Part shown: positions 1 through 64,000 of the stretch, piece after piece
Layout of the letters: every line of letters begins with the position of its first letter
How positions within the stretch are numbered: the first letter of the stretch is position 1
Source of the DNA: Planctomycetota bacterium
GTDB taxonomy: Bacteria; Planctomycetota; Planctomycetia; Planctomycetales; Planctomycetaceae
Direction: 5' to 3'
Length of the DNA stretch: 64,000 bases
Assembly (NCBI GenBank): GCA_022600195.1
Contig: JAHZKX010000068.1
Span: 2,184 to 66,183, forward strand
Program-made: the position numbers and the translations under genes
The notes under the pieces: model-generated
Seen by the model: the letters and a program-made list of their open reading frames with translations, nothing else
Told to the model about the DNA's origin: nothing
Databases searched by the model: none

Positions 1-242
1 TTATTGAGATCCAGATCACCAGTTCATCACCTTCCAATCAGTTAACAGGCATTTTTAATCGAAGCGCCTTATTTCCATAGACGCAGAAGTAGCAAACAAG
101 TCTATGCGAATCCCGAATACCAGCTAAAATAACTCACACGTATTCGAGTACTCATTATTCAACCGCGATCGCTTCTGTAGGCGCTTTCTCCACACTGATA
201 GGCCAGACATCTTGATTTCTTTAAAATGGTTTTACCCCTAAA

Positions 243-1055
243 ATGGATCTCCAGAACTCGACTGATCATCGGCATCCCGTTCAGCCTGTCATCTTACTGG
301 GTGCGAGTAATCTGACACGCGACTTTCCATTGATTCTTCGCTTGCTGAAGAATACGGTTGATTCTCCGTGTGATATTTATACTGCAATGGGGCATGGACG
401 CTCTTATGGGAATTGGAGTCGTCTGCTTTATCGTGCGCTGCCGGGAATATCGAAATGTGAGATTTGGGACGCACTACCTGGGAAAGCCTCTGAGAACCCA
501 CAACCATTGGCAATCATAACGGATATTGGCAATGACCTGATTTATGGTCAGTCCAGCGATGCCATCTTTGGCTGGATTGAATCCTGCATCAAACAATTAC
601 AGGAAATCAATGCACGCATTACTATCACACTGCTGCCGGAAGCAAGTATTTCCAAACTCTCCTCCTTCCGCTTTGAACTGACACGACGACTCTTCTTTCC
701 CAACAATCCCGTTTCTCTCGCAGACCTCAAACTAAGCGTACGATACCTGAATGAACAACTTTCTGAACTTGTAAACCAGAACAAGCAGATTACCATCGTT
801 GAAATTCCCGCTATCAGTTATGGTTTCGATCCCATTCACTATCGATACACACAAAGATCGGCTCTCTGGAAATCGCTGCTTGCAGAATGGGAACTCCCTG
901 AAATCATGAATCAGTCCGCTCGAAATCGCGGGTTGGATTTCATCTACTCCTTTTATTATCTGCAACCGGCAATCAAACGGCAATGGGGCAAAATCTGTCG
1001 CAAGCCACAACCAGCCAGGATTTTAGCGGATGGAACTCGCATTTCAGTTTATTAA
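243..1055 (+). CDS. SGNH/GDSL-like hydrolase family protein
   Basis: Block I-like ILLGASNLT, block III ITDIGND, block V DPIHY. Confidence 0.6.
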   Translation: MDLQNSTDHRHPVQPVILLGASNLTRDFPLILRLLKNTVDSPCDIYTAMGHGRSYGNWSRLLYRALPGISKCEIWDALPGKASENPQPLAIITDIGNDLIYGQSSDAIFGWIESCIKQLQEINARITITLLPEASISKLSSFRFELTRRLFFPNNPVSLADLKLSVRYLNEQLSELVNQNKQITIVEIPAISYGFDPIHYRYTQRSALWKSLLAEWELPEIMNQSARNRGLDFIYSFYYLQPAIKRQWGKICRKPQPARILADGTRISVY

Positions 1056-1303
1056 CCACAATTTCGTCTAAGATACTGCTAGCCTGTGTCCAGGTTGATT
1101 ACAGCGTCTCCAAGGCTATTTGAATCGAGTATCATAGAATAAAAGATGCTATGGCTAAAAAGGGATACCCTCTAGAGCTACTGTTCTCATATTTTTCATG
1201 ACGATTATCACTTTGTGAGTGATATATTGTGAAATACAACGCCTAGAGAAAAGAGATTTCCGATTTGATGTATTTGTGATCATCTTCAGCAGGATTTTAC
1301 AAC

Positions 1304-4300
1304 ATGGACATGGCGATCCTAATATTTTTTATCTGTGTGACGATAATTGCTTCAGTCTGCCATGGCTTGTGGGTACTGGGTTCAGTTCTCTTAAAACTCT
1401 TCTCCAAGAGTGGTTCCTCACCCCAGGAGAGTCCTGCACAATCTGAAAAAGTCAAAGATCAGGACCGTCTGACCGCGCAGCGTTACATCCGGCGGCTCTA
1501 TTACGAGGGGAAAATTCCTGAGAAGGATTTTGTAAATCTACTGAAGTATACCGCAGAAGACCTCGCACCAACATCACCGGAAACCACACTATATCCAGAA
1601 CAGGAACAGCCCCCACTTCAACCTGTATCGGCTTCGAAAAAACAGCCTCACGTCAAAACAGACAAACAGACGGAGGAAGACAATTTAGAAATTGCTGAAT
1701 TCCTGGATGATGATGATTTTCTCGACGCAATACCGCCACCCAATATCCCACAAACTGTAGCTCACAAAACCTTAAATCCGACAGACCATTCAGATCCGCG
1801 GCCAGTAAAAAAACGCCCCTTAGGTTCTCTACTGAATGCATTCATGGAAGAGAAAAACATTCGCTGGGGCGAATTAATCAGTGGACTGCTGATTGTGGGT
1901 AGCGCGATTGGTCTGGTAGTCAGTCTTTGGTCGACACTGAAAAACCAGATTCCCTACCTCCCTGCTCTGCTGTTCCTGTTGGCGACGGCTGCCATTCATG
2001 GCGCTGGCTTGTATACACATAAACGGTGGAAGCTGGAATCAACAAGTCGTGGACTCTTAATGATCACAGTTCTGTTGGTGCCGCTCAACTTTTTGGCTGC
2101 CATCCGACTCTCCGACCATCGCCCGATCACCGATCCGCTATTCCTGCTCGCCATCAGTATTGGCTTTGCGGCGTTTGGATGGATGATTTATTCCGCCAGC
2201 AGAATTCTGGTCAGTTTTGGCCGCTGGCAACTCCTTTCGGTGGTAATGGGGGCGTCAGCAGGACAAATCCTTATATCGCGAGTCGCAATGCAGGAACCCT
2301 CATTTCTGCAAACGAATCTGCTGGCGATATTGCCCGTCGGCTGTTTTATCATCGCGATCTCAGCGATTTTACGACAGACTTTTCAATGGAAAGAATTCTC
2401 GGATTCTCTGGCCCGCGAACTGGTGTCGCTGGGTGGACTTTGCCTCTTTGCAGTCCTGGCTCCTTGCTGGTTATTAATCTGGAGCTCCACCAATCGACTG
2501 GAAACGTTTGCCAACCTGACACCGCTGGTCAGTGTGATGGAAATGCTATTGATGGGAATCGGGCTGGTTTTGCATCACAGAAAAGGCAAGGATGACTCTC
2601 CACACTGGTCATTGGCGGGGTCTTCCATCGCCATCTTCTCTGCCTTAATGATGTTGTCGAATTTCGCCATCGCCTGGCCTCGAGTCGATATCATGATTGT
2701 GCTCGGTATCGTCAATGCTCTCAGTTTGACCTTACTGGCCATCGAAGGTCGTTTTGCCCTGTGTCATATACCAGCCCTGCTCTCGGGGTCATTCGCGGGA
2801 TTGCTCGGTTTTCATGTCATGACAGCTACCATCTCATTACAGGGTACTTCGCAGAGTCTGCTACTCGAATCACTTCTGCTGGGGCGGAGTGCAGTGGTTT
2901 TCACGACCTTCGCAATTCTAACTGCCATCGCAGCGGCCTTTTTAAAACGGGGCACAAAAGAGGAAGCCGCGCGCTATTATCTCTATGCTGCAGGATGTTT
3001 TTCGGTCGTTTCTACTCTGATTGCCATTTATGCAGGATTTGTCACTCAATCAGATCACATCTGGTCGACACTTGCGTTATGTGTCAATACGAGCCTCTGC
3101 CTGATTGCTAACTGGCATATTCGTAAGCAGGTCCTGTCAGCCATTGCATCAGGTCTGGGTTTCCTGACATTGCAACATGCTCTCTGTATAAACTCAAGTT
3201 TTCGATCCTGGTTATCTCAATTCGATCTATTACCGGAGGCACCTTTTATCTGGGGTTGCCTGCTGCATGCAACCGGGAGTCTACTCTTCCTGGCTGGCCT
3301 GCATTACTGGTCTCGCGCCAGAAATCATTCCCACCCGATCTGGTCTATCGTCCCGTTAAAAACAAATCCGTTTACACTACCGCTCGTAAATGGTGCGTTA
3401 ACGACATCTGTGCTGATGGTCCCTTATACTCTCCTGCAGACTATGTCTTCGGAAATGCATGCTTTCTATTCGTTCGCGATTATGCTCCTTTGGCTCTGCA
3501 GTGCACTGATAAAAAAATCAGACTACTGTTTTCTCTTTTCACAATTGGCGGGCACCGTTGGCAGCCTGTATGCAGCAACTGCGATCGGAGAGTTTTATGA
3601 GCTCTGGGAACACTCTGGCAGATCGAATCCGCAATACTGGTTAGTCCACATCTTGGCTGTCGCCATCTGGAACATTCTGGGTTCGGCCGTCCATTCCAAA
3701 AAATATTCCCGGAACATGCTCGGCGCGCTTTCACGAACATCCCGTTTGAATCTGCAACCTGTACTCTTAGCGGGTTCTCTGATCGCGACGGGCCTCGTAC
3801 TCTTTGCATCGATCATCCCAGCTATCGCCGCCGACTTTGAACTTGCTTTCCCGATGCAGAAAGTTCAACACTACGTTGCGCCCGTCATCATCGCATTGTT
3901 TTTATATACACTATCCCTGACAATCGTAACATTGTCAAAAACTCCGAAGCAGAGTCACTGGACTTTAACGAGCTTGATTCTAAGTCTGTCACTTCTGGCA
4001 ATCGGTGCCATTTATCAATTAAACAATATTCCTTTAGCATCGATCGGTTTCTCTGCAGAGTATTCAAAAGAAGCATTTGGAGTCTGGAGCTGGGGTTGCC
4101 TGGCTATTTTGACAATTGCGTGCTTGCCTTATATCAACGGAAAATTTCAGAAAATCACCACGCAAGGCATGCTGTTGATCACCTATCTGATCCCATTCCT
4201 GTTTGCGGGTTACTTTATTGAACAACACCGCACTGCAGATGCATTGCGTTGGGGGCTGGCTGCCTATGCGATTGGTATGATGTTGCTGATTTTGAAATCA

Positions 4301-7300
4301 GATTCAATCATGCAATATTTACGGTCCAAACAAGTTCGACTGCACTATCTGCCCAAACTGTTTGAAGACAAACCGACGTGGCGCAACCTCAGTCTGCTGG
4401 GAGCCAGCCTGCCCATCCTGATACTAACCACCTACCAGATCCTTGGCCAATGGCTGTTAATTATCTCACCGCAACACGAATCACTTTTCTACGAGCTGAC
4501 AGCTTCAGTCTTCACCTTCTGTGTTCCGGTTTCGATGTTGATTCTCGCGTCTGTTTTATATGCGATCCATTTTCGTTCTACAGGCTGGATGATGATCGGC
4601 TCTCATTTTCTCACGGTGACCGTCATTACAGGCTCGATAATCACAATTTCAGAACCTATCAACCTGTTTCATGTGGATGAAGTCATTCGTCTTTCCATCT
4701 ATACCGGACTCTCGTTTGCTTTTTACGGTCTCTTCTGGCTCGCAATCGAACAAAAAATCAATCCCCACTTGCTGGAACACCAAAACTTATCTCCCGCTTT
4801 CTGGCCTTATGTTCGAGTGCATTTCGCGGGTATGCTCTGCCTGATTGTAACCCCCTATTTGCTACCGTTCCTGATGAATTTAAACAATCCCGAACAATTG
4901 GGACTGCCCTTCCCGAAAATTCCGTTTATCAGTTTTCTTTCTATCATCATAGCGTCTTTCTGTGTCAAGCAATTTTCCCGCCGCTATTCCAGTAGCCTTA
5001 CGACAAATGGGTTAACATTTCTGAGCCTTGCTTTCATCGGTTTTATAACCGTCCTGTTCTGGCATTACTCAGAATTACCTGCCTGGCGAACAAATCTGTT
5101 GATGGAAATCGGCCTGGTCATCATTTTAGCGGTACATACATTTCTGTTTCTCCAGGCATTCCGACAAGCGGCGAATGAGAATGAAACACTCACATTCACA
5201 AATCCTAATTTTTACTGGCGTCAGTTGATCAGTATAATCTTGATTGCATTTGCGTTAAGGGGAGGCTGGGCAGACCCCTTACAACCCACACCACCGTTCA
5301 TGATTACAACGGTATTAACTACCATGTATTTCACAATGGGATTCTGGCTGCGTAAACAAAACATCGCGTATCTTTCATTAGCCACTGCATTATTGGGAAC
5401 CACTTTCGTCATCACGGGCGACTGGTTTGACGCCCGATTTCACTTTGACGCAAACTTCCCCATCACAGCACAAAACTGGATGGAGCTTCTCAAGTGGCTC
5501 ATTACCACGGCTGCTGGTATCTCGGCCTGCTGGTTGACCATCGATCTTTATCATCAAAAACGCACAACACTCAACAAAGCAACAAATGCAGAACCCGCAT
5601 TCCAGCAGATCTTAGCCAGAATTCTTACCAGCGTCGTTTTGTTTTATACGCTGCTGATCACGGTTTCGCGAACGATGCTGGTATCCACGGACGTCCCCGT
5701 AATACGAGATCTGGCTGGCTGGATGACATTACTCTCGGTCACACTCTTGCTGATCGGGTTACTCTGGGATCAGAAAAGCCGTTTTTGTCTACCGGCTCTG
5801 TTCGCGATGGGCATCTGTGCCATTGCCACATACCTCAGCGATGAAACAAAGCTGCGTTTACTGGCACAACATTCGGGGTTGGCCATGTCTTGTTATGCCT
5901 GTCTGTTGGGTGGGATCTGGAGCTTACGAGGTTTACTGACACAAAGTGCGATCAAATTTGAACTTCCCAACCAGGAACTTCTTCGAAAGCAAACATTAAG
6001 CTGGTTACCTAATGCTGTTACATTACTCTCGGTTTATTCCATGCTCGCGTTATTGCATAGCGTGCTTCGTTTTGAAGATCAGTCTCTGCGCTGGTACTCC
6101 GTCATGGGAACCATGATCACAGGCCCCGCTTTATACGCTTTAAGCGGTCATCATGATCTCTCTCAGACCTTTAAGAAACGTGCTCTGCTGGCAGGGGGCG
6201 TGGGCTGTGTCTATTTTGGCTGGGCATTACTCCCCGTTCATGGGAACTTCTACTGGCTCGATCATCTGATTCGATTACTGGAGGTCGTTTCTATTTTGAG
6301 TCTCGTGACCACTCTGATTCTGATCAAATGGCCGTCTCTCCATACGGACTGGTCTGGCGCATTACGAAAAAGTTCACGAACTTTTTTGATTACCTCTGGT
6401 ATTTCACTGCTGACAATTCTGCTTTCAGAAACTGGATTCATACTATACGGTACTCCTTTGGTGATTTCCAAAGCTCGGATTGCCGTTGTCTCTGGTGCAT
6501 TGGCGGCCCTGTCTGCCGCCTTGATTCTGATGGCAGCCGTTCCCAAATACGACCCGTTTCAATTCTCTTTAAAAAGACGGATGCTGTATGTTTATGCGGC
6601 TGAAATCGTGTTGGCTCTACTGTTTCTGCATATCTATCTCACGATGCCGGAACTATTCCGTGGCTATCTACTGCCTTACTGGCCTTACATTGTGATTGCT
6701 ATCGCCTTTATCGGTGCCGGGGTGGGAGAATTCTTCGAGCGAATTGGCTTAAATGTACTGTCCCAACCACTGCAAAGAACGGGCGCATTTTTGCCTCTCT
6801 TGCCAGCACTTAGTTTCTGGATTCATGCTGCTTCCCGCCAGGATTCTCCTGTGGTGGGCGATTACTCGATGATCCTGCTACTGATTGGCATCGTGTATGT
6901 TGTGATGAGCTTATGGAGAAAATCGTTTGTCTATACCTCGCTGGCTGCCTTAGCCGGCAATGGTGCGCTATGGGCTTTCTGGATGGAACAAGGACAGGTT
7001 TTTACTCAACACCCGCAACTCTGGTTGATTCCCCCTGCACTTTCGGTGCTCATCGCCACTCACTTGAATCGGAACAAACTCAACCCCACCCAGATCACAG
7101 CCATTCGCTATTTTTCAACCATCACAATTTATGTCAGTTCTACCGGCGACATGTTCATTGCCGGCGTTGCCAATAGCTTATGGCTGCCAGTAATTCTATG
7201 CAGTCTCTCCGTGACGGGCATCCTATTGGGAATGATACTTCGCGTTCGCGCGTTTCTTTATGTCGGGTCTTCTTTTCTGACTCTCTCGATTGTCAGCATG

Positions 7301-7456
7301 ATCTGGCACGCTTCCCAGTCCCTCGGCCATATCTGGCCATGGTGGGCTTTTGGAATCGGTCTGGGAATCTGTATTCTGGTCCTGTTTGGTATGTTTGAGA
7401 AGCGCAAAAACGAAATGCTGGAGCTTGTCGGGAAACTCAAATCATGGGACCGCTGA
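1304..7456 (+). CDS. Giant polytopic membrane protein (2050 aa), DUF2339/SCO7613-C-terminal-like
   Basis: Uninterrupted 6.15-kb ORF. N-terminal TM helix, charged soluble segment (LEIAEFLDDDDFLD), then dozens of hydrophobic segments, ending in RVRAFLYVG...WWAFGIGLG...FEKRKNEM. Confidence 0.8.
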   Translation: MDMAILIFFICVTIIASVCHGLWVLGSVLLKLFSKSGSSPQESPAQSEKVKDQDRLTAQRYIRRLYYEGKIPEKDFVNLLKYTAEDLAPTSPETTLYPEQEQPPLQPVSASKKQPHVKTDKQTEEDNLEIAEFLDDDDFLDAIPPPNIPQTVAHKTLNPTDHSDPRPVKKRPLGSLLNAFMEEKNIRWGELISGLLIVGSAIGLVVSLWSTLKNQIPYLPALLFLLATAAIHGAGLYTHKRWKLESTSRGLLMITVLLVPLNFLAAIRLSDHRPITDPLFLLAISIGFAAFGWMIYSASRILVSFGRWQLLSVVMGASAGQILISRVAMQEPSFLQTNLLAILPVGCFIIAISAILRQTFQWKEFSDSLARELVSLGGLCLFAVLAPCWLLIWSSTNRLETFANLTPLVSVMEMLLMGIGLVLHHRKGKDDSPHWSLAGSSIAIFSALMMLSNFAIAWPRVDIMIVLGIVNALSLTLLAIEGRFALCHIPALLSGSFAGLLGFHVMTATISLQGTSQSLLLESLLLGRSAVVFTTFAILTAIAAAFLKRGTKEEAARYYLYAAGCFSVVSTLIAIYAGFVTQSDHIWSTLALCVNTSLCLIANWHIRKQVLSAIASGLGFLTLQHALCINSSFRSWLSQFDLLPEAPFIWGCLLHATGSLLFLAGLHYWSRARNHSHPIWSIVPLKTNPFTLPLVNGALTTSVLMVPYTLLQTMSSEMHAFYSFAIMLLWLCSALIKKSDYCFLFSQLAGTVGSLYAATAIGEFYELWEHSGRSNPQYWLVHILAVAIWNILGSAVHSKKYSRNMLGALSRTSRLNLQPVLLAGSLIATGLVLFASIIPAIAADFELAFPMQKVQHYVAPVIIALFLYTLSLTIVTLSKTPKQSHWTLTSLILSLSLLAIGAIYQLNNIPLASIGFSAEYSKEAFGVWSWGCLAILTIACLPYINGKFQKITTQGMLLITYLIPFLFAGYFIEQHRTADALRWGLAAYAIGMMLLILKSDSIMQYLRSKQVRLHYLPKLFEDKPTWRNLSLLGASLPILILTTYQILGQWLLIISPQHESLFYELTASVFTFCVPVSMLILASVLYAIHFRSTGWMMIGSHFLTVTVITGSIITISEPINLFHVDEVIRLSIYTGLSFAFYGLFWLAIEQKINPHLLEHQNLSPAFWPYVRVHFAGMLCLIVTPYLLPFLMNLNNPEQLGLPFPKIPFISFLSIIIASFCVKQFSRRYSSSLTTNGLTFLSLAFIGFITVLFWHYSELPAWRTNLLMEIGLVIILAVHTFLFLQAFRQAANENETLTFTNPNFYWRQLISIILIAFALRGGWADPLQPTPPFMITTVLTTMYFTMGFWLRKQNIAYLSLATALLGTTFVITGDWFDARFHFDANFPITAQNWMELLKWLITTAAGISACWLTIDLYHQKRTTLNKATNAEPAFQQILARILTSVVLFYTLLITVSRTMLVSTDVPVIRDLAGWMTLLSVTLLLIGLLWDQKSRFCLPALFAMGICAIATYLSDETKLRLLAQHSGLAMSCYACLLGGIWSLRGLLTQSAIKFELPNQELLRKQTLSWLPNAVTLLSVYSMLALLHSVLRFEDQSLRWYSVMGTMITGPALYALSGHHDLSQTFKKRALLAGGVGCVYFGWALLPVHGNFYWLDHLIRLLEVVSILSLVTTLILIKWPSLHTDWSGALRKSSRTFLITSGISLLTILLSETGFILYGTPLVISKARIAVVSGALAALSAALILMAAVPKYDPFQFSLKRRMLYVYAAEIVLALLFLHIYLTMPELFRGYLLPYWPYIVIAIAFIGAGVGEFFERIGLNVLSQPLQRTGAFLPLLPALSFWIHAASRQDSPVVGDYSMILLLIGIVYVVMSLWRKSFVYTSLAALAGNGALWAFWMEQGQVFTQHPQLWLIPPALSVLIATHLNRNKLNPTQITAIRYFSTITIYVSSTGDMFIAGVANSLWLPVILCSLSVTGILLGMILRVRAFLYVGSSFLTLSIVSMIWHASQSLGHIWPWWAFGIGLGICILVLFGMFEKRKNEMLELVGKLKSWDR

Positions 7457-7509
7457 CTTAACCCGTCTGGACTGAAACATCAAATACGAATCAAAACAAC
7501 ATCACCCGC

Positions 7510-9333
7510 TTACTCGGAAGATGTATCTCTGTGATTTCGTTTGCGTTGGTTCTCCGTCAGATAGATTTTTCGCATTCGGATGATCTTGGGTGTGATTTCT
7601 ACATATTCATCATACTCAATGTATTCCAAAGCGGATTCAAGACTCATATCTCGCGGTGGTTTCAGAACCATATTTTCGTCTGATCCGGAGGCACGGACGT
7701 TAGTCAATTTTTTGCCACGGATCGGATTGACCACCAGATCATTGTTGCGAGCATTTTCTCCGATAATCATACCTTCGTAAACATCCGCGCCCGGCCCGAC
7801 AAAGAATTCCGCCCGGTCACGCAGTTTCCACAAAGCATAGCCCACAGCCTGACCATTATCCTGTGAAACCAGAACACCATTCGCACGTCGGGGTACTTCC
7901 CCTTCACTGAGCTTATACGCTTCAAAACGGTGATTGATAATGGCCTCTCCCTTAGTTGCGTTCAGCAACCGCGTTCTCAGACCTATCAGTCCACGTGCGG
8001 GAATCGAAAATTTCAGGTGAGACATTCCGGTCTCGCCTGAGGTCATATCGATCATCTGACCACGGCGGGCACAGACCAGTTCCATGACAGACCCGACGAC
8101 TTCAGAAGGGGCATCGACTTCTAATGATTCAAATGGCTCATGCCACTTACCATCAATTTTCTTGCGAATCACTTCGGGTTTACCAACGGAAAGCTCATAT
8201 CCTTCCCGACGCATCTGTTCGATCAAAACGGAAAGATGTAAGATGCCGCGCCCGGAAACGGAAAACGAATCCTTATCCTCCCGTTCGGTGACACGTAAGG
8301 CCACATTCGATTCCAATTCGCGCATCAGCCGTTCACGCAGATTACGACTGGTAACATATTTACCATCCTGCCCCGCCAGTGGAGAACTGTTAATCGTAAA
8401 TAACATCGATAATGTCGGTTCATCCACATCAATGCGAACGAGCGCTTCTGGTTTTTCTGCACAGGCAACAGTGTCACCAATTTCCGGATTATCCAGACCG
8501 ACGAGCGCCACGATATCACCGGCAGATGCCACCTCGACAGGAGCCCTTCCCAGATTATTGTATAATTCAACCGAATCGATCGTGCACTTCACATGATCTC
8601 CGTTGCGTTTGATAACCGTCACACGTTCTCCGGAATGAACTTTTCCACTACTGATGCGACCTGTTGCCACGCGGCCGACATACTCGGACCATTCCAACGT
8701 TGTGACCATCATTGTCAGTGGTGCATCCTGATTCACATCCGGCGCAGGTACATTTTCCAGCACCATGTCTAAGAGCGGATGAATGCTGTTGCCAAAGTTG
8801 TCGAGATCATGCGTAGCAAAACCTTCGCGGGCACTGGCATAGATATAAGGGAAATCGAGTGTTTCATCATCCGCTTCGAGATCGACAAACAAATCAAACA
8901 TTTCGCTGAGTACATGATCGGGACGACAATCAGCACGGTCAATCTTGTTGATGACGACCAGAGGTTTCAGATGACATTCCAATGCTTTCTTCAAAACAAA
9001 GCGAGTCTGTGGTCGTGGACCTTCGAAGGCGTCTACCAGAATTAAGACCCCATCGGCCATTCTCAAAACACGTTCTACTTCACCACCGAAGTCGGCGTGC
9101 CCTGGCGTATCGATGATGTTGATTTTCACACCTTGATATATCAAAGCAATGTTTTTGGCCAAAATGGTAATACCACGTTCCCGTTCCAGATCATTTGAAT
9201 CCAGAATACAGTCACCCTTTAATTGAGCATCCCGAAAATGACCACTCTGATGGAGTAAGGCATCAACCAGAGTCGTCTTCCCATGATCCACGTGCGCAAT
9301 AATCGCAATGTTCCGCACATCTTCTCGCTTCAT
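7510..9333 (-). CDS. typA: Translational GTPase TypA/BipA
   Basis: [48 protein letters not shown]-like C terminus (DEYVEITP). ATG at 9333 preferred over TTG at 9342. Confidence 0.97.
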
Positions 9334-9620
9334 AACTCTCAACTCTTCCCACTATGATTCTCTTGACAAACCATCTTGATATTCAAACGTTCCCTACAGG
9401 GAACAGAGGGCCTCATCAAAAAACCGCTTCTCTACGAATCAGGCAACTATATAAGGGGCGAAATATATCAACAATAGATTAACACAGCAAAGCCCAGAAA
9501 TAGACATTCTTACTGGTAGTTCGGACCGGTATTAGCGATACTTTGAACATTCTTACGTCAAAACTTCATAATCTGAGAGATCTCAGTGTCAATTCAAGCA
9601 TTTTAAGGGGTCACTTTCGC

Positions 9621-11225
9621 ATGAGACTGCTTCGCCTGGACAGCTGCCTTTCTTTCTTACTTTTGACTTTCGCCCCCCTTTTATCGGCAATCGCTCAGGA
9701 ATCTCAACAGCTCGATCTGATCCTCAAAGAAGCCACCATCATTGATGGGACTGGAAAGCCTGGATTCATCGGCGACATCGCCATACGAAACGAGCGTATC
9801 GTTTCAATTGGCCCGAATATGACTCAACCTGCAAACCAGATCATTCAGTGCCGCGGATTGACAATTGCTCCTGGATTTATTGATTTACACAACCACAGTG
9901 ATCGGCAGATCGTTTCCGCCCTGACACGCTCCAATATGAACTTTGTCACTCAGGGTTGCACAACCATTGTCACTGGAAATTGTGGAAGTGGTCCAGTCGA
10001 TACAGGACAATACTATCGTAAGATAGAGGCTTCGGGAAGCGGAACGAATGTGATGCACCTGATCCCTCAAGGTTCTCTGCGTGATCAGGTGATGGGATCA
10101 GGCCAGAGAGAGCCAACGCCTGAAGAACTGAAAACGATGAAACAACTGGCTCTCAAAGCCATGCAGGATGGTGCCTGGGGGATGTCAACCGGCCTAATCT
10201 ATGTTCCCAGTTCTTATGCAAAGACCGAAGAAATCATCGAACTGGCAAAAATCGTGTCTCAGCATCAGGGGATCTACGCCAGTCATATCCGCAATGAAAG
10301 TACAGAATTACTCTCAGCCGTCAATGAAGCTCTAAAAATTGGCCAACAGGCGAAGTTGCCCGTTCATATCTCTCACTTCAAATCCAGTGGCCAGGATGCC
10401 TGGGGGTTGGTCATCAGAGCTGCTCAGATGATTGATACAGCACGCAAACAAGGTCAAAAAGTCACAGCCGACCAGTACCCGTATATTGCTTCCAGTACAT
10501 CACTGGGGGCTACGTTAATACCAGCCTGGGCCAGAGCGGGAGGAAACAAGAAATTAGTCAAGCGTCTGGAAGCGCCTGAAACTTCTCAAAAAATCATCAA
10601 CATTATGAAAAAGAATATTAAAAAGCGAGAAGGAGGCAAAGCAGTACGAATTGCCCGCTATTCAGATAAACCCAACTGGGTGGGTAAAAATTTACAGCAA
10701 ATTGCTGAGGAAGAAAATAAAAGTGTGCTGGAGATCGCATTGGAGATCACGCGCAAAGGAGGGGCTTCCATTGTGAATTTCAGTATGAATGAAGAGGATG
10801 TCCGCCAGATTATGAAAATCGACTGGGTAGCGACGGCATCGGATGGACGGGCCTACCTGCCTGGTTCTGATCGTCCGCATCCCCGCAATTATGGTACGTT
10901 CCCCCGGAAGCTGGGATATTATGCCCTTCAGGAAAAAGTCATACCACTGGAACACGCTGTTCGTAGCGCGACAGGTCTCCCCGCTGATATTCTCGGGCTG
11001 AAAGACAGAGGCTATCTTCGCCCGGGCGCGTATGCGGATATCGTTGTTTTTGATCCAAAACAACTCATCGATCAGGCAACGTTTGATAATCCGCATCAAT
11101 ATTCAAAAGGGGTCCGTTATCTATTTGTTAACGGAAAACCGGCAATCAGTGCGGGATCTCCGACCGGCAGTCTGGCGGGTAAAGCCTTACGGCATTCAGC
11201 GCTCGACCCAACCTCAGACAACTAA
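9621..11225 (+). CDS. N-acyl-D-amino-acid deacylase (amidohydrolase family) with signal peptide
   Basis: PGFIDLHNHSD, HIRNE, HISHFKS, ASDG, HPRNYGTFPR. Probable start ATG 9621 (track start is 9543). Confidence 0.88.
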   Translation: MRLLRLDSCLSFLLLTFAPLLSAIAQESQQLDLILKEATIIDGTGKPGFIGDIAIRNERIVSIGPNMTQPANQIIQCRGLTIAPGFIDLHNHSDRQIVSALTRSNMNFVTQGCTTIVTGNCGSGPVDTGQYYRKIEASGSGTNVMHLIPQGSLRDQVMGSGQREPTPEELKTMKQLALKAMQDGAWGMSTGLIYVPSSYAKTEEIIELAKIVSQHQGIYASHIRNESTELLSAVNEALKIGQQAKLPVHISHFKSSGQDAWGLVIRAAQMIDTARKQGQKVTADQYPYIASSTSLGATLIPAWARAGGNKKLVKRLEAPETSQKIINIMKKNIKKREGGKAVRIARYSDKPNWVGKNLQQIAEEENKSVLEIALEITRKGGASIVNFSMNEEDVRQIMKIDWVATASDGRAYLPGSDRPHPRNYGTFPRKLGYYALQEKVIPLEHAVRSATGLPADILGLKDRGYLRPGAYADIVVFDPKQLIDQATFDNPHQYSKGVRYLFVNGKPAISAGSPTGSLAGKALRHSALDPTSDN

Positions 11226-11255
11226 AAATCCTTAACGGTTTAAGAAAGCTCCTCT

Positions 11256-12005
11256 TTGAACTCACAGACAGTACAACTTCTGGTCAGCATCAGGCATCGC
11301 GATGAAATCCTGCCCGCCCTTCAGGGGGGTTGTGACATCCTGGATCTAAAGGAGCCATTCAATGGCCCTCTGGCAATGGTTGATGAAGAAACGTTGCGCA
11401 CGATTTCTGAGTTTTTCTCAAACCACTCAGTGACTGTTCCCTTAAGCATGGCATTGGGAGAACTGGTGGAGTGGCAAGGAAAAAGCTCTTCTACTTTCAT
11501 TCCGAAAGAGATCAGCTATTTAAAAATGGGTTTGTCTCATACCGCCAGCAAAAAGAACTGGTATGCTGACTGGTTGGATTTGAGAACACGGGTCGAAGAC
11601 ATCAACAGCACCACGTTTCAGTGGATTGCAGTGGCATATGCAGATTGGCAACAGGCCCACTCCCTCTCGCCAGAGGAAGTTCTCACAGCCGCCATTTCAA
11701 GCCAGTGCACGGGTCTTTTAATTGATACTTATTCCAAACGAGGGCAGAGCCTTTTGGATTTTTTGTCACTCGAACAGATCGAGATTTTGATTGAACAGGC
11801 ACGGGCTCACAAATTAACAATTGCCCTGGCGGGATCGATTCATCACGAAAACCTGGCGTCATTGTCTGACGTTTCGCCAGATATTATCGGAATCCGCAGC
11901 GCAGCTTGTCGCGGTAATCTGCGAACGAACAAAGTGGAAGAAGCAGCAGTGAGAAGTTTTCGAAAACAACTCGACTGTCAATACGCCCTGACCGAATCAG
12001 GATGA
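11256..12005 (+). CDS. mfnB: (5-formylfuran-3-yl)methyl phosphate synthase-like protein (MfnB / DUF556 / Orf22)
   Basis: LLVSIR...ILDLKEPFNGPL, YLKMGL, AVAYAD, LLIDTYSK, ALAGSI, IIGIRSAAC, matching the DUF556 TIM-barrel pattern. Confidence 0.8.
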   Translation: MNSQTVQLLVSIRHRDEILPALQGGCDILDLKEPFNGPLAMVDEETLRTISEFFSNHSVTVPLSMALGELVEWQGKSSSTFIPKEISYLKMGLSHTASKKNWYADWLDLRTRVEDINSTTFQWIAVAYADWQQAHSLSPEEVLTAAISSQCTGLLIDTYSKRGQSLLDFLSLEQIEILIEQARAHKLTIALAGSIHHENLASLSDVSPDIIGIRSAACRGNLRTNKVEEAAVRSFRKQLDCQYALTESG

Positions 12006-13091
12006 CATATCAGTGGAAACCGTTTGCGCCTTTGCATCCTTCACTGGATTATAGGGAGCATACTTTTTCAGTTTCAACTTTTCGATCATGGGAATGACGT
12101 GGTCAGCAGGAATCGCAAAGGATTTTGTTCTGCCGGCGCGGGCAATATTTAACCCAATGGCCTGTCCATTAAGATTGACAATCACTCCCCCGCAATCTTC
12201 GGGACGTAATACAGCATCGTGTTGTAAGACTTCTGTAAAACCACTCTTACGCCGACTCAGCGCACCACCCATTTTTTTCTGCATTTCACGCAAGCGATCA
12301 TAAATCAACATCTGCGGATCAGTCAGAATGACGATTGCCGTGATTTCTTCATTTTCCCTGAGCACCTTCACTCGTACACGGTCTCCGGGCAGGAACTTTT
12401 CAACGAAATTCGAAAGTGCTCTTGCATTTTCAATATTTTCACCGGCTACATTCATAATTACATCACCGGGTTTCAGGCCAGCTTCTTCGGCACCACTCTC
12501 GCGCATCACCTGTTTGACGAGTGCGCCCCCCTCTGCATCGTCAATACGCACTCCCAGAACACCCGGCTGTGGCTTAATCGCACGTCTGGCGACACTCAGT
12601 ACTCCCACACTGACAGGGGACATGCTTAACCCGGGAGTCACCAACCACTGTCCCACTTTCGGATCGGAAGTGGACTGCCACTTGACCGTTGGTAGATTTT
12701 TCGCATTTATTTTGATCAACGCCAAATCCAGTTTGCCATCGACGCCGATAATTTCTGCTTCGTGTCGTTCTGCAGTCGCTAACTCACAGGTGACTTGTCC
12801 CTCCAGTTGACTGGCTTTGGTCAGAATCCACCCCTCCGAACCCACAATTGCTCCCAGAGAGACTTCTTTTCCATTAGCACGAACGCGCACAGTCCATGAT
12901 CGTGGAGTGGAAACAACGGAACGAAAGGCTTTACGGATTTGAGAGCCACTGGTGAGCTGACTTGGTCGCAATTGCTCCCAAGCAAATCCATCTGAGACGA
13001 GACTACCAATGAACATCGGAATGCTCAAAATCGTCATTACAAATCGAACAGAGGTCGATCCATTACATCTCTTTTTTTGATCCTGGCTCAA
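11997..13091 (-). CDS. S1C/HtrA-like pseudo-protease with internal PDZ domain
   Basis: ILTKAS where TNAH is expected, DLALIK, PDZ (GVLGVR...AGLKPGDVI), EDCGG where GxSGG is expected. Confidence 0.8.
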   Translation of the reverse strand: MSQDQKKRCNGSTSVRFVMTILSIPMFIGSLVSDGFAWEQLRPSQLTSGSQIRKAFRSVVSTPRSWTVRVRANGKEVSLGAIVGSEGWILTKASQLEGQVTCELATAERHEAEIIGVDGKLDLALIKINAKNLPTVKWQSTSDPKVGQWLVTPGLSMSPVSVGVLSVARRAIKPQPGVLGVRIDDAEGGALVKQVMRESGAEEAGLKPGDVIMNVAGENIENARALSNFVEKFLPGDRVRVKVLRENEEITAIVILTDPQMLIYDRLREMQKKMGGALSRRKSGFTEVLQHDAVLRPEDCGGVIVNLNGQAIGLNIARAGRTKSFAIPADHVIPMIEKLKLKKYAPYNPVKDAKAQTVSTDMSS

Positions 13092-13171
13092 TTGATTTCC
13101 CCCAGTTAACCTTTTGTTTGATCAGTTTATCAGTCTGAAAATTCGATCAAAATTGTTTTCTCAATTTTTCT

Positions 13172-14251
13172 CTAGTCTCTGGCTGCCAATTGGACTTCGA
13201 ACGACATGGTTTTCTTGTCACGAATCAGTTTGAGCTGAACCGTTTGTCCTGGTTTATATTGCTGAACGACGCCAGCCAGTTGTTCTATGCCTGTGATTTT
13301 CTGATCATTTAATTGAATAATCAGGTCATTTTCTTTGAGTCCTGCAATTTCCGCTGGAAACCCCCGAGTCACTCCCGTCACTTTACAGCCTTGTTCTGCA
13401 TCAATTCCATTCACTCCCAGAACAGCATTCTGCCCCAGAGGTTTTGCTCCCCACATATCACCTGAAACGAGCTTCTCCCAATTATTCTGAAAGGCAGAAA
13501 CAGGTATATGAAAATTCCAACTTGTAGCGGGTCCTATTCGACTATGAATTCCGATAACCTCTCCCTTCATATTGAAGAGTGGGCCTCCTGAATCACCGCC
13601 GATTAATGTGCAATCGGTTTGAATCAGATGTTTCTTTCGGGAGACGATTCTTCCCAAGCGAACCACTGGGGCGCGTCCTGACTGATAGCCATTCGGATGC
13701 CCTGTGGCAATCACCCATTCACCCGATTCCAATTTTGAAATATCTCCCATTTTTACCTGGGGAAGTTTATCGATTTCGATCTCATCGTTTTCCACGAGTT
13801 TCACCAGACCGGCATCCATTCCCCGGTTCAAACCCATCGTTTTTCCTTTTAATCTTCTGCCATCATGCAGAATAATTATGGCATTTTTTTGAGCCAGCCC
13901 AATCACATGTGCTGCTGTCAGGATATAACCTGCTTTATTATCAATAATGACACCGCTTCCCTGGGCATCGCCTACACGAACAGAAACCGTACTGTGAATG
14001 GATGACTCCGTGAGAGAAGTGACTTTTTTCTCAATCTGCTTTAGATCTTCCAGGGAGTCGGGAACAGTTTTGAAAAAGACTTGTGAGAGCTTCGAGGCAG
14101 GATCTGAACTCACAGGCTTTTGAACTTTGACCTTTTGAGCACTGAGAGGCGCAGCGGAAACCAGAACACCTAAGACCAGCACACTACTCACAATGCGCTT
14201 GAACAAAGAATTTTCAGCTGCTTCCAGATTCTTTAAACGGCTTACGCTCAT
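13172..14251 (-). CDS. S1C/HtrA-like serine protease with C-terminal PDZ domain
   Basis: Intact triad motifs YILTAAHV, MDAGLVK, GGDSGGPLF; PDZ AVLGVNG...AGLKENDLI; signal peptide. Confidence 0.9.
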   Translation of the reverse strand: MSVSRLKNLEAAENSLFKRIVSSVLVLGVLVSAAPLSAQKVKVQKPVSSDPASKLSQVFFKTVPDSLEDLKQIEKKVTSLTESSIHSTVSVRVGDAQGSGVIIDNKAGYILTAAHVIGLAQKNAIIILHDGRRLKGKTMGLNRGMDAGLVKLVENDEIEIDKLPQVKMGDISKLESGEWVIATGHPNGYQSGRAPVVRLGRIVSRKKHLIQTDCTLIGGDSGGPLFNMKGEVIGIHSRIGPATSWNFHIPVSAFQNNWEKLVSGDMWGAKPLGQNAVLGVNGIDAEQGCKVTGVTRGFPAEIAGLKENDLIIQLNDQKITGIEQLAGVVQQYKPGQTVQLKLIRDKKTMSFEVQLAARD

Positions 14252-14563
14252 AGTTCCTCTAGTAATGAGAAAGATAAATGTAGTTCTCAGGTAAGAGATA
14301 TTGATTATAGGATACGCGATCCGTGTCAGTGTTTACAAGAAAAAACAGGAAAAACAAACTGGTTAACTTTTTTTCTAAATTCTCTGCAAAATAGGACTTG
14401 TGTCCATTCTCAACCTTGCAAAAGTATTTCTGATCGCCATGATTTTCTTATTTCGTCAACCTTTCATTCATGAGGGTATTCAGTATGATTCCTGAAGGTT
14501 TCTGACATAAAACCCTTGTTTATATACTTCAAATTGACTTTAGATCGCAGAATCAATCAAAAA

Positions 14564-15112
14564 ATGGATATACAACAAACTGATTTTCCGGGTTTATTGA
14601 TCATCACTCCTCCAGTTTATTCGGACCAAAGGGGTTTCTTTAAGGAAACGTATCAGCAACAAAGGTACCAAGAGGCTGGCGTAGACGATTCATTTGTTCA
14701 GGATAACTTTTCCAGTTCCTCATCTGGGATATTGCGTGGATTACATTTTCAAATCAAACGACCACAGGCAAAGCTGGTTTTTGTAGCCCAGGGTGAAATT
14801 CTTGATGTTTGTGTTGATCTCCGAAAAAATTCTCCCACATTTGGAAAATCATTTTCGATAATACTCTCAGCTGACAATCATCAGCAACTTTTTGTGCCCG
14901 CAGGATTTGCACATGGTTTTTATGTAATTAGCCCTCAAGCGAATTTTCATTACAAATGCAGTGACTATTATTTTCCGGAATACGAACGAACGTTACTCTG
15001 GAATGATCCGGCTCTGGAAATCGACTGGCCTGTTACTTCAGAGCCGATCCTTTCTGAAAAAGATAAACTGGGTCTGCCTTTAAGTGAGATTGAAATTTTT
15101 GAAACGTTATGA
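14564..15112 (+). CDS. rmlC: dTDP-4-dehydrorhamnose 3,5-epimerase
   Basis: DQRGFFKE, QDNFS, GILRGLHFQ, VDLRKNSPTFG, VPAGFAHGF, YKCSDYY. Probable start ATG 14564. Confidence 0.95.
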   Translation: MDIQQTDFPGLLIITPPVYSDQRGFFKETYQQQRYQEAGVDDSFVQDNFSSSSSGILRGLHFQIKRPQAKLVFVAQGEILDVCVDLRKNSPTFGKSFSIILSADNHQQLFVPAGFAHGFYVISPQANFHYKCSDYYFPEYERTLLWNDPALEIDWPVTSEPILSEKDKLGLPLSEIEIFETL

Positions 15113-16146
15113 AGTTGCCTCTAATCGCATTAACCATGGGTGACGTTTCAGGCATTGGACCTCAATTACTGGATGCGCTTTGTTCTCAAGCTGATATTTT
15201 TCAAAGTTGTCGTCCGGTCGTTTATGGAAATGCGGAGATTCTGAGCCGCGCTTCTGAATTTTCTGGAAGCGCTCTGCGTGTAATTTCGATCGATAGCATC
15301 TTGGATGCGACTTCGTTCAAACCGGGTACTGCATACTGCCTTGATCGTGGTAAGGCGGATGTGCTAAACGCTGTTCCCTGTCAGATTGATGCACGATCGG
15401 GACAGGGTGCTCACGATTATCTGGTCAGTGCGATTGAAGACTGTCTGTCCGGACAAGTTGATGCAATGACAACCGCACCATTGAATAAAGAGGCGTTGCG
15501 TCTGGCGGGTATTGAATTTCCCGGCCATACAGAAATTCTGGCAGATCGCTGTCAGGTTGATGATTTCGGAATGATGCTCTACCTGCCTCAAAATGATGTG
15601 ATCAAACCAGCGGCAGGATTGGGAATCGTTCACGCCACTCTACACACATCGATCGCCAGTGTCCCCGGTTTACTTAACAGACAGGCGATCTATGAAAAGA
15701 CGCGTCTGATTTCCGGGTTAATGCAAATCATGGGAGTCTCAAATCCCCGCGTCGCGGTCTGCGCTCTGAACCCGCATGCGGGCGAACATGGACTGTTCGG
15801 CGATGAAGAAGCCCGGATCATTGCTCCCGCTGTTGCGGAGGCGAAACAATCTGGAATAAACGCAACAGGCCCTCTACCTGCAGATACTCTGATAAGAAGA
15901 GCCGTGAATGGTGAATTTGATGCTGTGGTCGCCATGTACCACGATCAAGGCCATATTCCTTTCAAACTTTTAGGTTTTGATCAGGCAGTCAACATCACAC
16001 TGGGCTTACCGATTGTCAGAACCAGCCCCAGTCATGGAACGGCCTTTGATATTGCCTGGACCGATACGGCACCTGATACCCGAGGTATTCTGGAAGCAAT
16101 CAAGGCGGCGGTAAAACTGGCGGTACAGAAAAAAAAGAGCCCGTAA
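15109..16146 (+). CDS. pdxA: 4-hydroxythreonine-4-phosphate dehydrogenase PdxA family
   Basis: TMGDVSGIGP, TAPLNK, FPGHTE, ALNPHAGE, PLPADT, YHDQGH, RTSPSHGTAFDIA. ATGA overlap with rmlC. Confidence 0.92.
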   Translation: MKLPLIALTMGDVSGIGPQLLDALCSQADIFQSCRPVVYGNAEILSRASEFSGSALRVISIDSILDATSFKPGTAYCLDRGKADVLNAVPCQIDARSGQGAHDYLVSAIEDCLSGQVDAMTTAPLNKEALRLAGIEFPGHTEILADRCQVDDFGMMLYLPQNDVIKPAAGLGIVHATLHTSIASVPGLLNRQAIYEKTRLISGLMQIMGVSNPRVAVCALNPHAGEHGLFGDEEARIIAPAVAEAKQSGINATGPLPADTLIRRAVNGEFDAVVAMYHDQGHIPFKLLGFDQAVNITLGLPIVRTSPSHGTAFDIAWTDTAPDTRGILEAIKAAVKLAVQKKKSP

Positions 16147-16171
16147 ACGGATACGATTTATTTCTGAAAGA

Positions 16172-16846
16172 ATGATGATGGAACGCCCAGAATTAATACC
16201 TCAACCCGACCCCAACGTCACCAACCTGCTATTGATCAGGCATGGTGCAACTCCCCCCAATGAACAACGCCCTTATATTCTCCAGGGCTGTGGAATTAAT
16301 CCGGGGCTGAGTGAATCGGGACAAAAACAGGCCGATGCGCTTTCTGAATTCCTTTCTAGAAACAGCGCGATCCAACATATTTACTGCAGCCCCATGATTC
16401 GCGCCAGAGAAACTGCGATAGCGATCGGCGAGCGATTTGGTTTGACCCCTCAGGAAATCGCAGAAATTCATGAATGTGATGTTGGTTTATGGGAAGGCAA
16501 GTCCTGGGACATCATCATGCAGGAATTCCCGGAAGAATACCGTGCATTTATGGAAGATTCCTCTCAAAATCGATATGCCGGAGGCGAATCCTATCACGAT
16601 GTACTTGATCGCTCGGAACCGGCAATCCAATCTGTGCTGGACCGACATCCGGGAGAAACAGTCGCAATAGTCGCGCACAATGTTGTAAATCGGGTTTACC
16701 TTGCAAAGCTGATGGGATTGGAAATCAAACGGGCCAAAGAGATCACGCAAACCAATACCGGAATCAACATCATCAGACACAAACAAGGAGAGACCAGACT
16801 GGTCACCATGAATGCCATTTTCCATCTAAGTGGCATTCCACACTAA
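16172..16846 (+). CDS. Histidine phosphatase (phosphoglycerate mutase-like) family protein
   Basis: LIRHGAT, SPMIRARETA, ECDVGLWEG, GGES, AHNVVNR. Confidence 0.9.
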   Translation: MMMERPELIPQPDPNVTNLLLIRHGATPPNEQRPYILQGCGINPGLSESGQKQADALSEFLSRNSAIQHIYCSPMIRARETAIAIGERFGLTPQEIAEIHECDVGLWEGKSWDIIMQEFPEEYRAFMEDSSQNRYAGGESYHDVLDRSEPAIQSVLDRHPGETVAIVAHNVVNRVYLAKLMGLEIKRAKEITQTNTGINIIRHKQGETRLVTMNAIFHLSGIPH

Positions 16847-17251
16847 AATTACTACTAATGTGTAAGAAACCGCACGCTGATTCTATTGTTGACGCTTATC
16901 AATTTTAGTGATTGTATGTAGTCGCCAAGGACCACCAGATTCCGACTGAAGACCTCGCTGGCGATATAACAATTGTTGACCCGAAATTCAGGCTACCCTA
17001 CGACGTTACTTATCGAGACTGTAGTAATATACGTAACATCCTCTGACAGCAAGTTAATTGCGGTAATAGTCACTTGCTTTCCACATTGCGCGAATCACCT
17101 TCGTTTTTGAAATCGATTCCGCAGCAAGCAAGAAATTCTGTGTGATTCCGACGATCATCGTCAGTGCAAAACAAAATCGAATCTAAAGCCACTTTTCTCG
17201 TTCGCACCATTGGCTCAATTAAGACAAACCATTTTATAACGGGAATTCATA

Positions 17252-19363
17252 TTAGTTCAAAACAGGAATCCACTGAACTGCATCAATAATCACATAACCA
17301 TCGGCATTTGCGTTGTTCACTTCCACTACCGCAGTTTGATCTGGCGTAAAATCATATTCTCCCAGAGAAATAAATACGCCATCCAACGGAGGGATCTTCT
17401 TCTGATTGATTGTGTGGTCTGCTTCCCCTGATGCATGAATTAATTTGATTTTAACTTTGGAACTACGATTGGAATTAGGGGTATAGGCGAAGCGCACTTC
17501 ATAACGTCCCGCTTTTGGTATTTTCGTTTCAAAACGGGCGGCTGCTTTCCCATCTCGTGAGTTTGATTCATGACTATAGCTGGTTCCAATGAACTTTTTG
17601 GATGACCTGCTGGTTTCCCAGACTCCTGTGAGTTTGGCTTGTGAATCGTCAATCACAATCCCTTTCAGTTTTGAAGGATCAACGCCATTACGCCCGTATT
17701 TTGCTTCGGGTGGTGTTTCCAATATCTGTCCTTCCTTCAAGAGTTGCTCACTGAGTATTGAGTAAGGAACATCCTGCACGTCCAGGTTCTGGTCCAGAGC
17801 AATGCCCGCAGCCGTTGCCGCTGAATGTCCCAGAATCATGAAAACCGGTTCCATACGGATGGAACCAAAGGCAATATGCGAACTTGAAACACAGACGGGC
17901 ACGAGTAGATTGCCACATTCTTCTTTCCGGGGAACCAGACTCCCATATGCAATTTTATAAGGACCTCGCGTAGAAACGCCGATATCTCCTTCATTCTGTA
18001 CAAACCCTTTCGGTGTCACATATCGCTGCACGTTATGGGAATCCATCGTATAGGAACCCATCCCGACCGAATCTGGCGTTGGACGTTTTTTGAGCAGCTC
18101 TTTCTCTGTCATCACAAACTGTCCGACCATACGCCGGGCTTCGCGAATATAGAGTTGATGTGGCCAGTTTCCATTGTCTTTGAATTCATCTCTGGCAAGC
18201 CCCCATTGACGCATCTTTTGTTGCACTTCTTGCGGTACGCGTGGATCATTGGCAATAAAATACAACCAGCCTTTTTGATAAGTTTCGTGTTCTTTAATGA
18301 TTTCCATTCTGCGCTCGTAAGAGGCTTCCGGGTAATCGTAATTAAATCCGATGTTATCTGTGCTCATCGGACCATGATTATTTGTATCCGTTTTATAATT
18401 GGGAATTGGATCGAACTTGGCAAAGGTTTCTCTCCACCCTGCCTGATAAATTCGTAACAGCAACTCATACTGATCTGCGTCGTATCCAGCTGGCCTGGGG
18501 AATGGCACCCGGTTTGCCTCGTGATTGGTCAGACACATTCGGAAACAATAGGCCTGAATTTTGTCATCACCGGAGCCGTACTTTCCGGGATTGGCACCAC
18601 TGATGCGCGGCAGTAAACCGCTGGAGGCGTCTCCGGGGGTACGATAAGGGCTGATCTTTTTCTTGACCGCTTTGGGACCAAAGTGATGTTTGTGGTGCAA
18701 AATACCGGTCTGAACTCCGTTCCATTCTTCGCCATACACACTTTTAGCTTCACGACCAACATGATAACTCACGCCTGCGGTTGCCATCAGATCGCCTTCA
18801 TAGGTCGCATCGATAAACATGCGACCGGCAAAAGTTTTGCCGCTGAGTGTGGTAATGGAAGTGATATTTTTGCCGGACTTTTTCACGCCCTGCTTTCGAT
18901 CCAGCCATTCATTTCGGAACAGGGGAATCTGGTATTCGCGGACAAAGTCTTCGAACACCTGCTCTGCAACGTGCGGCTCGAAGATCCACATCGTTCGCTG
19001 TTTCCCGTCGATAGCAGGAGTACCTTGCCCCTTATCCCCATATTCGTTCTGTTTCTGCCACTTCCAGGCATCTTTTTTCTGATAATGCTTCCAGACGCGA
19101 TGATAAAAGTCTCGCGCCAATCCACCAATGACGGCTTTATTGCCCGTGTCAGTCCAACCGAGACCGCCACTCGATAAACCTCCGAGGTGTTGATCGGGAC
19201 TGACAATCACTACAGTCTTTCCTAAGCGCTTGGCTTGAACGGCAGCGGTCACCGCAGAGGATGTTCCTCCATAAACAACGACATCATATTTTTCTGCATA
19301 AACAATTTGTACTGACACCAATAAAGACAGACAAAAAGTGATCAACTGACGCATCGATCTCAT
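17252..19363 (-). CDS. Secreted FAD-dependent oxidoreductase with C-terminal xanthan-lyase/golvesin-like beta domain
   Basis: VVVYGGTSSAVTAA, GGLSSGGL, FIDATYEGDL, YIREARR, IRMEPVFM; C-terminal IVIDD...GRYEVRF...ADAVQW-like domain (IDAVQW). Probable start ATG 19363 with GGAGA RBS. Confidence 0.85.
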   Translation of the reverse strand: MRSMRQLITFCLSLLVSVQIVYAEKYDVVVYGGTSSAVTAAVQAKRLGKTVVIVSPDQHLGGLSSGGLGWTDTGNKAVIGGLARDFYHRVWKHYQKKDAWKWQKQNEYGDKGQGTPAIDGKQRTMWIFEPHVAEQVFEDFVREYQIPLFRNEWLDRKQGVKKSGKNITSITTLSGKTFAGRMFIDATYEGDLMATAGVSYHVGREAKSVYGEEWNGVQTGILHHKHHFGPKAVKKKISPYRTPGDASSGLLPRISGANPGKYGSGDDKIQAYCFRMCLTNHEANRVPFPRPAGYDADQYELLLRIYQAGWRETFAKFDPIPNYKTDTNNHGPMSTDNIGFNYDYPEASYERRMEIIKEHETYQKGWLYFIANDPRVPQEVQQKMRQWGLARDEFKDNGNWPHQLYIREARRMVGQFVMTEKELLKKRPTPDSVGMGSYTMDSHNVQRYVTPKGFVQNEGDIGVSTRGPYKIAYGSLVPRKEECGNLLVPVCVSSSHIAFGSIRMEPVFMILGHSAATAAGIALDQNLDVQDVPYSILSEQLLKEGQILETPPEAKYGRNGVDPSKLKGIVIDDSQAKLTGVWETSRSSKKFIGTSYSHESNSRDGKAAARFETKIPKAGRYEVRFAYTPNSNRSSKVKIKLIHASGEADHTINQKKIPPLDGVFISLGEYDFTPDQTAVVEVNNANADGYVIIDAVQWIPVLN

Positions 19364-19573
19364 AAGTACAATTTCTCCAGGATGACAATAAATTAATGGT
19401 GACTTATTTAAGGGTTCGATTATTTGATCATTCATTCTACAGAAGAGCCAGACCAATACAAAGCTGGAATCTGCTCAGACTGCGACGATCTTGATTTACA
19501 CTATATATTCACTAATCTTATGGAAGCATCTCACCTTCCCTGACATCAGATCAAGAGTGGCGGTGTTGCTGAA

Positions 19574-20143
19574 ATGTTCTTGAACTGGTTTAATACCACT
19601 CTCTTGACCAAGCATCCCGCAGATTCTTTGACCACGACGCTATCAATTCAAAACGGACTTAGAGTGACAGAAGAAGTAACTGCCTACCATGAAGCAGGCC
19701 ATGTATTGATGGCGATTTACGTCGGCGCCCGCGTACATTCGGTCACAGTGGATCCTGACTGGGATGATGGCCCGGAACGATTTGGCGATGCACAAATTTC
19801 CTGGCCGGAGGGAGTGTTCGACGAAAAAACATTTCTCGAAAAAACCATTCTCGTTTCTTTAGCCGGCCCTGTCGCTGAAATGATCCATACGGGAGATCCA
19901 TTTCACCCTGCAATGGTTGGTGAGTGGTCTGGCGACTGGCAACAGGCGTTGAGAGCAGCATCCCTGCTGATCAAACAGCGACAGGCCAGAATGCAATATC
20001 TGGAACAAAAAACGCTGGCCCTTTATCAGTTGTTTCGTCAAGACTCATTCTGGTCTGCCATCGGGGATCTGGTGGATCATCTTCTGGCACATGAGACACT
20101 CGAAGAAGAAATGATTAACGATATTATCTCAAACTGGATTTGA
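19574..20143 (+). CDS. Standalone M41/FtsH-like zinc peptidase domain protein
   Basis: TAYHEAGH, SLAGPVAE, HLLAHETL. No AAA domain. True start may be GTG 19664. Confidence 0.65.
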   Translation: MFLNWFNTTLLTKHPADSLTTTLSIQNGLRVTEEVTAYHEAGHVLMAIYVGARVHSVTVDPDWDDGPERFGDAQISWPEGVFDEKTFLEKTILVSLAGPVAEMIHTGDPFHPAMVGEWSGDWQQALRAASLLIKQRQARMQYLEQKTLALYQLFRQDSFWSAIGDLVDHLLAHETLEEEMINDIISNWI

Positions 20144-20255
20144 TCCAATTAAGATGAGACGCCCCTCTCTACCAACACTAACTAAAATCCTGTTTTCCAC
20201 AACTTCTCACTCCGATTTCTTTCTGTTAAGATGGATATTCAACCAATCATGGTGA

Positions 20256-21323
20256 ATGGTATCTAACAGGAGCACAGAAAGAGTGAGTCAGTTACAAAAC
20301 CCCAGCAAACTGCCCGGCCCTTTTTTGATTCCCGCTGCCTGGAAAGGTAATGAGCTTTTCCAGCGCGAAGACTGGTTGATCAAATTAAATGCAGACCATC
20401 TCCATGATCTACAGGAAGCATTACACGCCATCACTTCTGAAAACCTGTCTTTTGATCAAATTACTGTAGAACGATTTCCACTTCCGAGACTGGGGCCCGT
20501 TTTACATCAGATACAAGATCGGCTGGAACATGGCTCTGGTGCATGTCAATTGAAAGGTCTTCCCGTCGATAACTATTCTGCCGCAGAACGAGAGAGTCTG
20601 TTCTATTTGATCTCGATTCATCTAGGGACTCCTGTTTCGCAAAGTGCTACGGGAGAAAAAGTCTTTCATGTCAGAGACGAGGGTTTTCAGGTTGGTCAGG
20701 CCCAGGCACGCGGACCAAATACTCGCAAAAGACTCAGCTTTCATACTGATCGTTGTGATGTGATCGGGTTTCTGTGTATTCAACAGGCAGTTTCTGGTGG
20801 AGACAATCAACTGGTCAGTTCCGTTTCGCTGTTTAATGAAATGCGTGAGCGCTGGCCTGATCTGACAAAGGTGCTGATGCAGCCTTTTTATTATTTAAGG
20901 CATAATGTAGATACAGGGAATCAAAAGCCCTATTGTCAGCAACCCATCTTTTCAATACAGGAAGGGCATTTTGCAGGCAGTTTCTTGCGCGTGCTGATTG
21001 AACGTGCTTACGCAGCTCCCGATCTGCCAGAGATGACACAAGCCCAGCAAGACGCGATGAATCAACTGGAAGCTCTGGCAGAGTCTCCAAAAATGAGTGT
21101 CAAATTTCGTCAGGAACCGGGAGATTTACTGTTTCTCAATAACTGGGTTACGTTTCATCGACGCGATGATTTTCAAGATGCCGATGAACCAAATTTAAAA
21201 CGGCACCTGTTACGAGCTTGGTTATCTGTTCCCAACAGTCGCCCTCTAAATCCAATGTTTGCAGACAACTATGGCAACACGGCTGCCGGATCAATACGTG
21301 GAGGAATGCAACCAACCCATTAA
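20256..21323 (+). CDS. TauD/TfdA family Fe(II)/2-oxoglutarate dioxygenase
   Basis: FHTDRCD (HxD), PGDLLFLNN..TFHRR, RHLLRAWL. Confidence 0.88.
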   Translation: MVSNRSTERVSQLQNPSKLPGPFLIPAAWKGNELFQREDWLIKLNADHLHDLQEALHAITSENLSFDQITVERFPLPRLGPVLHQIQDRLEHGSGACQLKGLPVDNYSAAERESLFYLISIHLGTPVSQSATGEKVFHVRDEGFQVGQAQARGPNTRKRLSFHTDRCDVIGFLCIQQAVSGGDNQLVSSVSLFNEMRERWPDLTKVLMQPFYYLRHNVDTGNQKPYCQQPIFSIQEGHFAGSFLRVLIERAYAAPDLPEMTQAQQDAMNQLEALAESPKMSVKFRQEPGDLLFLNNWVTFHRRDDFQDADEPNLKRHLLRAWLSVPNSRPLNPMFADNYGNTAAGSIRGGMQPTH

Positions 21324-21467
21324 AACAAAAGCGACTTCAAAACCAGCTGATTGCGGGCTTTACCTCAGACATGTATCTGTTGAAATCAACCTTTGTAATA
21401 ATGTAGATTTCAGTTAAAATCTGAGATTCATCCATCATACCAGCATTAAGTCCAGATTCAGGATTCC

Positions 21468-21974
21468 ATGATCCGAGATTCTCAACCACCCAAAAAACAT
21501 CCCGAAGAAGCCGACCCTAAAGGCTTGAGGATTGAGAGAATCGCATTCGATGAAATCCATCCTGCGTTTCTCGATACACTGGATGAAACATCGGTTCCCA
21601 CAGTAACCGGTGTCAAGAAATTAGTTTATCTCTTTCTGGCTGCCCTGTGCTTTGTACTGGGAGCACTCGGTGTCGCATTGCCCGTGCTGCCAACAACTCC
21701 GTTTCTATTGTTAACCAGCTATTTTCTAATTAGAACCTCACCTCGATTAAATCGAGCATTGTTGCGTTCTCCGATTTTAGGACAAGTCTTAAAAGACTGG
21801 CAACAGGATGGTGGTATTCGGCTGAGTGTCAAGATCCAGGCCATCTCGATCGTCATTGCTGTCATTCTGGCGACGTTAATTTTCACACCGCTTTCTATGA
21901 CATTCAAGGTTGTCCTGGTAGTGCTTGCCAGTATTGGAATTCTGGTTATCGTACGACTGCCTCGCCTTAACTGA
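21468..21974 (+). CDS. ybaN: YbaN/DUF454 family inner membrane protein
   Basis: LGALGVALPVLPTTPFLLL...RTSPRL. Confidence 0.85.
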   Translation: MIRDSQPPKKHPEEADPKGLRIERIAFDEIHPAFLDTLDETSVPTVTGVKKLVYLFLAALCFVLGALGVALPVLPTTPFLLLTSYFLIRTSPRLNRALLRSPILGQVLKDWQQDGGIRLSVKIQAISIVIAVILATLIFTPLSMTFKVVLVVLASIGILVIVRLPRLN

Positions 21975-22174
21975 AGCTGGCAGGCCCGGTGAACTCTCCT
22001 TATCCAGTATTCAGTCAACTGGAATACTTTGCTCAGAGCTTGAGTTTTGTTAACTCGAAATGATTCCACAACAAATCAGGTGCATCCTCTGCCAGCTTTG
22101 ACTAGAATAAATCCTCTTCCCATGAGTTATCAATTTGAATTTCACATTGAATTACACGACAAGGAGTCCCTCCT

Positions 22175-23101
22175 ATGCAACGACGAGAATTCCTCAAAAG
22201 CGGTGCTATCGCAGGCAGTACCGCCTTGTTAGCAACGGCTGTGACACAAGCCACAGATGCCGACCAGAACAAAAAGCCATTCCATCTCAAATATGCCCCA
22301 CACTTTGGCATGTTTAAAAATGCAGCCGGTAAGGATCCGCTGGACCAGGTAAAATTTGCTGCTGACCAGGGTTTTACAGCCTGGGAAGACAATGGAATGA
22401 AAAAGAAACCCAAGGAACTCCAGCAGCAAATCGCTGATACCATGGAAAAGCTCAATATGGAGATGGGCGTGTTTGTGGCACACGGCTCGATTGGTAAGAC
22501 AACATTCGTGAAGAAAGATAAAGATGTCTGGAATAGCGTTTTAAAAGACATTCAGGAATCGGTCGAAGTCGCAAAGCGTGTCAATGCAAAATGGATGACA
22601 GTTGTTCCCGGAAATATCGATGAAGGGCCTCGCGCCCGTCTGGCAGAAGGATATCAAACTGCCAATGTGATCGAGTTACTCAGGCGCTGTGCGGATATCT
22701 TTGAACCGCACGGCATGGTTATGGTTCTCGAGCCCTTGAACTGGTATGCCAATCATGGAGGCACATTTTTACAAGGTTCGCCACAGGCGTATGCACTCTG
22801 TAAGGCGGTTAACAGTCCCTCCTGTAAAATCCTGTTTGACATTTATCACCAACAAATTACAGAAGGAAACTTAATTGTTAACATCGACAGTTGCTGGGAT
22901 GAAATTGGCTATTTCCAATCGGGCGATAATCCTGGTAGAAAAGAACCGGGAACCGGCGAGATCAATTACCTGAACGTATTCAAGCATATTCATTCCAAAG
23001 ACTTTGATGGTATCATTGGCATGGAACATGGAAATTCCAAACCTGGCCAGGAAGGTGATTTGGCCGTCATTGAAGCTTATAGAGAGGTTGACCAGTTTTA
23101 A
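22175..23101 (+). CDS. Tat-exported hydroxypyruvate isomerase / xylose isomerase-like TIM barrel protein
   Basis: QRREFLK Tat motif, LEPLN, FDIYHQQITEGN, DNPGRKEPGTGEINY, GMEH. Confidence 0.88.
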   Translation: MQRREFLKSGAIAGSTALLATAVTQATDADQNKKPFHLKYAPHFGMFKNAAGKDPLDQVKFAADQGFTAWEDNGMKKKPKELQQQIADTMEKLNMEMGVFVAHGSIGKTTFVKKDKDVWNSVLKDIQESVEVAKRVNAKWMTVVPGNIDEGPRARLAEGYQTANVIELLRRCADIFEPHGMVMVLEPLNWYANHGGTFLQGSPQAYALCKAVNSPSCKILFDIYHQQITEGNLIVNIDSCWDEIGYFQSGDNPGRKEPGTGEINYLNVFKHIHSKDFDGIIGMEHGNSKPGQEGDLAVIEAYREVDQF

Positions 23102-23102
23102 G

Positions 23103-23477
23103 ATGAATCAAAAAAAAGCAAAAAATGTACTCGGCACGGAACTCGAAGTCTGTTCCATGGATCCGGTCACTGGTTTTTATCGCGATGGATGCTGTAATAC
23201 CGGCGGCTCCGATATGGGTCTGCATACAGTTTGTACGGAAGTCACTGCAGAGTTTCTGGCATTTTCCAAACAACAGGGCAATGATCTGAGTACTCCACAC
23301 CCTCAGTATGAATTTCCCGGTTTACAACCGGGAGACCGCTGGTGCCTGTGCGTCGAACGCTGGAAGGAAGCTTTAGAAGCAGGTATGGCACCGCTTGTCA
23401 AACTGGAAGCCTGTCACATTTCGACCCTTGAATTTGTGGATCTGGAAGATCTTCAACAATACGCGGTCGAAGCTTAA
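23103..23477 (+). CDS. DUF2237 family protein
   Basis: NVLGTELEVCS, TGFYRDGCC, GNDLSTP, GLQPGDRWCLC. Start ATG 23103. Confidence 0.92.
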   Translation: MNQKKAKNVLGTELEVCSMDPVTGFYRDGCCNTGGSDMGLHTVCTEVTAEFLAFSKQQGNDLSTPHPQYEFPGLQPGDRWCLCVERWKEALEAGMAPLVKLEACHISTLEFVDLEDLQQYAVEA

Positions 23478-23493
23478 AGCAACGCGTGAAATC

Positions 23494-23535
23494 AAAAAAA
23501 CACGGAGCCTCAATTAATGGTGCTCCGTGTTTTTT
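23494..23535. terminator. Bidirectional intrinsic terminator
   Basis: A7-CACGGAGC-13 nt loop-GCTCCGTG-T6 between convergent genes. Confidence 0.85.
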
Positions 23536-23559
23536 AATATTAAAATTTGTACTACCCAA

Positions 23560-24765
23560 TTACTTCGCTTTCAACATGAAGATTTCACTGAATGAAGAAG
23601 TGAGAAACAGTTCGCCTTTTTGATCTGTGCCAAACGTCATCACTGGAATACTTGGTGATTCAATCACATGGTTGGCGGTCACTTTCTTCTTCTTGGCATC
23701 ATAATTCAACGCCCAGAATTTTCCGGATACATAATCTCCATAAATATAAAGCCCGTTGATCGCGGGAATTTTTTTACCTCGATACACAGATCCCCCGGTA
23801 ATAGATTTCCCTACATCATGATGATATTCCCAGATTGGTTCGATTAAATGTGGTCGAGGTTCCACCCCATTGGGACCAAAGGGGTGTTTTCCTTCCCGGA
23901 CGGACCAACCATAGTTTCCTCCCTTGACGATAATATCGATTTCTTCCCAAATCCCCTGCCCCACATCGCCGGCCCAGAGAACACCCGTTTTCGTGTCGAA
24001 GGCAATCCGCCAGGGGTTTCGCAGTCCATACGCCCAGATTTCCTTGCGGGCTGTCTTGATCTCAGCGCTTTTCCCTTCCAGAAAAGGGTTATCTTTGGGA
24101 ATCGCATAATTTAACCCCGGACTTTTATGATCGACATCAATACGACAGATCGTTCCCAAAACTGTCGAAAGATTCTGACCATTTTTGAAGACATCATTAC
24201 CGGCTCCCCCATCACCAAAGGCAATGTAAAGTTTTCCATCCGGGCCGAAGACAACTGTTCCTCCACCATGATTCCAGGCTGGTTGTTCAACACGCATCAG
24301 AACTTCTTCCGAATCAGCCAGTGCTCGATCGGGATTATCTTTTGACACTCGGAAGCGTGATATGACTGAGGTATTCACCGGTTTGTTCGGCGTACTGTAG
24401 TAGATGAAGAATTCGCCATTATTTTTATAATCCGGGTGAAAAGCAAAGCCCAGCAATCCTTCTTCATTCTGCTTGTCGTTGTAAATCACGCGGTCAGAGA
24501 TATCAAGAAACAGCTTTCCCTCTTCCAAATCTTCATCATCGGGAGTGTTGGGAACAATCCAGATTTTTCCCTTTTGGGAAGCAATAAACAGACGGTTCGA
24601 GTCATCGCCGGCATGTGTAATGACAATGGGACGATCAATTTTCAAGTAGGGAAAGACTTTGACCAGTTTCACCGGAGCGGGAGAAGTATCGACTTTCTCC
24701 GCAGCCGATAATTGCTGAGTCAGAACCAGAGTCACAATGAGCAGTAGAGTGGGAATCGTTTTCAT
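23560..24765 (-). CDS. PQQ-dependent sugar dehydrogenase (GSDH) family beta-propeller
   Basis: EEGLLGFAFHP, NHGGG..FGPDG, YGLRNPWR, GNYGW, SITGG. Confidence 0.9.
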   Translation of the reverse strand: MKTIPTLLLIVTLVLTQQLSAAEKVDTSPAPVKLVKVFPYLKIDRPIVITHAGDDSNRLFIASQKGKIWIVPNTPDDEDLEEGKLFLDISDRVIYNDKQNEEGLLGFAFHPDYKNNGEFFIYYSTPNKPVNTSVISRFRVSKDNPDRALADSEEVLMRVEQPAWNHGGGTVVFGPDGKLYIAFGDGGAGNDVFKNGQNLSTVLGTICRIDVDHKSPGLNYAIPKDNPFLEGKSAEIKTARKEIWAYGLRNPWRIAFDTKTGVLWAGDVGQGIWEEIDIIVKGGNYGWSVREGKHPFGPNGVEPRPHLIEPIWEYHHDVGKSITGGSVYRGKKIPAINGLYIYGDYVSGKFWALNYDAKKKKVTANHVIESPSIPVMTFGTDQKGELFLTSSFSEIFMLKAK

Positions 24766-24902
24766 AAGAAGTCTTCTTTAACATTGATTCAGATTTACAG
24801 ATAGAACAGACGATATACGCTAAGTATCAGGATAGAAAACAGACACTACAAACGCTACTGATCAACGAATCAACTTTGATGCCTTCGACAGAAAAAGACA
24901 AT

Positions 24903-26102
24903 TCACTTTTGTCGAATTAAGACAGGCCGACACCAGTTGACATGATCCTGAATATCCGCGTTTTTCCCGAAGTTCACTTTCAAAATCAGTTCCCGCGCAC
25001 CGCTGAGATCAATCCGCGGCACAAGAACCGTTTGTTGACTGGCTCCCTGAATGGCCTGCTGAAACACAATACGCTGGTCAACCAGAATCACGATTTCAGC
25101 ATCCCCTTTTCCCTGGGTGGTATCATCAATACCAACTTCTGTCTGAAATGCGGCATACTTTCCATCGAGCTGGTAGTGCAATTCAGAAGCGCTGTGCATT
25201 CCCAGCCCCGACACAAACTCTTTTCCACCGACTCTCAATGGCCCAGACAGAACATTCCTGTTTTGCTGCCAGTTCCATGCTTGAGAGAAATAAGGAGTAA
25301 ATTGATAATCAACCGGCTTGAGATCTGAAAGCGGAACAACCTGTCCTCCCAAAGGTGTAATGGAAACCAGACGCTTCAGACCAAAATGCAGTTCTGCACC
25401 AAACAAAGTTTTGGCAGTGATCTCATTCTTATCTAAAATAAGTGAAGAGACAGTCAATTGCGATCCGTTCGTCAGTCTTATTCGATAGCGTAACTGTTCG
25501 GGTTGTGGAAAATTGATCAACTCAGGGTTAATCGTAAAGAACCGAATTCCCTTTCGCGGGACCGAAGTTTCCCCACCTCTCGATTCAAAACGAAAAGTAC
25601 TCGCATCGAAGCCTAACAATTCCCCTTCCAGATTGTCGCCGTTGTTTAAAAAAAAGAGATCTGATTTCTGATCCTTTCTTGCGATTTTTTGAATGAGTTC
25701 TGTTCTCAGCTGGCGATTCGATGGCCATTGAAAACTGGCAGCCTGTATCGTTTCCAACGGAATTTTGAACCCCCCCGTTTCCGGACAGGAATTCAGACGC
25801 ACAAAGACAACGTCTTCCTCAGAACGGAGTAACTCCGCAAAAATACGATCATCGTTCGCCAGAATCACCAAACCTTCACGTGGTTGGGAGTGCAATAATT
25901 TTCCTGACTCGACACGAATTATTTCATCAGCAGGAAAAGTGCGCTTGCCGGAATCTGTCTGAAGCGTAAACTGATTCTGTTCAATTTGAATCAGCTTCCC
26001 CTGCACAACCTCGCCATCTGCAAGATAGAGCTCTGCCGCATTGATGAAATCATTCCAGGCGCTGAAACTGAAAATCAGACCGATGATCACTGTAAATCGC
26101 AT
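24903..26102 (-). CDS. Secreted NPCBM/NEW2 domain protein
   Basis: Signal peptide; C-terminal GLGMHS...FQTEVGIDD...LILKV..G..ADIQDHVNW. Confidence 0.8.
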   Translation of the reverse strand: MRFTVIIGLIFSFSAWNDFINAAELYLADGEVVQGKLIQIEQNQFTLQTDSGKRTFPADEIIRVESGKLLHSQPREGLVILANDDRIFAELLRSEEDVVFVRLNSCPETGGFKIPLETIQAASFQWPSNRQLRTELIQKIARKDQKSDLFFLNNGDNLEGELLGFDASTFRFESRGGETSVPRKGIRFFTINPELINFPQPEQLRYRIRLTNGSQLTVSSLILDKNEITAKTLFGAELHFGLKRLVSITPLGGQVVPLSDLKPVDYQFTPYFSQAWNWQQNRNVLSGPLRVGGKEFVSGLGMHSASELHYQLDGKYAAFQTEVGIDDTTQGKGDAEIVILVDQRIVFQQAIQGASQQTVLVPRIDLSGARELILKVNFGKNADIQDHVNWCRPVLIRQK

Positions 26103-26158
26103 GAGACACCTTGCAACGAAACTTCAAACATAATGAAACTTCAAACGATGAGAAAAAC

Positions 26159-27265
26159 TTAACGCTGAAAGATGGGAATATTATTGCGAGGAATTTGCAA
26201 AACGATACAGGCCATTGCCGTGCTATACTCGACACAGTTCGAGCTGTCGGGCCTCCAGCTGCCGCTGGTCATTTGACTGGAAACCAATTCATCCCGGATC
26301 GCGGGATACCAGCTTTCCCAATATTCAGCGCCGGCCTGCCACATAGCCTGGACTGCATAATATTGTCCGTAATAATAATGACTGCCACGAAAGTAACGCT
26401 GATTAGGCAGGTGGCGAGCAATGTAAGCAAGCCCGTCCTCGATTTCCTTTCCTTCATAAATCCCAGCGCTATATAAGGCAACGACACCCGCGGCTGACCT
26501 GGGAAATTCGCTTTTTCCCTGCCGAACAATTTGATACCGAAATCCACCATCCGCGTTCTGGCTATTCTTCACGTATTCAATACAACGGTCGATGACCTCT
26601 TTGGAAACAAAAATCCCACAATTCCGTGCTGCTCTGAGGGCCATAATCTGGCAGACGGTCACCGAGAGGTCGGCATCTTTACTCTCTGGTGTATACCGCC
26701 AGCCCCCTTTGGCGTTTTGTGACTTCACGATCATCTCAACCGCTTTTTCCAGCTTCGCTCGTACGTCCTTGCTACGCGTCATCCCATAAACTTCGGCAAG
26801 AAATAATGTTGCAAAACCATGTCCGTACATAGGACCATGAGAAATGCTCTCTGGTGCTATGATATACCCCGATGGTTTGCAGGAAGCGAGAATAAAATCT
26901 ACTGTCTTTTGTACCTGCTTTCCATACTTTCCTCTGCCTGGTGTATTTCCATCCGCTAGAAATGCCATCCCACATAAAGCAGTCACGGCCACATTTTGAT
27001 TGAAAGTGGATCCGGAGCCAAACGAGCCATCTGCGTGCTGTCTTTCTGCAAGATACTTGAGTCCACGGTCAACGGCAATGCGCGTGGGAGGCGTATAGTA
27101 TTTTTTACCTTGCGCATCGACAGCACGGTTGACTTCCCCCTGTGCCAGAAGAGAAGAACTCATCATGCCAGACATCAGCATCAAAACCAGAAGTGCGCTC
27201 TGCAAAGCGCGACTGAAAGCCTGAACCGGATTTGATTGGAACAATAGATATCTCAAAATAGCCAC
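26159..27265 (-). CDS. Prenyltransferase/squalene oxidase repeat (alpha/alpha barrel) protein
   Basis: QW-like repeats QHADGSF, QNAKGGW, QNADGGF, QMTSGSW; MYGHGFATL; DLSVT. Confidence 0.85.
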   Translation of the reverse strand: MAILRYLLFQSNPVQAFSRALQSALLVLMLMSGMMSSSLLAQGEVNRAVDAQGKKYYTPPTRIAVDRGLKYLAERQHADGSFGSGSTFNQNVAVTALCGMAFLADGNTPGRGKYGKQVQKTVDFILASCKPSGYIIAPESISHGPMYGHGFATLFLAEVYGMTRSKDVRAKLEKAVEMIVKSQNAKGGWRYTPESKDADLSVTVCQIMALRAARNCGIFVSKEVIDRCIEYVKNSQNADGGFRYQIVRQGKSEFPRSAAGVVALYSAGIYEGKEIEDGLAYIARHLPNQRYFRGSHYYYGQYYAVQAMWQAGAEYWESWYPAIRDELVSSQMTSGSWRPDSSNCVEYSTAMACIVLQIPRNNIPIFQR

Positions 27266-27365
27266 TTACCCTGAATAGAGTAGATTAGATCTCTACCTTG
27301 CATTGTACGTGATGTGCAGGTAATGGAAAGCTGTAGGATGGAAAAATTGCTTCCAGCCAACACGA

Positions 27366-27725
27366 TCAGGGCCGAATCACTTCAGGGTATTTTGACTTAC
27401 CACCCGATAATTTCGGTACGGGATGCAAGGTTTGTCCCGGTCTTGGTTTTAAAAAAGGACGAACTCGAATGGATTGCTCAACCGCTAATCGCGACTCGGT
27501 CCGCTGGGTTCCAAATTCGCGGGGACGCACTACCCCGGGTCCTAAAGCACTGGATGGCAGCGGATCTTCCAACTCCATCATTTTCTTTTCTTCGATTTTC
27601 TGCCCGCGTGTCATGGCTTGACGTCCCGGAAAAACACGGGGGATCCGCGTATTGTAGGCATTAAAGCACCCCGAGCAAACAGGGACCAATAATGCGAGCA
27701 GGATCAATCGAAACAGAAGATTCAT
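27366..27725 (-). CDS. Hypothetical lipoprotein
   Basis: Hydrophobic N terminus with lipobox CSGC; co-oriented upstream of the prenyltransferase-like gene. Confidence 0.6.
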   Translation of the reverse strand: MNLLFRLILLALLVPVCSGCFNAYNTRIPRVFPGRQAMTRGQKIEEKKMMELEDPLPSSALGPGVVRPREFGTQRTESRLAVEQSIRVRPFLKPRPGQTLHPVPKLSGGKSKYPEVIRP

Positions 27726-28074
27726 GAACAGCTATACTCAGCTTGAAATAACGACCTGGCACCACATTCTGAAGAAGATCAGACCAGATTCTGTAATAAG
27801 CCGCGGACCTTAACAGATTACCTGTTCAGCGAACAGATTGATTTTTCATCGAGCCGAAAAAGAAACAATGCTTTAACCCCCTCGTATTTCAGAGCTTAGG
27901 CCTCTACAATGTCTCTAATTCTTTCTGGAAACAGGAAAACAGAGGTTTTCAGAGGGTATCAATGTCCTGACGCTGGAAGTAAAGCGGTTTTCATAATAGC
28001 ATCCTGACTTAGCGAGACCATTTGCTGCTCCATCCGGAATTTGTATTGAAATTGTAAGGATTATTTCAAATCTT

Positions 28075-28890
28075 ATGTCAACTCCTCCAAAAGTTTGTGT
28101 CCTGCGGGCTCCTGGAACCAACTGCGATATCGAAACCGCACATGCATTTGATCTCTGTGGAGCCCAGTCCACCAGAATTCATCTTCTGAAATTATTGGAA
28201 AGCCCAGAACAACTGAATGACTATCAGATTCTCTGCCTGCCCGGCGGTTTCAGTTACGGTGATGATGTGGGAGCAGGCGTGATTTTTGCCAGCCATCTAC
28301 AAGGACAACTCGCCGATGTGATTGGAAATTTCCTGGCTGCTGATAAGTTGGTATTGGGAATTTGTAACGGATTTCAGGTGCTTCTCAAAGCAGGAATTCT
28401 CCCCGGTGGTGCCACAGGCTGGCCTCCAAAACCAGATCAAAGTCGAGATGCCACATTGACGTGGAATACCAATGGGAAATACACATCACTCTGGGTACGA
28501 CTGGGAGTACTTGCTCCACAAAATGTGTTCTTGAAAGAGATAAACCAGATTGAACTACCGATCGCACATGCTGAGGGTCGGATTGCAGTGAGTGATGCAA
28601 CGGTGATTGATGGTTGGAAAGCGAATCAACAAATCGCCATGTGTTATCGTGAAGACGATGAAGCAGTAACGACTCTTCAGGAAGAAATCCTGGACTATCC
28701 GATGAACCCTAACGGCTCTGCTTATAACATCGCTGCCCTGGGTGATCCTTCTGGACGCGTGCTCGGCCTGATGCCTCACCCCGAGCGTTTTCTGTTTGCC
28801 ACACAACACCCACAATGGACGCGTTTGGGATTAGAAGGTGAAGGCGCCGGCATACAAATCTTCCGGAACGCCGTCAATTATTTCAAATAG
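28075..28890 (+). CDS. purQ: Phosphoribosylformylglycinamidine synthase subunit PurQ
   Basis: APGTNCD, PGGFSYGDD, LGICNGFQ, IAHAEG, GLMPHPER. Confidence 0.93.
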   Translation: MSTPPKVCVLRAPGTNCDIETAHAFDLCGAQSTRIHLLKLLESPEQLNDYQILCLPGGFSYGDDVGAGVIFASHLQGQLADVIGNFLAADKLVLGICNGFQVLLKAGILPGGATGWPPKPDQSRDATLTWNTNGKYTSLWVRLGVLAPQNVFLKEINQIELPIAHAEGRIAVSDATVIDGWKANQQIAMCYREDDEAVTTLQEEILDYPMNPNGSAYNIAALGDPSGRVLGLMPHPERFLFATQHPQWTRLGLEGEGAGIQIFRNAVNYFK

Positions 28891-28920
28891 AAACATCAAG
28901 CAGCGTCCCTTCAACAAGAA

Positions 28921-28960
28921 AAGGCCCATCTGTCAAAACGACAAATGGGCCTTATTTTTT
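28921..28960. terminator. Intrinsic terminator between convergent purQ and oxidoreductase genes
   Basis: AAGGCCCAT...ATGGGCCTT stem followed by a T tract and preceded by an A tract. Confidence 0.8.
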
Positions 28961-28981
28961 GAACTGTTTCAACAACGAATT

Positions 28982-30439
28982 TTAGAGTTTCGCTGTTGAT
29001 GGAACCGCAAACGGCTCACGATACTCGCGTGAGAGTTTGGGATTGGCAGTCGAAGCCATTCCACCGGTGAAGACTTCTGTCTTGCTGTCCAGTGATAACT
29101 TTGGTCCCATACTGATCGCTGTACTCTCTGCATCAATTTTATTATTTTTCAGATGGTCACGGAAACGACCGAGTGTTTCCAGAGCTTCTGCATCTCCTGA
29201 CAACTTGGCATTCAAATCCTGAACGGGCATTTGTTCGCCAAGTTCATAAGAAATGTTACCCAGATGACAAAGTGCACTGGAGATGTGGCCTTCTTCGATA
29301 TCTGCATTCAAATCGCTAATATTTCGACTGCGAACTGCATCCACGAAGTTGGCAAAGTGATCTGCTGAACCAGAAAACTTCTTGATCAGTTTTCCATCAT
29401 TATCGAATGCAGAAGCACTATTGTAGCTGGGAATGACCACATAACCTTTGGAACCGTAGAAGATCACTCCTACTTTAGCGCCCCGATAGGCTTCTGTTTC
29501 CAAACCACGCACTTCAAACACCAGACGCTTATCACCAAACTGGTGAATGCTGACCTGCGTATTGGCGACATCACCCGCATCAACATAACCCAGTCGACCA
29601 CCATAGGCTTGAACGCTGTCACCAACATTATCAACGCCTAAGCCCCAACGAGCCACATCCATCTGATGGATGCCCTGGTTCCCCAGGTCCCCGTTACCCG
29701 TAGGTGTTTGCCAATGCCAGTCGTAATGGAAACGTGAACGAGTCAACGGTGCCATCGGTGCAGGTCCGAGCCAGAGATCGTAATCAACGCTGGCGGGCAC
29801 ATCGTAGTTCCCTTTGGGACCAATTGACTTTCGTCGTTTGTAACAGGTACCACGGGCCAGTTTCACTTCACCAATGCCACCTGCTTTGATAAAGGCAATC
29901 GCATCGATCAGACCGGGTTGAGAACGGCACTGTGTTCCTGTTTGAACAATTTTCTTGTACTTGCGAGCGGCTTCGACTATGCGTCGTCCTTCACTCACAT
30001 TATGACTTACCGGTTTTTCGCAATAAACATCTTTACCAGCCTGAATCGCCCAGATGGCACCCAAAGCGTGCCAATGGTTGGGAGTCGCAATACTGACGAC
30101 ATCGATTTTCTGATCGTCGAATGCTTTTCGCAGGTCTTTATAATAGGCAGGTTTCTTATTTGTCTTTTTGTAAACGTTTCCGACACCCTTTTTCATCCCG
30201 ACGCTTTCATCAGGATCGACAATTGCTACAACTTCTGTATCTTTTCGACCAGTGAAGGCACTCAGGTGAGATTGACCACGGCCATTCACACCCAGTAAGG
30301 CAACACGCAACTTTTCATTTGGACTGCTGGACTGTTTTTCCGCAGCAGAGAGATGAGGAACAGAAGCGCCCAGAGCGGCCGCACTGGCTGCTGCAAACAT
30401 CGATTGTTCAAGAAATTCGCGACGTGAATGTTGAGACAT
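28982..30439 (-). CDS. Tat-exported Gfo/Idh/MocA family oxidoreductase
   Basis: SRREFL Tat motif, GVNGRG, ATPNHWH, YCEKP, GDLGNQGIH. Probable start ATG 30439. Confidence 0.92.
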   Translation of the reverse strand: MSQHSRREFLEQSMFAAASAAALGASVPHLSAAEKQSSSPNEKLRVALLGVNGRGQSHLSAFTGRKDTEVVAIVDPDESVGMKKGVGNVYKKTNKKPAYYKDLRKAFDDQKIDVVSIATPNHWHALGAIWAIQAGKDVYCEKPVSHNVSEGRRIVEAARKYKKIVQTGTQCRSQPGLIDAIAFIKAGGIGEVKLARGTCYKRRKSIGPKGNYDVPASVDYDLWLGPAPMAPLTRSRFHYDWHWQTPTGNGDLGNQGIHQMDVARWGLGVDNVGDSVQAYGGRLGYVDAGDVANTQVSIHQFGDKRLVFEVRGLETEAYRGAKVGVIFYGSKGYVVIPSYNSASAFDNDGKLIKKFSGSADHFANFVDAVRSRNISDLNADIEEGHISSALCHLGNISYELGEQMPVQDLNAKLSGDAEALETLGRFRDHLKNNKIDAESTAISMGPKLSLDSKTEVFTGGMASTANPKLSREYREPFAVPSTAKL

Positions 30440-30734
30440 CTTCTTTTTTCTCCTCAATGGAATGTCAATGGAAGGATTGCACTGTGCACTATCGGGTGGG
30501 ATCGCAGAAAAGCCCTGCAAATTGATGAATGAGTAGTCAGATCCTTCAACGACTACAAATTTGCAGTTTGACTTTGCCAAACGGTCATTATTAGTAAGCT
30601 CTCTTTGTCAAAGTCTAACCGATAAAAGGACGGATATTCAAGGTTGAACCTGAAATCAGCAACAATTCAGGTGTATTTTACTCTGGAATCGCTTTCGGTT
30701 TCGCAACTCATGAAATCCGCATTTCTGTCACTCT

Positions 30735-31448
30735 CTACGGCTTTTTCGTAGAAAGTAATGGTAGAAAACTTTCCAATCCGACTTCTTCCCGACTGGCAAA
30801 AGGTTCACCATAACCACGATGAATCGTCCAACCCCAATAGCGTGCCCGGTCTTTGATATCATCTAAAACCGTGGGATGTTCAGTCGATTTACCTGTAAGC
30901 ATCTGGCTTTCATAACAACGAATGGCCTGCATTTTCAGGTCGATCTGGTCAGAAATATCGAAAACGAAGCTTGGTTTAGGGTGGTTTCGCAGATGAATGC
31001 TCCAGAAATAATAAATCTGTGGAGGCCAATATGGTTCGCCAGGCATATCGGTTTTGCTGAGTTTGGCCCAAAATCGAGCCGCATCCGTCAGATGACTGGC
31101 AGCCACATGATCGGGATGAACATCTTCCCAATAGGGGGCCAAAATAATTTTGGGTCGTTGAAGTCGGAATACCACTGCCAACTCCCGTCGTGCATCCAAA
31201 CTGGATTCCAGGCTCCGATTCTTCAATCCCAAAGATTGACGCCAATCCAGATCCAATACTTCCGTGGCAGCAGCCGTCTCTTTAACTCGGATTTCCGGAC
31301 TGCCGTAAGGCGTTGGTTCACCGTTGGTTAATTCTATGACTCCTACACGGAGCCCCTGCTGTTTACAGGCCAGTATGGTCCCTCCAATACTGATCTCAGC
31401 ATCATCGGGATGAGGTGCTACTATAAGTATATCTAAATCAGAATCCAC
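30735..31448 (-). CDS. bshB1: PIG-L family deacetylase, BshB1-like
   Basis: APHPDDAE, HPDH, DLKMQAIRCYESQ, YGEPF. Confidence 0.75.
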   Translation of the reverse strand: MDSDLDILIVAPHPDDAEISIGGTILACKQQGLRVGVIELTNGEPTPYGSPEIRVKETAAATEVLDLDWRQSLGLKNRSLESSLDARRELAVVFRLQRPKIILAPYWEDVHPDHVAASHLTDAARFWAKLSKTDMPGEPYWPPQIYYFWSIHLRNHPKPSFVFDISDQIDLKMQAIRCYESQMLTGKSTEHPTVLDDIKDRARYWGWTIHRGYGEPFASREEVGLESFLPLLSTKKP

Positions 31449-31664
31449 GTGATCTCCCTAAAATGATCGGATGAAACGTTCCCGTGTGAAGTCTCCCCAA
31501 AAAGGGGTAGACTCAAAATACAAAATCATTAGAATGCCCGCACTCTTCTCTCACAGGGATCCAACTCCCTATTCACACCTCATTTCTATATTGTTGACCA
31601 TCAATCTTAACGGATGAAGATCTTTTTGTCCTCATCTGGAGCAGATTGTATGGAGGAACGACTC

Positions 31665-31958
31665 ATGAAATCGTTTATTTTAGCGTGTATCGCCCTCTCT
31701 CCGGCTTTATTATTTACATCGGGTTGCGCATCGATCATCGATCCCATTTCAGAACTTAATCGGGAAACGATGCGAGTGTTCAAGCCCAAAGCCTTCGATA
31801 CCGACTGGAGTGGTGAGGACGAAATCGATCAGTGGAGTTCGGTTGGCGATGAAGCGCGCGGCGATCGTCCCAAAGAAAAAGATCCTGACCCCTGGTGGCA
31901 ACAATACATTATGAGTTCCAAGGCCCGGAATATCGAACGTAATCTGGGAATTGAATAA
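31665..31958 (+). CDS. Small hypothetical lipoprotein
   Basis: GGAGG RBS, start ATG 31665, lipobox TSGC. Confidence 0.65.
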   Translation: MKSFILACIALSPALLFTSGCASIIDPISELNRETMRVFKPKAFDTDWSGEDEIDQWSSVGDEARGDRPKEKDPDPWWQQYIMSSKARNIERNLGIE

Positions 31959-32122
31959 AACCCGGATTTCAGCGAATTTTGTTTACCAGGCCTGACTCTC
32001 CAACGCGACATTTTCTTGCATCTGCTTGCTCAGGTAGTTAAGATAAACGGTGGTGCTTGCGCCACTTAAGCTGTTTTAACTTACCTGCTGCCTGTTTCAA
32101 AACAGACAGCTACCCTCGGTTT

Positions 32123-32144
32123 TGACACCGGAGGACCGGTGTCA
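32123..32144. promoter_or_regulatory. Inverted repeat, candidate operator upstream of the DUF1549/1553 operon
   Basis: TGACACCGG-AGGA-CCGGTGTCA, perfect 9-4-9, about 90 bp upstream of ATG 32231. Confidence 0.45.
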
Positions 32145-32230
32145 CCAAACCTGATTCGTAATGTTTGATGTGTCACACTCTGCTTCATCTGTCACATCTT
32201 CATTACACTCCATCCTGAAGGTGCCTACCT

Positions 32231-35200
32231 ATGTTTGATTTCTCGCCGCGGTTCTTTGTATCTGGAATGCTCATCGCGTGTGTTGCAGCCAGTAGTACCA
32301 CGACACTGGCAGAGAAGTCATCCGATCAAAAGAAACAGGTGGTTGACGTTGATTTCAATCGAGACATCCGTCCGATCCTGTCCAAAAACTGCTTTCACTG
32401 CCACGGGCCAGATGAAGGCACCCGCGAAGCCGACCTGCGACTCGACCTGAGAACCGCTGCCACAGCAAAACTGGATAGTGAAACGCATGCGATTATTCCC
32501 AAGCACGTAAATCAAAGTGAACTTTATCGCCGCATTATTTCGACAGATGAATCTGAAGTCATGCCCCCTCCCGATGTCGGAGACAAATTAACAGACTCTC
32601 AAATCACATTAATCAAAGCCTGGATCGAACAGGGTGCACCGTATGCACGTCATTGGTCCTTTGTTCCGCCACAGCGTCCCAAACGTCCAACAGTCAAACT
32701 AAATAAATGGGCCGCCAACGAAATCGATTATTTTGTGCTGGCAGAGTTAGAACAGGTGGGTCTTACACCGAACCCTAAGGCAGACCGTTACACACTGATC
32801 CGTCGCCTGAGTTTCGATCTGCGCGGGTTACCTCCTACGCTGGCTGAAGTCGATCAGTTTATCAACGATTCCTCTCCCAATGCGTATGAAAAACTAGTCG
32901 ATCGTTTTCTGGCCGATCCCGCTTATGGCGAACGCTGGGCGCGTAAATGGCTGGATTTGGCGCGTTATGCAGACTCCAAAGGTTACGGCTCTGATCCACT
33001 GCGAATGACCATCTGGCGTTATCGTGACTGGGTGATCTCCGCGTTCAATCAGAACAAACCCTTCGATCAATTTACACTTGAGCAATTAGCGGGAGATCTC
33101 CTGCCGAATGCGACACTTGAACAAAAAGTGGCAACGGCGTTTCATCGCAATACCATGACTAATACGGAAGGTGGCACTGACGACGAAGAATTCCGAACCG
33201 CTGCCATCACGGATCGGGTGGATACGACTATCCAGGTCTGGATGGGACTAACCATGGGTTGTGCTAAATGCCATACCCATAAATATGACCCCATCTCGCA
33301 AAAAGAATACTATCAGCTTTATGCCTACTTCAATCAGACCGCAGACAACGATCAACCGACGGATGCCCCCACCATCATTGCCCCCACGCCTTCCATGCTG
33401 CAGGAAACCAAGCGGATCGATTCGGAAATCGTGGCGCTCAATCAGAAGTTGCAAACCCACACTAAAGAACTCGCGCTTGCTCAAGAAAAGTGGGAATCGA
33501 CATTGCATGCGAAGCCAGCGTGGAAGATTCTGAACCCATTGACCGTTAAGTCGACATCCAAAACAACGAAATTTCAAACTCTAAAAGATGGATCTATTCT
33601 GGCGACAGGCCCCGCTGCCAGAGAAAACTATATCATTGAGGCAGAACTCGAAATTCCGGCATTCAAAGCATTGCGTTTGGAAGCGCTCCCCGATGCGGGC
33701 CTGCCCTCAAAAGGGCCGGGGCGTGCCAAGGATGGCAATTTTGTATTATCACAGATCAAAGTTGACAGCATGCCTTTCAAAACGATCGATACGCCAGTGA
33801 AAGGGCAGTTTCTGCGAGTTGAACATCAGGGTAATAAAAAACAGATTCTGTCACTGGCAGAAGTCCAGGTATTCCAGGCCGACAAAAACATATCCAGCCA
33901 GGGAGCCGCTTCCCAATCGAGCACCACGCATTCCGGCACCGCGAACCTGGCCATCGATGGAAACACAAACGGTCATTTTTTTGATGCCAAATCGACCACA
34001 CATACCAATACCGAAGCAAAACCCTGGTGGGAATTGAACCTGAAAAAGGAAACTCCCGTCGATCGAATTGCGATCTGGAACCGAACTGATGGAGCCGGCG
34101 AGAGGTTATCCAACTTCAAAGTCAGCCTGCTCGACGCCAAACGAAACGTAGTCTGGCAAACGATTGTAGCAGCACCCCCTGCTCCGTCCCGCACACTGTC
34201 GGTCTCGCGTCGCAAAACAATACCCTTGAAACGCGCCATTGCCTCCTTCTCTCAAACCGGCTTCCCCGTGAAGGCGGCCATTGATCCCGCTGATAAGAAC
34301 CAGAAAGGCTGGGGCGTTGGTCCTCAACTCGGCAAAACACACAGCGCTTACTTCATTCCTGAAAACACGACTCCTGTGAAATCGGGAAAACAACGACTGA
34401 TTATCACTTTGTCTCACAATTATAAAGACCCACAATATGCATTGGGGCATTTTCGACTTTCGTACACGACGGAAACAAAACTCGAACCGCGTCTCAAAGT
34501 TTCTGATGATCTTCTCGCAATCGTCGATACCAAATCAGCAGATCGAACACCGGCTCAACAGAAAAAACTGGCCGCCTACTATCGTACGATTGCACCGGCA
34601 CTCAAACCAACGCGGGATCAAATCGCGCAGCTCAAAAAATCAAAACCTGTGTTTCCACAACTTCCCATCATGCAGGAACTGCCTGCGGACAAACAACGTA
34701 AAACCCACATTATGGTACGGGGCAGCTTCCTGACCCCTGGCGACATTGTCGAACCCGCGCTACTGAGCGCCTTTAATCCCCCGCCAGAAAAAACACCCTC
34801 AAATCGCATTGCCGTCGCCAGGTGGCTGACCTCGCCAGAAAACCCATTAACGGCCCGCGTCAACGTGAACCGCCTCTGGTCACAATTATTTGGCGCGGGG
34901 CTCGTGATTACCGAGGAGGATTTTGGTACGCAAGGCGAACTACCCAGTCATCCTGAATTACTCGACTGGCTGGCGACTGAATTCATCCGGAACGGTTGGG
35001 ACATGAAAGACCTGCTCAAAACCATGGTGATGTCAAATACCTATCAACAGTCATCAGTGACGAAACCCGAACACATCCAGAAAGACCCTCGAAACCGACT
35101 CCTCTCGCGTGGTTCTCGCTATCGACTGGAAGCAGAAATGATTCGTGATCAGGCACTGGTTATCAGTGGGTTGCTCAATCAAAAAATCGGCGGTCCTTCA

Positions 35201-35743
35201 GTTTACCCGGTACAACCTGACGGAATCTGGCGAGCCGCGTTTAATGGACAGCGCACCTGGGCCACCAGTAAAAATGCCGACCGTTTCCGTAGAGGACTCT
35301 ATACTTTCTGGCGACGAACTGTGCCCTACCCTTCGATGGCAACCTTCGATGCACCGAGCCGTGAAATCTGTACTATCAGACGCATCAGTACCAATACGCC
35401 ACTACAAGCCATGATTACGTTAAACGACCCGGTATTTATCGAAATCTCTCAGGCATTGGGGCGTCGCATTTTTAAAGAAGGCGGAAAAACACCGCGTTCC
35501 CGTATTGAATACGGTTTGAAACTAAGTCTGATTCGCCCTGCTCAGCCTGAGCAAATTGAACCGTTACTGAAACTTTATGAATCAGAATTGAAATACTATC
35601 AATCGCATCCCGAGGAAGCAGCGAAGCTCGTTGAGAATAAATTAAGCCCGCTTCCCGCTGAATACAAAAAATCGGAACTGGCAGCCTGGACCGTCATCGC
35701 CAATGTTCTGCTGAATATGGATGGCGTTCTTACAAAAGGATAA
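32231..35743 (+). CDS. Planctomycete cytochrome C + DUF1549 (PSCyt2) + beta-sandwich/F-type lectin + DUF1553 (PSD1) protein
   Basis: FNRDIRPILSKNCFHCHG, GERWARKWLDLARYADS, GCAKCHTHKYDPI, NPLTARVNVNR, TPLQA; internal AIDGN...THT...WW...NRTD. Confidence 0.92.
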   Translation: MFDFSPRFFVSGMLIACVAASSTTTLAEKSSDQKKQVVDVDFNRDIRPILSKNCFHCHGPDEGTREADLRLDLRTAATAKLDSETHAIIPKHVNQSELYRRIISTDESEVMPPPDVGDKLTDSQITLIKAWIEQGAPYARHWSFVPPQRPKRPTVKLNKWAANEIDYFVLAELEQVGLTPNPKADRYTLIRRLSFDLRGLPPTLAEVDQFINDSSPNAYEKLVDRFLADPAYGERWARKWLDLARYADSKGYGSDPLRMTIWRYRDWVISAFNQNKPFDQFTLEQLAGDLLPNATLEQKVATAFHRNTMTNTEGGTDDEEFRTAAITDRVDTTIQVWMGLTMGCAKCHTHKYDPISQKEYYQLYAYFNQTADNDQPTDAPTIIAPTPSMLQETKRIDSEIVALNQKLQTHTKELALAQEKWESTLHAKPAWKILNPLTVKSTSKTTKFQTLKDGSILATGPAARENYIIEAELEIPAFKALRLEALPDAGLPSKGPGRAKDGNFVLSQIKVDSMPFKTIDTPVKGQFLRVEHQGNKKQILSLAEVQVFQADKNISSQGAASQSSTTHSGTANLAIDGNTNGHFFDAKSTTHTNTEAKPWWELNLKKETPVDRIAIWNRTDGAGERLSNFKVSLLDAKRNVVWQTIVAAPPAPSRTLSVSRRKTIPLKRAIASFSQTGFPVKAAIDPADKNQKGWGVGPQLGKTHSAYFIPENTTPVKSGKQRLIITLSHNYKDPQYALGHFRLSYTTETKLEPRLKVSDDLLAIVDTKSADRTPAQQKKLAAYYRTIAPALKPTRDQIAQLKKSKPVFPQLPIMQELPADKQRKTHIMVRGSFLTPGDIVEPALLSAFNPPPEKTPSNRIAVARWLTSPENPLTARVNVNRLWSQLFGAGLVITEEDFGTQGELPSHPELLDWLATEFIRNGWDMKDLLKTMVMSNTYQQSSVTKPEHIQKDPRNRLLSRGSRYRLEAEMIRDQALVISGLLNQKIGGPSVYPVQPDGIWRAAFNGQRTWATSKNADRFRRGLYTFWRRTVPYPSMATFDAPSREICTIRRISTNTPLQAMITLNDPVFIEISQALGRRIFKEGGKTPRSRIEYGLKLSLIRPAQPEQIEPLLKLYESELKYYQSHPEEAAKLVENKLSPLPAEYKKSELAAWTVIANVLLNMDGVLTKG

Positions 35744-35747
35744 AGTC

Positions 35748-37199
35748 ATGAATCTGAAACAAAAACAACTTCAGGCAGTCACCCGACGTCAATTTTTAGC
35801 GAAAGGCTCCACTGGCATTGGTGCGCTTGCTTTGAGTTCACTGCTGGCTGATAACCAAAGTGTTTCTGCCAACTCACCGAAGAGTACGGAAACTCAAAAG
35901 TTCCGTCTTCCCACAAAAGCAAAGAGCGTGATCTTCCTGCATATGGCAGGTTCGCCTCCCCAGCAGGAACTGTTTGACTATAAACCCGAGTTAGTCAAAC
36001 GTAACATGCAACCTTGTCCTGATTCGTTTCTGAAAGGACGTGGCTTCCCCTTCATCAAAGGGCATCCCAAAATGCTGGGAACGCCGTACAAATTCAAACA
36101 GTGCGGTCAATCAGGCACCTGGATGAGTGAACTCTTACCGAATTTTCAGAAGGTGGCAGATGATGTTACGGTCATCAATTCGATGCACACCGATCAATTC
36201 AATCATGCGCCTGCTCAACTATTACTCTATACTGGTGCACCTCGATTTGGTGGTGCATCAATGGGTTCCTGGATCACTTACGGTCTGGGCTCTGAAAACA
36301 AGAATCTGCCAGGGTATATGGTCCTGTTAAGTGGTGGCAGTGATCCCAGTGGCGGCAAAAGTCTCTGGGGCAGTGGATTCCTGCCTTCGGTCTACCAAGG
36401 TGTGCAATGCCGTACGACGGGGGACCCCATACTGTATGTCACTAACCCCAAAGGCATTAATCGAGAAGTTCGGCGACGCAGTCTTGACGCGTTGAAATCG
36501 CTCAATGAATTCGAACTCAAACAGTTTGGTAATCCGGAAACACTGACCCGCATCAATCAGTACGAGCTTGCCTTCCGCATGCAGATGTCAGTCCCGGAAG
36601 CGGTCGCCTTGAAAAGTGAAACCAAACAGACACACGAACTCTATGGCACTACCGGAGAAACACCCTCGTTCGCTAACAACTGTCTGTTGGCCCGCCGCAT
36701 GGTGGAACGGGGTGTGCGGTTTATTCAACTGTTCGATTACGGCTGGGACATGCATGGCACAGGAAAGGGCAATGACTTGATCACAGCTGTCCCCAATAAA
36801 GCCAAAATGATCGATCAACCGTTGTATGCTCTCATCACAGACCTCAAGCAACGAGGCATGCTCGATGAAACATTGATTGTCTGGAGCGGCGAGTTTGGCA
36901 GAACGTCCATGAACGAAGAACGTAACGGTTCGAAATTCTTAGGCCGCGATCATCATCCCCACTGCTATTCCATCTGGATGGCAGGTGGCGGCATTAAAGG
37001 GGGCATGACTTACGGCAAAACGGACGAACTCGGATACTTCATCGCGGAAAAGAAAACCAGCGTCCGCGATCTGCAAAGCACGATCTTGCACCTCACCGGC
37101 CTCAACCCGCGAAAACTGAAGGTCCCCTACCAGGGTCTGGACCAAAGACTCATCGGCCCTGCTGATGAAGATCATCTGCTGAAGGACATTCTGGCTTGA
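35748..37199 (+). CDS. DUF1501 domain protein (Tat signal)
   Basis: TRRQFL, IFLHMAGSP, CLLARRMVERGVRF, GEFGRT, GRDHHP. Start ATG 35748. Confidence 0.93.
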   Translation: MNLKQKQLQAVTRRQFLAKGSTGIGALALSSLLADNQSVSANSPKSTETQKFRLPTKAKSVIFLHMAGSPPQQELFDYKPELVKRNMQPCPDSFLKGRGFPFIKGHPKMLGTPYKFKQCGQSGTWMSELLPNFQKVADDVTVINSMHTDQFNHAPAQLLLYTGAPRFGGASMGSWITYGLGSENKNLPGYMVLLSGGSDPSGGKSLWGSGFLPSVYQGVQCRTTGDPILYVTNPKGINREVRRRSLDALKSLNEFELKQFGNPETLTRINQYELAFRMQMSVPEAVALKSETKQTHELYGTTGETPSFANNCLLARRMVERGVRFIQLFDYGWDMHGTGKGNDLITAVPNKAKMIDQPLYALITDLKQRGMLDETLIVWSGEFGRTSMNEERNGSKFLGRDHHPHCYSIWMAGGGIKGGMTYGKTDELGYFIAEKKTSVRDLQSTILHLTGLNPRKLKVPYQGLDQRLIGPADEDHLLKDILA

Positions 37200-37310
37200 A
37201 TTCAAAGTGAGTTCTATTTGATCTGAATTTTCAGCACCAAAACAACGCTCTGTAGTGGAGATCGTACTGCAGCTGCATATTCCGGCAAACATGGAAAGGC
37301 TGCCGTAAAT

Positions 37311-37328
37311 TGGCAATTATAATTGCCA
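37311..37328. repeat. Perfect 18-bp palindrome in the intergenic region upstream of a sulfatase
   Basis: TGGCAATTATAATTGCCA is its own reverse complement. Confidence 0.8.
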
Positions 37329-37479
37329 CTATTGCCATGATGCTGTTTAATGAATATTCCACCATTCCATTTACCGACTCCTATCGGTGCTAAAGTAATA
37401 CAGTGAGGATGCCAATCCTGAAACGAGTATATGTATCTGTTATCTCTTTTCTTTCGTGTCGTGATCAGGTTTATAACCG

Positions 37480-38997
37480 ATGATGAATTCATTACGAACC
37501 TTGACCATCGCCTTCCTGGTGTTTTGCTGGCCTTCAGTTGATGCTCCGGCAGCCGAACAGCCCAATATCCTGATGATCATGGTTGACGATCTGCGGCCGA
37601 TGCTGGGTTGCTACGGGGATCCGCGTGCACAGACTCCGAATATTGATCGGCTCGCTTCGCGTGGAGTCGTCTTTGAACGAGCGTATTGCCAATACGCCAA
37701 ATGTGGGCCTTCGCGGCTTTCGATGATGACCGGTTTGCGACCTGATTCTATCGGTGTCTTCAACCATCGCAATGACTCAGCAACAAAATTCCGTGACCGC
37801 CAACCCGCTATCGTTTCGATGGCACGCTGGTTGAAGGATCAGGGGTACCACACACGGGGTTTAGGAAAGATCTACCACGACGGCTGGGATCTGGCATCAG
37901 ACTGGTCGAAGCCCGCGTTTCCTGGTCGAGAGAAGGAGATGTTGGAGATCTTCGACCAGAAGCATCCGGATGGACCGTCAATCATTGCCGATCGGTTTGC
38001 ATGTCCGGTGATGCAGGGACCGGACGTTCCAGACAATCACTTCTTTGCCGGCCGTATGACAGACGAAGCCATTCGTATCATTCACAAACAGGATCGCGAA
38101 AAACCAATGTTTCTCGCAGTGGGATATCGTCGCCCGCATCTTCCCTTCGTTGCCCCCAGGCGTTACTACGACCTCCACCAGCCCGACCATTCGTGGCTCG
38201 CCAAAAATCCGAATCCACCACACAATTCGCCTGTGATGGCATGGTTTAATTCGGACGGCTATGTGGACGCAGCGCGCCGTGCAAAGCTGAAGATGCCGAT
38301 TCCACCCAGCCTCGCTGAGGGCCCCTTATGGAACGGATACGAAATGCGAAGTTATTTGGGAGCCCCCAATTACGGTGTCATCGATCAAAGGCTGCAACTT
38401 AATCTCCTGCATGCCTATGCAGCATGTGTGAGCTACGTCGATACACAAATCGGTAAGCTGCTGGACGGTCTTGAGAAGACAAATCGAAGTTCAAACACCA
38501 TCATCGTCCTTTGTTCGGATCATGGCTGGCATCTCGGCGAGCAGAGTGCCTGGAGCAAAATGACAAACTTTGAAATTGCGACGCGCGTACCATTAATTAT
38601 TGTCGCTCCTGGTATAAAATCCAGCCGCACACGCAACCTGGCTGAACTGGTGGATCTCTACCCAACACTCTGTGATTTGACCGGAGTCAAAAAGCCACCG
38701 CACCTTGCAGGCGAAAGTCTGGTACCGACATTGCGACAGCCTGAGCAGCAAACAGAGTCCACAGCACTCAGTCAACACACACGTTTCGGTGAGAAATTTA
38801 TGGGGCGTGCGCTCCGCACAGACCGTCACCGCTTTGTCGTCTGGTTCGAAAAGAAAAGTGGCCGCATCGTTGAACGCGAACTCTACGATCACCAAACCGA
38901 CCCTCTGGAAACATGTAACATCGCCGGAGATCCAGATCAGGCTGATCGCATCTTAATTCTGGAAGCGCAACTTCGGATGTCATTCGGATTGCGGTGA
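37480..38997 (+). CDS. Cys-type sulfatase (iduronate-2-sulfatase-like)
   Basis: VDDLRP, CGPSR (CxPxR), GKIYH, RPHLPF, SDHGWHLGE. Confidence 0.92.
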   Translation: MMNSLRTLTIAFLVFCWPSVDAPAAEQPNILMIMVDDLRPMLGCYGDPRAQTPNIDRLASRGVVFERAYCQYAKCGPSRLSMMTGLRPDSIGVFNHRNDSATKFRDRQPAIVSMARWLKDQGYHTRGLGKIYHDGWDLASDWSKPAFPGREKEMLEIFDQKHPDGPSIIADRFACPVMQGPDVPDNHFFAGRMTDEAIRIIHKQDREKPMFLAVGYRRPHLPFVAPRRYYDLHQPDHSWLAKNPNPPHNSPVMAWFNSDGYVDAARRAKLKMPIPPSLAEGPLWNGYEMRSYLGAPNYGVIDQRLQLNLLHAYAACVSYVDTQIGKLLDGLEKTNRSSNTIIVLCSDHGWHLGEQSAWSKMTNFEIATRVPLIIVAPGIKSSRTRNLAELVDLYPTLCDLTGVKKPPHLAGESLVPTLRQPEQQTESTALSQHTRFGEKFMGRALRTDRHRFVVWFEKKSGRIVERELYDHQTDPLETCNIAGDPDQADRILILEAQLRMSFGLR

Positions 38998-39385
38998 TAC
39001 GACCCCATGTACTCATATGCTCTACGATGCCGTTCAGAAAAAGACCGTTTTCGACATCCTACTACCTAAGCTGCTGGTCCAAGAGCGCCTTCATTTTTTT
39101 CGCACCTGCCTGGACAACGACAACAGTTCACGAGCAACTTTTTTCAGATTTCTAAAGCTGGAGTCGGTCATCTGACGTGAGTTAGACGGAAACAGCCTAT
39201 GATGTGAGAATTGAATTGACATCCACTTGTCTAATGTTAGTTTATGAGGTTACATCATTCGCACGCCGCGCGTTAGGCTGCAAACCAACACCACCACCTA
39301 CATTGAATACGCAAATCAGTCTATAAACAAGTTAGTTGTAAACCATCACCGGGTTGCTCACGAATAGTGTGAATGGAAAGCGATT

Positions 39386-39754
39386 GTGACACGACGAATT
39401 AATCGTATGACTCAGAAATTTGGAGACAAATACCACATTTGGCATTTGGAGCGGATCTGGGAGGCAACTAAAGACTTACCCGTGATCAACGTTGAGATTG
39501 AGTCGCTAAAACATTTGGACGCCGTGTGCTGGTTCGACGATGGTTTCAAGGCAACCCTCCGGAACGTGGTCGAGCACTTTGTGAGAATGGAGAGTGCCGA
39601 TATCGATTATCCGATCATTCTTGACCCGAATGGTCAAATTTTTGATGGCGCCCATCGTGTCGCGAAAGCGATGGCAAATGGTCAATCGACCATTAAGGCA
39701 GTGCTGATGAATGAAGTGCCCCCACCCGATGAGATTGCTGACTCAATATACTGA
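39386..39754 (+). CDS. Small standalone ParB/Srx-like N-terminal domain protein
   Basis: YPIILDPNGQIFDGAHRVAKA (DGxHR); GGAAAG RBS before the GTG start. Confidence 0.7.
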   Translation: MTRRINRMTQKFGDKYHIWHLERIWEATKDLPVINVEIESLKHLDAVCWFDDGFKATLRNVVEHFVRMESADIDYPIILDPNGQIFDGAHRVAKAMANGQSTIKAVLMNEVPPPDEIADSIY

Positions 39755-39760
39755 GAATTC

Positions 39761-39850
39761 AGCTAACCTGGAGTTGCACGAGAGCGGGCATCATCGTTTG
39801 TCTTGAAGTCCATATACAACGCGCCCACCGCGTGAAATGTGGCGCTACTA
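39761..39850 (+). mobile_element. Degenerate integron attC-like recombination site
   Basis: AGCTAAC, 7 nt, TGCAC-GAGAGCGGGC ... GCCCACCGC-GTGA, 7 nt, C-GCT (where GTT is expected). It starts 7 bp after the ORF stop codon. Confidence 0.55.
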
Positions 39851-39967
39851 GCGTCACTATCTCATCATGACAAACCTTTATCGAATTGACGAGTAAAACA
39901 ACCATTCTTCCGAAAGTGGTCGCATTGTGCTTGAACCGATAAAGCTTCCATGACCTTCTTCAAAACC

Positions 39968-41026
39968 CTACTTTCCAAGATGGTGACTTAAGAAAGCTTT
40001 TACTTTTTTTCGTGCCAGCTTGGATTCGGGGAGATCGTAGTTAAAAACCTGGAAGATGTGCCACATGCCTTCGTAGAGGTCGAGCTTGACGGGGATGTTG
40101 GCGTTATCAAGAGCCTGATAGTGTCGCACGGCGTTGCTCAGGAAGATTTCTTTTGTTCCCGCTTGAATCAGAGTTGGTGGGAACCCTTTTGAATAATCGC
40201 CATAGACGGGTGAGACATAGGGATGCTTCTGGTCGGCCGGCGCTGCATAGGCGTCGGCACAGTTTTTAAGGTTGTTTGGATAGTACAACAGGGGATCGGC
40301 CTGTTGGAGGGTTGCGTAGGTATCTCCTGTTTCCGTAATATCCGACCAAGGTGACCATAACACAATCGCGGCGGGCATACCCAGTCCTTTATCGCGCATT
40401 TTCAAAACAACGCCAGCAGCCATGCCCCCGCCTGCAGACTCTCCATAAACGGCGATCTGATTCAGGGGATGCCCTTCTTTAATCAAAGCCTGGATCACCG
40501 CAACCACCTGATCAGTCACTTCCTGCCACTTCGCCCAGGGAGCGAGAGTGTAGTCGACCGAGATCACACGGAGCCCTGTATCATTGGCCATCGGAACCGC
40601 ACTCATCAAACGTGATTTGGCGCTGTATAACGTATAAGCTCCGCCGTGAGTGTAGACGAGCACTTTGTTGCTGTTCTTCCAGCCTTTCGGTTTGATGTCG
40701 AGAACCGGAACGCCACCCAGTTTGCGTTCGGTAATCAGAGGTTGGTATTTCTTAACAACCATCGCATTGGCTGCCGCGCGTTTCTTTTCAACTGAATCCT
40801 GCACCTCTTTCCAGGCTTCCAATTCCTCGGGAGCAGGAAGTGGCGCGGTTGCCGCGGTTCGACTGAACTCGGCGATTGCTTTCTGAGCCTGTGGAGAAAT
40901 CGTCGATGGAGCTACATAATCCTGGCCCCTGGCCGGTGGCAGATTGATTGTCATGACAAAGCAACCAATGAGAAACAGACAACTGAACCCTGTCGATTGT
41001 GAGACCATACAAAGCGTCAAATGCAT
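39968..41026 (-). CDS. Secreted alpha/beta hydrolase, HSL family IV esterase (epsilon-lactone hydrolase-like)
   Basis: YTHGGAY, GESAGG, WSD, MWHIF. Start probably ATG 41026 (GAGGA RBS) or 41008. Confidence 0.88.
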   Translation of the reverse strand: MHLTLCMVSQSTGFSCLFLIGCFVMTINLPPARGQDYVAPSTISPQAQKAIAEFSRTAATAPLPAPEELEAWKEVQDSVEKKRAAANAMVVKKYQPLITERKLGGVPVLDIKPKGWKNSNKVLVYTHGGAYTLYSAKSRLMSAVPMANDTGLRVISVDYTLAPWAKWQEVTDQVVAVIQALIKEGHPLNQIAVYGESAGGGMAAGVVLKMRDKGLGMPAAIVLWSPWSDITETGDTYATLQQADPLLYYPNNLKNCADAYAAPADQKHPYVSPVYGDYSKGFPPTLIQAGTKEIFLSNAVRHYQALDNANIPVKLDLYEGMWHIFQVFNYDLPESKLARKKVKAFLSHHLGK

Positions 41027-41282
41027 CTTATCATTCCTCTTGAGTCGATCATTGTGGGCAGCGACATGCGCAAAAGGATTAGCCCCTTCACCGAACTTCA
41101 ACTTTCTAATCGTCAGTCACTTTCGATTCTAACAGACAGAGAGTGTGTTGCAATACTCGGAGAGAATTCGAAGCTGGATGGCAGTTGATAATTTCAATGG
41201 CGGAACGACCAACGTTAAATCTGATAAATCTGGCCATTCCTTCTCTGAGAAATTGAAATCTTTTCGACGCCGCATCTCGTTT

Positions 41283-42899
41283 CTAAGGTTCAACGGAGAG
41301 CAATTCAATCCCATCAAACTTACCGGTCTTCATACTGGCGCCACCGACGACGAGGAGATGATTTTTATCGATAGAAAGCAATCGATGAAAAAAACGTGGC
41401 GTCGGCGTTTTGCCAATAATTTCCCAGGCTGAACCATCGCTGTTCAATCGCTGAAGTTCACCTTTGATTGTACTGGCATAGAGCTGCCCTCCAGTGGCGA
41501 ATGAGGAAACACCAAATCCGTTTATCCCTTCTTCTCCCACAAGCTCAGGGCCTTCCGACCAACTATTGCTGGCAGGATTAAAGAGACTGACTTTTCGAGT
41601 CGGACCACCTGTTTCCTGCATACCCCCGAGCACAAAAAGCTTCCCCTTATGAGCGGCAACAGCAATGGCCCGACGCTTAAACGGCGGTGCGGAAATGGCC
41701 TCCCACTTCAAACTTTTTTGATTGAGGTCCATTCTCCAGGCAGTTTCATGCCAATGTTTATTTGCCGCACCTTGCATTGACCAGCCACCGACAACGTAGA
41801 TTGTATCCCCGAGCATAGCTGCATCGAATGATGATCGTGGTTCAGGTAACTGGGGAAGCTCAGTCCAAGTTTGTTTTATCGGATCGAAGACAGCGACATC
41901 TTTTTTAGACCAGAGATCGTGTTCTTCCCCTTCGGAGTTCTGAGCAGTAAAACCGCCCAACCTGTATATTTTTTGATCGTGAGCCACCATCGCCAGACCT
42001 TGCAAGTGTGGCCCCTTCGCGAGCGAAGTCCATTTCCCTGATTTCAGACTCATTCGCAGTAGCTGATTAGCCTGCTCGGTCATCGCGTAGGAGTGAGCAC
42101 TACCGGTGTGACCGCCATAAACATAGAGATCACTATTTAATATTGCAGCCCCAAAACTGGTAACCGGTTGAGAGATTTTTGAAAGTTGCTTGTATGCGAT
42201 GTAGGCCGTCGGCGCAGGGACTTTGACAGCTACCGTCGAGTAATGTCGAGTTTCTGAAAACTTTTCCCCATTCAACTCACCCGCTTCAAGCTCAACATGC
42301 CGCACTCGAATTGAGTACAGGCCACTCTCTGCCATTCTAAATTCGACTCGACCTTTCTTATTCGTCACACCTTCAAAATCAACGAGACCTGGACCTGATG
42401 CTTTCACTTGCGATTCGGCCACTGGTTGGCCATCGAAGCGAACAGTGATAATAACTTTTCCCTGATCAAAAGTTGGCACAACATCTAAGCGAAGATCATC
42501 AGAGGTATCGGTTTTGTTCCAGGTTGTGCTTGTGATGGCCGGTCCGGTTTTGGCATAGTACCTCAGACGGAAAGCTGAGCCACCTCGTTCAATAATCCCA
42601 TAATCATGTGCTGCGATGTATAAAGATTTCCCTTGATACTGCTTTACTCTAGTTGAGAGCAATTCGTTTGCGAGAGTTAATTTTGTAACGACAGGGTCCT
42701 TTGAACCGAAAACTCGATACAACTTCAGATTTTTGATTTTACCAAGCAACTCAGGATCATCTGGTGAAGCATCTTCGCTGAATCGAACTTCTATATTCAT
42801 CGTTCCGTCTTTGTCCACAACGGGAGCCAACCAGATAAAATGTGCCTGAGCCGAAACCGTAGCAGCAAGCAGGATACCGAGAGTAAATAGAGATCTCAT
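41283..42899 (-). CDS. Secreted DUF4198-like (Ni/Co-uptake associated) + Kelch beta-propeller fusion protein
   Basis: Signal peptide ending AQA, then HFIWL; ...FDGQP...TNKKG...RHYST; Kelch repeats YVYGG, YRLGG, YVVGG, FVLGG, LVVGG. Confidence 0.8.
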   Translation of the reverse strand: MRSLFTLGILLAATVSAQAHFIWLAPVVDKDGTMNIEVRFSEDASPDDPELLGKIKNLKLYRVFGSKDPVVTKLTLANELLSTRVKQYQGKSLYIAAHDYGIIERGGSAFRLRYYAKTGPAITSTTWNKTDTSDDLRLDVVPTFDQGKVIITVRFDGQPVAESQVKASGPGLVDFEGVTNKKGRVEFRMAESGLYSIRVRHVELEAGELNGEKFSETRHYSTVAVKVPAPTAYIAYKQLSKISQPVTSFGAAILNSDLYVYGGHTGSAHSYAMTEQANQLLRMSLKSGKWTSLAKGPHLQGLAMVAHDQKIYRLGGFTAQNSEGEEHDLWSKKDVAVFDPIKQTWTELPQLPEPRSSFDAAMLGDTIYVVGGWSMQGAANKHWHETAWRMDLNQKSLKWEAISAPPFKRRAIAVAAHKGKLFVLGGMQETGGPTRKVSLFNPASNSWSEGPELVGEEGINGFGVSSFATGGQLYASTIKGELQRLNSDGSAWEIIGKTPTPRFFHRLLSIDKNHLLVVGGASMKTGKFDGIELLSVEP

Positions 42900-42982
42900 T
42901 TCATTTTTCCTTTTGTGTATTCTATGAACGCAAGATAGTGATTGAAGATTCTATCCTGCATAAGTTGTTAAAAAGTTGACTT

Positions 42983-43450
42983 TCATTTTTGTTTTGAACT
43001 GAGATCGAATTTGAATTCATTTAGCTCGTTCTCAGTAATGTGGACGACCAGATTGCTCCGATCATTGTAAATCGCTGGAACGCGAACAACTTTAACTCTT
43101 AATTTTTTGCGTTTCTTTTCGAAACGTTGCATGGTTGCTTCATCATCTATGGCTAAACCAGCATTATCCATCGACTCGATTTTCACGCGATGCGTGCCCA
43201 CGAGTGGGCCGAATTCAACAGGCAGCTTGAACTGCCCACCATGAATCGAGGCCGATACCTTAGGTCCTTTTGTGCTTTCTGAAGGAATAAAGCTAATGAC
43301 ACCCATCGATAAGGGTTGACCGTTCAATTTAACAACTCCAGTGACTGCCGCTCGCTGGAAAGCATTTTCGTCCGCACCCCCACAACCGAAAACACATGTC
43401 AGTGCAATAAGAGTGAGGAAAAACTTAAACATGTTGTCCATGACAGGCAT
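42983..43450 (-). CDS. Lipoprotein of the carboxypeptidase-regulatory-like type that accompanies DUF1559
   Basis: Lipobox VFGC, VTGVVKLNGQPL..G.I.F.P, GPLVGTHRVKI, P..YN..S.L. Start at 43450, 43441 or 43432. Confidence 0.82.
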   Translation of the reverse strand: MPVMDNMFKFFLTLIALTCVFGCGGADENAFQRAAVTGVVKLNGQPLSMGVISFIPSESTKGPKVSASIHGGQFKLPVEFGPLVGTHRVKIESMDNAGLAIDDEATMQRFEKKRKKLRVKVVRVPAIYNDRSNLVVHITENELNEFKFDLSSKQK

Positions 43451-43487
43451 TTTTTCGAGCAGTAACTTCCACTGGTATAAAAATTGA

Positions 43488-44405
43488 TTAAAATTCACCG
43501 ATCACCTCCCCGCCGTTACGGGTTGCCAACGCGTCCAGTAAGCTGGCATCAATATTCTCAGAGATGAAACGGACCGAACCATCGACCAATGTGAATTGAA
43601 CTCCTCCTTCGTGGTCACTTCGAAAAGAGTACAACCAGTTAGAATTGTATACTCCATCATCTAACTCATCATGAGGATTGAAAGCGAACTCGGTCGTGCA
43701 AGCTGTCGAGCCTGGGTAAGGTACCGACCAGTAAGTGAAAGAATAACGCGACTCTCCCTGACAAGCTCCCGAACTGAATTTGTAATCGGGAAGATTATAG
43801 GCAGTTTCACCGATCATCAAGGTATTGGTGGTTCCATCGGTGAAGTCCCGTAATTTTGTTTTACCGGCAGTCGAATCGGTATAGACGATGGCTCCATTCA
43901 GTATGGGACGGGATGCGCCAGGAATGTAAGCCCAATACGGATTATAATTTTTAGTCCCTATGTTGACCGCATAATGGCCAGGGGCGCGACCTTGATCGGA
44001 ATCACAACTCGGCACAACTCTTCGCATAGGTGAGGTGGGGCACAGATAGCCTGGGATGACCTGGCTCGTCACTTTGACATTATAAGTATCGTTGTTAGTA
44101 AGGCTGAAATCATAGTGATTGAAAAGATTCCCTTGATCAATCATAGGCATGATCGATGTGAAAAGGCTTCCCCCGCTCAAAGTACTGTTGGCATTGGTAT
44201 TGGGAAGCTGAAGATACACATCGTGGTAGTTGTGAATCGCCAGGCCAATCTGCTTGAGATTGTTTTTACACTGAGTTCGGCGAGCCGCCTCACGTGCTTG
44301 TTGAACAGCGGGAAGTAAAAGCCCAAGAAGAATCGCGATAATAGAGATTACCACAAGTAACTCGATGAGCGTAAAACCCCGGCGACGGGATAAGAAAAAA
44401 AACAT
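43488..44405 (-). CDS. DUF1559 prepilin-type N-terminal cleavage / H-X9-DG domain protein
   Basis: [47 protein letters not shown]; C-terminal [14 protein letters not shown]. Confidence 0.96.
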
Positions 44406-44536
44406 GGCTTAACTCCTGTGAAACCAGTAAACAGACGGGCCCCACTACCACAAGCAGTGCGGGCGATTCTGTCGAGCGTGGCTGGCGATCACAGAGAGTG
44501 AATTGGCGTGCTGCGTTCTCGATACGATATTTACAT

Positions 44537-44563
44537 TGATACTGAGACTCAATGTCATTATGA
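44537..44563. promoter_or_regulatory. Fur-box-like operator in the divergent DUF1559/hemP promoter
   Basis: GATACTGAGACTCAATGTC (44538-44556) matches the canonical GATAATGATAATCATTATC at 14/19; overlapping 7-1-7 sites are offset by 6 bp. Confidence 0.7.
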
Positions 44564-44684
44564 TATCGAGATAAATAATTATGTCAATGATCAGTCAGAG
44601 TTTTTTGGTATTTCGTTGACTCGAATCATAAAACAGAACTAAACGCACAAACTATTTAACAATAATCACTTATGGCTATACATT

Positions 44685-44873
44685 ATGGTAAATGAAAAGA
44701 AATCTCAGAAATCACCCGCATCCGAAACTAAAAAATCGAAAGCCACCCTATCGCCGACATCGTTTGACTTTGAATTGCTTTCCAAAGGTCAGAAAGAGGT
44801 TCTCATTGCATTTCAAGGACAAGTCTATCGATTACGAAAGACTCGAAATGGTCGTTTGATTCTCACGAAGTGA
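44685..44873 (+). CDS. hemP: Hemin uptake protein HemP
   Basis: 62 aa; ELLSKGQKEVLIAFQGQVYRLRKTRNGRLILTK is the HemP signature. Confidence 0.88.
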   Translation: MVNEKKSQKSPASETKKSKATLSPTSFDFELLSKGQKEVLIAFQGQVYRLRKTRNGRLILTK

Positions 44874-45131
44874 ATAGGCATCTGACACCGAGCATAATTT
44901 CCATCATTTGCACGACTACTATGCTCCTTTTTGTATCACACTGAATACTCAAAACCAGATCGACTCGCAGAAACGAGATGCCAAAGTCCAGGGCCCTGAA
45001 TTGATTTATAAATCACTGTAAGAATATCTTCGGGTGAAAATTCGCTTTGACTTTTCATACGCGTTTGGACTACTTTCTAAAGTGGTAGAATATATACGCT
45101 CCACAAATCGGCTCCCTCCAGGAAAAACGCA

Positions 45132-46652
45132 ATGAAGAAGAGAGACAAAACCGAAATACTTTCCCTGTGGTTGATACTTTGTCTGTCTTGTATTTTTTCC
45201 AATATTTGTTCAGCAGCGAAACCGCCGAACATTCTTTTGATTGTTTCTGAAGACAATGGACCGGAGTTGGGCTGTTATGGTGATCCCTATGCGAAAACGC
45301 CTCATCTCGATCAACTCGCCAGTGAAGGGGTTCAGTTTGAGAATGCGTTTGTGCCTTATTCAGTCTGCTCTCCTTCACGTGCCTGCTTTCTGACTGGATT
45401 GTATCCACATCAAAATGGCCAGATTGGACTGGCGACTCACAAATTTGCAACCTACCAGCCGAATCCGCCTAACTTTGTCACTTTGTTTAAAGCGAACGGC
45501 TACCACACCGGTTTGATTGGGAAACTGCATGTGAACCCAGAGTCAGCCTTCCCCTTTGATTTTCGTGCAATTCGTGGCGCGAATTTTAATCGCAAGCAGA
45601 CGGTCACAGATTACGCGGAACAAGCTTCTGCTTTTTTCTCGAAATCAAAAGATAAACCGTGGTTCCTTTCGGTAAACTTTCCCGATGCCCACCTGCCCTT
45701 CATCAAAAAGATTAATGGGCGTCCTGCCCAACCACTTACAGAGAGCGATGTAAAACCAATGCCCTGGGTGGGTGTGAATACACGACGGATCCGCGAACAG
45801 GTGGCTAACTATTACAACTGTCTGGCAAGGCTCGATGAAGGTGTGGGCTTGCTGCTGGCTGAGCTGGAAAAGACGGGGCAGGCTGACAATACGATTGTCT
45901 TTTATATCGGTGATCACGGTGCTCAATTCCCCCGTGGTAAAGGAACCGTTTATGAAGGTGGCCTGCGAGTCCCGATGATTGTACGCTGGCCAGGTGTCGC
46001 TCCGGCCGGTAAAAAGAAAATAGAACTTGTATCCACGATTGATATTCTGCCCACAGCGCTGTCGGCTGCGAGTATCAAAGCGCCCGCCAATCTGCCAGGC
46101 TGGAATCTGATTCCTGTGCTGGCTGGTTCTCCTGAGCCCTTCTGGCGTCGCTATATTTTTGGTTTCACGACCGGCTCCTTTCCACGAAACTGTTTCATCC
46201 AGCATTCACTGCGCGATAAGCGTTATAAATTGATTTCGAGTCCCAGGCCTGACACGAATAATATGATCGCTGGCAGCTATCTTGATGAAACGCACCCGCA
46301 TTTTGTCATTTCAGGCGCGACCACCAAAGATCAGGCGACGGTGAGTGAATCCGTCAAGCGTGCGTTTGCGCTCTGGTCAAAACCGCCGCGTTACGAACTG
46401 TACGATCTGAAAAACGACCCTAATGAATGGACCAATCTGGCCAACGACCCTGCGTACAAGGAGATCAAATCGAGACTCATCAAAGACTTGACCCGACTCC
46501 AGACTCGAACTCGCGACCCATTCTTAGATCAGGAAAATATTGAAGCATTTGTTAAGGAGCAGTTGGCGAATCGCGATATGAAATATCGAAAGCAGAAAGA
46601 TTTTCGCTGGTCCTATCTCGATAGTTTTCCGAGCTGGCGGGCGTCGAAATGA
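45132..46652 (+). CDS. Cys-type sulfatase (heparan N-sulfatase/SGSH-like)
   Basis: SEDNG, CSPSR, GKLHV, DAHLPF, GDHG. Confidence 0.92.
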   Translation: MKKRDKTEILSLWLILCLSCIFSNICSAAKPPNILLIVSEDNGPELGCYGDPYAKTPHLDQLASEGVQFENAFVPYSVCSPSRACFLTGLYPHQNGQIGLATHKFATYQPNPPNFVTLFKANGYHTGLIGKLHVNPESAFPFDFRAIRGANFNRKQTVTDYAEQASAFFSKSKDKPWFLSVNFPDAHLPFIKKINGRPAQPLTESDVKPMPWVGVNTRRIREQVANYYNCLARLDEGVGLLLAELEKTGQADNTIVFYIGDHGAQFPRGKGTVYEGGLRVPMIVRWPGVAPAGKKKIELVSTIDILPTALSAASIKAPANLPGWNLIPVLAGSPEPFWRRYIFGFTTGSFPRNCFIQHSLRDKRYKLISSPRPDTNNMIAGSYLDETHPHFVISGATTKDQATVSESVKRAFALWSKPPRYELYDLKNDPNEWTNLANDPAYKEIKSRLIKDLTRLQTRTRDPFLDQENIEAFVKEQLANRDMKYRKQKDFRWSYLDSFPSWRASK

Positions 46653-46761
46653 AGTTCACAATTCCTTAGTTTCCGTGTCAGCAATTTCATTAAGTCGACT
46701 TAGAATATTCTGCCAGACGACTATTAATTCAAGAATCATACTTTTAAAGAAAGATGATATA

Positions 46762-47463
46762 ATGACAGAGAAAGTGGTACTGATCACAGCTGCCGGTAGT
46801 GGCATGGGGGCTGCGATTGCCCGTAAGCTGGCTGATCTTGACTACAAAGTTGTAATCCTGTCTTCTTCTGGTCGCGGTGAAGCCCTCGCTGCTGAACTGG
46901 GTGGTGTAGGCGTGACGGGGTCAAATCAAAATCCGGACGATCTCAAACTCCTTGTTGATACCGCTATGGATAAATTTGGCAAAATCGATACGGTCGTTAA
47001 TAGTGCTGGTCACGGGCCGAAAGGTAAGATACTGGAAATCAGTGATGACGATTGGCACTTGGCATTGGATGTGTATTTCCTGAATGTCGTACGAATCGCG
47101 CGACTGGTGACTCCCATACTGCAAGCCAATGGGGGTGGAGCGATTGTCAACATTTCGACTTTCGCTGCCTTTGAACCAGAGCCGGCGTTTCCGACTTCCG
47201 GTGCGTTTCGCGCGAGTCTGGCTGCTTTCACAAAACTGTTTTCCGACGAATATGCGTCGGTCAATATCCGCATGAATAATATTCTGCCAGGATTTATCGA
47301 TAGTCTTCCTGAGAAAGAAGAGTTTCGTAATCGCATACCCATGGGCCGTTACGGGACTACCAACGAAATTTCCGAAACCATTGCATTTATATTGTCAGAC
47401 GGCGCAAACTATATGACTGGTCAAAATCTACGTATTGACGGTGGGATTACTCGATCAGTTTGA
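46762..47463 (+). CDS. SDR family oxidoreductase (atypical active site, SxxxR)
   Basis: ITAAGSGMG, VNSAG, TSGAFRA instead of YxxxK, NNILPG, MTGQNLRIDGG. Start ATG 46762. Confidence 0.9.
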   Translation: MTEKVVLITAAGSGMGAAIARKLADLDYKVVILSSSGRGEALAAELGGVGVTGSNQNPDDLKLLVDTAMDKFGKIDTVVNSAGHGPKGKILEISDDDWHLALDVYFLNVVRIARLVTPILQANGGGAIVNISTFAAFEPEPAFPTSGAFRASLAAFTKLFSDEYASVNIRMNNILPGFIDSLPEKEEFRNRIPMGRYGTTNEISETIAFILSDGANYMTGQNLRIDGGITRSV

Positions 47464-47484
47464 CACCATATTATTCTACTCAAA

Positions 47485-49713
47485 GTGGATTTCATGAGAT
47501 ACGAAGTATTCATTTGGTTTTCAACACTCATACCGATCATGGGAGTTGTTCCACTTCAAGCCGCTGACTTGCAGAACGCGGATCTTGAACAAAATGATGG
47601 CTGGCAAATTGTTACACGAGGCAATCTTTTTCGAGCAGCGTTCGTCAAAGATACCTCTCAAACTGGCAAACAAAGTTTTACAGTTTCACTTGCCGATGAT
47701 TCCCCTACCAAGAAAGAAGATTTTGCCGGAATTGTCCAGACCGTAGAACTTACTCAGGCGGACAAGGGTATTTCATTCTTTGTCAAAGATAACTATACAG
47801 GCAAGACAAAGAGCTATCATTGGATGGAATTGCTTTTGGATGACGACGTAATCTGGGAAGCTGATGTTGCTGGCGGCAATACCGAATGGCAACAGGTTAC
47901 ATTAGATCTGACCCGCTACTTGAAGCAGGTGAAGCGAAAATTAATTGGTCGCAACAAATACCGTCATGAAAAAAATTACAAAATCACATTCCGAGTCTAT
48001 GAGAGGAAAGCCGTCAACCGATTTGGAATTCAAGTCTGGGCAGATAACTTTCAATTGTTGAGAGAAACACCGACCAACCCTCAGAATTGCGAAAAGAAAA
48101 AAGTGAAGCCCCGGCTCAAAGAATTGCTGGTCTATTATGACGAAAACGATCTATTCCAACCTATAACGACTTTGGATCACTTCAAGCAAAAGCGTCAGCA
48201 AATCCTTGAAGGAATGCTGGATGGTATGGGTAAATTGCCTGCTCGCCCAACCCGGCGCAGTCTTGAAGACTTTCACATTCAGGTAATCAACACACAAGTG
48301 CGAGGCCGCTATACCAAGAAGACGATCTCATTTAATGCAGCAGAGGACGAGGTCGTGCATGCATTTCTTTACGAACCGCTCGACAAGCAATCTGGTGAAA
48401 AGCGGCCTGGAATCGTTGGTATGCACCCGACTGGTAGTACGGGTAAAAGCAGTTTTGAAAGCTGGCCACTGTGCAATTTCCCTATTGAACTGGCCATGAT
48501 GGGTTATGTGGTCATCGTGCCGGATTACCCTGGCTTTGGTGATTCAAGACCTTACGATTACGAAACCGACCGATATGACTCCGGGACAATCAAAGGTGTT
48601 TTTAACCATATGAGCTGTGTTGATTTATTACAGCGACATCCTGATGTTGACCCGAATAAAATCGGGACGATTGGCCATTCATTAGGCGGCCACAATGCCA
48701 TGTTTCTGGCAGCATTTGACGAGCGCGTCAAGATTGCAGTATCCAGTTGTGGTTGGACACCATTCGAGTATTACGAAACGAAAAAAGGGAGACTCAAAAC
48801 CTGGGCGCTTCCCCAGTATATGCCACCCTTGGAGACGCGCTACCATTCGGATCATACACAATTCCCTTTCGATTTTCATGAAGTGGCAGCCGCCATTGCA
48901 CCGCGCGTCTTCTTTTCCAGTTCCCCGAGTAACGATGGTGTATTTCCGGGATGGGGCCCCAAGTCTGCAGAATTGTCTATTAAAAAATACTTCAGGGCCC
49001 GTGGAGCTGAGCAAGCTTTTCAATTTCACCAGCCCCTCGCTCAGCATCGATTTCCCTGGGATACGCGCCAAGCGGCGTATCGTTCAATGAATGATACGTT
49101 CGACTATCATTTTCATGGCAATCTGGGATTACTGGCAGAACGCAAGGGAGCGGACTCGATTCCCATTCTAAAGAAAGCCCTGGACGACAACGATCCGAAA
49201 GTTCGCTGGTCAGCGGCGAGCATGCTCGTTACTTTGAAAGACGCCAGTGGTCTGGAGCAGATGAAGCAAGACCTCAAGACCTTTACCTCCGAGCAGAAGT
49301 ACGCAGAGCATGCTCTTGAAGTGGCGAATGTACTGGCCCGGCTGGGTGATAACAGTGGCTACGAGTTAGCTGCAAATTTAGCTACGAAAGGAACAACACC
49401 TGGTCAACGTTGGCGTGCCGCTATTGTGCTATCTCATATTGCGAATACTAATAAGAATGTTCTGCAAGCTAAAGGCATGGATCCCATCGCCGTGCTGAAG
49501 ACCATGGCAGCCGAGGAGAAAGATGAAGGGGTGTTTTTCGTATTACTCGATCAACTGCATAAGATTCTAAAAGATCGAACTGTCATGATTGAAATTTTCG
49601 CAATCGCCAAGGACTCGAAATATCATTCGGAACCACCTCCGGGAAATCGATTTCGCATCGCTGAAGTCTTTTATTCCGTCGCGGTAAGAGATAAAGACAA
49701 GACTTGGCGCTAG
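47485..49713 (+). CDS. Secreted multidomain hydrolase: beta-sandwich + alpha/beta hydrolase + HEAT-like repeats
   Basis: Central GMHPTG, PDYPGFG, IGHSLGGHN, IAPR, HRFP; C-terminal LKKALDDNDPKVRWSAA. Confidence 0.78.
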   Translation: MDFMRYEVFIWFSTLIPIMGVVPLQAADLQNADLEQNDGWQIVTRGNLFRAAFVKDTSQTGKQSFTVSLADDSPTKKEDFAGIVQTVELTQADKGISFFVKDNYTGKTKSYHWMELLLDDDVIWEADVAGGNTEWQQVTLDLTRYLKQVKRKLIGRNKYRHEKNYKITFRVYERKAVNRFGIQVWADNFQLLRETPTNPQNCEKKKVKPRLKELLVYYDENDLFQPITTLDHFKQKRQQILEGMLDGMGKLPARPTRRSLEDFHIQVINTQVRGRYTKKTISFNAAEDEVVHAFLYEPLDKQSGEKRPGIVGMHPTGSTGKSSFESWPLCNFPIELAMMGYVVIVPDYPGFGDSRPYDYETDRYDSGTIKGVFNHMSCVDLLQRHPDVDPNKIGTIGHSLGGHNAMFLAAFDERVKIAVSSCGWTPFEYYETKKGRLKTWALPQYMPPLETRYHSDHTQFPFDFHEVAAAIAPRVFFSSSPSNDGVFPGWGPKSAELSIKKYFRARGAEQAFQFHQPLAQHRFPWDTRQAAYRSMNDTFDYHFHGNLGLLAERKGADSIPILKKALDDNDPKVRWSAASMLVTLKDASGLEQMKQDLKTFTSEQKYAEHALEVANVLARLGDNSGYELAANLATKGTTPGQRWRAAIVLSHIANTNKNVLQAKGMDPIAVLKTMAAEEKDEGVFFVLLDQLHKILKDRTVMIEIFAIAKDSKYHSEPPPGNRFRIAEVFYSVAVRDKDKTWR

Positions 49714-49858
49714 AGTCAACTCAGAAGATATTCTGAATGTGCCTGTCTCGTGGAGCATATTGACTTACGAAGGCGTTGTGTTATCATCCATTGCAGTAGC
49801 GTTAAGGCCTGAACACAAAAGAGTGCTGACGTTGTACGTCAGACAAGGATGCAAGCTC

Positions 49859-50572
49859 ATGTTGCCATACTTTCGTATTATAATGATCTCTCTGTCCGGT
49901 TCCTGCCTGCTGTTCGCGGGTTGCAGCGAGAGTGCCCCTGCTCCTGCCAACGACGCGAACCTGGCTGACAATCAGCCTATGTCGAATGGGTACGGCTACG
50001 GTGCAGTTGAGGACATCATTTTTCAGGATTCATTAAAGTCGAATGCTTCTGTCGAACAAAGTTTTTCAGAACTTAAATTCATCGACACAAATGGAAAACC
50101 TGTCCAACTGAGTGAATTTATTGGCAAGAAAAATCTTGTACTGGTTTTCACTCGGGGTTTTGCTGGTAGTATCTGCCCCTACTGCGCAACACAAACGTCA
50201 CGTCTCATTTCAAACTACGAAAGTATTACCAAACGAAACGCAGAAGTGATTGTTGTTTATCCTCTGAGTAGCGATACAGACATCCCACGTTGGGATGAGT
50301 TTCTGGCTGCGACGCGTGCAAAACTTTCATCACCCGAGTCACCAGTTCCCTTTCCGGTTCTGTTAGATATTAAATTGGACGCCGTCAATCAACTGGGAAT
50401 CCAGGACAAATTGGCTAAGCCGGCTACTTATATCGTCGACACGCAGGGACAGATTCGTTTTGCTTACGTCGGCTCCACATTGGCGGACCGACCTTCCATT
50501 AAAGCCATGCTTGAGCAGCTGGACAAACTCAATCCCGTCACGCCAGTTACTGAAGACAAATCGAGCAAATAA
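49859..50572 (+). CDS. Peroxiredoxin-like (AhpC/TSA) lipoprotein with CPYC motif
   Basis: Lipobox FAGC, LVFTRGFAGSICPYC, PATYIVD..G.IRF. Probable start ATG 49859. Confidence 0.85.
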   Translation: MLPYFRIIMISLSGSCLLFAGCSESAPAPANDANLADNQPMSNGYGYGAVEDIIFQDSLKSNASVEQSFSELKFIDTNGKPVQLSEFIGKKNLVLVFTRGFAGSICPYCATQTSRLISNYESITKRNAEVIVVYPLSSDTDIPRWDEFLAATRAKLSSPESPVPFPVLLDIKLDAVNQLGIQDKLAKPATYIVDTQGQIRFAYVGSTLADRPSIKAMLEQLDKLNPVTPVTEDKSSK

Positions 50573-52428
50573 TGTCATCTGATGAGTCGTCTCATGATAG
50601 TCGGGAATTCTTTTCCATTGCTGCTAAGCTGAACTTGATGTCAACCGAGATGGCTCAACAGTTAACCGATGAGGCTATCGCTGGAAACTCGCATCCTACG
50701 CAAATCATTCTACAAAAAGGATTGCTGGATAATGTAGAGATCGATATCGTTCAGACACTTCTGCATTCGACCGAAATCATACCCGACTATGAAATTCTTG
50801 ATGTTCTTGGGAAAGGGGGTATGGGCGTTGTTTACCGTGCGAAGCAGTTAAGTCTGGATCGAATTGTCGCACTCAAGACAGTGCTTGTCAGCCAGATAGG
50901 TAATCCGAACATGACCAACCGCTTCGAACGCGAAGCGGTCACTGTTGCACGTTTAAAACATCCCAATATCGTCGCTGCGTACGACTTTGGTCAACATGAC
51001 AGCAGGTTATTTCTGGCCATGGAGTTTGTGGATGGTGAAGATGTCGAAAAACTGATTGTCAAACAAGATCAACTGGACGAAGCGACAACCCTGGGCATCA
51101 TTCGCCAAGTCGCCTCCGGACTGTCGCATGCACAACAACTCGGTATTGTACATCGCGATATCAAGCCGGCCAACTTATTGCTTGTTGAACCACCGGAATG
51201 GTTTCCGCTGCCTGCAGGCGTCCCCATGGTCAAGATTACTGACTTTGGGCTGGCTTTTTTGACACAGGAACAGAGCGTGCAAACCAGGCTGACGGCCGCG
51301 AATGCCTCTGTGGGCAGCCCACACTACATGTCGCCGGAGCAAATCAATGGCCACGATGTAGACCATCGCTCTGATATCTATGCATTAGGTGTGACAATGT
51401 ATCACATGCTTGCAGGTCGACCTCCTTTTAAAGGGAATAGCATCCCTCAAATCATTGCACAGAAATTGAGTGGGGAAACGAAATCATTAAGTGCAGGACC
51501 GAATGTTGTGTCCGAGGAGACGTCTCAACTTGTTAATGACATGCTGAAATTGAAAGCAGACGACCGGTTAGATGATTACAACCATTTAATAAGTCGAATC
51601 GACGCAACACTGCAAAAACGGCTCACGCTGCAGGTGGGCACAGAATCCGGCAGTGACACTCTTACCACCATCTTAGAAAGACCGCCCGCACAATCTCTGC
51701 CGACCACCGAAGTCAACCAGACTGGTACTCGTAATTACCGACGCTATTTTATGATGGCAACCATACTGATCTCGGTTTTATTAATCGTCAGTTTGTTGCT
51801 GATTCTCAACCCAGGTGCTCCAACAACGCCCGTACGAGATATGAGTTCCAGCGGCTGGAGCGAACCTTTGTTTAACGGCCAGACCCTGGGTGTGATGCCA
51901 TCCAGTGGAAGTTGGACTGTCGACAAAGATGACGAGGGAGCTTCGGTCATTTCCGGTAGCAACGGTATGATTCGACGGCCATTACTTCGCAGTGACCTGA
52001 GCCCACCGCGGCCGCTGAAAAACTACAAGCTCCTGTTATTCGTTCGTCTGCACGACGCCACAGCGGTTGAACTTCATTTTGGAATTGCTGCGGACCAGAA
52101 TCGTAATGGTATCCGATCTGTATTACGCGTGACCCCGGAACACGTTGTATTAGCCACAAAGCCCAATGATCGAGGCTCACTTTCAGAAGTGACGGCTCCT
52201 GTTGTTATCAACAATCCGAACGGACAATATCATGTTGTTGAACTGGAACATCAGCATGGACATTGGTGGATTTTCTTCGACGATCAATTGATCGGTACGG
52301 TGCATTCGCAAGAGAACGCGATACTGCCTGAAATCCGTCTTGCAGTCGAGGGAGGCCCCGCCTGGTTCGCAGATTTACAGGTGGATGAGCTTGTCCCAGC
52401 GATTAAAGGTTCCCATCCAAAAAATTGA
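50572..52428 (+). CDS. Membrane-anchored Ser/Thr protein kinase with C-terminal DUF1080/concanavalin-like domain
   Basis: LGKGGMGVVY, VALK, HRDIKPAN, DFG, GSPHYMSPE, DIYALG, TM helix, then PLFNG. Confidence 0.93.
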   Translation: MSSDESSHDSREFFSIAAKLNLMSTEMAQQLTDEAIAGNSHPTQIILQKGLLDNVEIDIVQTLLHSTEIIPDYEILDVLGKGGMGVVYRAKQLSLDRIVALKTVLVSQIGNPNMTNRFEREAVTVARLKHPNIVAAYDFGQHDSRLFLAMEFVDGEDVEKLIVKQDQLDEATTLGIIRQVASGLSHAQQLGIVHRDIKPANLLLVEPPEWFPLPAGVPMVKITDFGLAFLTQEQSVQTRLTAANASVGSPHYMSPEQINGHDVDHRSDIYALGVTMYHMLAGRPPFKGNSIPQIIAQKLSGETKSLSAGPNVVSEETSQLVNDMLKLKADDRLDDYNHLISRIDATLQKRLTLQVGTESGSDTLTTILERPPAQSLPTTEVNQTGTRNYRRYFMMATILISVLLIVSLLLILNPGAPTTPVRDMSSSGWSEPLFNGQTLGVMPSSGSWTVDKDDEGASVISGSNGMIRRPLLRSDLSPPRPLKNYKLLLFVRLHDATAVELHFGIAADQNRNGIRSVLRVTPEHVVLATKPNDRGSLSEVTAPVVINNPNGQYHVVELEHQHGHWWIFFDDQLIGTVHSQENAILPEIRLAVEGGPAWFADLQVDELVPAIKGSHPKN

Positions 52429-52694
52429 GCAGGTAATCTTCGGATCGCAAACAAGAGAAGACTCCTGCCAGCGCCTTAAACGCGAGGCCAATAATAAAAC
52501 GAGCTGTCGTCACAGGTGGCTCGGGGCGGTTGGGCCGTGAAGTAATTCGGAAGTTGATATCCCGATAAAATGTTCGTCCACAGTAGATAATTCGACAATT
52601 CTATTGCCTTATCTGTCCCCCTGTTGATTTTCATCCAGTCCTACCTTTATAGTTAGATAAAAGATATCTCCCCTCAACAGGAAGGACTCAATAA

Positions 52695-54290
52695 ATGTTG
52701 TCAACGATTGATCATCAATGGAACTTAACCAGAAGTAATTATGCGGCAAGATTTTTGTCAGCGATTCTGACTTTATTCAGTATGTTTTTTCTGGAATCAG
52801 TGACGATTGCCGGCGAACAGCCCAATATTATTTATATTCTCGCCGATGACCTCGGCTATGGCGATGTCAGTTGTTACAACGCGGAATCTAAAATTCGAAC
52901 GCCACATATTGACCAGCTTGCAGCGCAGGGAATGAAGTTTACCGATGCACACACGCCTTCTGCCGTTTGCACACCAACGCGTTACGGGATTCTAACGGGG
53001 CGTTACTGCTGGCGGACACGTTTGAAGTACCGCGTGCTGGACGGTTTTGACCCGCCTTTAATTGAAAAAGATCGTCCGACAGTGCCCTCTCAGCTCAAAC
53101 AGGCTGGCTACGATACGGCTTGCGTAGGCAAATGGCATCTGGGGATGCAATGGACTGAAAAACCAGGCCAGCCTGTGCCTGCCGTTCCTATAGATCGTAG
53201 AAAGCGTCCACGCGTGGGAGATGATGTTGATTACACTCAAGCAGTCACCGGCGGCCCTCTCGATGTTGGATTTGACTGGTATTTCGGCATTTCCGCTTCG
53301 TTGAACATGTCTCCTTTTTGTTATATCGAAAATGACCGACCTGTGATTATTCCCACGATCGAATCAGAAAGAATCAAAACCGAATTTCTCTCTGTCGATC
53401 AAGGCATGCGCTCTCCTGATTTTACAATTTCCGGAGTCATGCCCACACTTACCGGACAGGCAGTGCGTTACATTGAACGACATTCAAAGGAGTCTCCTGA
53501 CCGGCCCTTCTTCCTGTATTTCCCGCTGACAGCGCCGCATTTGCCATTAGTACCCAATGACGAGTTTCGTGGAAAAAGTAAGGCTGGCGAGTATGGGGAT
53601 TTTGTTCTCGAAGTCGATGCCACCGTTGGTGCGATTCTGGAAGTACTCAAACGAACTGATGAAGCAGAGAATACATTGATCATTTTCACTTCCGATAACG
53701 GCGGTTTGTATCACTGGTGGACGCCACAGGAAGCTGATGACTTGAAGAATTATCGACTGACACATCGTGCAAAGTATGTCAAAGAGCGTGGCCATCAGGG
53801 AAATGCGCATCTGCGAGGCACGAAAGCAGATATCTGGGAAGGTGGCCATCGTGTTCCGTTTATTGCCCGCTGGCCCGATCATGTTCCCGCTGGTTCAACG
53901 AGTGATGCGTTGATCGAATTGACCGATTTGATGGCGACCTGCGCGGCAATCACAGGCACCAAACTTCCTGCGGGTGCAGCCAAAGACAGTCGTAATATTC
54001 TGCCCGCCTTGCTCGGCAAGAAAAGCGACAGACCTTTACGCGAATATGCGATACATCATTCGTTATGGGGTAACTTTGCTGTCCGACAGGGGCCATGGAA
54101 AATGATCCCTACCCGCGGTTCGGGAGGTTTCACTTATCCCCGTGACATCAAACCAGCCAAAGGAGAACCGACGGGACAACTTTACCACTTAACGGACGAT
54201 CCTTCTGAAACAAAAAACTTATGGAGTAAGCATCCCGAAGTTGTGCAACGTCTTTCTCTTCTACTGGAGAAAGTACAAAAACAGGACTAA
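52695..54290 (+). CDS. Cys-type sulfatase (arylsulfatase A-like)
   Basis: LADDLGYGD, CTPTR, GKWHLG, APHLP, SDNG. Confidence 0.93.
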   Translation: MLSTIDHQWNLTRSNYAARFLSAILTLFSMFFLESVTIAGEQPNIIYILADDLGYGDVSCYNAESKIRTPHIDQLAAQGMKFTDAHTPSAVCTPTRYGILTGRYCWRTRLKYRVLDGFDPPLIEKDRPTVPSQLKQAGYDTACVGKWHLGMQWTEKPGQPVPAVPIDRRKRPRVGDDVDYTQAVTGGPLDVGFDWYFGISASLNMSPFCYIENDRPVIIPTIESERIKTEFLSVDQGMRSPDFTISGVMPTLTGQAVRYIERHSKESPDRPFFLYFPLTAPHLPLVPNDEFRGKSKAGEYGDFVLEVDATVGAILEVLKRTDEAENTLIIFTSDNGGLYHWWTPQEADDLKNYRLTHRAKYVKERGHQGNAHLRGTKADIWEGGHRVPFIARWPDHVPAGSTSDALIELTDLMATCAAITGTKLPAGAAKDSRNILPALLGKKSDRPLREYAIHHSLWGNFAVRQGPWKMIPTRGSGGFTYPRDIKPAKGEPTGQLYHLTDDPSETKNLWSKHPEVVQRLSLLLEKVQKQD

Positions 54291-54418
54291 TGAATGGGTA
54301 AACCGATGAATGACACTGACATCAATGACTGGTTTACCGATAATGGATTGTCAAGCGAAGTGCAAAGTGAGCTTTTTCCCCCTTCAGTTTCATCAGAAGA
54401 AGAAGTGTCTCTATTTTA

Positions 54419-55996
54419 TCAGGGAAGTTTCGGTCTCAATGGTTTGCTCCCATCTTTTGTCACGGGATAGAGTCCGTTGTGCGATTCCATGCTGGCAATC
54501 AATTGCTGCATCATTTTACGAAGCTGTTTCGGCTTTGAATCGGCCAGATTGTTCTGCTCAAAGGGATCAGCCGCAAGGTTATAAAGTTGATAGTGCGAGC
54601 CTTCGGAATCTTTTGAAGGAACGTAGTGATAGATCACTTTCCAGTCCCCGTTGCGATAACTGGTGAAGTAATTGCTACGATGAGGCGAGTGAGGATAGTG
54701 CATGAGAAATGTCTGCTCGCGTGAACTGTCAGGATTGCCTGTCAGCAGTTTGTCGAGCCGTAACCCATCGACAACGTGTTTCTCTGGCGATTTCGTTCCT
54801 GTGAAGTTGAGGATCGTTGGGAACAGATCCTGTACTGCTGCGGTTTGTGTTTGAATGGTGTCGGCAGGGATCGGGAGTCGCTTTTGATTTGGATTGCCAG
54901 GATTACTCTTCGCCCAGGCGGCAATGAATGGCACGCGCATGCCCCCTTCATAGTGAGCTCCTTTTTTCCCGCGTAGTGGAGCGGCACAAGCGACGGCATG
55001 CTGATGCCCTAAAGGTGCATCCGATCCATTGTCACCCAGAAAAAAGACCAATGTATTCTCAGCAACGCCAAGCTTTTCGATTTGATCCAGAATGTCGCCC
55101 AGCGATTTGTCCATGCCTTCAATCAAGGTTGCAAAGGCTTGTGCGGCTTTCGGTTTGTCTGAATTTTTATAATGGGCGGCGAAACGCGGATCGGAATCGA
55201 AGGGTGCATGGACTGCGTAATGTGCCATGTAGAGGAAGAAAGGTTTATCCGCCTCTACGGCTGCGGTGACCGCGGCATTGGCTTCGATCGTTATGGCTTC
55301 GGTCAGAAAGGTTTCTGTGCCATGATATTTTTCCAGATGCGGAACGGCGTGATGAGCTCGTCTCGTACCAAGGCCATACTTCTTTTCACCATAATAACTG
55401 CCGGGAGCACCGAATGAAGCACCTGCGATATTGATATCAAAACCGAGATTCGCTGGATTGGCACCTGGAAAATCGCGCGCACCAAAATGTCCTTTGCCAA
55501 CGTGAATTGTTTCATAACCGTTTTTTTGCAGCAGTCGGGCTAACGTAATATCGTTTTTCTTCAAGCCTTCCCAGTTCCACTCTGGGGGCCCCTGAGGTCC
55601 CCGATTATTCTTGGTAGGATTAATCCAGTTGGTGGCGTGATGTCGGGCTGCATTTTGCCCGGTCATAATAGAAATGCGTGTGGGCGAGCAGACACTCATC
55701 GCATAGAAATTATTGAATCGAATGCCCTGCTTCGCCAACCGTTCCATACTGGGAGTGATATAAAAGTCGTTGAGTGGATAACGCTTTGGCTGCCCTTTTG
55801 CATCAGTCAGAAAGGGAACTGAAGTATCCATGACTCCCATGTCATCGACAAGGAACACCACAATATTTGGTTTTTGCTTCTGTTTTTTTTGAATGTTTGC
55901 GTCGACTGCTGAATTCAGTCCGGAAACCAAGAACAGAAACAGAACAAGAGAGTTGAGAATAATCAGTCGCGTAATGCGTGAGTAGTGAGGCCTCAT
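54419..55996 (-). CDS. Cys-type sulfatase
   Basis: VDDMG, CSPTR, GKGHFG, VHAP, GDNG. Probable start ATG 55996. Confidence 0.92.
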   Translation of the reverse strand: MRPHYSRITRLIILNSLVLFLFLVSGLNSAVDANIQKKQKQKPNIVVFLVDDMGVMDTSVPFLTDAKGQPKRYPLNDFYITPSMERLAKQGIRFNNFYAMSVCSPTRISIMTGQNAARHHATNWINPTKNNRGPQGPPEWNWEGLKKNDITLARLLQKNGYETIHVGKGHFGARDFPGANPANLGFDINIAGASFGAPGSYYGEKKYGLGTRRAHHAVPHLEKYHGTETFLTEAITIEANAAVTAAVEADKPFFLYMAHYAVHAPFDSDPRFAAHYKNSDKPKAAQAFATLIEGMDKSLGDILDQIEKLGVAENTLVFFLGDNGSDAPLGHQHAVACAAPLRGKKGAHYEGGMRVPFIAAWAKSNPGNPNQKRLPIPADTIQTQTAAVQDLFPTILNFTGTKSPEKHVVDGLRLDKLLTGNPDSSREQTFLMHYPHSPHRSNYFTSYRNGDWKVIYHYVPSKDSEGSHYQLYNLAADPFEQNNLADSKPKQLRKMMQQLIASMESHNGLYPVTKDGSKPLRPKLP

Positions 55997-56241
55997 GGAG
56001 TGATAAACTTCCTTATTTTGTAATCTCGTAACTGGGTGAGCACGGGACCAATGCAGGACCGCTTTGCTTTTAATATAACACCCTGCCCCCGCCAATGTCT
56101 AACGATCTTGTAGTTTCGACAGTATTTTGTTGCTCACAAACGAGGGCTCAATTAGAATCAGGGTGACCAATATCGAGAACCCATGAATCCCTGCTAATAG
56201 TGACGAGATACAGACCGTTTCTTTGAGAGATTGAATTCATC

Positions 56242-56880
56242 ATGACTGCAAAAGAATCTTTTTGGACGGTCCTTCTCAGCATTGTCACCTTTACCTTTAT
56301 CGGTGGTGCCTCAGGTCTGATTGTTAGCGTTGTTGCACCAAACTATTACGACTCTGTATTTTACCCCAGACAATCGGATCGAATTGATCCGTTTATTGGA
56401 GGAATCCGTTTGGGTGCTTCTCAAGGAGTCGCAGTGGGAATCGTGATTGCATTGGTGATTCTCGCTGTGACTGCTATTCGTGAAAGCCAAGCTTATTACG
56501 CCAAAATTGCAAATCAGTCTTCTCATGATAGTCAACACCGACGGTCCTGGACTGCCATCCTGTTCTGGATCTCTTCGACATTGATACTGGTAACAATATT
56601 TAGCACGATATCTTTCATTCTGGGCGCCGTCATTGAAGATCAGCGGCATATTAATAATCGGACCACAGAAAAAATTGAGAAACTCAAAACCATTCTCGCA
56701 ACAGACACCTATCCCGATCTGGAAATCATGGCCTCATCGGCGGCTCAAGTGTTTCTAGTCGGCACGGTTCCTGACCAGGACACACGAACTACATTATTCC
56801 AACAATTGATAACAGTCTTTGGAACTGATGAAGCCGAGAATATGTTTTATCTGGTTGATGTTCAAGAGACGCCTGACTGA
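56242..56880 (+). CDS. Hypothetical membrane protein with C-terminal BON-like domain
   Basis: Three hydrophobic segments; C-terminal VFLVGTVPDQDTRTTL. Confidence 0.55.
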   Translation: MTAKESFWTVLLSIVTFTFIGGASGLIVSVVAPNYYDSVFYPRQSDRIDPFIGGIRLGASQGVAVGIVIALVILAVTAIRESQAYYAKIANQSSHDSQHRRSWTAILFWISSTLILVTIFSTISFILGAVIEDQRHINNRTTEKIEKLKTILATDTYPDLEIMASSAAQVFLVGTVPDQDTRTTLFQQLITVFGTDEAENMFYLVDVQETPD

Positions 56881-56942
56881 GGAATACTTTTGTCAACTTT
56901 ACCAAATACATAGAACTATATTTTATTTCTTTGGAAAATTAG

Positions 56943-57668
56943 ATGCCGGAAAAATACTTTGTTGAATGTGATTGTGGGAAACGAGTCAGAGTTGAACTTT
57001 ACGAAGCGGGAACAGATTAATCATGCCATTCCTGTCACCGAACTGTGCCCGTTTCCGATACTATCACCCTTCAGGAATCATCGGGCGACAAATATCCGCT
57101 ATTGAGGCCATTAGAGAAGCTCAAACGTACTCTTGAGCTAGGCGAAGCCCCGTTCGACGGTCTCTGTCACCACTGTGAAGAGGCAGATGCCGCCTTTCAG
57201 ATTCCGATTATTTTAAATGTTGTCGTTGAACGATACATGGAAAATGATGGTGGTATTCGCCCAACAGTCAGTCCAACTCTCAAAGTTGGTATTAAGCTTG
57301 TTGCAGCTGAAGCTGAAGAATATTCTGAAGAAACAAACTTTCCACTCTTGTTATGCAAGCAATGTAATGCAGAATATGAAGCCGCACAAAAAGCAGCCAG
57401 CAGGAAAAGCATGCTGGGGCTTTTTGCACTTTTAGGACTACTCGTTGCATTTTTGATCTTTGCTTATTTTAACGCAGCAGTGGTCGCGTTACTCTCAGGC
57501 ATTCTGTGGTTGATTGGTGCTATAGCATGGGCATCCCGGTTTAGAGATACTAAAAAAATTGACTCGTTTATCAAACCCTGGCTAAACGACATCCGCTGGG
57601 TTCCTGAAGCTCTCGCGTTGGAAGATGAGTACACACTATCGACGGGTGAATCCAAAACATTCAGATAA
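56943..57668 (+). pseudogene. Zinc-ribbon membrane protein interrupted by an in-frame TAA at 57018-57020
   Basis: MPEKYFVECDCGKRVRVELYEAGTD*SCHSCHRTVP continues in frame into the 57045 ORF, which has two TM helices and a further CxxC...CxxC. Confidence 0.75.
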
Positions 57669-57750
57669 AACACTGTTTCTTAGAAGTCCCAGTGCAACCA
57701 TTATCAATTTCAGAAACACGCAATGCATTCTCTCAGGATTACATTTGATA

Positions 57751-58023
57751 TTACTCAATATCTTTGAGTTCGAATTCAAATCCTCCCAACCAACTGGCTA
57801 ACAAGTTATAGATAAATGCGAACAAGGCAAAAAAGATAAATCCGAATACTCCCATAATAATGGGCATCAACAAGTAAACTATTCCTATGACTCGAAGCTG
57901 GTCACCACCAAAAAGAATCATAGGAATGCCGATTAACGTGTAGATAAAGCCCATCAGTACGTACAACGCCGCCATTATTTTGCTGGATTGCAGAATAGAG
58001 ATGCGAATCACTTGTTTTTTCAT
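57751..58023 (-). CDS. Small two-TM protein, DUF3566-like
   Basis: IRISILQSSKI...FAFIYNLLASWLGGFEFEL. Confidence 0.75.
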   Translation of the reverse strand: MKKQVIRISILQSSKIMAALYVLMGFIYTLIGIPMILFGGDQLRVIGIVYLLMPIIMGVFGFIFFALFAFIYNLLASWLGGFEFELKDIE

Positions 58024-58191
58024 TAGAGGTGCTCCCAGGTCAGATGTTGTATTAGTTTGAACCTGTTCCAGGCTCTCATTTTAAACAGTATGCCACAATA
58101 CATTTCTCAAATCCATTAAATAATATTCCAAGCCTTCTCATTAACTTTCCTATACTTCCTTTTCACGGTCTCTGTCCCGCGAATTGTACTA

Positions 58192-58206
58192 TTCTGAGTC
58201 TCAGAA
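58192..58206. promoter_or_regulatory. Perfect 7-1-7 palindrome in a divergent promoter region
   Basis: TTCTGAG-T-CTCAGAA, about 170 bp from each flanking start codon. Confidence 0.5.
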
Positions 58207-58373
58207 CTTGTATTTATTCAATATGTGGAACAAAATGAAAGTCTGACGCATCTAAACGACTGGTCTGGTATAGAGAGGCAGCCACTCTGGCTGAAGGCAT
58301 TTGTCTGAGCTGAGCTATCAGAAACATGCTGTTCAATCCAACCATTCGATTACTTAATTGAGGATGAGTAATA

Positions 58374-59255
58374 ATGCAAACTAATCATCGATCTCGATTT
58401 CTCGCCTTTAGTTTCGTCATCTTAACGTCGCCCGTCTTTGCAGCATCAGGCGACAAAATCCCCTGGTCGGCTGATCAAGCCACTGGAGCGCCCAATTCTC
58501 TTAAAGCAGGCGATCAGAAAACTGCCTGGGCATCTCTGCAGGAAAACAAGGGAAGCGAATGGATCAAGCTGGAGTATCAGACACCCAAAGAAGTCCAAGC
58601 GGTTCGCATTCATGAAAACTTTAATCCGGGGGCGATCAGTAAAGTCACTGCGTTTGATGCAGACGGAAAGGAAGTTCTTGTTTGGGAAGGAACGGAGCCT
58701 GTCCACAAAGCCCCCAATATTTTTGAAGTGAAAGCGCAGTCAAAAATTGTATCGCAATCAATCAAGATTTACCTCGACACCAAGCGAATCAGGGGCTGGA
58801 ACGAAATTGATGCCGTTCAACTGCTGGGAGGGGATGGATCCAAGCAGTGGGCAGTTAAGGCATCTGCCAGCAGCACATACGCATCCAGAAGCTCAAGATC
58901 GGGCAATATGGAACTCACCCTGAAATCACTGCCGCCTTCGGTCATTAATACTGTTCCTCAGGCAGGTAGCGCTGAAGTTGATCCCGCTCTTAAGGAAATC
59001 AGTGTTACCTTCAGTAAAGACATGATCACCGATCGCATGTGGGCTGTCGTTCAGATTTCGAAGGAGACATTTCCAAAAACCGGGAAGAATATACATTACA
59101 AAGATGATAAACGCACCTGCGTTATCCCTGTTACATTAGAGCCTGACAAGACCTATGTCATGTGGTTCAACAAGGGCAGATATAATAGTTTTCGAGACAC
59201 TGAAAACAACCCATCAGTGCCATACCTGCTGGTGTTTAAGACAAAATCTAAATAA
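58374..59255 (+). CDS. Secreted protein: discoidin/galactose-binding-like beta-sandwich + Ig-like (SbsA/Big_5-type) domain
   Basis: Signal peptide; WSADQATGAP...AWAS...EWIKLEY...NEIDAVQL; PPSVINTVP...ISVTFSKDM...YVMWFN. Confidence 0.7.
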   Translation: MQTNHRSRFLAFSFVILTSPVFAASGDKIPWSADQATGAPNSLKAGDQKTAWASLQENKGSEWIKLEYQTPKEVQAVRIHENFNPGAISKVTAFDADGKEVLVWEGTEPVHKAPNIFEVKAQSKIVSQSIKIYLDTKRIRGWNEIDAVQLLGGDGSKQWAVKASASSTYASRSSRSGNMELTLKSLPPSVINTVPQAGSAEVDPALKEISVTFSKDMITDRMWAVVQISKETFPKTGKNIHYKDDKRTCVIPVTLEPDKTYVMWFNKGRYNSFRDTENNPSVPYLLVFKTKSK

Positions 59256-59345
59256 CTCGAAAATGTATCTGGAAACCATCCAAACAGAGGCATGGCAATC
59301 CCCATCAATTACAGTTGTCTGACCAGAGAAAGAAGGAGCCAGAGG

Positions 59346-60812
59346 ATGTCCCGCAATCTAAGCAGCCTGGTAATTTTGGCATTTTGTTTTTTTTCGCATA
59401 ATGCAATTGCTACAGACAAAGGGGCAAATCAAGCGCCGCACAATGCGAAGTCCTTCGAGTCGCGTATGCTTACCATCACTGATGTTGTCTTAGAACAACA
59501 CATCGATCCACCAACAAGGCAACAGATGATTCTTGCCGGTGTCAAAGCACTTTACCAGACAGACAAGCGTCCGATTCCCAAGGGTCTGAGCCAACGCATT
59601 TCTGATCTGACAAAACCCAGAGAGTTTACGGATTTCTTAAAAGGCATTCTGTCAGAATTCAGTGAGTTAAAAAACAGGGAATCTATTCTGATACGGGGCA
59701 TGTTAAGTTCCCTGCCCTGCGGTGCTCATATCGTGAACGCGGAAGCCAACAAAGTGCAGGGGCAACTTGCCGCCAATCGCTATGTCGGCATCGGGATCGC
59801 TTTGACAATGAATAAGCAAGAAAAATATCCGGCCATTCCCAATGTAATTTACAATGGGCCCGCGTGGAGGGCTGGCGTCAAACCCAATGATCTCATCCTG
59901 AAGGTAAATGGCCAAAGTATGAAGTCAAAGGATCTTGTACAGGCTGTGAAATCTCTGCGAGGTGAAGAAGGCTCTGAGGTGAGAATTGAGGTTCGACAAC
60001 CCGGCTCGCAGGAATCGCGCAAATTGAAGATGACGCGCGGCCGCGTGTTCATTCCCACGGTCGAAGGTTCTCGGAAAAAATCTGAGGGGGAGTGGTACTA
60101 CAAATTCAGTTCTGCTGACGACATAGCCTACCTTCGTATCAAGAAGATTGGTTCGAGTACACTTCATGAGTTGCGACAGGTAGAAGCAAAGCTCCGGGAT
60201 CAAAATATCAAAGGTATCATTCTTGACCTGCGTTCTACTGGCGGCATCCTGCACGACACGATTATGGTTGCAGACAACCTGCTGGACGGCGGAGTGATCG
60301 GTTATGTTCAGTCTGTAGATTCTCGCAAAAAACACGAAGCGCGGCCTGGGTCACTCTTTCAAAACATTCCGATGGTCGTGCTGGTTGGAAAACAGACCGG
60401 TTCTGGCAGCGTCTTCCTGACCGCGGCATTGCAAGACAACAAACGCGCCTTTGTTGTTGGTGAACCTACAAATGGCCAGACTTATGTCCGATCAAACATA
60501 CTTCTTCCCGATCAGAACAATCATATTGTGATGGCAACTGGTTTATTACAACGTGGCGACGGAACGACGCTGCTCGTGTCACGATTTCGTTCATCACCTT
60601 TAAGGACAATCAAGGTTGGAAAGACGAAACAACAAAAAACAAGGACGAATTTCATCATGCCCGACCATGTCGTTAAAACCAGCAATCAAATCGTGAATCG
60701 AAGTAAAGCGCCAACCCACTCAGCAACAATCCGCAAAGCCATCGAAGTATTGAGAAACACTCCCCCGCAGTTTACGACTCAGCCAGAAACCAAAGAAACT
60801 TCCGGATCATAA
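59346..60812 (+). CDS. S41 (tail-specific/CtpA) protease homolog with PDZ domain, catalytic Lys lost
   Basis: YVGIGI PDZ, GPAWRAG, IAYLRI, ILDLRSTGG; TGSGSV and TNGQ replace SASASE and TFGK. Probable start ATG 59346. Confidence 0.82.
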   Translation: MSRNLSSLVILAFCFFSHNAIATDKGANQAPHNAKSFESRMLTITDVVLEQHIDPPTRQQMILAGVKALYQTDKRPIPKGLSQRISDLTKPREFTDFLKGILSEFSELKNRESILIRGMLSSLPCGAHIVNAEANKVQGQLAANRYVGIGIALTMNKQEKYPAIPNVIYNGPAWRAGVKPNDLILKVNGQSMKSKDLVQAVKSLRGEEGSEVRIEVRQPGSQESRKLKMTRGRVFIPTVEGSRKKSEGEWYYKFSSADDIAYLRIKKIGSSTLHELRQVEAKLRDQNIKGIILDLRSTGGILHDTIMVADNLLDGGVIGYVQSVDSRKKHEARPGSLFQNIPMVVLVGKQTGSGSVFLTAALQDNKRAFVVGEPTNGQTYVRSNILLPDQNNHIVMATGLLQRGDGTTLLVSRFRSSPLRTIKVGKTKQQKTRTNFIMPDHVVKTSNQIVNRSKAPTHSATIRKAIEVLRNTPPQFTTQPETKETSGS

Positions 60813-60813
60813 T

Positions 60814-62565
60814 ATGCACCGTCCCTTAGTCATTCTCTTTATTGCGTTGCTGACCACGTCTTTGGTACGAGCCGACGTCAAAAAAATTGAACCGCGATTG
60901 AGAAGACCTGTCGCCATAGCGGCTTCAGAAAACTACAAATGGCTTTATGTCGCAAATCGAGACAGCGGTAGTATATCAATCGTCGATATACCAGCTCGGT
61001 CAGTGTCGAACGAGATCGATTTGAAAGGACATCTCTCGGATCTGGCGATGTTGGATGACTCGCATCTTTTAGCATTAGATAAAAAGAATCACCAATTGAT
61101 CATGCTAAAAGGAAGTGGCGATCAATGGAAAGTCGCCTCAAGACTGGATATCGCTCATTACCCCGTGCGGTTGAAGGTCGATCGCGCTGCAAAACGCTGC
61201 TACATCACATCGTTATGGTCACAGAGAGTTACGATGGTTGACCTGTCTGAGGTTGACGAAAATCAACAACCGCGGCTCAGGATCGTAATGAGTCTACTAT
61301 TGCCTTTTGAACCTCTTGAGATGTGCCTGGCCAGAGACGGAAAGAACTTGATCGTAGCTGGCGCGTATAAAAACTCTCTCGCTGTGATTGAAACTAATGG
61401 GCTGAAATTAATCGTAACCAAGAAAGTGTCTGGTCACAACATTCGAGGTTTAGCCATCAGCGGGGATGGAGAACGCGTCTTGCTCGCGCAACAGGAACTG
61501 AATCCGCTCGGTCAATCAACTCGTGACGATGTGCACTGGGGCAATATGCTTACAAACCTGTTAGTCTCTTTATCGCTGGATGATCTTATTGAAGTCGATG
61601 CAGATCTCCTGAAACATCGTATCGTGACTCATTTGGGAGAACCTGAAAACGGCGCCGGTGACCCAGGCCCCATCAACGTAACTTCGACCGGCATGTTATT
61701 AATCGTGCTTTCTGGCGTGAATGAAATTGCGATTCAAAAACACAAAGACAGTTTTGATTTCCAGCGGGTTTCACTTGGCCGTCGTCCCATCGCAGTCCTT
61801 TCCGCACCCGATGGTCGACTGTTCGTCGCCAATCAGTTTTCTGATTCCATTTCCCTGATTGATGTGAGCCGTGTAAAACAGGTTGACCAAATTCCCCTGG
61901 GCCCTCAGCGAGAATTGAGCCCTGAAGAACGGGGAGAGATGCTGTTTTTTGACAGTCGACTTTCACATGACGGCTGGATGAGCTGCCATAGCTGTCACAC
62001 AGACGGGCACTCGAGCGATCAATTGAATGACAATTTGAGCGATGGTTCATTTGGTGCCCCGAAGCGTGTGCTTTCTCTTTTGGGTGTTGGACAATCGGGC
62101 CCCTGGGCATGGGACGGAAACGTAAAAACGCTCTCACAGCAGGTTAAGAATTCCATTCAGAAAACAATGCAGGGAGCCACTCCCTCCGCTCATCAAGTTG
62201 AGTTTCTGGAGGCGTTCATGAAATCGTTATCTCCGCCACCTGCTCCTTCTGATTTTGCTACAACACAAAACAGTGCCACGATCGAACGTGGTCGCCTGTT
62301 ATTCAAATCGTTGAATTGTCAACGTTGCCATCTCCCCCCGACATACACATCCCCTAAAACTTTTGATGTAGGGTTGAAAGACGAGATGGGTAATACACAA
62401 TTTAATCCCCCCTCACTGCTGGCAGTCAGTCGACGTTCGTCATTCTTTCATGATGGCCGGTCTCTTGAACTTCATGATGTTTTTAAAACACACAAACATC
62501 AGATCGACCGAGTGTTAACAGAACCTGAACTCGACGCTTTACTGAATTTTCTGAGGACACTCTGA
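60814..62565 (+). CDS. YncE/YVTN-like beta-propeller fused to a diheme cytochrome c (CcP/MauG superfamily-like) domain
   Basis: Signal peptide, LYVANRDSGSISIVD and LFVANQFSDSISLID repeats, CHSCH (61984) and CQRCH (62317), PSL...FFHDG. Confidence 0.85.
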   Translation: MHRPLVILFIALLTTSLVRADVKKIEPRLRRPVAIAASENYKWLYVANRDSGSISIVDIPARSVSNEIDLKGHLSDLAMLDDSHLLALDKKNHQLIMLKGSGDQWKVASRLDIAHYPVRLKVDRAAKRCYITSLWSQRVTMVDLSEVDENQQPRLRIVMSLLLPFEPLEMCLARDGKNLIVAGAYKNSLAVIETNGLKLIVTKKVSGHNIRGLAISGDGERVLLAQQELNPLGQSTRDDVHWGNMLTNLLVSLSLDDLIEVDADLLKHRIVTHLGEPENGAGDPGPINVTSTGMLLIVLSGVNEIAIQKHKDSFDFQRVSLGRRPIAVLSAPDGRLFVANQFSDSISLIDVSRVKQVDQIPLGPQRELSPEERGEMLFFDSRLSHDGWMSCHSCHTDGHSSDQLNDNLSDGSFGAPKRVLSLLGVGQSGPWAWDGNVKTLSQQVKNSIQKTMQGATPSAHQVEFLEAFMKSLSPPPAPSDFATTQNSATIERGRLLFKSLNCQRCHLPPTYTSPKTFDVGLKDEMGNTQFNPPSLLAVSRRSSFFHDGRSLELHDVFKTHKHQIDRVLTEPELDALLNFLRTL

Positions 62566-63038
62566 ATTTCTGTACCTTGGTTTTTTGAATCCATGAGTAC
62601 AAATCATTATTGCTCTTCAGTTCACCTTCAACATACATCTCTTTTGAACTGAACCCTTTCACAAGACACCAATTGCAACCCACAAAACAGATCTCAATAC
62701 TGAAGTAGGACAAAGTTAAACCTACGTCATCTGAGACAGTAGATCGTTTGTTAAAAAGATTATCCTATTTTATTATCCGTAGCGAGATGCTATCATCTGA
62801 ACCGTTATTCCAGCCTTTATCCAGGCTTGCTTTATCGTCTCAAAGTCAATTTGAAACGCAAACAATCAAATGAAAGACGCAATTGCCAAATGGAGTGAGT
62901 TCTAGAAACACTATCGGCGGGCCTGCTCTTTATGCTGTTTTTAGTCGTCAGAATCAAATGAAATCGCATGCTGAAAAATCATTTTTCCAGCCTGTGGGAT
63001 CACATGCATTCTTTCAAATATAAAAATTAAGCAAATCT

Positions 63039-64000
63039 ATGGCAGGCACAACGAAAGCAGAGCTCGTCGAAGAAGTGAATCAGCTTCGACATCGTATAAG
63101 CATCTTAGAGCAACAGCGCAAAAACTCCGCGCATGCCAACTTTTCCAGCATCGATGACGCTGCCAAGGATAAAACATACGAGTCCAATTGGTTGAATCAG
63201 ATTTACAGAGACGCTCCTGTGGGGCTTTGTTATCTTGACAGACAACTGCGTTATGTCAACATTAACGAATGGCTCGCCGCTCTGAACGGACTCTCTGTAG
63301 AAGAACATCTTGGGCGTTCTATCAGCGAATTGTTCCCGGAGATCGCCAGGGAGGTTGAAGCACAACTTTTCCACGTACTCGAAACAGGGGAACCTCTCCT
63401 GGAGGGAGTGGTTTCCGCAGAAACCCCCTCCCAGCCGAATATACTAAAGTATGTTCAATACAATTTTCTTGCGGTCAGGGACGAAGACGACAGCATCGTT
63501 GGCGTCAGTTGTACGGCAATAGAAATCACAGAGCAAAAACACGCAGAAATGCTGCTGCAGAATTCACAAGATGAAATGGAACATCGTATCGCGGCGCGGA
63601 CACATGAACTGGAAGTAGCGAACGCGCAATTAGTATCGGAAGTAAAGGAAAGAAAAGCAGCAGAGCAATCACTAAAATCCGATCAACGTAAGCTGCAATT
63701 TTCTCTCAATGCCACCGGCACCAGTTGCTGGGAAATCAATCTTAAAACAGATGAGCTTACCACACAAAGGCCGACGACCACATGGATGGGATATGAACCT
63801 GCCGAAGTTCCCAAAAGCCGAGAAGCGTGGAAAAGCTTAATTCATTCCGAAGATATCGATATTCCAAATAATAAATTCCTGGACCACCTGGAAGGTCGTG
63901 CCCCCATATATGTGTGTGAGTACCGTGTGCGGGGAAAATCGGGTGAGTGGTACTGGATACTCGACCGTGGCATTCTCGTTCAACGCGATACCGATGGCTC
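63039..64000 (+). CDS. PAS domain sensor protein (probably a histidine kinase), truncated by the window end
   Basis: Not in the ORF track. My translation from ATG 63039: APVGLCYLDRQLRYVNINEWLA (PAS), coiled coil RIAARTHELEVANAQL, then W...IHSED...CEYRVRGKSGEWYWILDRG (PAS). Confidence 0.88.
   Translation, partial: MAGTTKAELVEEVNQLRHRISILEQQRKNSAHANFSSIDDAAKDKTYESNWLNQIYRDAPVGLCYLDRQLRYVNINEWLAALNGLSVEEHLGRSISELFPEIAREVEAQLFHVLETGEPLLEGVVSAETPSQPNILKYVQYNFLAVRDEDDSIVGVSCTAIEITEQKHAEMLLQNSQDEMEHRIAARTHELEVANAQLVSEVKERKAAEQSLKSDQRKLQFSLNATGTSCWEINLKTDELTTQRPTTTWMGYEPAEVPKSREAWKSLIHSEDIDIPNNKFLDHLEGRAPIYVCEYRVRGKSGEWYWILDRGILVQRDTDG

Follow-up and report, generated by a model that had tools for sequence, protein, structure and literature searches.

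A circularly permuted F-type lectin domain nested in a PSCyt1/PSCyt2/PSD1 haem-motif protein of a marine planctomycete

Several F-type lectin domains (FTLDs) with solved structures are related to the domain that we describe here. The lectin domains SpX-1 and SpX-3 of S. pneumoniae SP2159 (2j1r-2j1v, 2j22) and that of S. mitis lectinolysin (3le0, 3lei, 4gwi) belong to the same family (profile E 1e-32 to 1e-37), and their H-x26-R-x-D-x4-R spacing and calcium motif are identical to those of our protein, P0001. The eel agglutinin AAA (1k12) and the striped bass lectin MsaFBP32 (3cqo) are also homologous (1.4e-16 and 2.7e-49, respectively) and share its sugar and calcium motifs. The fucose motif of these lectins has been published as HX24RXDX4(R/K), and the calcium motif as h2DGx (PMC12221842). 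In the solved FTLD sequences, the true His-to-Arg spacing is 26, as opposed to the 24 of the published motif.

The protein that carries the domain belongs to a quite different group. In Planctomycetota and Verrucomicrobiota, few unexplained gene families are as large as that of the PSCyt/PSD1 proteins and their DUF1501 partners, and to our knowledge no substrate is known for any PSCyt/PSD1 family member. The PSCyt1/PSCyt2/PSD1 and DUF1501 module was found in Planctomycetes, Verrucomicrobia and Lentisphaerae, where its PSCyt protein sometimes bears Laminin_G_3 or F5_F8_type_C domains (Kamneva et al. 2012, PMC3542564). Our locus has the same domain set, the haem motifs and an adjacent Tat-type DUF1501 gene. 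However, the study of Kamneva et al. identified neither the F5_F8_type_C unit as an F-type lectin, nor its permutation, nor its nesting; these three points are new here, whereas the presence of F5_F8_type_C domains in PSCyt proteins was already known at the Pfam level. Our search of the literature on F-type lectins with DUF1553, or on permuted FTLDs, returned nothing relevant; its scope did not extend to the FTLD census of Bishnoi et al. 2015 (cited in PMC5712786) or to two subsequent publications by the same authors' group, where PSCyt/DUF1553 co-occurrence may be listed.

Compared with SpX and lectinolysin, the FTLD of P0001 begins with the two strands that come last in them, sits within a loop of a beta-sandwich instead of being appended, and is carried by a haem-motif protein and not by a glycoside hydrolase or cytolysin. 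AAA and MsaFBP32, in turn, are soluble and canonical in strand order, whereas P0001 aligns across the tandem junction of MsaFBP32.

The lectin domain and its carrier protein

P0001 is encoded in a 64,000-nucleotide stretch of DNA (the window) from the marine planctomycete Gimesia, and its features are given in Table 1. PSCyt1, PSCyt2 and PSD1 were all detected in this one protein, with E-values of 3.2e-18, 2.7e-90 and 5.7e-98 and with 66.5, 302.3 and 327.6 bits against Pfam cut-offs of 22, 29.8 and 28.5; an F5_F8_type_C_2 match (1.2e-12) was also obtained. Together with two CxxCH motifs, both predicted haem c motifs, these domains agreed with the description of the carrier as a DUF1549/DUF1553 cytochrome protein in an earlier sequence-only reading of this DNA. 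In an alignment of 97 homologues, residues C54, C57, H58 and M111 of PSCyt1 and C344, C347 and H348 of PSCyt2 were invariant. The hydrophobic N-terminus of P0001 may act as a signal peptide. The Gimesia genome contains 81 PSD1 paralogues, and P0001 is the lectin-bearing one.

Table 1. Features of the lectin-bearing gene and its downstream neighbours
Feature	Residues and motifs	Coordinates	Strand	Basis
PSCyt1/PSCyt2/PSD1 gene (P0001), lectin carrier, putatively exported	1170 aa	32231..35743	+	ORF list, translation, Pfam
PSCyt1 cytochrome c domain	54-115; haem motif C54-x-x-C57-H58	32390..32575	+	Pfam
PSCyt2/DUF1549 domain	164-371; second CxxCH motif C344-A-K-C347-H348	32720..33343	+	Pfam
Host beta-sandwich, N-terminal half	431-515; ...ALRLEALPD...GPGRAKDGNFVLSQIKV	33521..33775	+	HMM, AF2
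FTLD tail, placed first (last two canonical F-type lectin strands)	516-551; GQFLRVEHQGNKKQILSLAEVQVF	33776..33883	+	Profile alignment
FTLD body (N-terminal ~110 residues of canonical F-type lectins, sugar and calcium sites included)	552-664	33884..34222	+	Profile alignment, Foldseek
Calcium-binding motif h2DGx	A574-I-D576-G577-N578 (AIDGN)	33950..33964	+	Sequence
Fucose-recognition motif	H591-x26-R618-T-D620-GAGE-R625	34001..34105	+	Sequence
Host beta-sandwich, C-terminal half	666-748; ...AIASFSQTGFPV...GW...LGHFRLSYT	34226..34474	+	HMM
PSD1/DUF1553 domain	858-1115	34802..35575	+	Pfam 5.7e-98
DUF1501 partner gene, sulfatase/phosphatase fold	Tat motif TRRQFL	35721..37199	+	Pfam 3.1e-142
S1 sulfatase, neighbour, outside the conserved module		37480..38997	+	Pfam Sulfatase 1.3e-48

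The FTLD (CAZy CBM47) occupies residues 516-664 (33776-34222), a region that encloses the span of 33790-34200 first proposed for it. When residues 514-670 were compared with solved FTLDs by phmmer, matches were obtained to 3cqo (6.5e-24), 2j1r (5.4e-19), 4gwi (8e-18) and 1k12 (5.4e-10). An 81-sequence FTLD profile, tested against six groups of solved FTLD sequences, matched all of them with E-values of 2.7e-49 to 1.4e-16 (3cqo 2.7e-49, 3le0 3.5e-37, 2j1r 1.8e-32, 1k12 1.4e-16). The fucose-recognition motif that had been read from the DNA is present exactly as described in the translation of 32231-35743 (H591, cat 34001-34003; R618, cga 34082-34084; D620, gat 34088-34090; R625, agg 34103-34105), and its spacing aligns ungapped with SpX-1 (2j1r) and MsaFBP32 (3cqo). 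The ASQSST and AIDGN elements said to precede it were likewise found, the former within AASQSST at residues 559-565, upstream of H591, and the latter at residues 574-578. Chance occurrence of the motif was ruled out, because the enclosing domain is homologous to every solved F-type lectin. The Pfam models PF22633 and PF00754 cover the body (residues 574-647 and 560-647, respectively) and miss the relocated strands, and the unit is therefore labelled only as a generic discoidin by them.

Both sites were conserved among the 97 homologues, down to 48% identity: H591, R618 and R625 were each kept in all of them and D620 in 96, while A574, D576 and G577 of the calcium motif were invariant and N578 was kept in 92. 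The H-x26-R...R pattern was retained in 80 of 80 independent loci from different species genomes (with the Asp in 78), and the H/R/R triad lies among the 17 invariant columns of the 149 in the FTLD alignment. Nor is the lectin-bearing protein a one-off, as the FTLD-bearing PSCyt/PSD1 architecture is widespread: across Planctomycetota and Verrucomicrobiota, at least 491 species genomes encode it.

The full-length AF2 model of P0001 (pLDDT 84) gave the fucose-binding modules 2j1r, 2j1t and 3lei as its best PDB matches, with a Foldseek rmsd of ~14 A. This high value arose because the alignment extended past the lectin, and modelling the isolated domain (pLDDT 91.3) resolved it. The isolated model matched 2j1t, 2j1r, 2j22 and 3lei with a probability of 1.00, TM-scores (target) of 0.73-0.75, and rmsd values of 1.1-2.0 A; across the SpX and lectinolysin domains, the body showed 31-42% identity. 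The closest superposition, on the Lewis-Y-bound SpX-1 structure 2j1t_A, covered 106 columns at 42% identity and had an rmsd of 1.1 A. The predicted structure thus has the F-type jelly-roll fold, as judged from AF2, and the modelling that had been proposed as a check agrees with the lectin assignment. The superposition at 1.1 A, together with the alignment of the triad, predicts the geometry of an H591/R618/R625 pocket.

Circular permutation and nesting of the domain

In the canonical strand order, the body comes first and the GRYV...LxLxEVEV strands come last, and this is also the order (body first, tail last) of the canonical arrays and stand-alone FTLD units of other bacteria. P0001 departs from it: LSLAEVQV, at residues 540-547, lies ahead of both AASQSST and AIDGN. 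The two displaced strands follow the pattern GRxVRxE...LSLAEVxV, and in other FTLDs they complete the jelly roll at its C-terminal end. The permutation that the sequence-only reading had claimed on account of this strand was reproduced by profile alignment, in which the body (profile positions 33-144) aligned to residues 13-122 of SpX-1 (2j1r), and the tail (positions ~7-35) aligned to residues 119-147 of 3le0, 124-150 of 2j1r (from positions 8-34) and 263-288 of 3cqo. Furthermore, one P0001 alignment crosses the junction between the tandem domains of 3cqo, and alignment across this MsaFBP32 junction is a signature of permutation. On these alignments the circular permutation is real, and because the tail precedes the body we have filed the FTLD as a circularly permuted variant and not as a standard member.

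The same arrangement was seen in other settings. Four PSCyt/PSD1 proteins of ~1000 amino acids, from other genomes, carry a tail-first FTLD directly after a helical linker and lack any further beta domain; the tail in these helix-flanked proteins must therefore pack on the body that follows it. A tail-first FTLD-like unit is also present in a 1726-amino-acid ThuA/GDSL/DUF7133 protein of the same Gimesia genome. The permuted lectin cassette is used at different places of the PSCyt/PSD1 family (at least two positions, on our reading of these proteins), and also in unrelated proteins.

Related bacteria often have FTLDs in tandem arrays, and a piece of one of these would likewise show a tail with a body behind it. 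LSLAEVQV might in that case be what is left of an upstream lectin copy that has decayed, or else a strand of the host sandwich, so that the lectin body would be incomplete and no true permutation would have occurred. However, no second tail lies behind the body in P0001, where the C-terminal half of the host begins at residue 666, and the tail and body are conserved as one block in which R529, G534 and L540-V545 are invariant. The unit was also predicted to fold alone as one compact domain (pTM 0.88, tail pLDDT 95-96), and the tail-first copies that follow a helical linker have no other beta domain to which the tail could belong. Given the layout of the host halves, the isolated-domain model and the helix-flanked copies, we rejected an array remnant as extremely improbable. 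The permuted unit itself most plausibly originated when a segment was excised, out of register, from FTLDs arrayed in tandem.

The sequence-only reading had also placed the domain inside another beta-sandwich, and comparison with the paralogues of the same genome located the two parts of this host. An HMM of its N-terminal half, for which AF2 predicted strands at residues 436-515 (pLDDT ~90), matched 11 of the 81 PSD1 paralogues, and an HMM of its C-terminal half matched 10. The halves were adjacent in nine paralogues, with a gap of ~7-40 residues, and were ~150 residues apart only in P0001 (these gaps being taken between matched stretches whose profile ends were incompletely covered). Among the paralogues carrying both halves, P0001 alone has an FTLD between them. 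The FTLD interrupts a loop of this second, family-specific beta-sandwich, itself located between DUF1549 and DUF1553, and the lectin is a clean natural case in which circular permutation and domain-in-domain insertion are combined.

The sugar ligand and the neighbouring sulfatase

With both its His/Arg/Arg pocket and its calcium site preserved, the FTLD most probably binds a fucose-type sugar. Four results speak strongly for the recognition of L-fucose-type ligands: the homology to fucose-bound crystals, the calcium motif, the invariance of the H/R/R triad in two phyla and the 1.1 A model. The ligand would most probably be an alpha-L-fucose at a non-reducing end, or another sugar that shares its axial-4-OH and 6-deoxy geometry. 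A conserved subfamily with a predicted textbook fucose-binding pocket, present in at least 491 species genomes, would offer a concrete ligand with which to begin the biochemistry of the PSCyt/PSD1 proteins.

It is also conceivable, though unlikely, that the fold and pocket were conserved while the physiological ligand is not a fucoside, the domain serving to anchor or orient the protein and not to select a substrate. L-galactose, 3-O-methyl-galactose, a 6-deoxy sugar of the cell's own envelope or a non-carbohydrate would then be candidates. Consistent with such a ligand, the genome yielded no genes for fucose breakdown or for a fucosidase, and the loop from the Asp to the last Arg varies in length (x4, x5, x7) across the FTLD-bearing family, with five residues in most homologues outside Gimesia versus four in P0001. 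Motif variants change the specificity of FTLDs, according to work cited in PMC12221842. P0001, however, has the canonical x4 loop and every motif residue, and its body is 42% identical to SpX-1 with an rmsd of 1.1 A. Because the triad is invariant across two phyla, we favour the ancestral, fucose-type ligand.

The sequence-only reading had extended this recognition from fucose to fucoidan, and here only the fucose part held. The lectin-bearing gene, the DUF1501 gene and the sulfatase gene are co-oriented and close together, and Planctomycetes are degraders of sulfated algal polysaccharides, which would suit a polysaccharide-utilisation locus for fucoidan or sulfated fucans. However, of 80 related loci only 3 had a sulfatase in their flanks; the sulfatase was not at the syntenic locus of Gimesia aquarii, where DUF1559 genes stand instead, and was not found in two other related loci that we examined. 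Among solved structures, the sulfatase in the window is closest to 6hhm (5.6e-76) and iduronate-2-sulfatase (1.8e-64), which we take to represent the S1_7 subfamily and not the subfamilies known for fucoidan.

Searches for carbohydrate-active enzymes also argued against a fucoidan locus. No recurrent glycoside hydrolase was found in the 80 related loci, and no fucosidase or fucanase was among the annotated neighbours in the window. In the genome-wide search for fucosidases, which covered PF01120 (GH29) and PF14498 (GH95), the 99.99%-complete genome had no match, and no fucose isomerase was found in it; its single FucU homologue lies among housekeeping genes. By these searches for GH29, GH95, fucose isomerase and FucU, no known downstream fucose route was visible in the genome. 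In addition, FTLDs hold a terminal fucose by its free axial 4-OH, a position that is often sulfated or linked in fucoidan. On the related loci (3 + 80), the neighbour annotation, the comparison of the sulfatase with the PDB and the genome searches, we rejected the fucoidan locus as very improbable; our data give no support to a link between the lectin and fucoidan or other sulfated fucans.

The DUF1501 partner and the proposed role of the lectin

The DUF1501 gene was the only widely conserved neighbour of the lectin-bearing gene in the 3 + 80 related loci. Of the 63 related loci with enough sequence, 44 have it downstream and in the same orientation, as do the three loci examined individually. 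It is probably translationally coupled to the lectin-bearing gene, and its product would be exported by the Tat route.

We propose that the FTLD is a ligand-targeting module for one paralogue of the 81 and its DUF1501 partner, such that the lectin would set the substrate of an exported pair. The term 'targeting module' describes a role, and not a chemistry, for the PSCyt/PSD1-DUF1501 pair. Taken as a whole, a permuted FTLD nested in a haem-motif protein, binding a fucose-type sugar and targeting the pair, is a reading that we regard as fairly probable.

A more far-reaching idea, which we offer as speculation and consider rather improbable, is that the FTLD-bearing PSCyt/PSD1 protein and DUF1501 form a haem-dependent periplasmic or surface system that captures and processes fucosylated glycans with no need of a classical fucosidase. 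Processing by such a route is proposed because the genome has no GH29 or GH95. If this were true, the 81 paralogous pairs would be the Planctomycete and Verrucomicrobia counterpart of polysaccharide-utilisation systems, with an exchangeable, loop-inserted lectin module (FTLD, discoidin or LamG) that would set the substrate of each pair.

The putative Tat signal of the DUF1501 protein was read from the TRRQFL motif near its N-terminus; the match to the TIGR01409 Tat-signal model was weak (E 0.018), at 15.4 bits against a cut-off of 16.7. The gene starts either at 35721, which gives a 23-nucleotide overlap with the lectin-bearing gene, or, more likely, at 35748, 4 nucleotides past its stop codon.

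The fucose motif and its conservation

The protein under study (the carrier) belongs to a known, functionally unexplained family of haem proteins and contains an F-type lectin that is circularly permuted and inserted in a loop. Its F-type lectin domain (FTLD, residues 516-664 of the carrier) comprises a tail (516-551, the canonical last two strands) followed by a body (552-664). In the carrier translation, numbered from the ATG, the cat codon at 34001 encodes H591, exactly 26 residues (TNTEAKPWWELNLKKETPVDRIAIWN) separate it from R618, and the motif continues as R618-T-D620-G-A-G-E-R625. AASQSST (559-565) and AIDGN (574-578) lie 5' of this motif, with LSLAEVQV (540-547) ahead of both; each element named by the sequence-only reading was found at its position. 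The carrier also has two CxxCH motifs, both invariant among 97 homologues, and its hydrophobic N-terminus suggests that it is exported.

Coordinates of the carrier, its Pfam domains (carrier residues), a neighbouring sulfatase, and proteins with FTLD-like or discoidin-like domains (G000, genome of the window; L numbers, extracted loci)
Feature	Position	Strand	Remarks
Carrier ORF	32231-35743	+	1170 aa, translated from ATG
PSCyt1	residues 54-115	+	Pfam
PSCyt2/DUF1549	residues 164-371	+	Pfam
F5_F8_type_C / F5_F8_type_C_2	residues 560-647	+	sole Pfam label on the lectin region; between PSCyt2 and PSD1
PSD1/DUF1553	residues 858-1115	+	Pfam
Sulfatase	37480-38997	+	co-oriented neighbour; SGSH_C-type C-terminal domain
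1726-aa protein	G000:C24:35658-40835 (= L004:1659-6836)	-	ThuA, FTLD-like domain (~403-528), GDSL lipase, DUF7133, cupredoxin, cytochrome c
PSCyt/PSD1 paralogue	L005:3168-5966	-	discoidin-like domain
PSCyt/PSD1 paralogue	L006:3206-6238	-	discoidin-like domain
PSCyt/PSD1 paralogue	L007:3124-5979	-	discoidin-like domain

Searched against the PDB, residues 514-670 matched every solved F-type lectin and no other noteworthy entry (E-values of 6.5e-24 for MsaFBP32, 3cqo; 5.4e-19 for the S. pneumoniae module SpX-1, 2j1r; ~1e-17 for lectinolysin, 4gwi/3le0; and 5.4e-10 for eel agglutinin, 1k12). With a profile of 81 orthologous domains, these values strengthened to 2.7e-49 - 1.4e-16. The His...Arg-x-Asp-x4-Arg residues of the carrier aligned without gaps to those of SpX-1 and MsaFBP32, and AIDGN meets the calcium motif h2DGx. 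The claim of an intact F-type lectin motif is upheld by these observations, and the homology of this region to all solved F-type lectins rules out a motif arisen by chance. Although the review form of the motif is HX24RXDX4(R/K), accompanied by h2DGx (PMC12221842), the His-to-Arg spacing in the solved sequences 2j1r and 3cqo is 26 by alignment, as in the carrier, in agreement with the HX26 version used in the sequence-only reading.

Among 97 full-length homologues (48-90% identical), H591, R618 and R625 were invariant, D620 was present in 96, and the 26-residue H-to-R spacing was found in all. Also invariant were Q562, S564, A574, D576, G577, P598, W600 and N617, and, in the tail, R529, G534 and L540-V545. 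At 80 loci from genomes of different species, H-x26-R...R was present in every case and the Asp in 78; 17 of the 149 columns of the domain alignment were invariant, the H/R/R triad included. The 27 sequences of the Gimesia clade have a loop of the canonical four residues between D and the last R, whereas beyond this clade the loop has five (65 of the 97 homologues, 49 of the 80 loci) or seven (5 homologues).

Circular permutation and predicted structure

Profile alignment placed positions 33-144 on SpX-1 residues 13-122 and positions 8-34 on SpX-1 residues 124-150. These two blocks, in swapped order, fully cover the canonical chain, with the break between canonical residues 122 and 124. Lectinolysin showed the same swapped pattern (34-132 on 8-105; 7-35 on 119-147), and on the tandem lectin MsaFBP32 a single alignment began at the end of domain 1 and continued in domain 2. 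The homologue search found canonical FTLDs in other bacterial proteins: in arrays the body comes first and the tail last, at the protein C-terminus, and in stand-alone domains the body is followed by the tail ~40 residues on. We considered that the carrier's tail might be the leftover of an upstream lectin copy, but no second tail was found after the carrier's FTLD body, and we rejected this explanation. Furthermore, other Planctomycetota genomes encode four PSCyt/PSD1 proteins of ~1000 aa in which a tail-first FTLD with intact motif comes straight after a helical linker and no further beta domain lies close by.

Modelling with AlphaFold, which had been proposed as a check, gave a confident FTLD fold closest to fucose-binding modules. 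The full-length AF2 model of the carrier (mean pLDDT 84, middle region mostly 80-93) has beta strands in the lectin and in both halves of the sandwich that flanks it, and in the PDB it came closest to 2j1r/2j1t, which are fucose-binding modules, and to 3lei, lectinolysin with bound fucose (probability 1.00, TM by target 0.72-0.75). The isolated 149-residue FTLD was modelled as one compact domain (pLDDT 91.3, pTM 0.88; tail strands 95-96), which superposed on Lewis-Y-bound SpX-1 (2j1t_A) with an rmsd of 1.1 Å over 106 columns at 42% identity, and on 3lei at 1.6 Å. Its TM by target, 0.73-0.75, is the ceiling expected for a sequential aligner restricted to the body, which again fits permutation. 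From the alignment to the SpX-1 triad and the 1.1 Å fit, H591, R618 and R625 are predicted to share one pocket. The swapped profile blocks, the missing second tail, the helix-flanked tail-first units and the stand-alone model together bear out the proposed circular permutation, which we consider real. A literature search, with the census of Bishnoi et al. 2015 outside its scope, found no paper on a permuted FTLD.

Nesting in a host sandwich, and distribution

HMMs of the flanking segments (431-515 and 666-748) were run on all ORFs of the window's own genome, which encodes 81 PSD1/PSCyt2 paralogues. Both halves of the host sandwich adjoin in nine paralogues (gap of ~7-40 residues between matched stretches, the profile ends being incompletely covered), and only in the carrier are they parted, by ~150 residues that constitute the FTLD. 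The lectin had been described as sitting inside another beta-sandwich, and this nesting is real. The host sandwich occurs in only 10 to 11 of the 81 paralogues, which indicates a highly modular middle region in this family.

Besides the carrier, an FTLD HMM matched one ORF of this genome, the 1726-aa protein, whose FTLD-like domain is tail-first with a degenerate sugar motif (H-x28-R-S-G-x3-R). Three PSCyt/PSD1 paralogues of 933-1011 aa (L005-L007) have a discoidin-like domain straight after a coiled coil, in which tail-like strands come first (e.g. AVRMRIEAT...SLYEFEVW) and the fucose motif is lacking; a tail-first order thus seems to be the rule among the discoidin-type inserts of the family. 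The intact-motif permuted FTLD without host sandwich in the ~1000-aa PSCyt/PSD1 proteins (L089-L092, from the sampled genomes G003, G043, G183 and G190) is a second insertion context of the same permuted cassette.

The carrier has its closest homologues in Gimesia (G. aquarii 73%, G. algae 69%), which places the window in a Gimesia genome. A scan found the nested architecture in at least 491 species genomes of Planctomycetota (Gimesia, Schlesneria, Gemmataceae, Isosphaeraceae, Pirellulaceae) and Verrucomicrobiota (Pedosphaera, Limisphaerales), with the 318-residue query wholly covered in all but a few of the best 80 loci. In nine of 201 genomes sampled evenly across the window's phylum, the nested form was complete or nearly so (10 matches, two of them in G174); G200 had a partial match (query 74-297) beginning within the host N-half, and seven more genomes had the FTLD part alone, in ORFs of 954-1030 aa, of which the four checked were PSCyt/PSD1 proteins. 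The records of two contigs with this planctomycete/verrucomicrobial lectin gene bear the titles 'uncultured Bifidobacterium sp.' (L066) and 'Akkermansia muciniphila' MAG (L075); at least the L066 title probably reflects an error in binning or labelling.

The DUF1501 partner and the candidate ligand

PSCyt1/PSCyt2/PSD1 proteins beside DUF1501 were previously reported to sometimes carry Laminin_G_3 or F5_F8_type_C domains, for which a sugar-binding role was proposed (Kamneva et al. 2012, PMC3542564), and the presence of FTLDs in Planctomycetes is known (Bishnoi et al. 2015, as cited in PMC5712786). The carrier gene and the DUF1501 gene that follows it are tightly coupled, and DUF1501 is the sole neighbour conserved across related loci. 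Two starts are possible for the DUF1501 ORF: 35721, which would overlap the lectin gene by 23 nt, and 35748, which lies 4 nt past the stop of that gene. The second is the likely start, and places TRRQFL at residues 12-17, as expected of a Tat signal. On the most economical reading, the FTLD would be the ligand-selecting module of this single paralogous carrier/DUF1501 pair, and the sugar that it might deliver to the complex of haem protein and DUF1501 would be a terminal alpha-L-fucoside or one that resembles it. With this, one subfamily of the PSCyt/PSD1-DUF1501 system has a concrete candidate ligand to be tested.

Recognition of fucose or fucoidan had been suggested; a fucose-type lectin is supported by homology, motif and fold, but the link to fucoidan found no support. 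The other neighbours of the carrier in the window encode unrelated enzymes. The sulfatase, which we take to be of subfamily S1_7 and whose nearest solved relatives are PDB 6hhm (5.6e-76) and human iduronate-2-sulfatase (1.8e-64), has no counterpart in the G. aquarii locus, which is otherwise syntenic; a sulfatase was nearby in only 3 of 80 related loci, and no recurrent glycoside hydrolase was found near the lectin gene in these loci. GH29, GH95 and fucose isomerase were not found in the 99.99%-complete genome, in which a single FucU/RbsD gene lies among housekeeping genes. This absence keeps alive the alternative of another natural ligand, either a different sugar or one of the envelope glycans of the cell itself. 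The stretch 24903-31448 upstream, which encodes an NPCBM-domain protein, a prenyltransferase/cyclase-like protein, GATase_5, a Gfo/Idh/MocA oxidoreductase and a PIG-L deacetylase, is syntenic with G. aquarii (L001), and the two genomes differ downstream of DUF1501.

Follow-up and report, generated by a model that had tools for sequence, protein, structure and literature searches.

A conserved gene pair for a PDZ-S41 pseudo-protease and a propeller-dihaem cytochrome in Planctomycetota

Hydrazine synthase β-γ combines a secreted seven-bladed β-propeller with a following CcP-like dihaem domain. The anammox β and γ chains are fused in Scalindua, and more than 100 fused β-γ-like proteins are reported from diverse phyla, non-anammox homologues among them; an S41 pseudo-protease partner for such proteins is not mentioned there (Hagglund et al. 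2025, PMC12758564). The dihaem CcPs (those of P. aeruginosa and Nitrosomonas, and MacA of Geobacter) and MauG have in common two CXXCH motifs, the Trp of a WDG sequence, a Gln ten residues beyond that Trp, and an F-H-D sequence. Among S41 proteases CtpA, CtpB, Prc/Tsp and the D1 protease are built from an N-terminal helical domain, a PDZ domain and an S41 core, and in CtpA-LbcA and Prc-NlpI the protease has a dedicated partner protein, a TPR lipoprotein. S41 and PDZ proteases participate in sigma/anti-sigma signalling, and IRBP exemplifies an S41 homologue that is non-catalytic and binds ligands.

The locus described here, from a Gimesia (planctomycete) genome, encodes relatives of several of these proteins side by side. 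Our preferred reading, to which we assign a probability of about one in two, is that two of its genes form a periplasmic module in which a redox-active cytochrome is accompanied by a non-proteolytic PDZ-S41 protein with a binding or regulatory role.

Layout of the locus

Within the window (the whole 64,000-nucleotide stretch analysed), three co-oriented genes stand where a preliminary description of the same DNA had placed them (Table 1). Each begins with a hydrophobic N-terminus consistent with a Sec signal peptide, as judged by inspection in the case of gene 1, and a single base separates the TAA stop codon of gene 2 from the ATG of gene 3, again as described. Translation of gene 2 probably begins at Met19 rather than at the first codon of the open reading frame, since GAAGGAG precedes it and its position agrees with the starts of orthologues.

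Table 1. Positions of genes, key residues and other features, numbered from the first letter of the window
Feature	Position	Strand	Remarks
Palindrome TTCTGAG-T-CTCAGAA	58192..58206	.	7-1-7, in upstream region common to relative; one occurrence in window
Lineage-specific insertion, ~990 bp	58319..59305	+	carries gene 1; from alignment to L107; operon leader copy duplicated at flank
Gene 1 (P0001)	58374-59255	+	293 aa, secreted, discoidin-like domain and Big_5 Ig-like domain
Gene 2 (P0002)	ORF 59292-60812, likely start 59346	+	signal peptide, N-terminal helical domain, PDZ, S41 core
Ser371, S41 nucleophile position	60402..60404	+	kept here; A/S/G/P/T across clade
Gln396, S41 catalytic Lys position	60477..60479	+	Lys in 3/121 clade members
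Gene 3 (P0003)	60814-62565	+	583 aa, signal peptide, β-propeller, CcP/MauG-type dihaem domain
Haem motif 1, C391-H-S-C-H395	61984..61998	+	invariant
Asp410	62041..62043	+	invariant; occupies CcP distal His ligand position
Trp433	62110..62112	+	invariant; counterpart of CcP/MauG inter-haem Trp
Haem motif 2, C502-Q-R-C-H506	62317..62331	+	invariant
His562	62497..62499	+	invariant; candidate sixth ligand, haem 2

The proposal that all three genes make up one unit did not survive comparison with related loci: genes 2 and 3 recur together across planctomycetes, and gene 1 is missing from the relatives. What stands of the periplasmic enzyme-like unit is thus a genuine and widely conserved pair whose S41 member appears dead. 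In alignment with L107, the nearest relative, window positions 56001-58318 correspond to L107 607-2940 at 80% identity and positions 59306-60001 to L107 2914-3609, with the operon leader duplicated around the intervening DNA. Gene 1 is absent from the closest relative (73% identity) and from Gimesia aquarii, and a search across the related loci found no homologue. Its product matches Pfam Big_5 (1.3e-7), with a weak F5/8-C match besides, and genomes elsewhere in the same family have the two domains separately. As judged from these alignments, gene 1 came recently into the operon leader, as an insertion specific to this lineage, and it lies outside the conserved module.

The upstream palindrome, described earlier as perfect over 15 bp, is present as two arms of seven bases about an unpaired centre, and it is neither distinctive nor conserved. 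Perfect 7-1-7 palindromes number 10 in the window against some 3.9 in shuffled sequence; this one is degraded in L107, where the upstream region is otherwise 80% identical, and its sequence was found in none of 108 related loci (0/108). It does not behave like an operator, probably lacks a function and falls outside the conserved module.

The propeller-dihaem cytochrome

The gene 3 product comprises a seven-bladed YVTN-type propeller (approximately residues 30-362) and a dihaem cytochrome c domain (approximately residues 365-583), the latter matching Pfam CCP_MauG above cut-off (1.2e-19) and aligning with bacterial CcPs. Its AlphaFold model (pLDDT 91, pTM 0.90) is a single rigid body, and a structure search returned hydrazine synthase β (5c2v_B, E 6e-19, TM 0.76) as the top PDB match, the propeller being the region concerned. 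The domain order is that of hydrazine synthase β-γ, yet scores against the corresponding NCBIfam models fall far below the cut-offs (hydrazine_beta 48 against 560 bits, hydrazine_gamma 17 against 625, hydrazine_BC 28 against 1250), and the inter-haem Trp is kept where hydrazine synthase has His. No homologue of the hydrazine synthase α-subunit was found among the window genes in 45132-64000 or among conserved neighbours.

Comparison with CcPs and MauG gives a mixed picture. Both CXXCH motifs and Trp433 are invariant among 120 relatives of gene 3, and the F-H-D sequence is shared too. The distal Gln, which a companion note to the preliminary description had counted as lost, is in fact present as Gln443 (Trp+10) and invariant; the position of the catalytic Glu, 453 (Trp+20), is occupied by Gln, Arg or His. 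These two offsets follow the numbering of P. aeruginosa CcP and MauG. The distal His of CcP is replaced by the invariant Asp410, and the Asn of the calcium site by Arg418 in 97% of the relatives. Position 560, equivalent to the Met ligand of CcPs or the Tyr of MauG, varies between His, Tyr, Phe, Gln and Arg (His in the window protein, Tyr in 26 of the 120 relatives), with the invariant His562 two residues further on. Hence the haem motifs and Trp of dihaem CcPs are retained, whereas the Gln/Glu pair, the His/Met haem and the Ca2+ site are not intact. From this residue pattern, haem 2 is probably bis-His ligated through His562, as has been described for haem γ-II of hydrazine synthase. Other departures from CcPs and MauG are the N-terminal propeller itself and the end of the chain, which stops straight after an FLxxL helix.

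Two specific identities were considered for gene 3 and rejected. For MauG, TIGR03791 gives 45 bits where 443.85 are required, and the axial Tyr position is His here and variable in the family; the window ORFs inspected over roughly 13 kb upstream include no mau genes. For MbnH, the TIGR04039 score is 30.3 bits against 362.85, and there is no MbnP-like conserved neighbour.

In the preferred reading gene 3 would be the redox-active part of the pair, an HZS-β-like propeller fused to a CcP/MauG/HZS-γ-like dihaem domain. The distal pocket is conserved yet non-canonical in its invariant Asp410, Gln443 and Trp433 and in the Arg418 that replaces the calcium-site Asn. The most likely activity would be to reduce or sense some small oxidant, for instance peroxide or an N-oxide.

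The pseudo-protease and its pairing with the cytochrome

The fold of gene 2 is plainly that of the S41 proteases, as shown by Pfam matches to S41 (1.6e-25, 90 bits) and PDZ_6 (1.5e-12, 47.5 bits) and by a best Foldseek match to CtpA (8sxg, E 3e-24, TM 0.68). The score against TIGR00225, at 167.1 bits, is under the cut-off of 218.6, and the Ser-Lys dyad of active members has been lost from the clade. The earlier statement that both enzyme-like proteins lack canonical catalytic residues is correct for the gene 2 Lys and for the Glu, calcium-site Asn and Met ligand of gene 3; gene 3 keeps its distal Gln, and gene 2 keeps Ser371. This Ser is retained in the window protein and its four nearest relatives, and could in principle serve a still active protease with another general base. 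Such activity is extremely unlikely: the same position is Pro in a 73%-identical relative and Ala or Gly in most of the clade, and the K-G-x-V-Q motif has other residues in place of its Lys and of the Gln that follows. The four S41 paralogues encoded by the host genome retain both Ser and Lys. Because dN/dS lies between 0.10 and 0.18, gene 2 is best regarded as a maintained pseudo-protease under purifying selection; its S41 clade is predicted from these residues to be catalytically dead throughout. The carboxylate-binding loop of the PDZ domain, NRYVGxGI, is conserved.

An S41-like gene lies directly upstream of the cytochrome gene and on the same strand in several related loci (L001, L002, L004, L005, L012 and L105/6), and such a partner is found in 27-31 of 78 species-representative cytochrome loci, so that some 35-40% of loci are paired and about 60% are not. 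Viewed from the other gene the association is closer: look-ups begun at the pseudo-protease met a propeller(-CCP) gene next in six cases out of six, the cytochrome gene is directly downstream of every pseudo-protease checked but one, and more than 30 contigs appear common to the two lists of matches. Gene order is strictly kept, intergenic gaps are mostly below about 30 nt or replaced by overlaps, and the paired state is grouped in clades within the Planctomycetaceae, Pirellulaceae, Isosphaeraceae and Gemmataceae. By gene content and order, then, the conserved unit is a two-gene, predicted periplasmic module that extends across Planctomycetota. The S41-like gene is the only conserved neighbour of the cytochrome loci, and no conserved gene nearby is a candidate substrate. 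Just one natural fusion joins the two genes, P0045, and it is probably decayed, being 5'-truncated and retaining an internal signal peptide.

Gene 2 would most likely be a dedicated non-catalytic binding or regulatory partner of the cytochrome. In this it would resemble CtpA and Prc with their LbcA and NlpI, save that its own partner is a haem protein. Whether the two touch was approached with an AlphaFold model of the read-through chain of both genes, which, from a mostly unpaired alignment and judged on pTM, reached 0.58 against 0.90 for the cytochrome by itself. Since both halves were confident, no defined interface is predicted, which argues weakly against contact. The result would suit a shared operon without a stable complex, gene 2 being either a transient chaperone for maturation or quality control or an unrelated periplasmic binding protein in the manner of IRBP, a ligand-binding, non-catalytic S41 homologue. 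Paired and unpaired cytochromes are also almost indistinguishable, a single residue position discriminating between them. We nevertheless consider an operon without a complex very unlikely in view of the strict order and very tight spacing of the genes over deep divergence, and of the retention of the cytochrome gene even beside pseudo-proteases fused to sigma factors.

The preliminary description had envisaged substrate presentation. On such a model client proteins would be captured by their C-termini through the PDZ domain and then oxidatively modified by the dihaem domain, as MauG and MbnH do with their targets, and gene 1 would supply either a third subunit or the substrate. Membership of the CCP_MauG superfamily, the lost peroxidase Glu, the MauG-like Tyr at position 560 of some relatives and the conserved PDZ loop are all compatible with such a scheme. 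It is nonetheless unlikely, given that gene 1 is a recent arrival, that no conserved neighbour could encode a substrate, that position 560 drifts while His562 is invariant, that the MauG and MbnH family scores are so low, that many orthologous cytochromes function without the partner and that no interface between genes 2 and 3 is predicted. The free C-terminus of the cytochrome itself, F-L-R/K-S/T-L/I, is conserved and tempting as a PDZ ligand, yet it is equally so in unpaired orthologues.

Sigma-factor fusions and the possible role of the pair

At least 44 relatives of gene 2 (counted as clusters) begin with an ECF sigma factor that a membrane helix joins to the pseudo-protease, which forms the C-terminal, extracytoplasmic part; in P0226 and P0237, for example, sigma70 regions 2 and 4 and a transmembrane helix precede the S41-like domain. 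Wherever checked, the fusion gene is followed by a cytochrome gene. Other members of the same sigma family, which we take to be 'ECF01-Gob'-like where the extracytoplasmic domain is of WD40 type, bear WD40, carboxypeptidase-regulatory-like or other domains. Most pseudo-proteases of the clade are soluble with a signal peptide only, and the window protein is of this kind, lacking the sigma and transmembrane parts. Since the gene 2-type module serves as the extracytoplasmic domain of a sigma factor, its interaction would be usable as a signal, and the fusions point towards a binding or signalling role for the pseudo-protease over substrate presentation.

Taken to its limit this would give pure signalling, the cytochrome acting as a haem sensor without turnover and the pseudo-protease, even when it stands alone, relaying to a membrane partner (an ECF sigma factor or Ser/Thr kinase). 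The fusions fit, as does the arrangement in G156, where 7 nt separate a clade member from the ECF sigma gene that follows it; in Gimesia relatives the module has around it an ECF sigma gene, divergent and extended, together with a pair downstream that encodes an AhpC/TSA redoxin and a Ser/Thr kinase. Against it, 6 kb separate the window pair from the redoxin-kinase genes, and window positions 45132-64000 were found to hold no sigma factor gene; 7 of 80 loci have an ECF sigma gene at 6 kb or less from the cytochrome, which, on a rough estimate of planctomycete sigma-gene density, is presumably near chance; and the soluble form predominates. We hold pure signalling to be unlikely.

A bolder and frankly tentative reading, less likely than not, is that the pair is an unrecognised periplasmic haem-based redox sensor, in which a dead PDZ-S41 'clamp' responds to the state of the dihaem protein as set by an oxidant or ligand. 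The clamp would be either free, as in the window, or linked covalently to an ECF sigma factor through a membrane helix. If so, planctomycetes would possess a one-polypeptide sigma factor and sensor switched by a partner cytochrome, and the non-anammox relatives of hydrazine synthase β-γ would gain a functional setting. Gene surroundings in relatives also fit a redox role for the module, as in the preferred reading: besides the redoxin-kinase genes of Gimesia relatives, AhpC-AhpD is encoded upstream of one unpaired cytochrome orthologue, and a globin gene adjoins the locus L110.

Composition of the conserved unit

Comparison with related loci shows that the real unit is a two-gene module, composed of a clade-wide dead PDZ-S41 protein (gene 2) and a dihaem cytochrome similar to hydrazine synthase (HZS) beta-gamma (gene 3). 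The preliminary description had envisaged a three-gene periplasmic operon, and the arrangement on which this was based is present as described: three co-oriented ORFs (Table) encode proteins with hydrophobic, signal-peptide-like N-termini, and a single base lies between the TAA stop codon of gene 2 and the ATG of gene 3. The window belongs to a Gimesia species (Planctomycetota). The closest database match of the gene 3 protein, 98% identical, is labelled Gimesia sp.; the assembly containing the window totals 6.6 Mb in 84 contigs. An Rfam scan of 56000-64000 gave no matches.

Metagenomic loci at 46-54% identity carry a co-oriented S41-like gene directly upstream of the cytochrome, as do the cytochrome loci of two Gimesia aquarii genomes and of a further genome, G094. 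The same applies to 27-31 of 78 species-representative loci spanning Planctomycetaceae, Pirellulaceae, Isosphaeraceae and Gemmataceae, among which no other conserved neighbour of the cytochrome was found. Looking up loci from the pseudo-protease side, a propeller(-CCP) gene was immediately downstream in six cases out of six, at identities down to 30%, and more than 30 source contigs are apparently common to the match lists of the two proteins. The gap between paired genes is mostly less than 30 nt, or the genes overlap. Paired cytochromes group together in a tree of 101 sequences, at least eight state changes being required: the window falls in a 13-member clade that is entirely paired, further paired clades occur in Isosphaeraceae and Gemmataceae, and a Pirellulaceae-rich clade of 39 members contains no pair (30 unpaired, nine with too short an upstream sequence). 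Neighbourhood conservation extends to genes 2 and 3 but not to gene 1, which is present at none of the related loci examined.

The sole exception to the pairing is locus L112 of genome G156 (2013-4643), where the gene that begins 7 nt after a member of the pseudo-protease clade encodes a 205-residue ECF sigma factor rather than a cytochrome. At L016 of genome G200 (4815-6599) the start of a cytochrome orthologue is overlapped by a distant S41-family gene that has no PDZ domain and is aligned with Gly at the Lys position, possibly a case of independent pairing with a different type of S41.

Coordinates of the features discussed (window positions unless a locus is named)
Feature	Location or proteins	Strand	Remarks
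Gene 1 ORF	58374-59255	+	293 aa
Gene 2 ORF	59292-60812	+	506 aa; likely start Met19 at 59346
Gene 3 ORF	60814-62565	+	583 aa
Palindrome TTCTGAG-T-CTCAGAA	58192-58206		7-1-7
AhpC/TSA redoxin then Ser/Thr kinase	49739-52428		6 kb upstream of module
AhpC/TSA redoxin then Ser/Thr kinase	Related loci L004 159-2755 and L105 7042-9590		immediately downstream of cytochrome
Sigma-TM-dead PDZ-S41 fusions	P0226, P0237, P0251-P0290		metagenomic, 750-907 aa; source name 'C-terminal peptidase prc'

Gene 1 insertion and palindrome

The gene 1 protein has a weak discoidin-like match in its N-terminal part and a Big_5 Ig-like domain in its C-terminal part. Its origin was examined by comparison with L107, a metagenomic contig encoding an S41-like protein 73% identical to that of gene 2. 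Window positions 56001-58318 match L107 607-2940 at 80% identity and 59306-60001 match L107 2914-3609; therefore about 990 bp, including gene 1, have no counterpart in L107. In this comparison the last ~40 bases of the operon leader are found on each side of the insert, and the pseudo-protease gene has its leader and ribosome-binding region in two copies (58290-58373 and 59256-59345), flanking the insertion. By the same comparison, the true start of gene 2 is probably Met19, preceded by GAAGGAG, the start at 59292 lying 18 codons too early. No gene 1 homologue was detected in L107/L108, L105, G. aquarii or the other related loci examined, and its two domains are found apart from each other in other genomes of the family. 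With gene 1 confined to an insertion and lacking relatives at all other loci examined, the three-gene operon is rejected as a conserved unit.

The 15-bp palindrome reported upstream of the genes is indeed there, but is neither special nor conserved. The whole window contains ten perfect 7-1-7 palindromes compared to about 3.9 in mononucleotide shuffles (~2.5x); the arms are unpaired in the nearest relative, although the upstream region is 80% identical; and the core occurs in none of 108 related loci searched. A function as an operator is unsupported on these grounds. Neither gene 1 nor the palindrome should be kept in the model.

The pseudo-protease and the cytochrome

The gene 2 protein comprises PDZ and Peptidase_S41 domains, scoring under the TIGR00225 cut-off, and its predicted structure is like those of CtpA, CtpB, D1 protease and Prc. 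Its supposed loss of canonical catalytic residues holds in part: on alignment to P. aeruginosa CtpA the catalytic Lys is replaced by Gln396, but the nucleophile Ser is retained (Ser371). Among 121 members of the clade, E, D, Q, N, A and similar residues occupy the Lys column, with Lys in only three, and the Ser column is mostly A, S, G, P or T. Four further S41 proteins of the same genome, taken as controls, retain S-A-S-A-S-E and K-G-x-V-Q. Conserved in the clade are the motifs that define the fold and the NRYVGxGI loop of the PDZ domain. For gene 2, dN/dS is 0.18 against L107 (dS 0.88) and 0.10-0.14 against relatives further away; the cytochrome gives a similar 0.12-0.13. By these comparisons gene 2 is a maintained pseudo-protease, and its clade is ancient, selectively maintained and bacterial. 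The current labels for this clade, 'carboxyl-terminal processing protease' and 'C-terminal peptidase prc', are misleading.

Gene 3 encodes a YVTN/lactonase-type propeller plus a CCP_MauG domain, with weak, sub-threshold matches to the hydrazine synthase beta and beta-gamma fusion models. Its AlphaFold model (112-sequence alignment) is a single rigid body with pLDDT 91 and pTM 0.90, the top PDB match being hydrazine synthase beta (5c2v_B, E 6e-19, TM 0.76) and the second an archaeal YVTN propeller; the dihaem domain is alignable to bacterial cytochrome c peroxidases (CcPs). Invariant in 120 relatives are both CXXCH motifs, Trp433, Gln443 (Trp+10), His546, His562 and Asp410, this last at the distal-His position of CcP. 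The invariance of Gln443 contradicts a companion note that had the distal Gln lost. The more general statement that the dihaem member lacks canonical catalytic residues is borne out: the catalytic-Glu position (Trp+20) is Q, R or H in these relatives, position 560 (Met/Tyr ligand) is H, Y, F, Q or R, and Arg418 is 97% conserved at the Ca-site Asn position. Since all three positions are replaced, gene 3 is not a canonical peroxidase or MauG, and since its pocket is strongly conserved, an altered activity is favoured over a dead enzyme.

Outside anammox bacteria, hydrazine synthase beta-gamma has its nearest relatives in fused propeller-dihaem proteins. A 2025 paper reports numerous fused proteins of beta-gamma-like type from non-anammox bacteria as distant hydrazine synthase homologues (PMC12758564), an S41 partner not being mentioned in that work; our own literature search for S41/cytochrome pairing found nothing specific. 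New here are the obligate, catalytically dead S41/PDZ partner of a large subset of these proteins and the repeated conversion of that partner into what would be the sensor domain of ECF sigma factors anchored in the membrane. These findings are descriptive; both the cytochrome's chemistry and a contact of the two proteins are putative.

Possible protein contact and links to sigma factors

Pairing and sigma fusion together suggest a concrete candidate interaction between two proteins, with a possible output in regulation. Most likely the pseudo-protease serves the cytochrome as a partner for binding or regulation, without catalysis; presentation of substrates to the dihaem protein, as originally suggested, may occur, but nothing specific supports it. 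Genes 2 and 3, read through the TAA-T junction as one 1072-residue chain, were folded using an alignment of unpaired homologues together with five natural pairs that were likewise read through. The resulting AlphaFold model has confident halves, pTM 0.58 and no defined interface and, being without PAE or coordinates, counts as weak negative evidence. The cytochrome C-terminus, F-L-R/K-S/T-L/I in 112 of 120 relatives, was considered as a PDZ ligand but does not discriminate, as orthologues lacking the partner have it just as often. Only one residue separates paired from unpaired cytochromes (D238 vs N).

The only natural fusion, P0045 (L003 634-3363), joins a 5'-truncated pseudo-protease in frame to the cytochrome. 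It was discarded as Rosetta-stone evidence: the truncation of its S41 part falls within the PDZ domain, and a signal peptide is kept internally. This fusion, and a frameshift that splits the cytochrome gene at L109 (5391-7362), look like the result of gene decay or of faulty assembly.

N-terminal ECF sigma regions 2 and 4, plus one transmembrane helix (around residues 255-280), are present in eight of the first 120 pseudo-protease matches, and a dedicated search yielded at least 44 such sigma-TM-PDZ-S41 clusters (90% identity). In both of the two fusions looked up, the cytochrome (propeller-CCP) gene lies 3-10 nt downstream; further sigma-fusion contigs apparently also occur in the cytochrome match list, fitting the same arrangement. 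Other members of the fused sigma family carry WD40 or different extracytoplasmic domains. In some lineages, the pseudo-protease/cytochrome interaction would have come to provide the input for a membrane-bound ECF sigma factor. No sigma gene is found in the examined stretch 45132-64000 of the window, and ECF sigma genes lie near the pair at 7 of 80 loci, which we take, from a rough estimate of the density of planctomycete sigma genes, to be no more than chance.

In G. aquarii and one other relative, the gene order is sulfatase, pseudo-protease, cytochrome, AhpC/TSA redoxin and Ser/Thr kinase, flanked on the sulfatase side by a divergent extended ECF sigma gene; the window has the redoxin and kinase genes elsewhere (Table). 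A bacterial globin gene (L110 2931-3314) lies divergently upstream of a distant pseudo-protease/cytochrome pair (30% identity). At L013 of genome G156 (4855-6142) an unpaired cytochrome orthologue is directly downstream of AhpC and AhpD-like (CMD) genes, neighbours that hint at a peroxide-related role.
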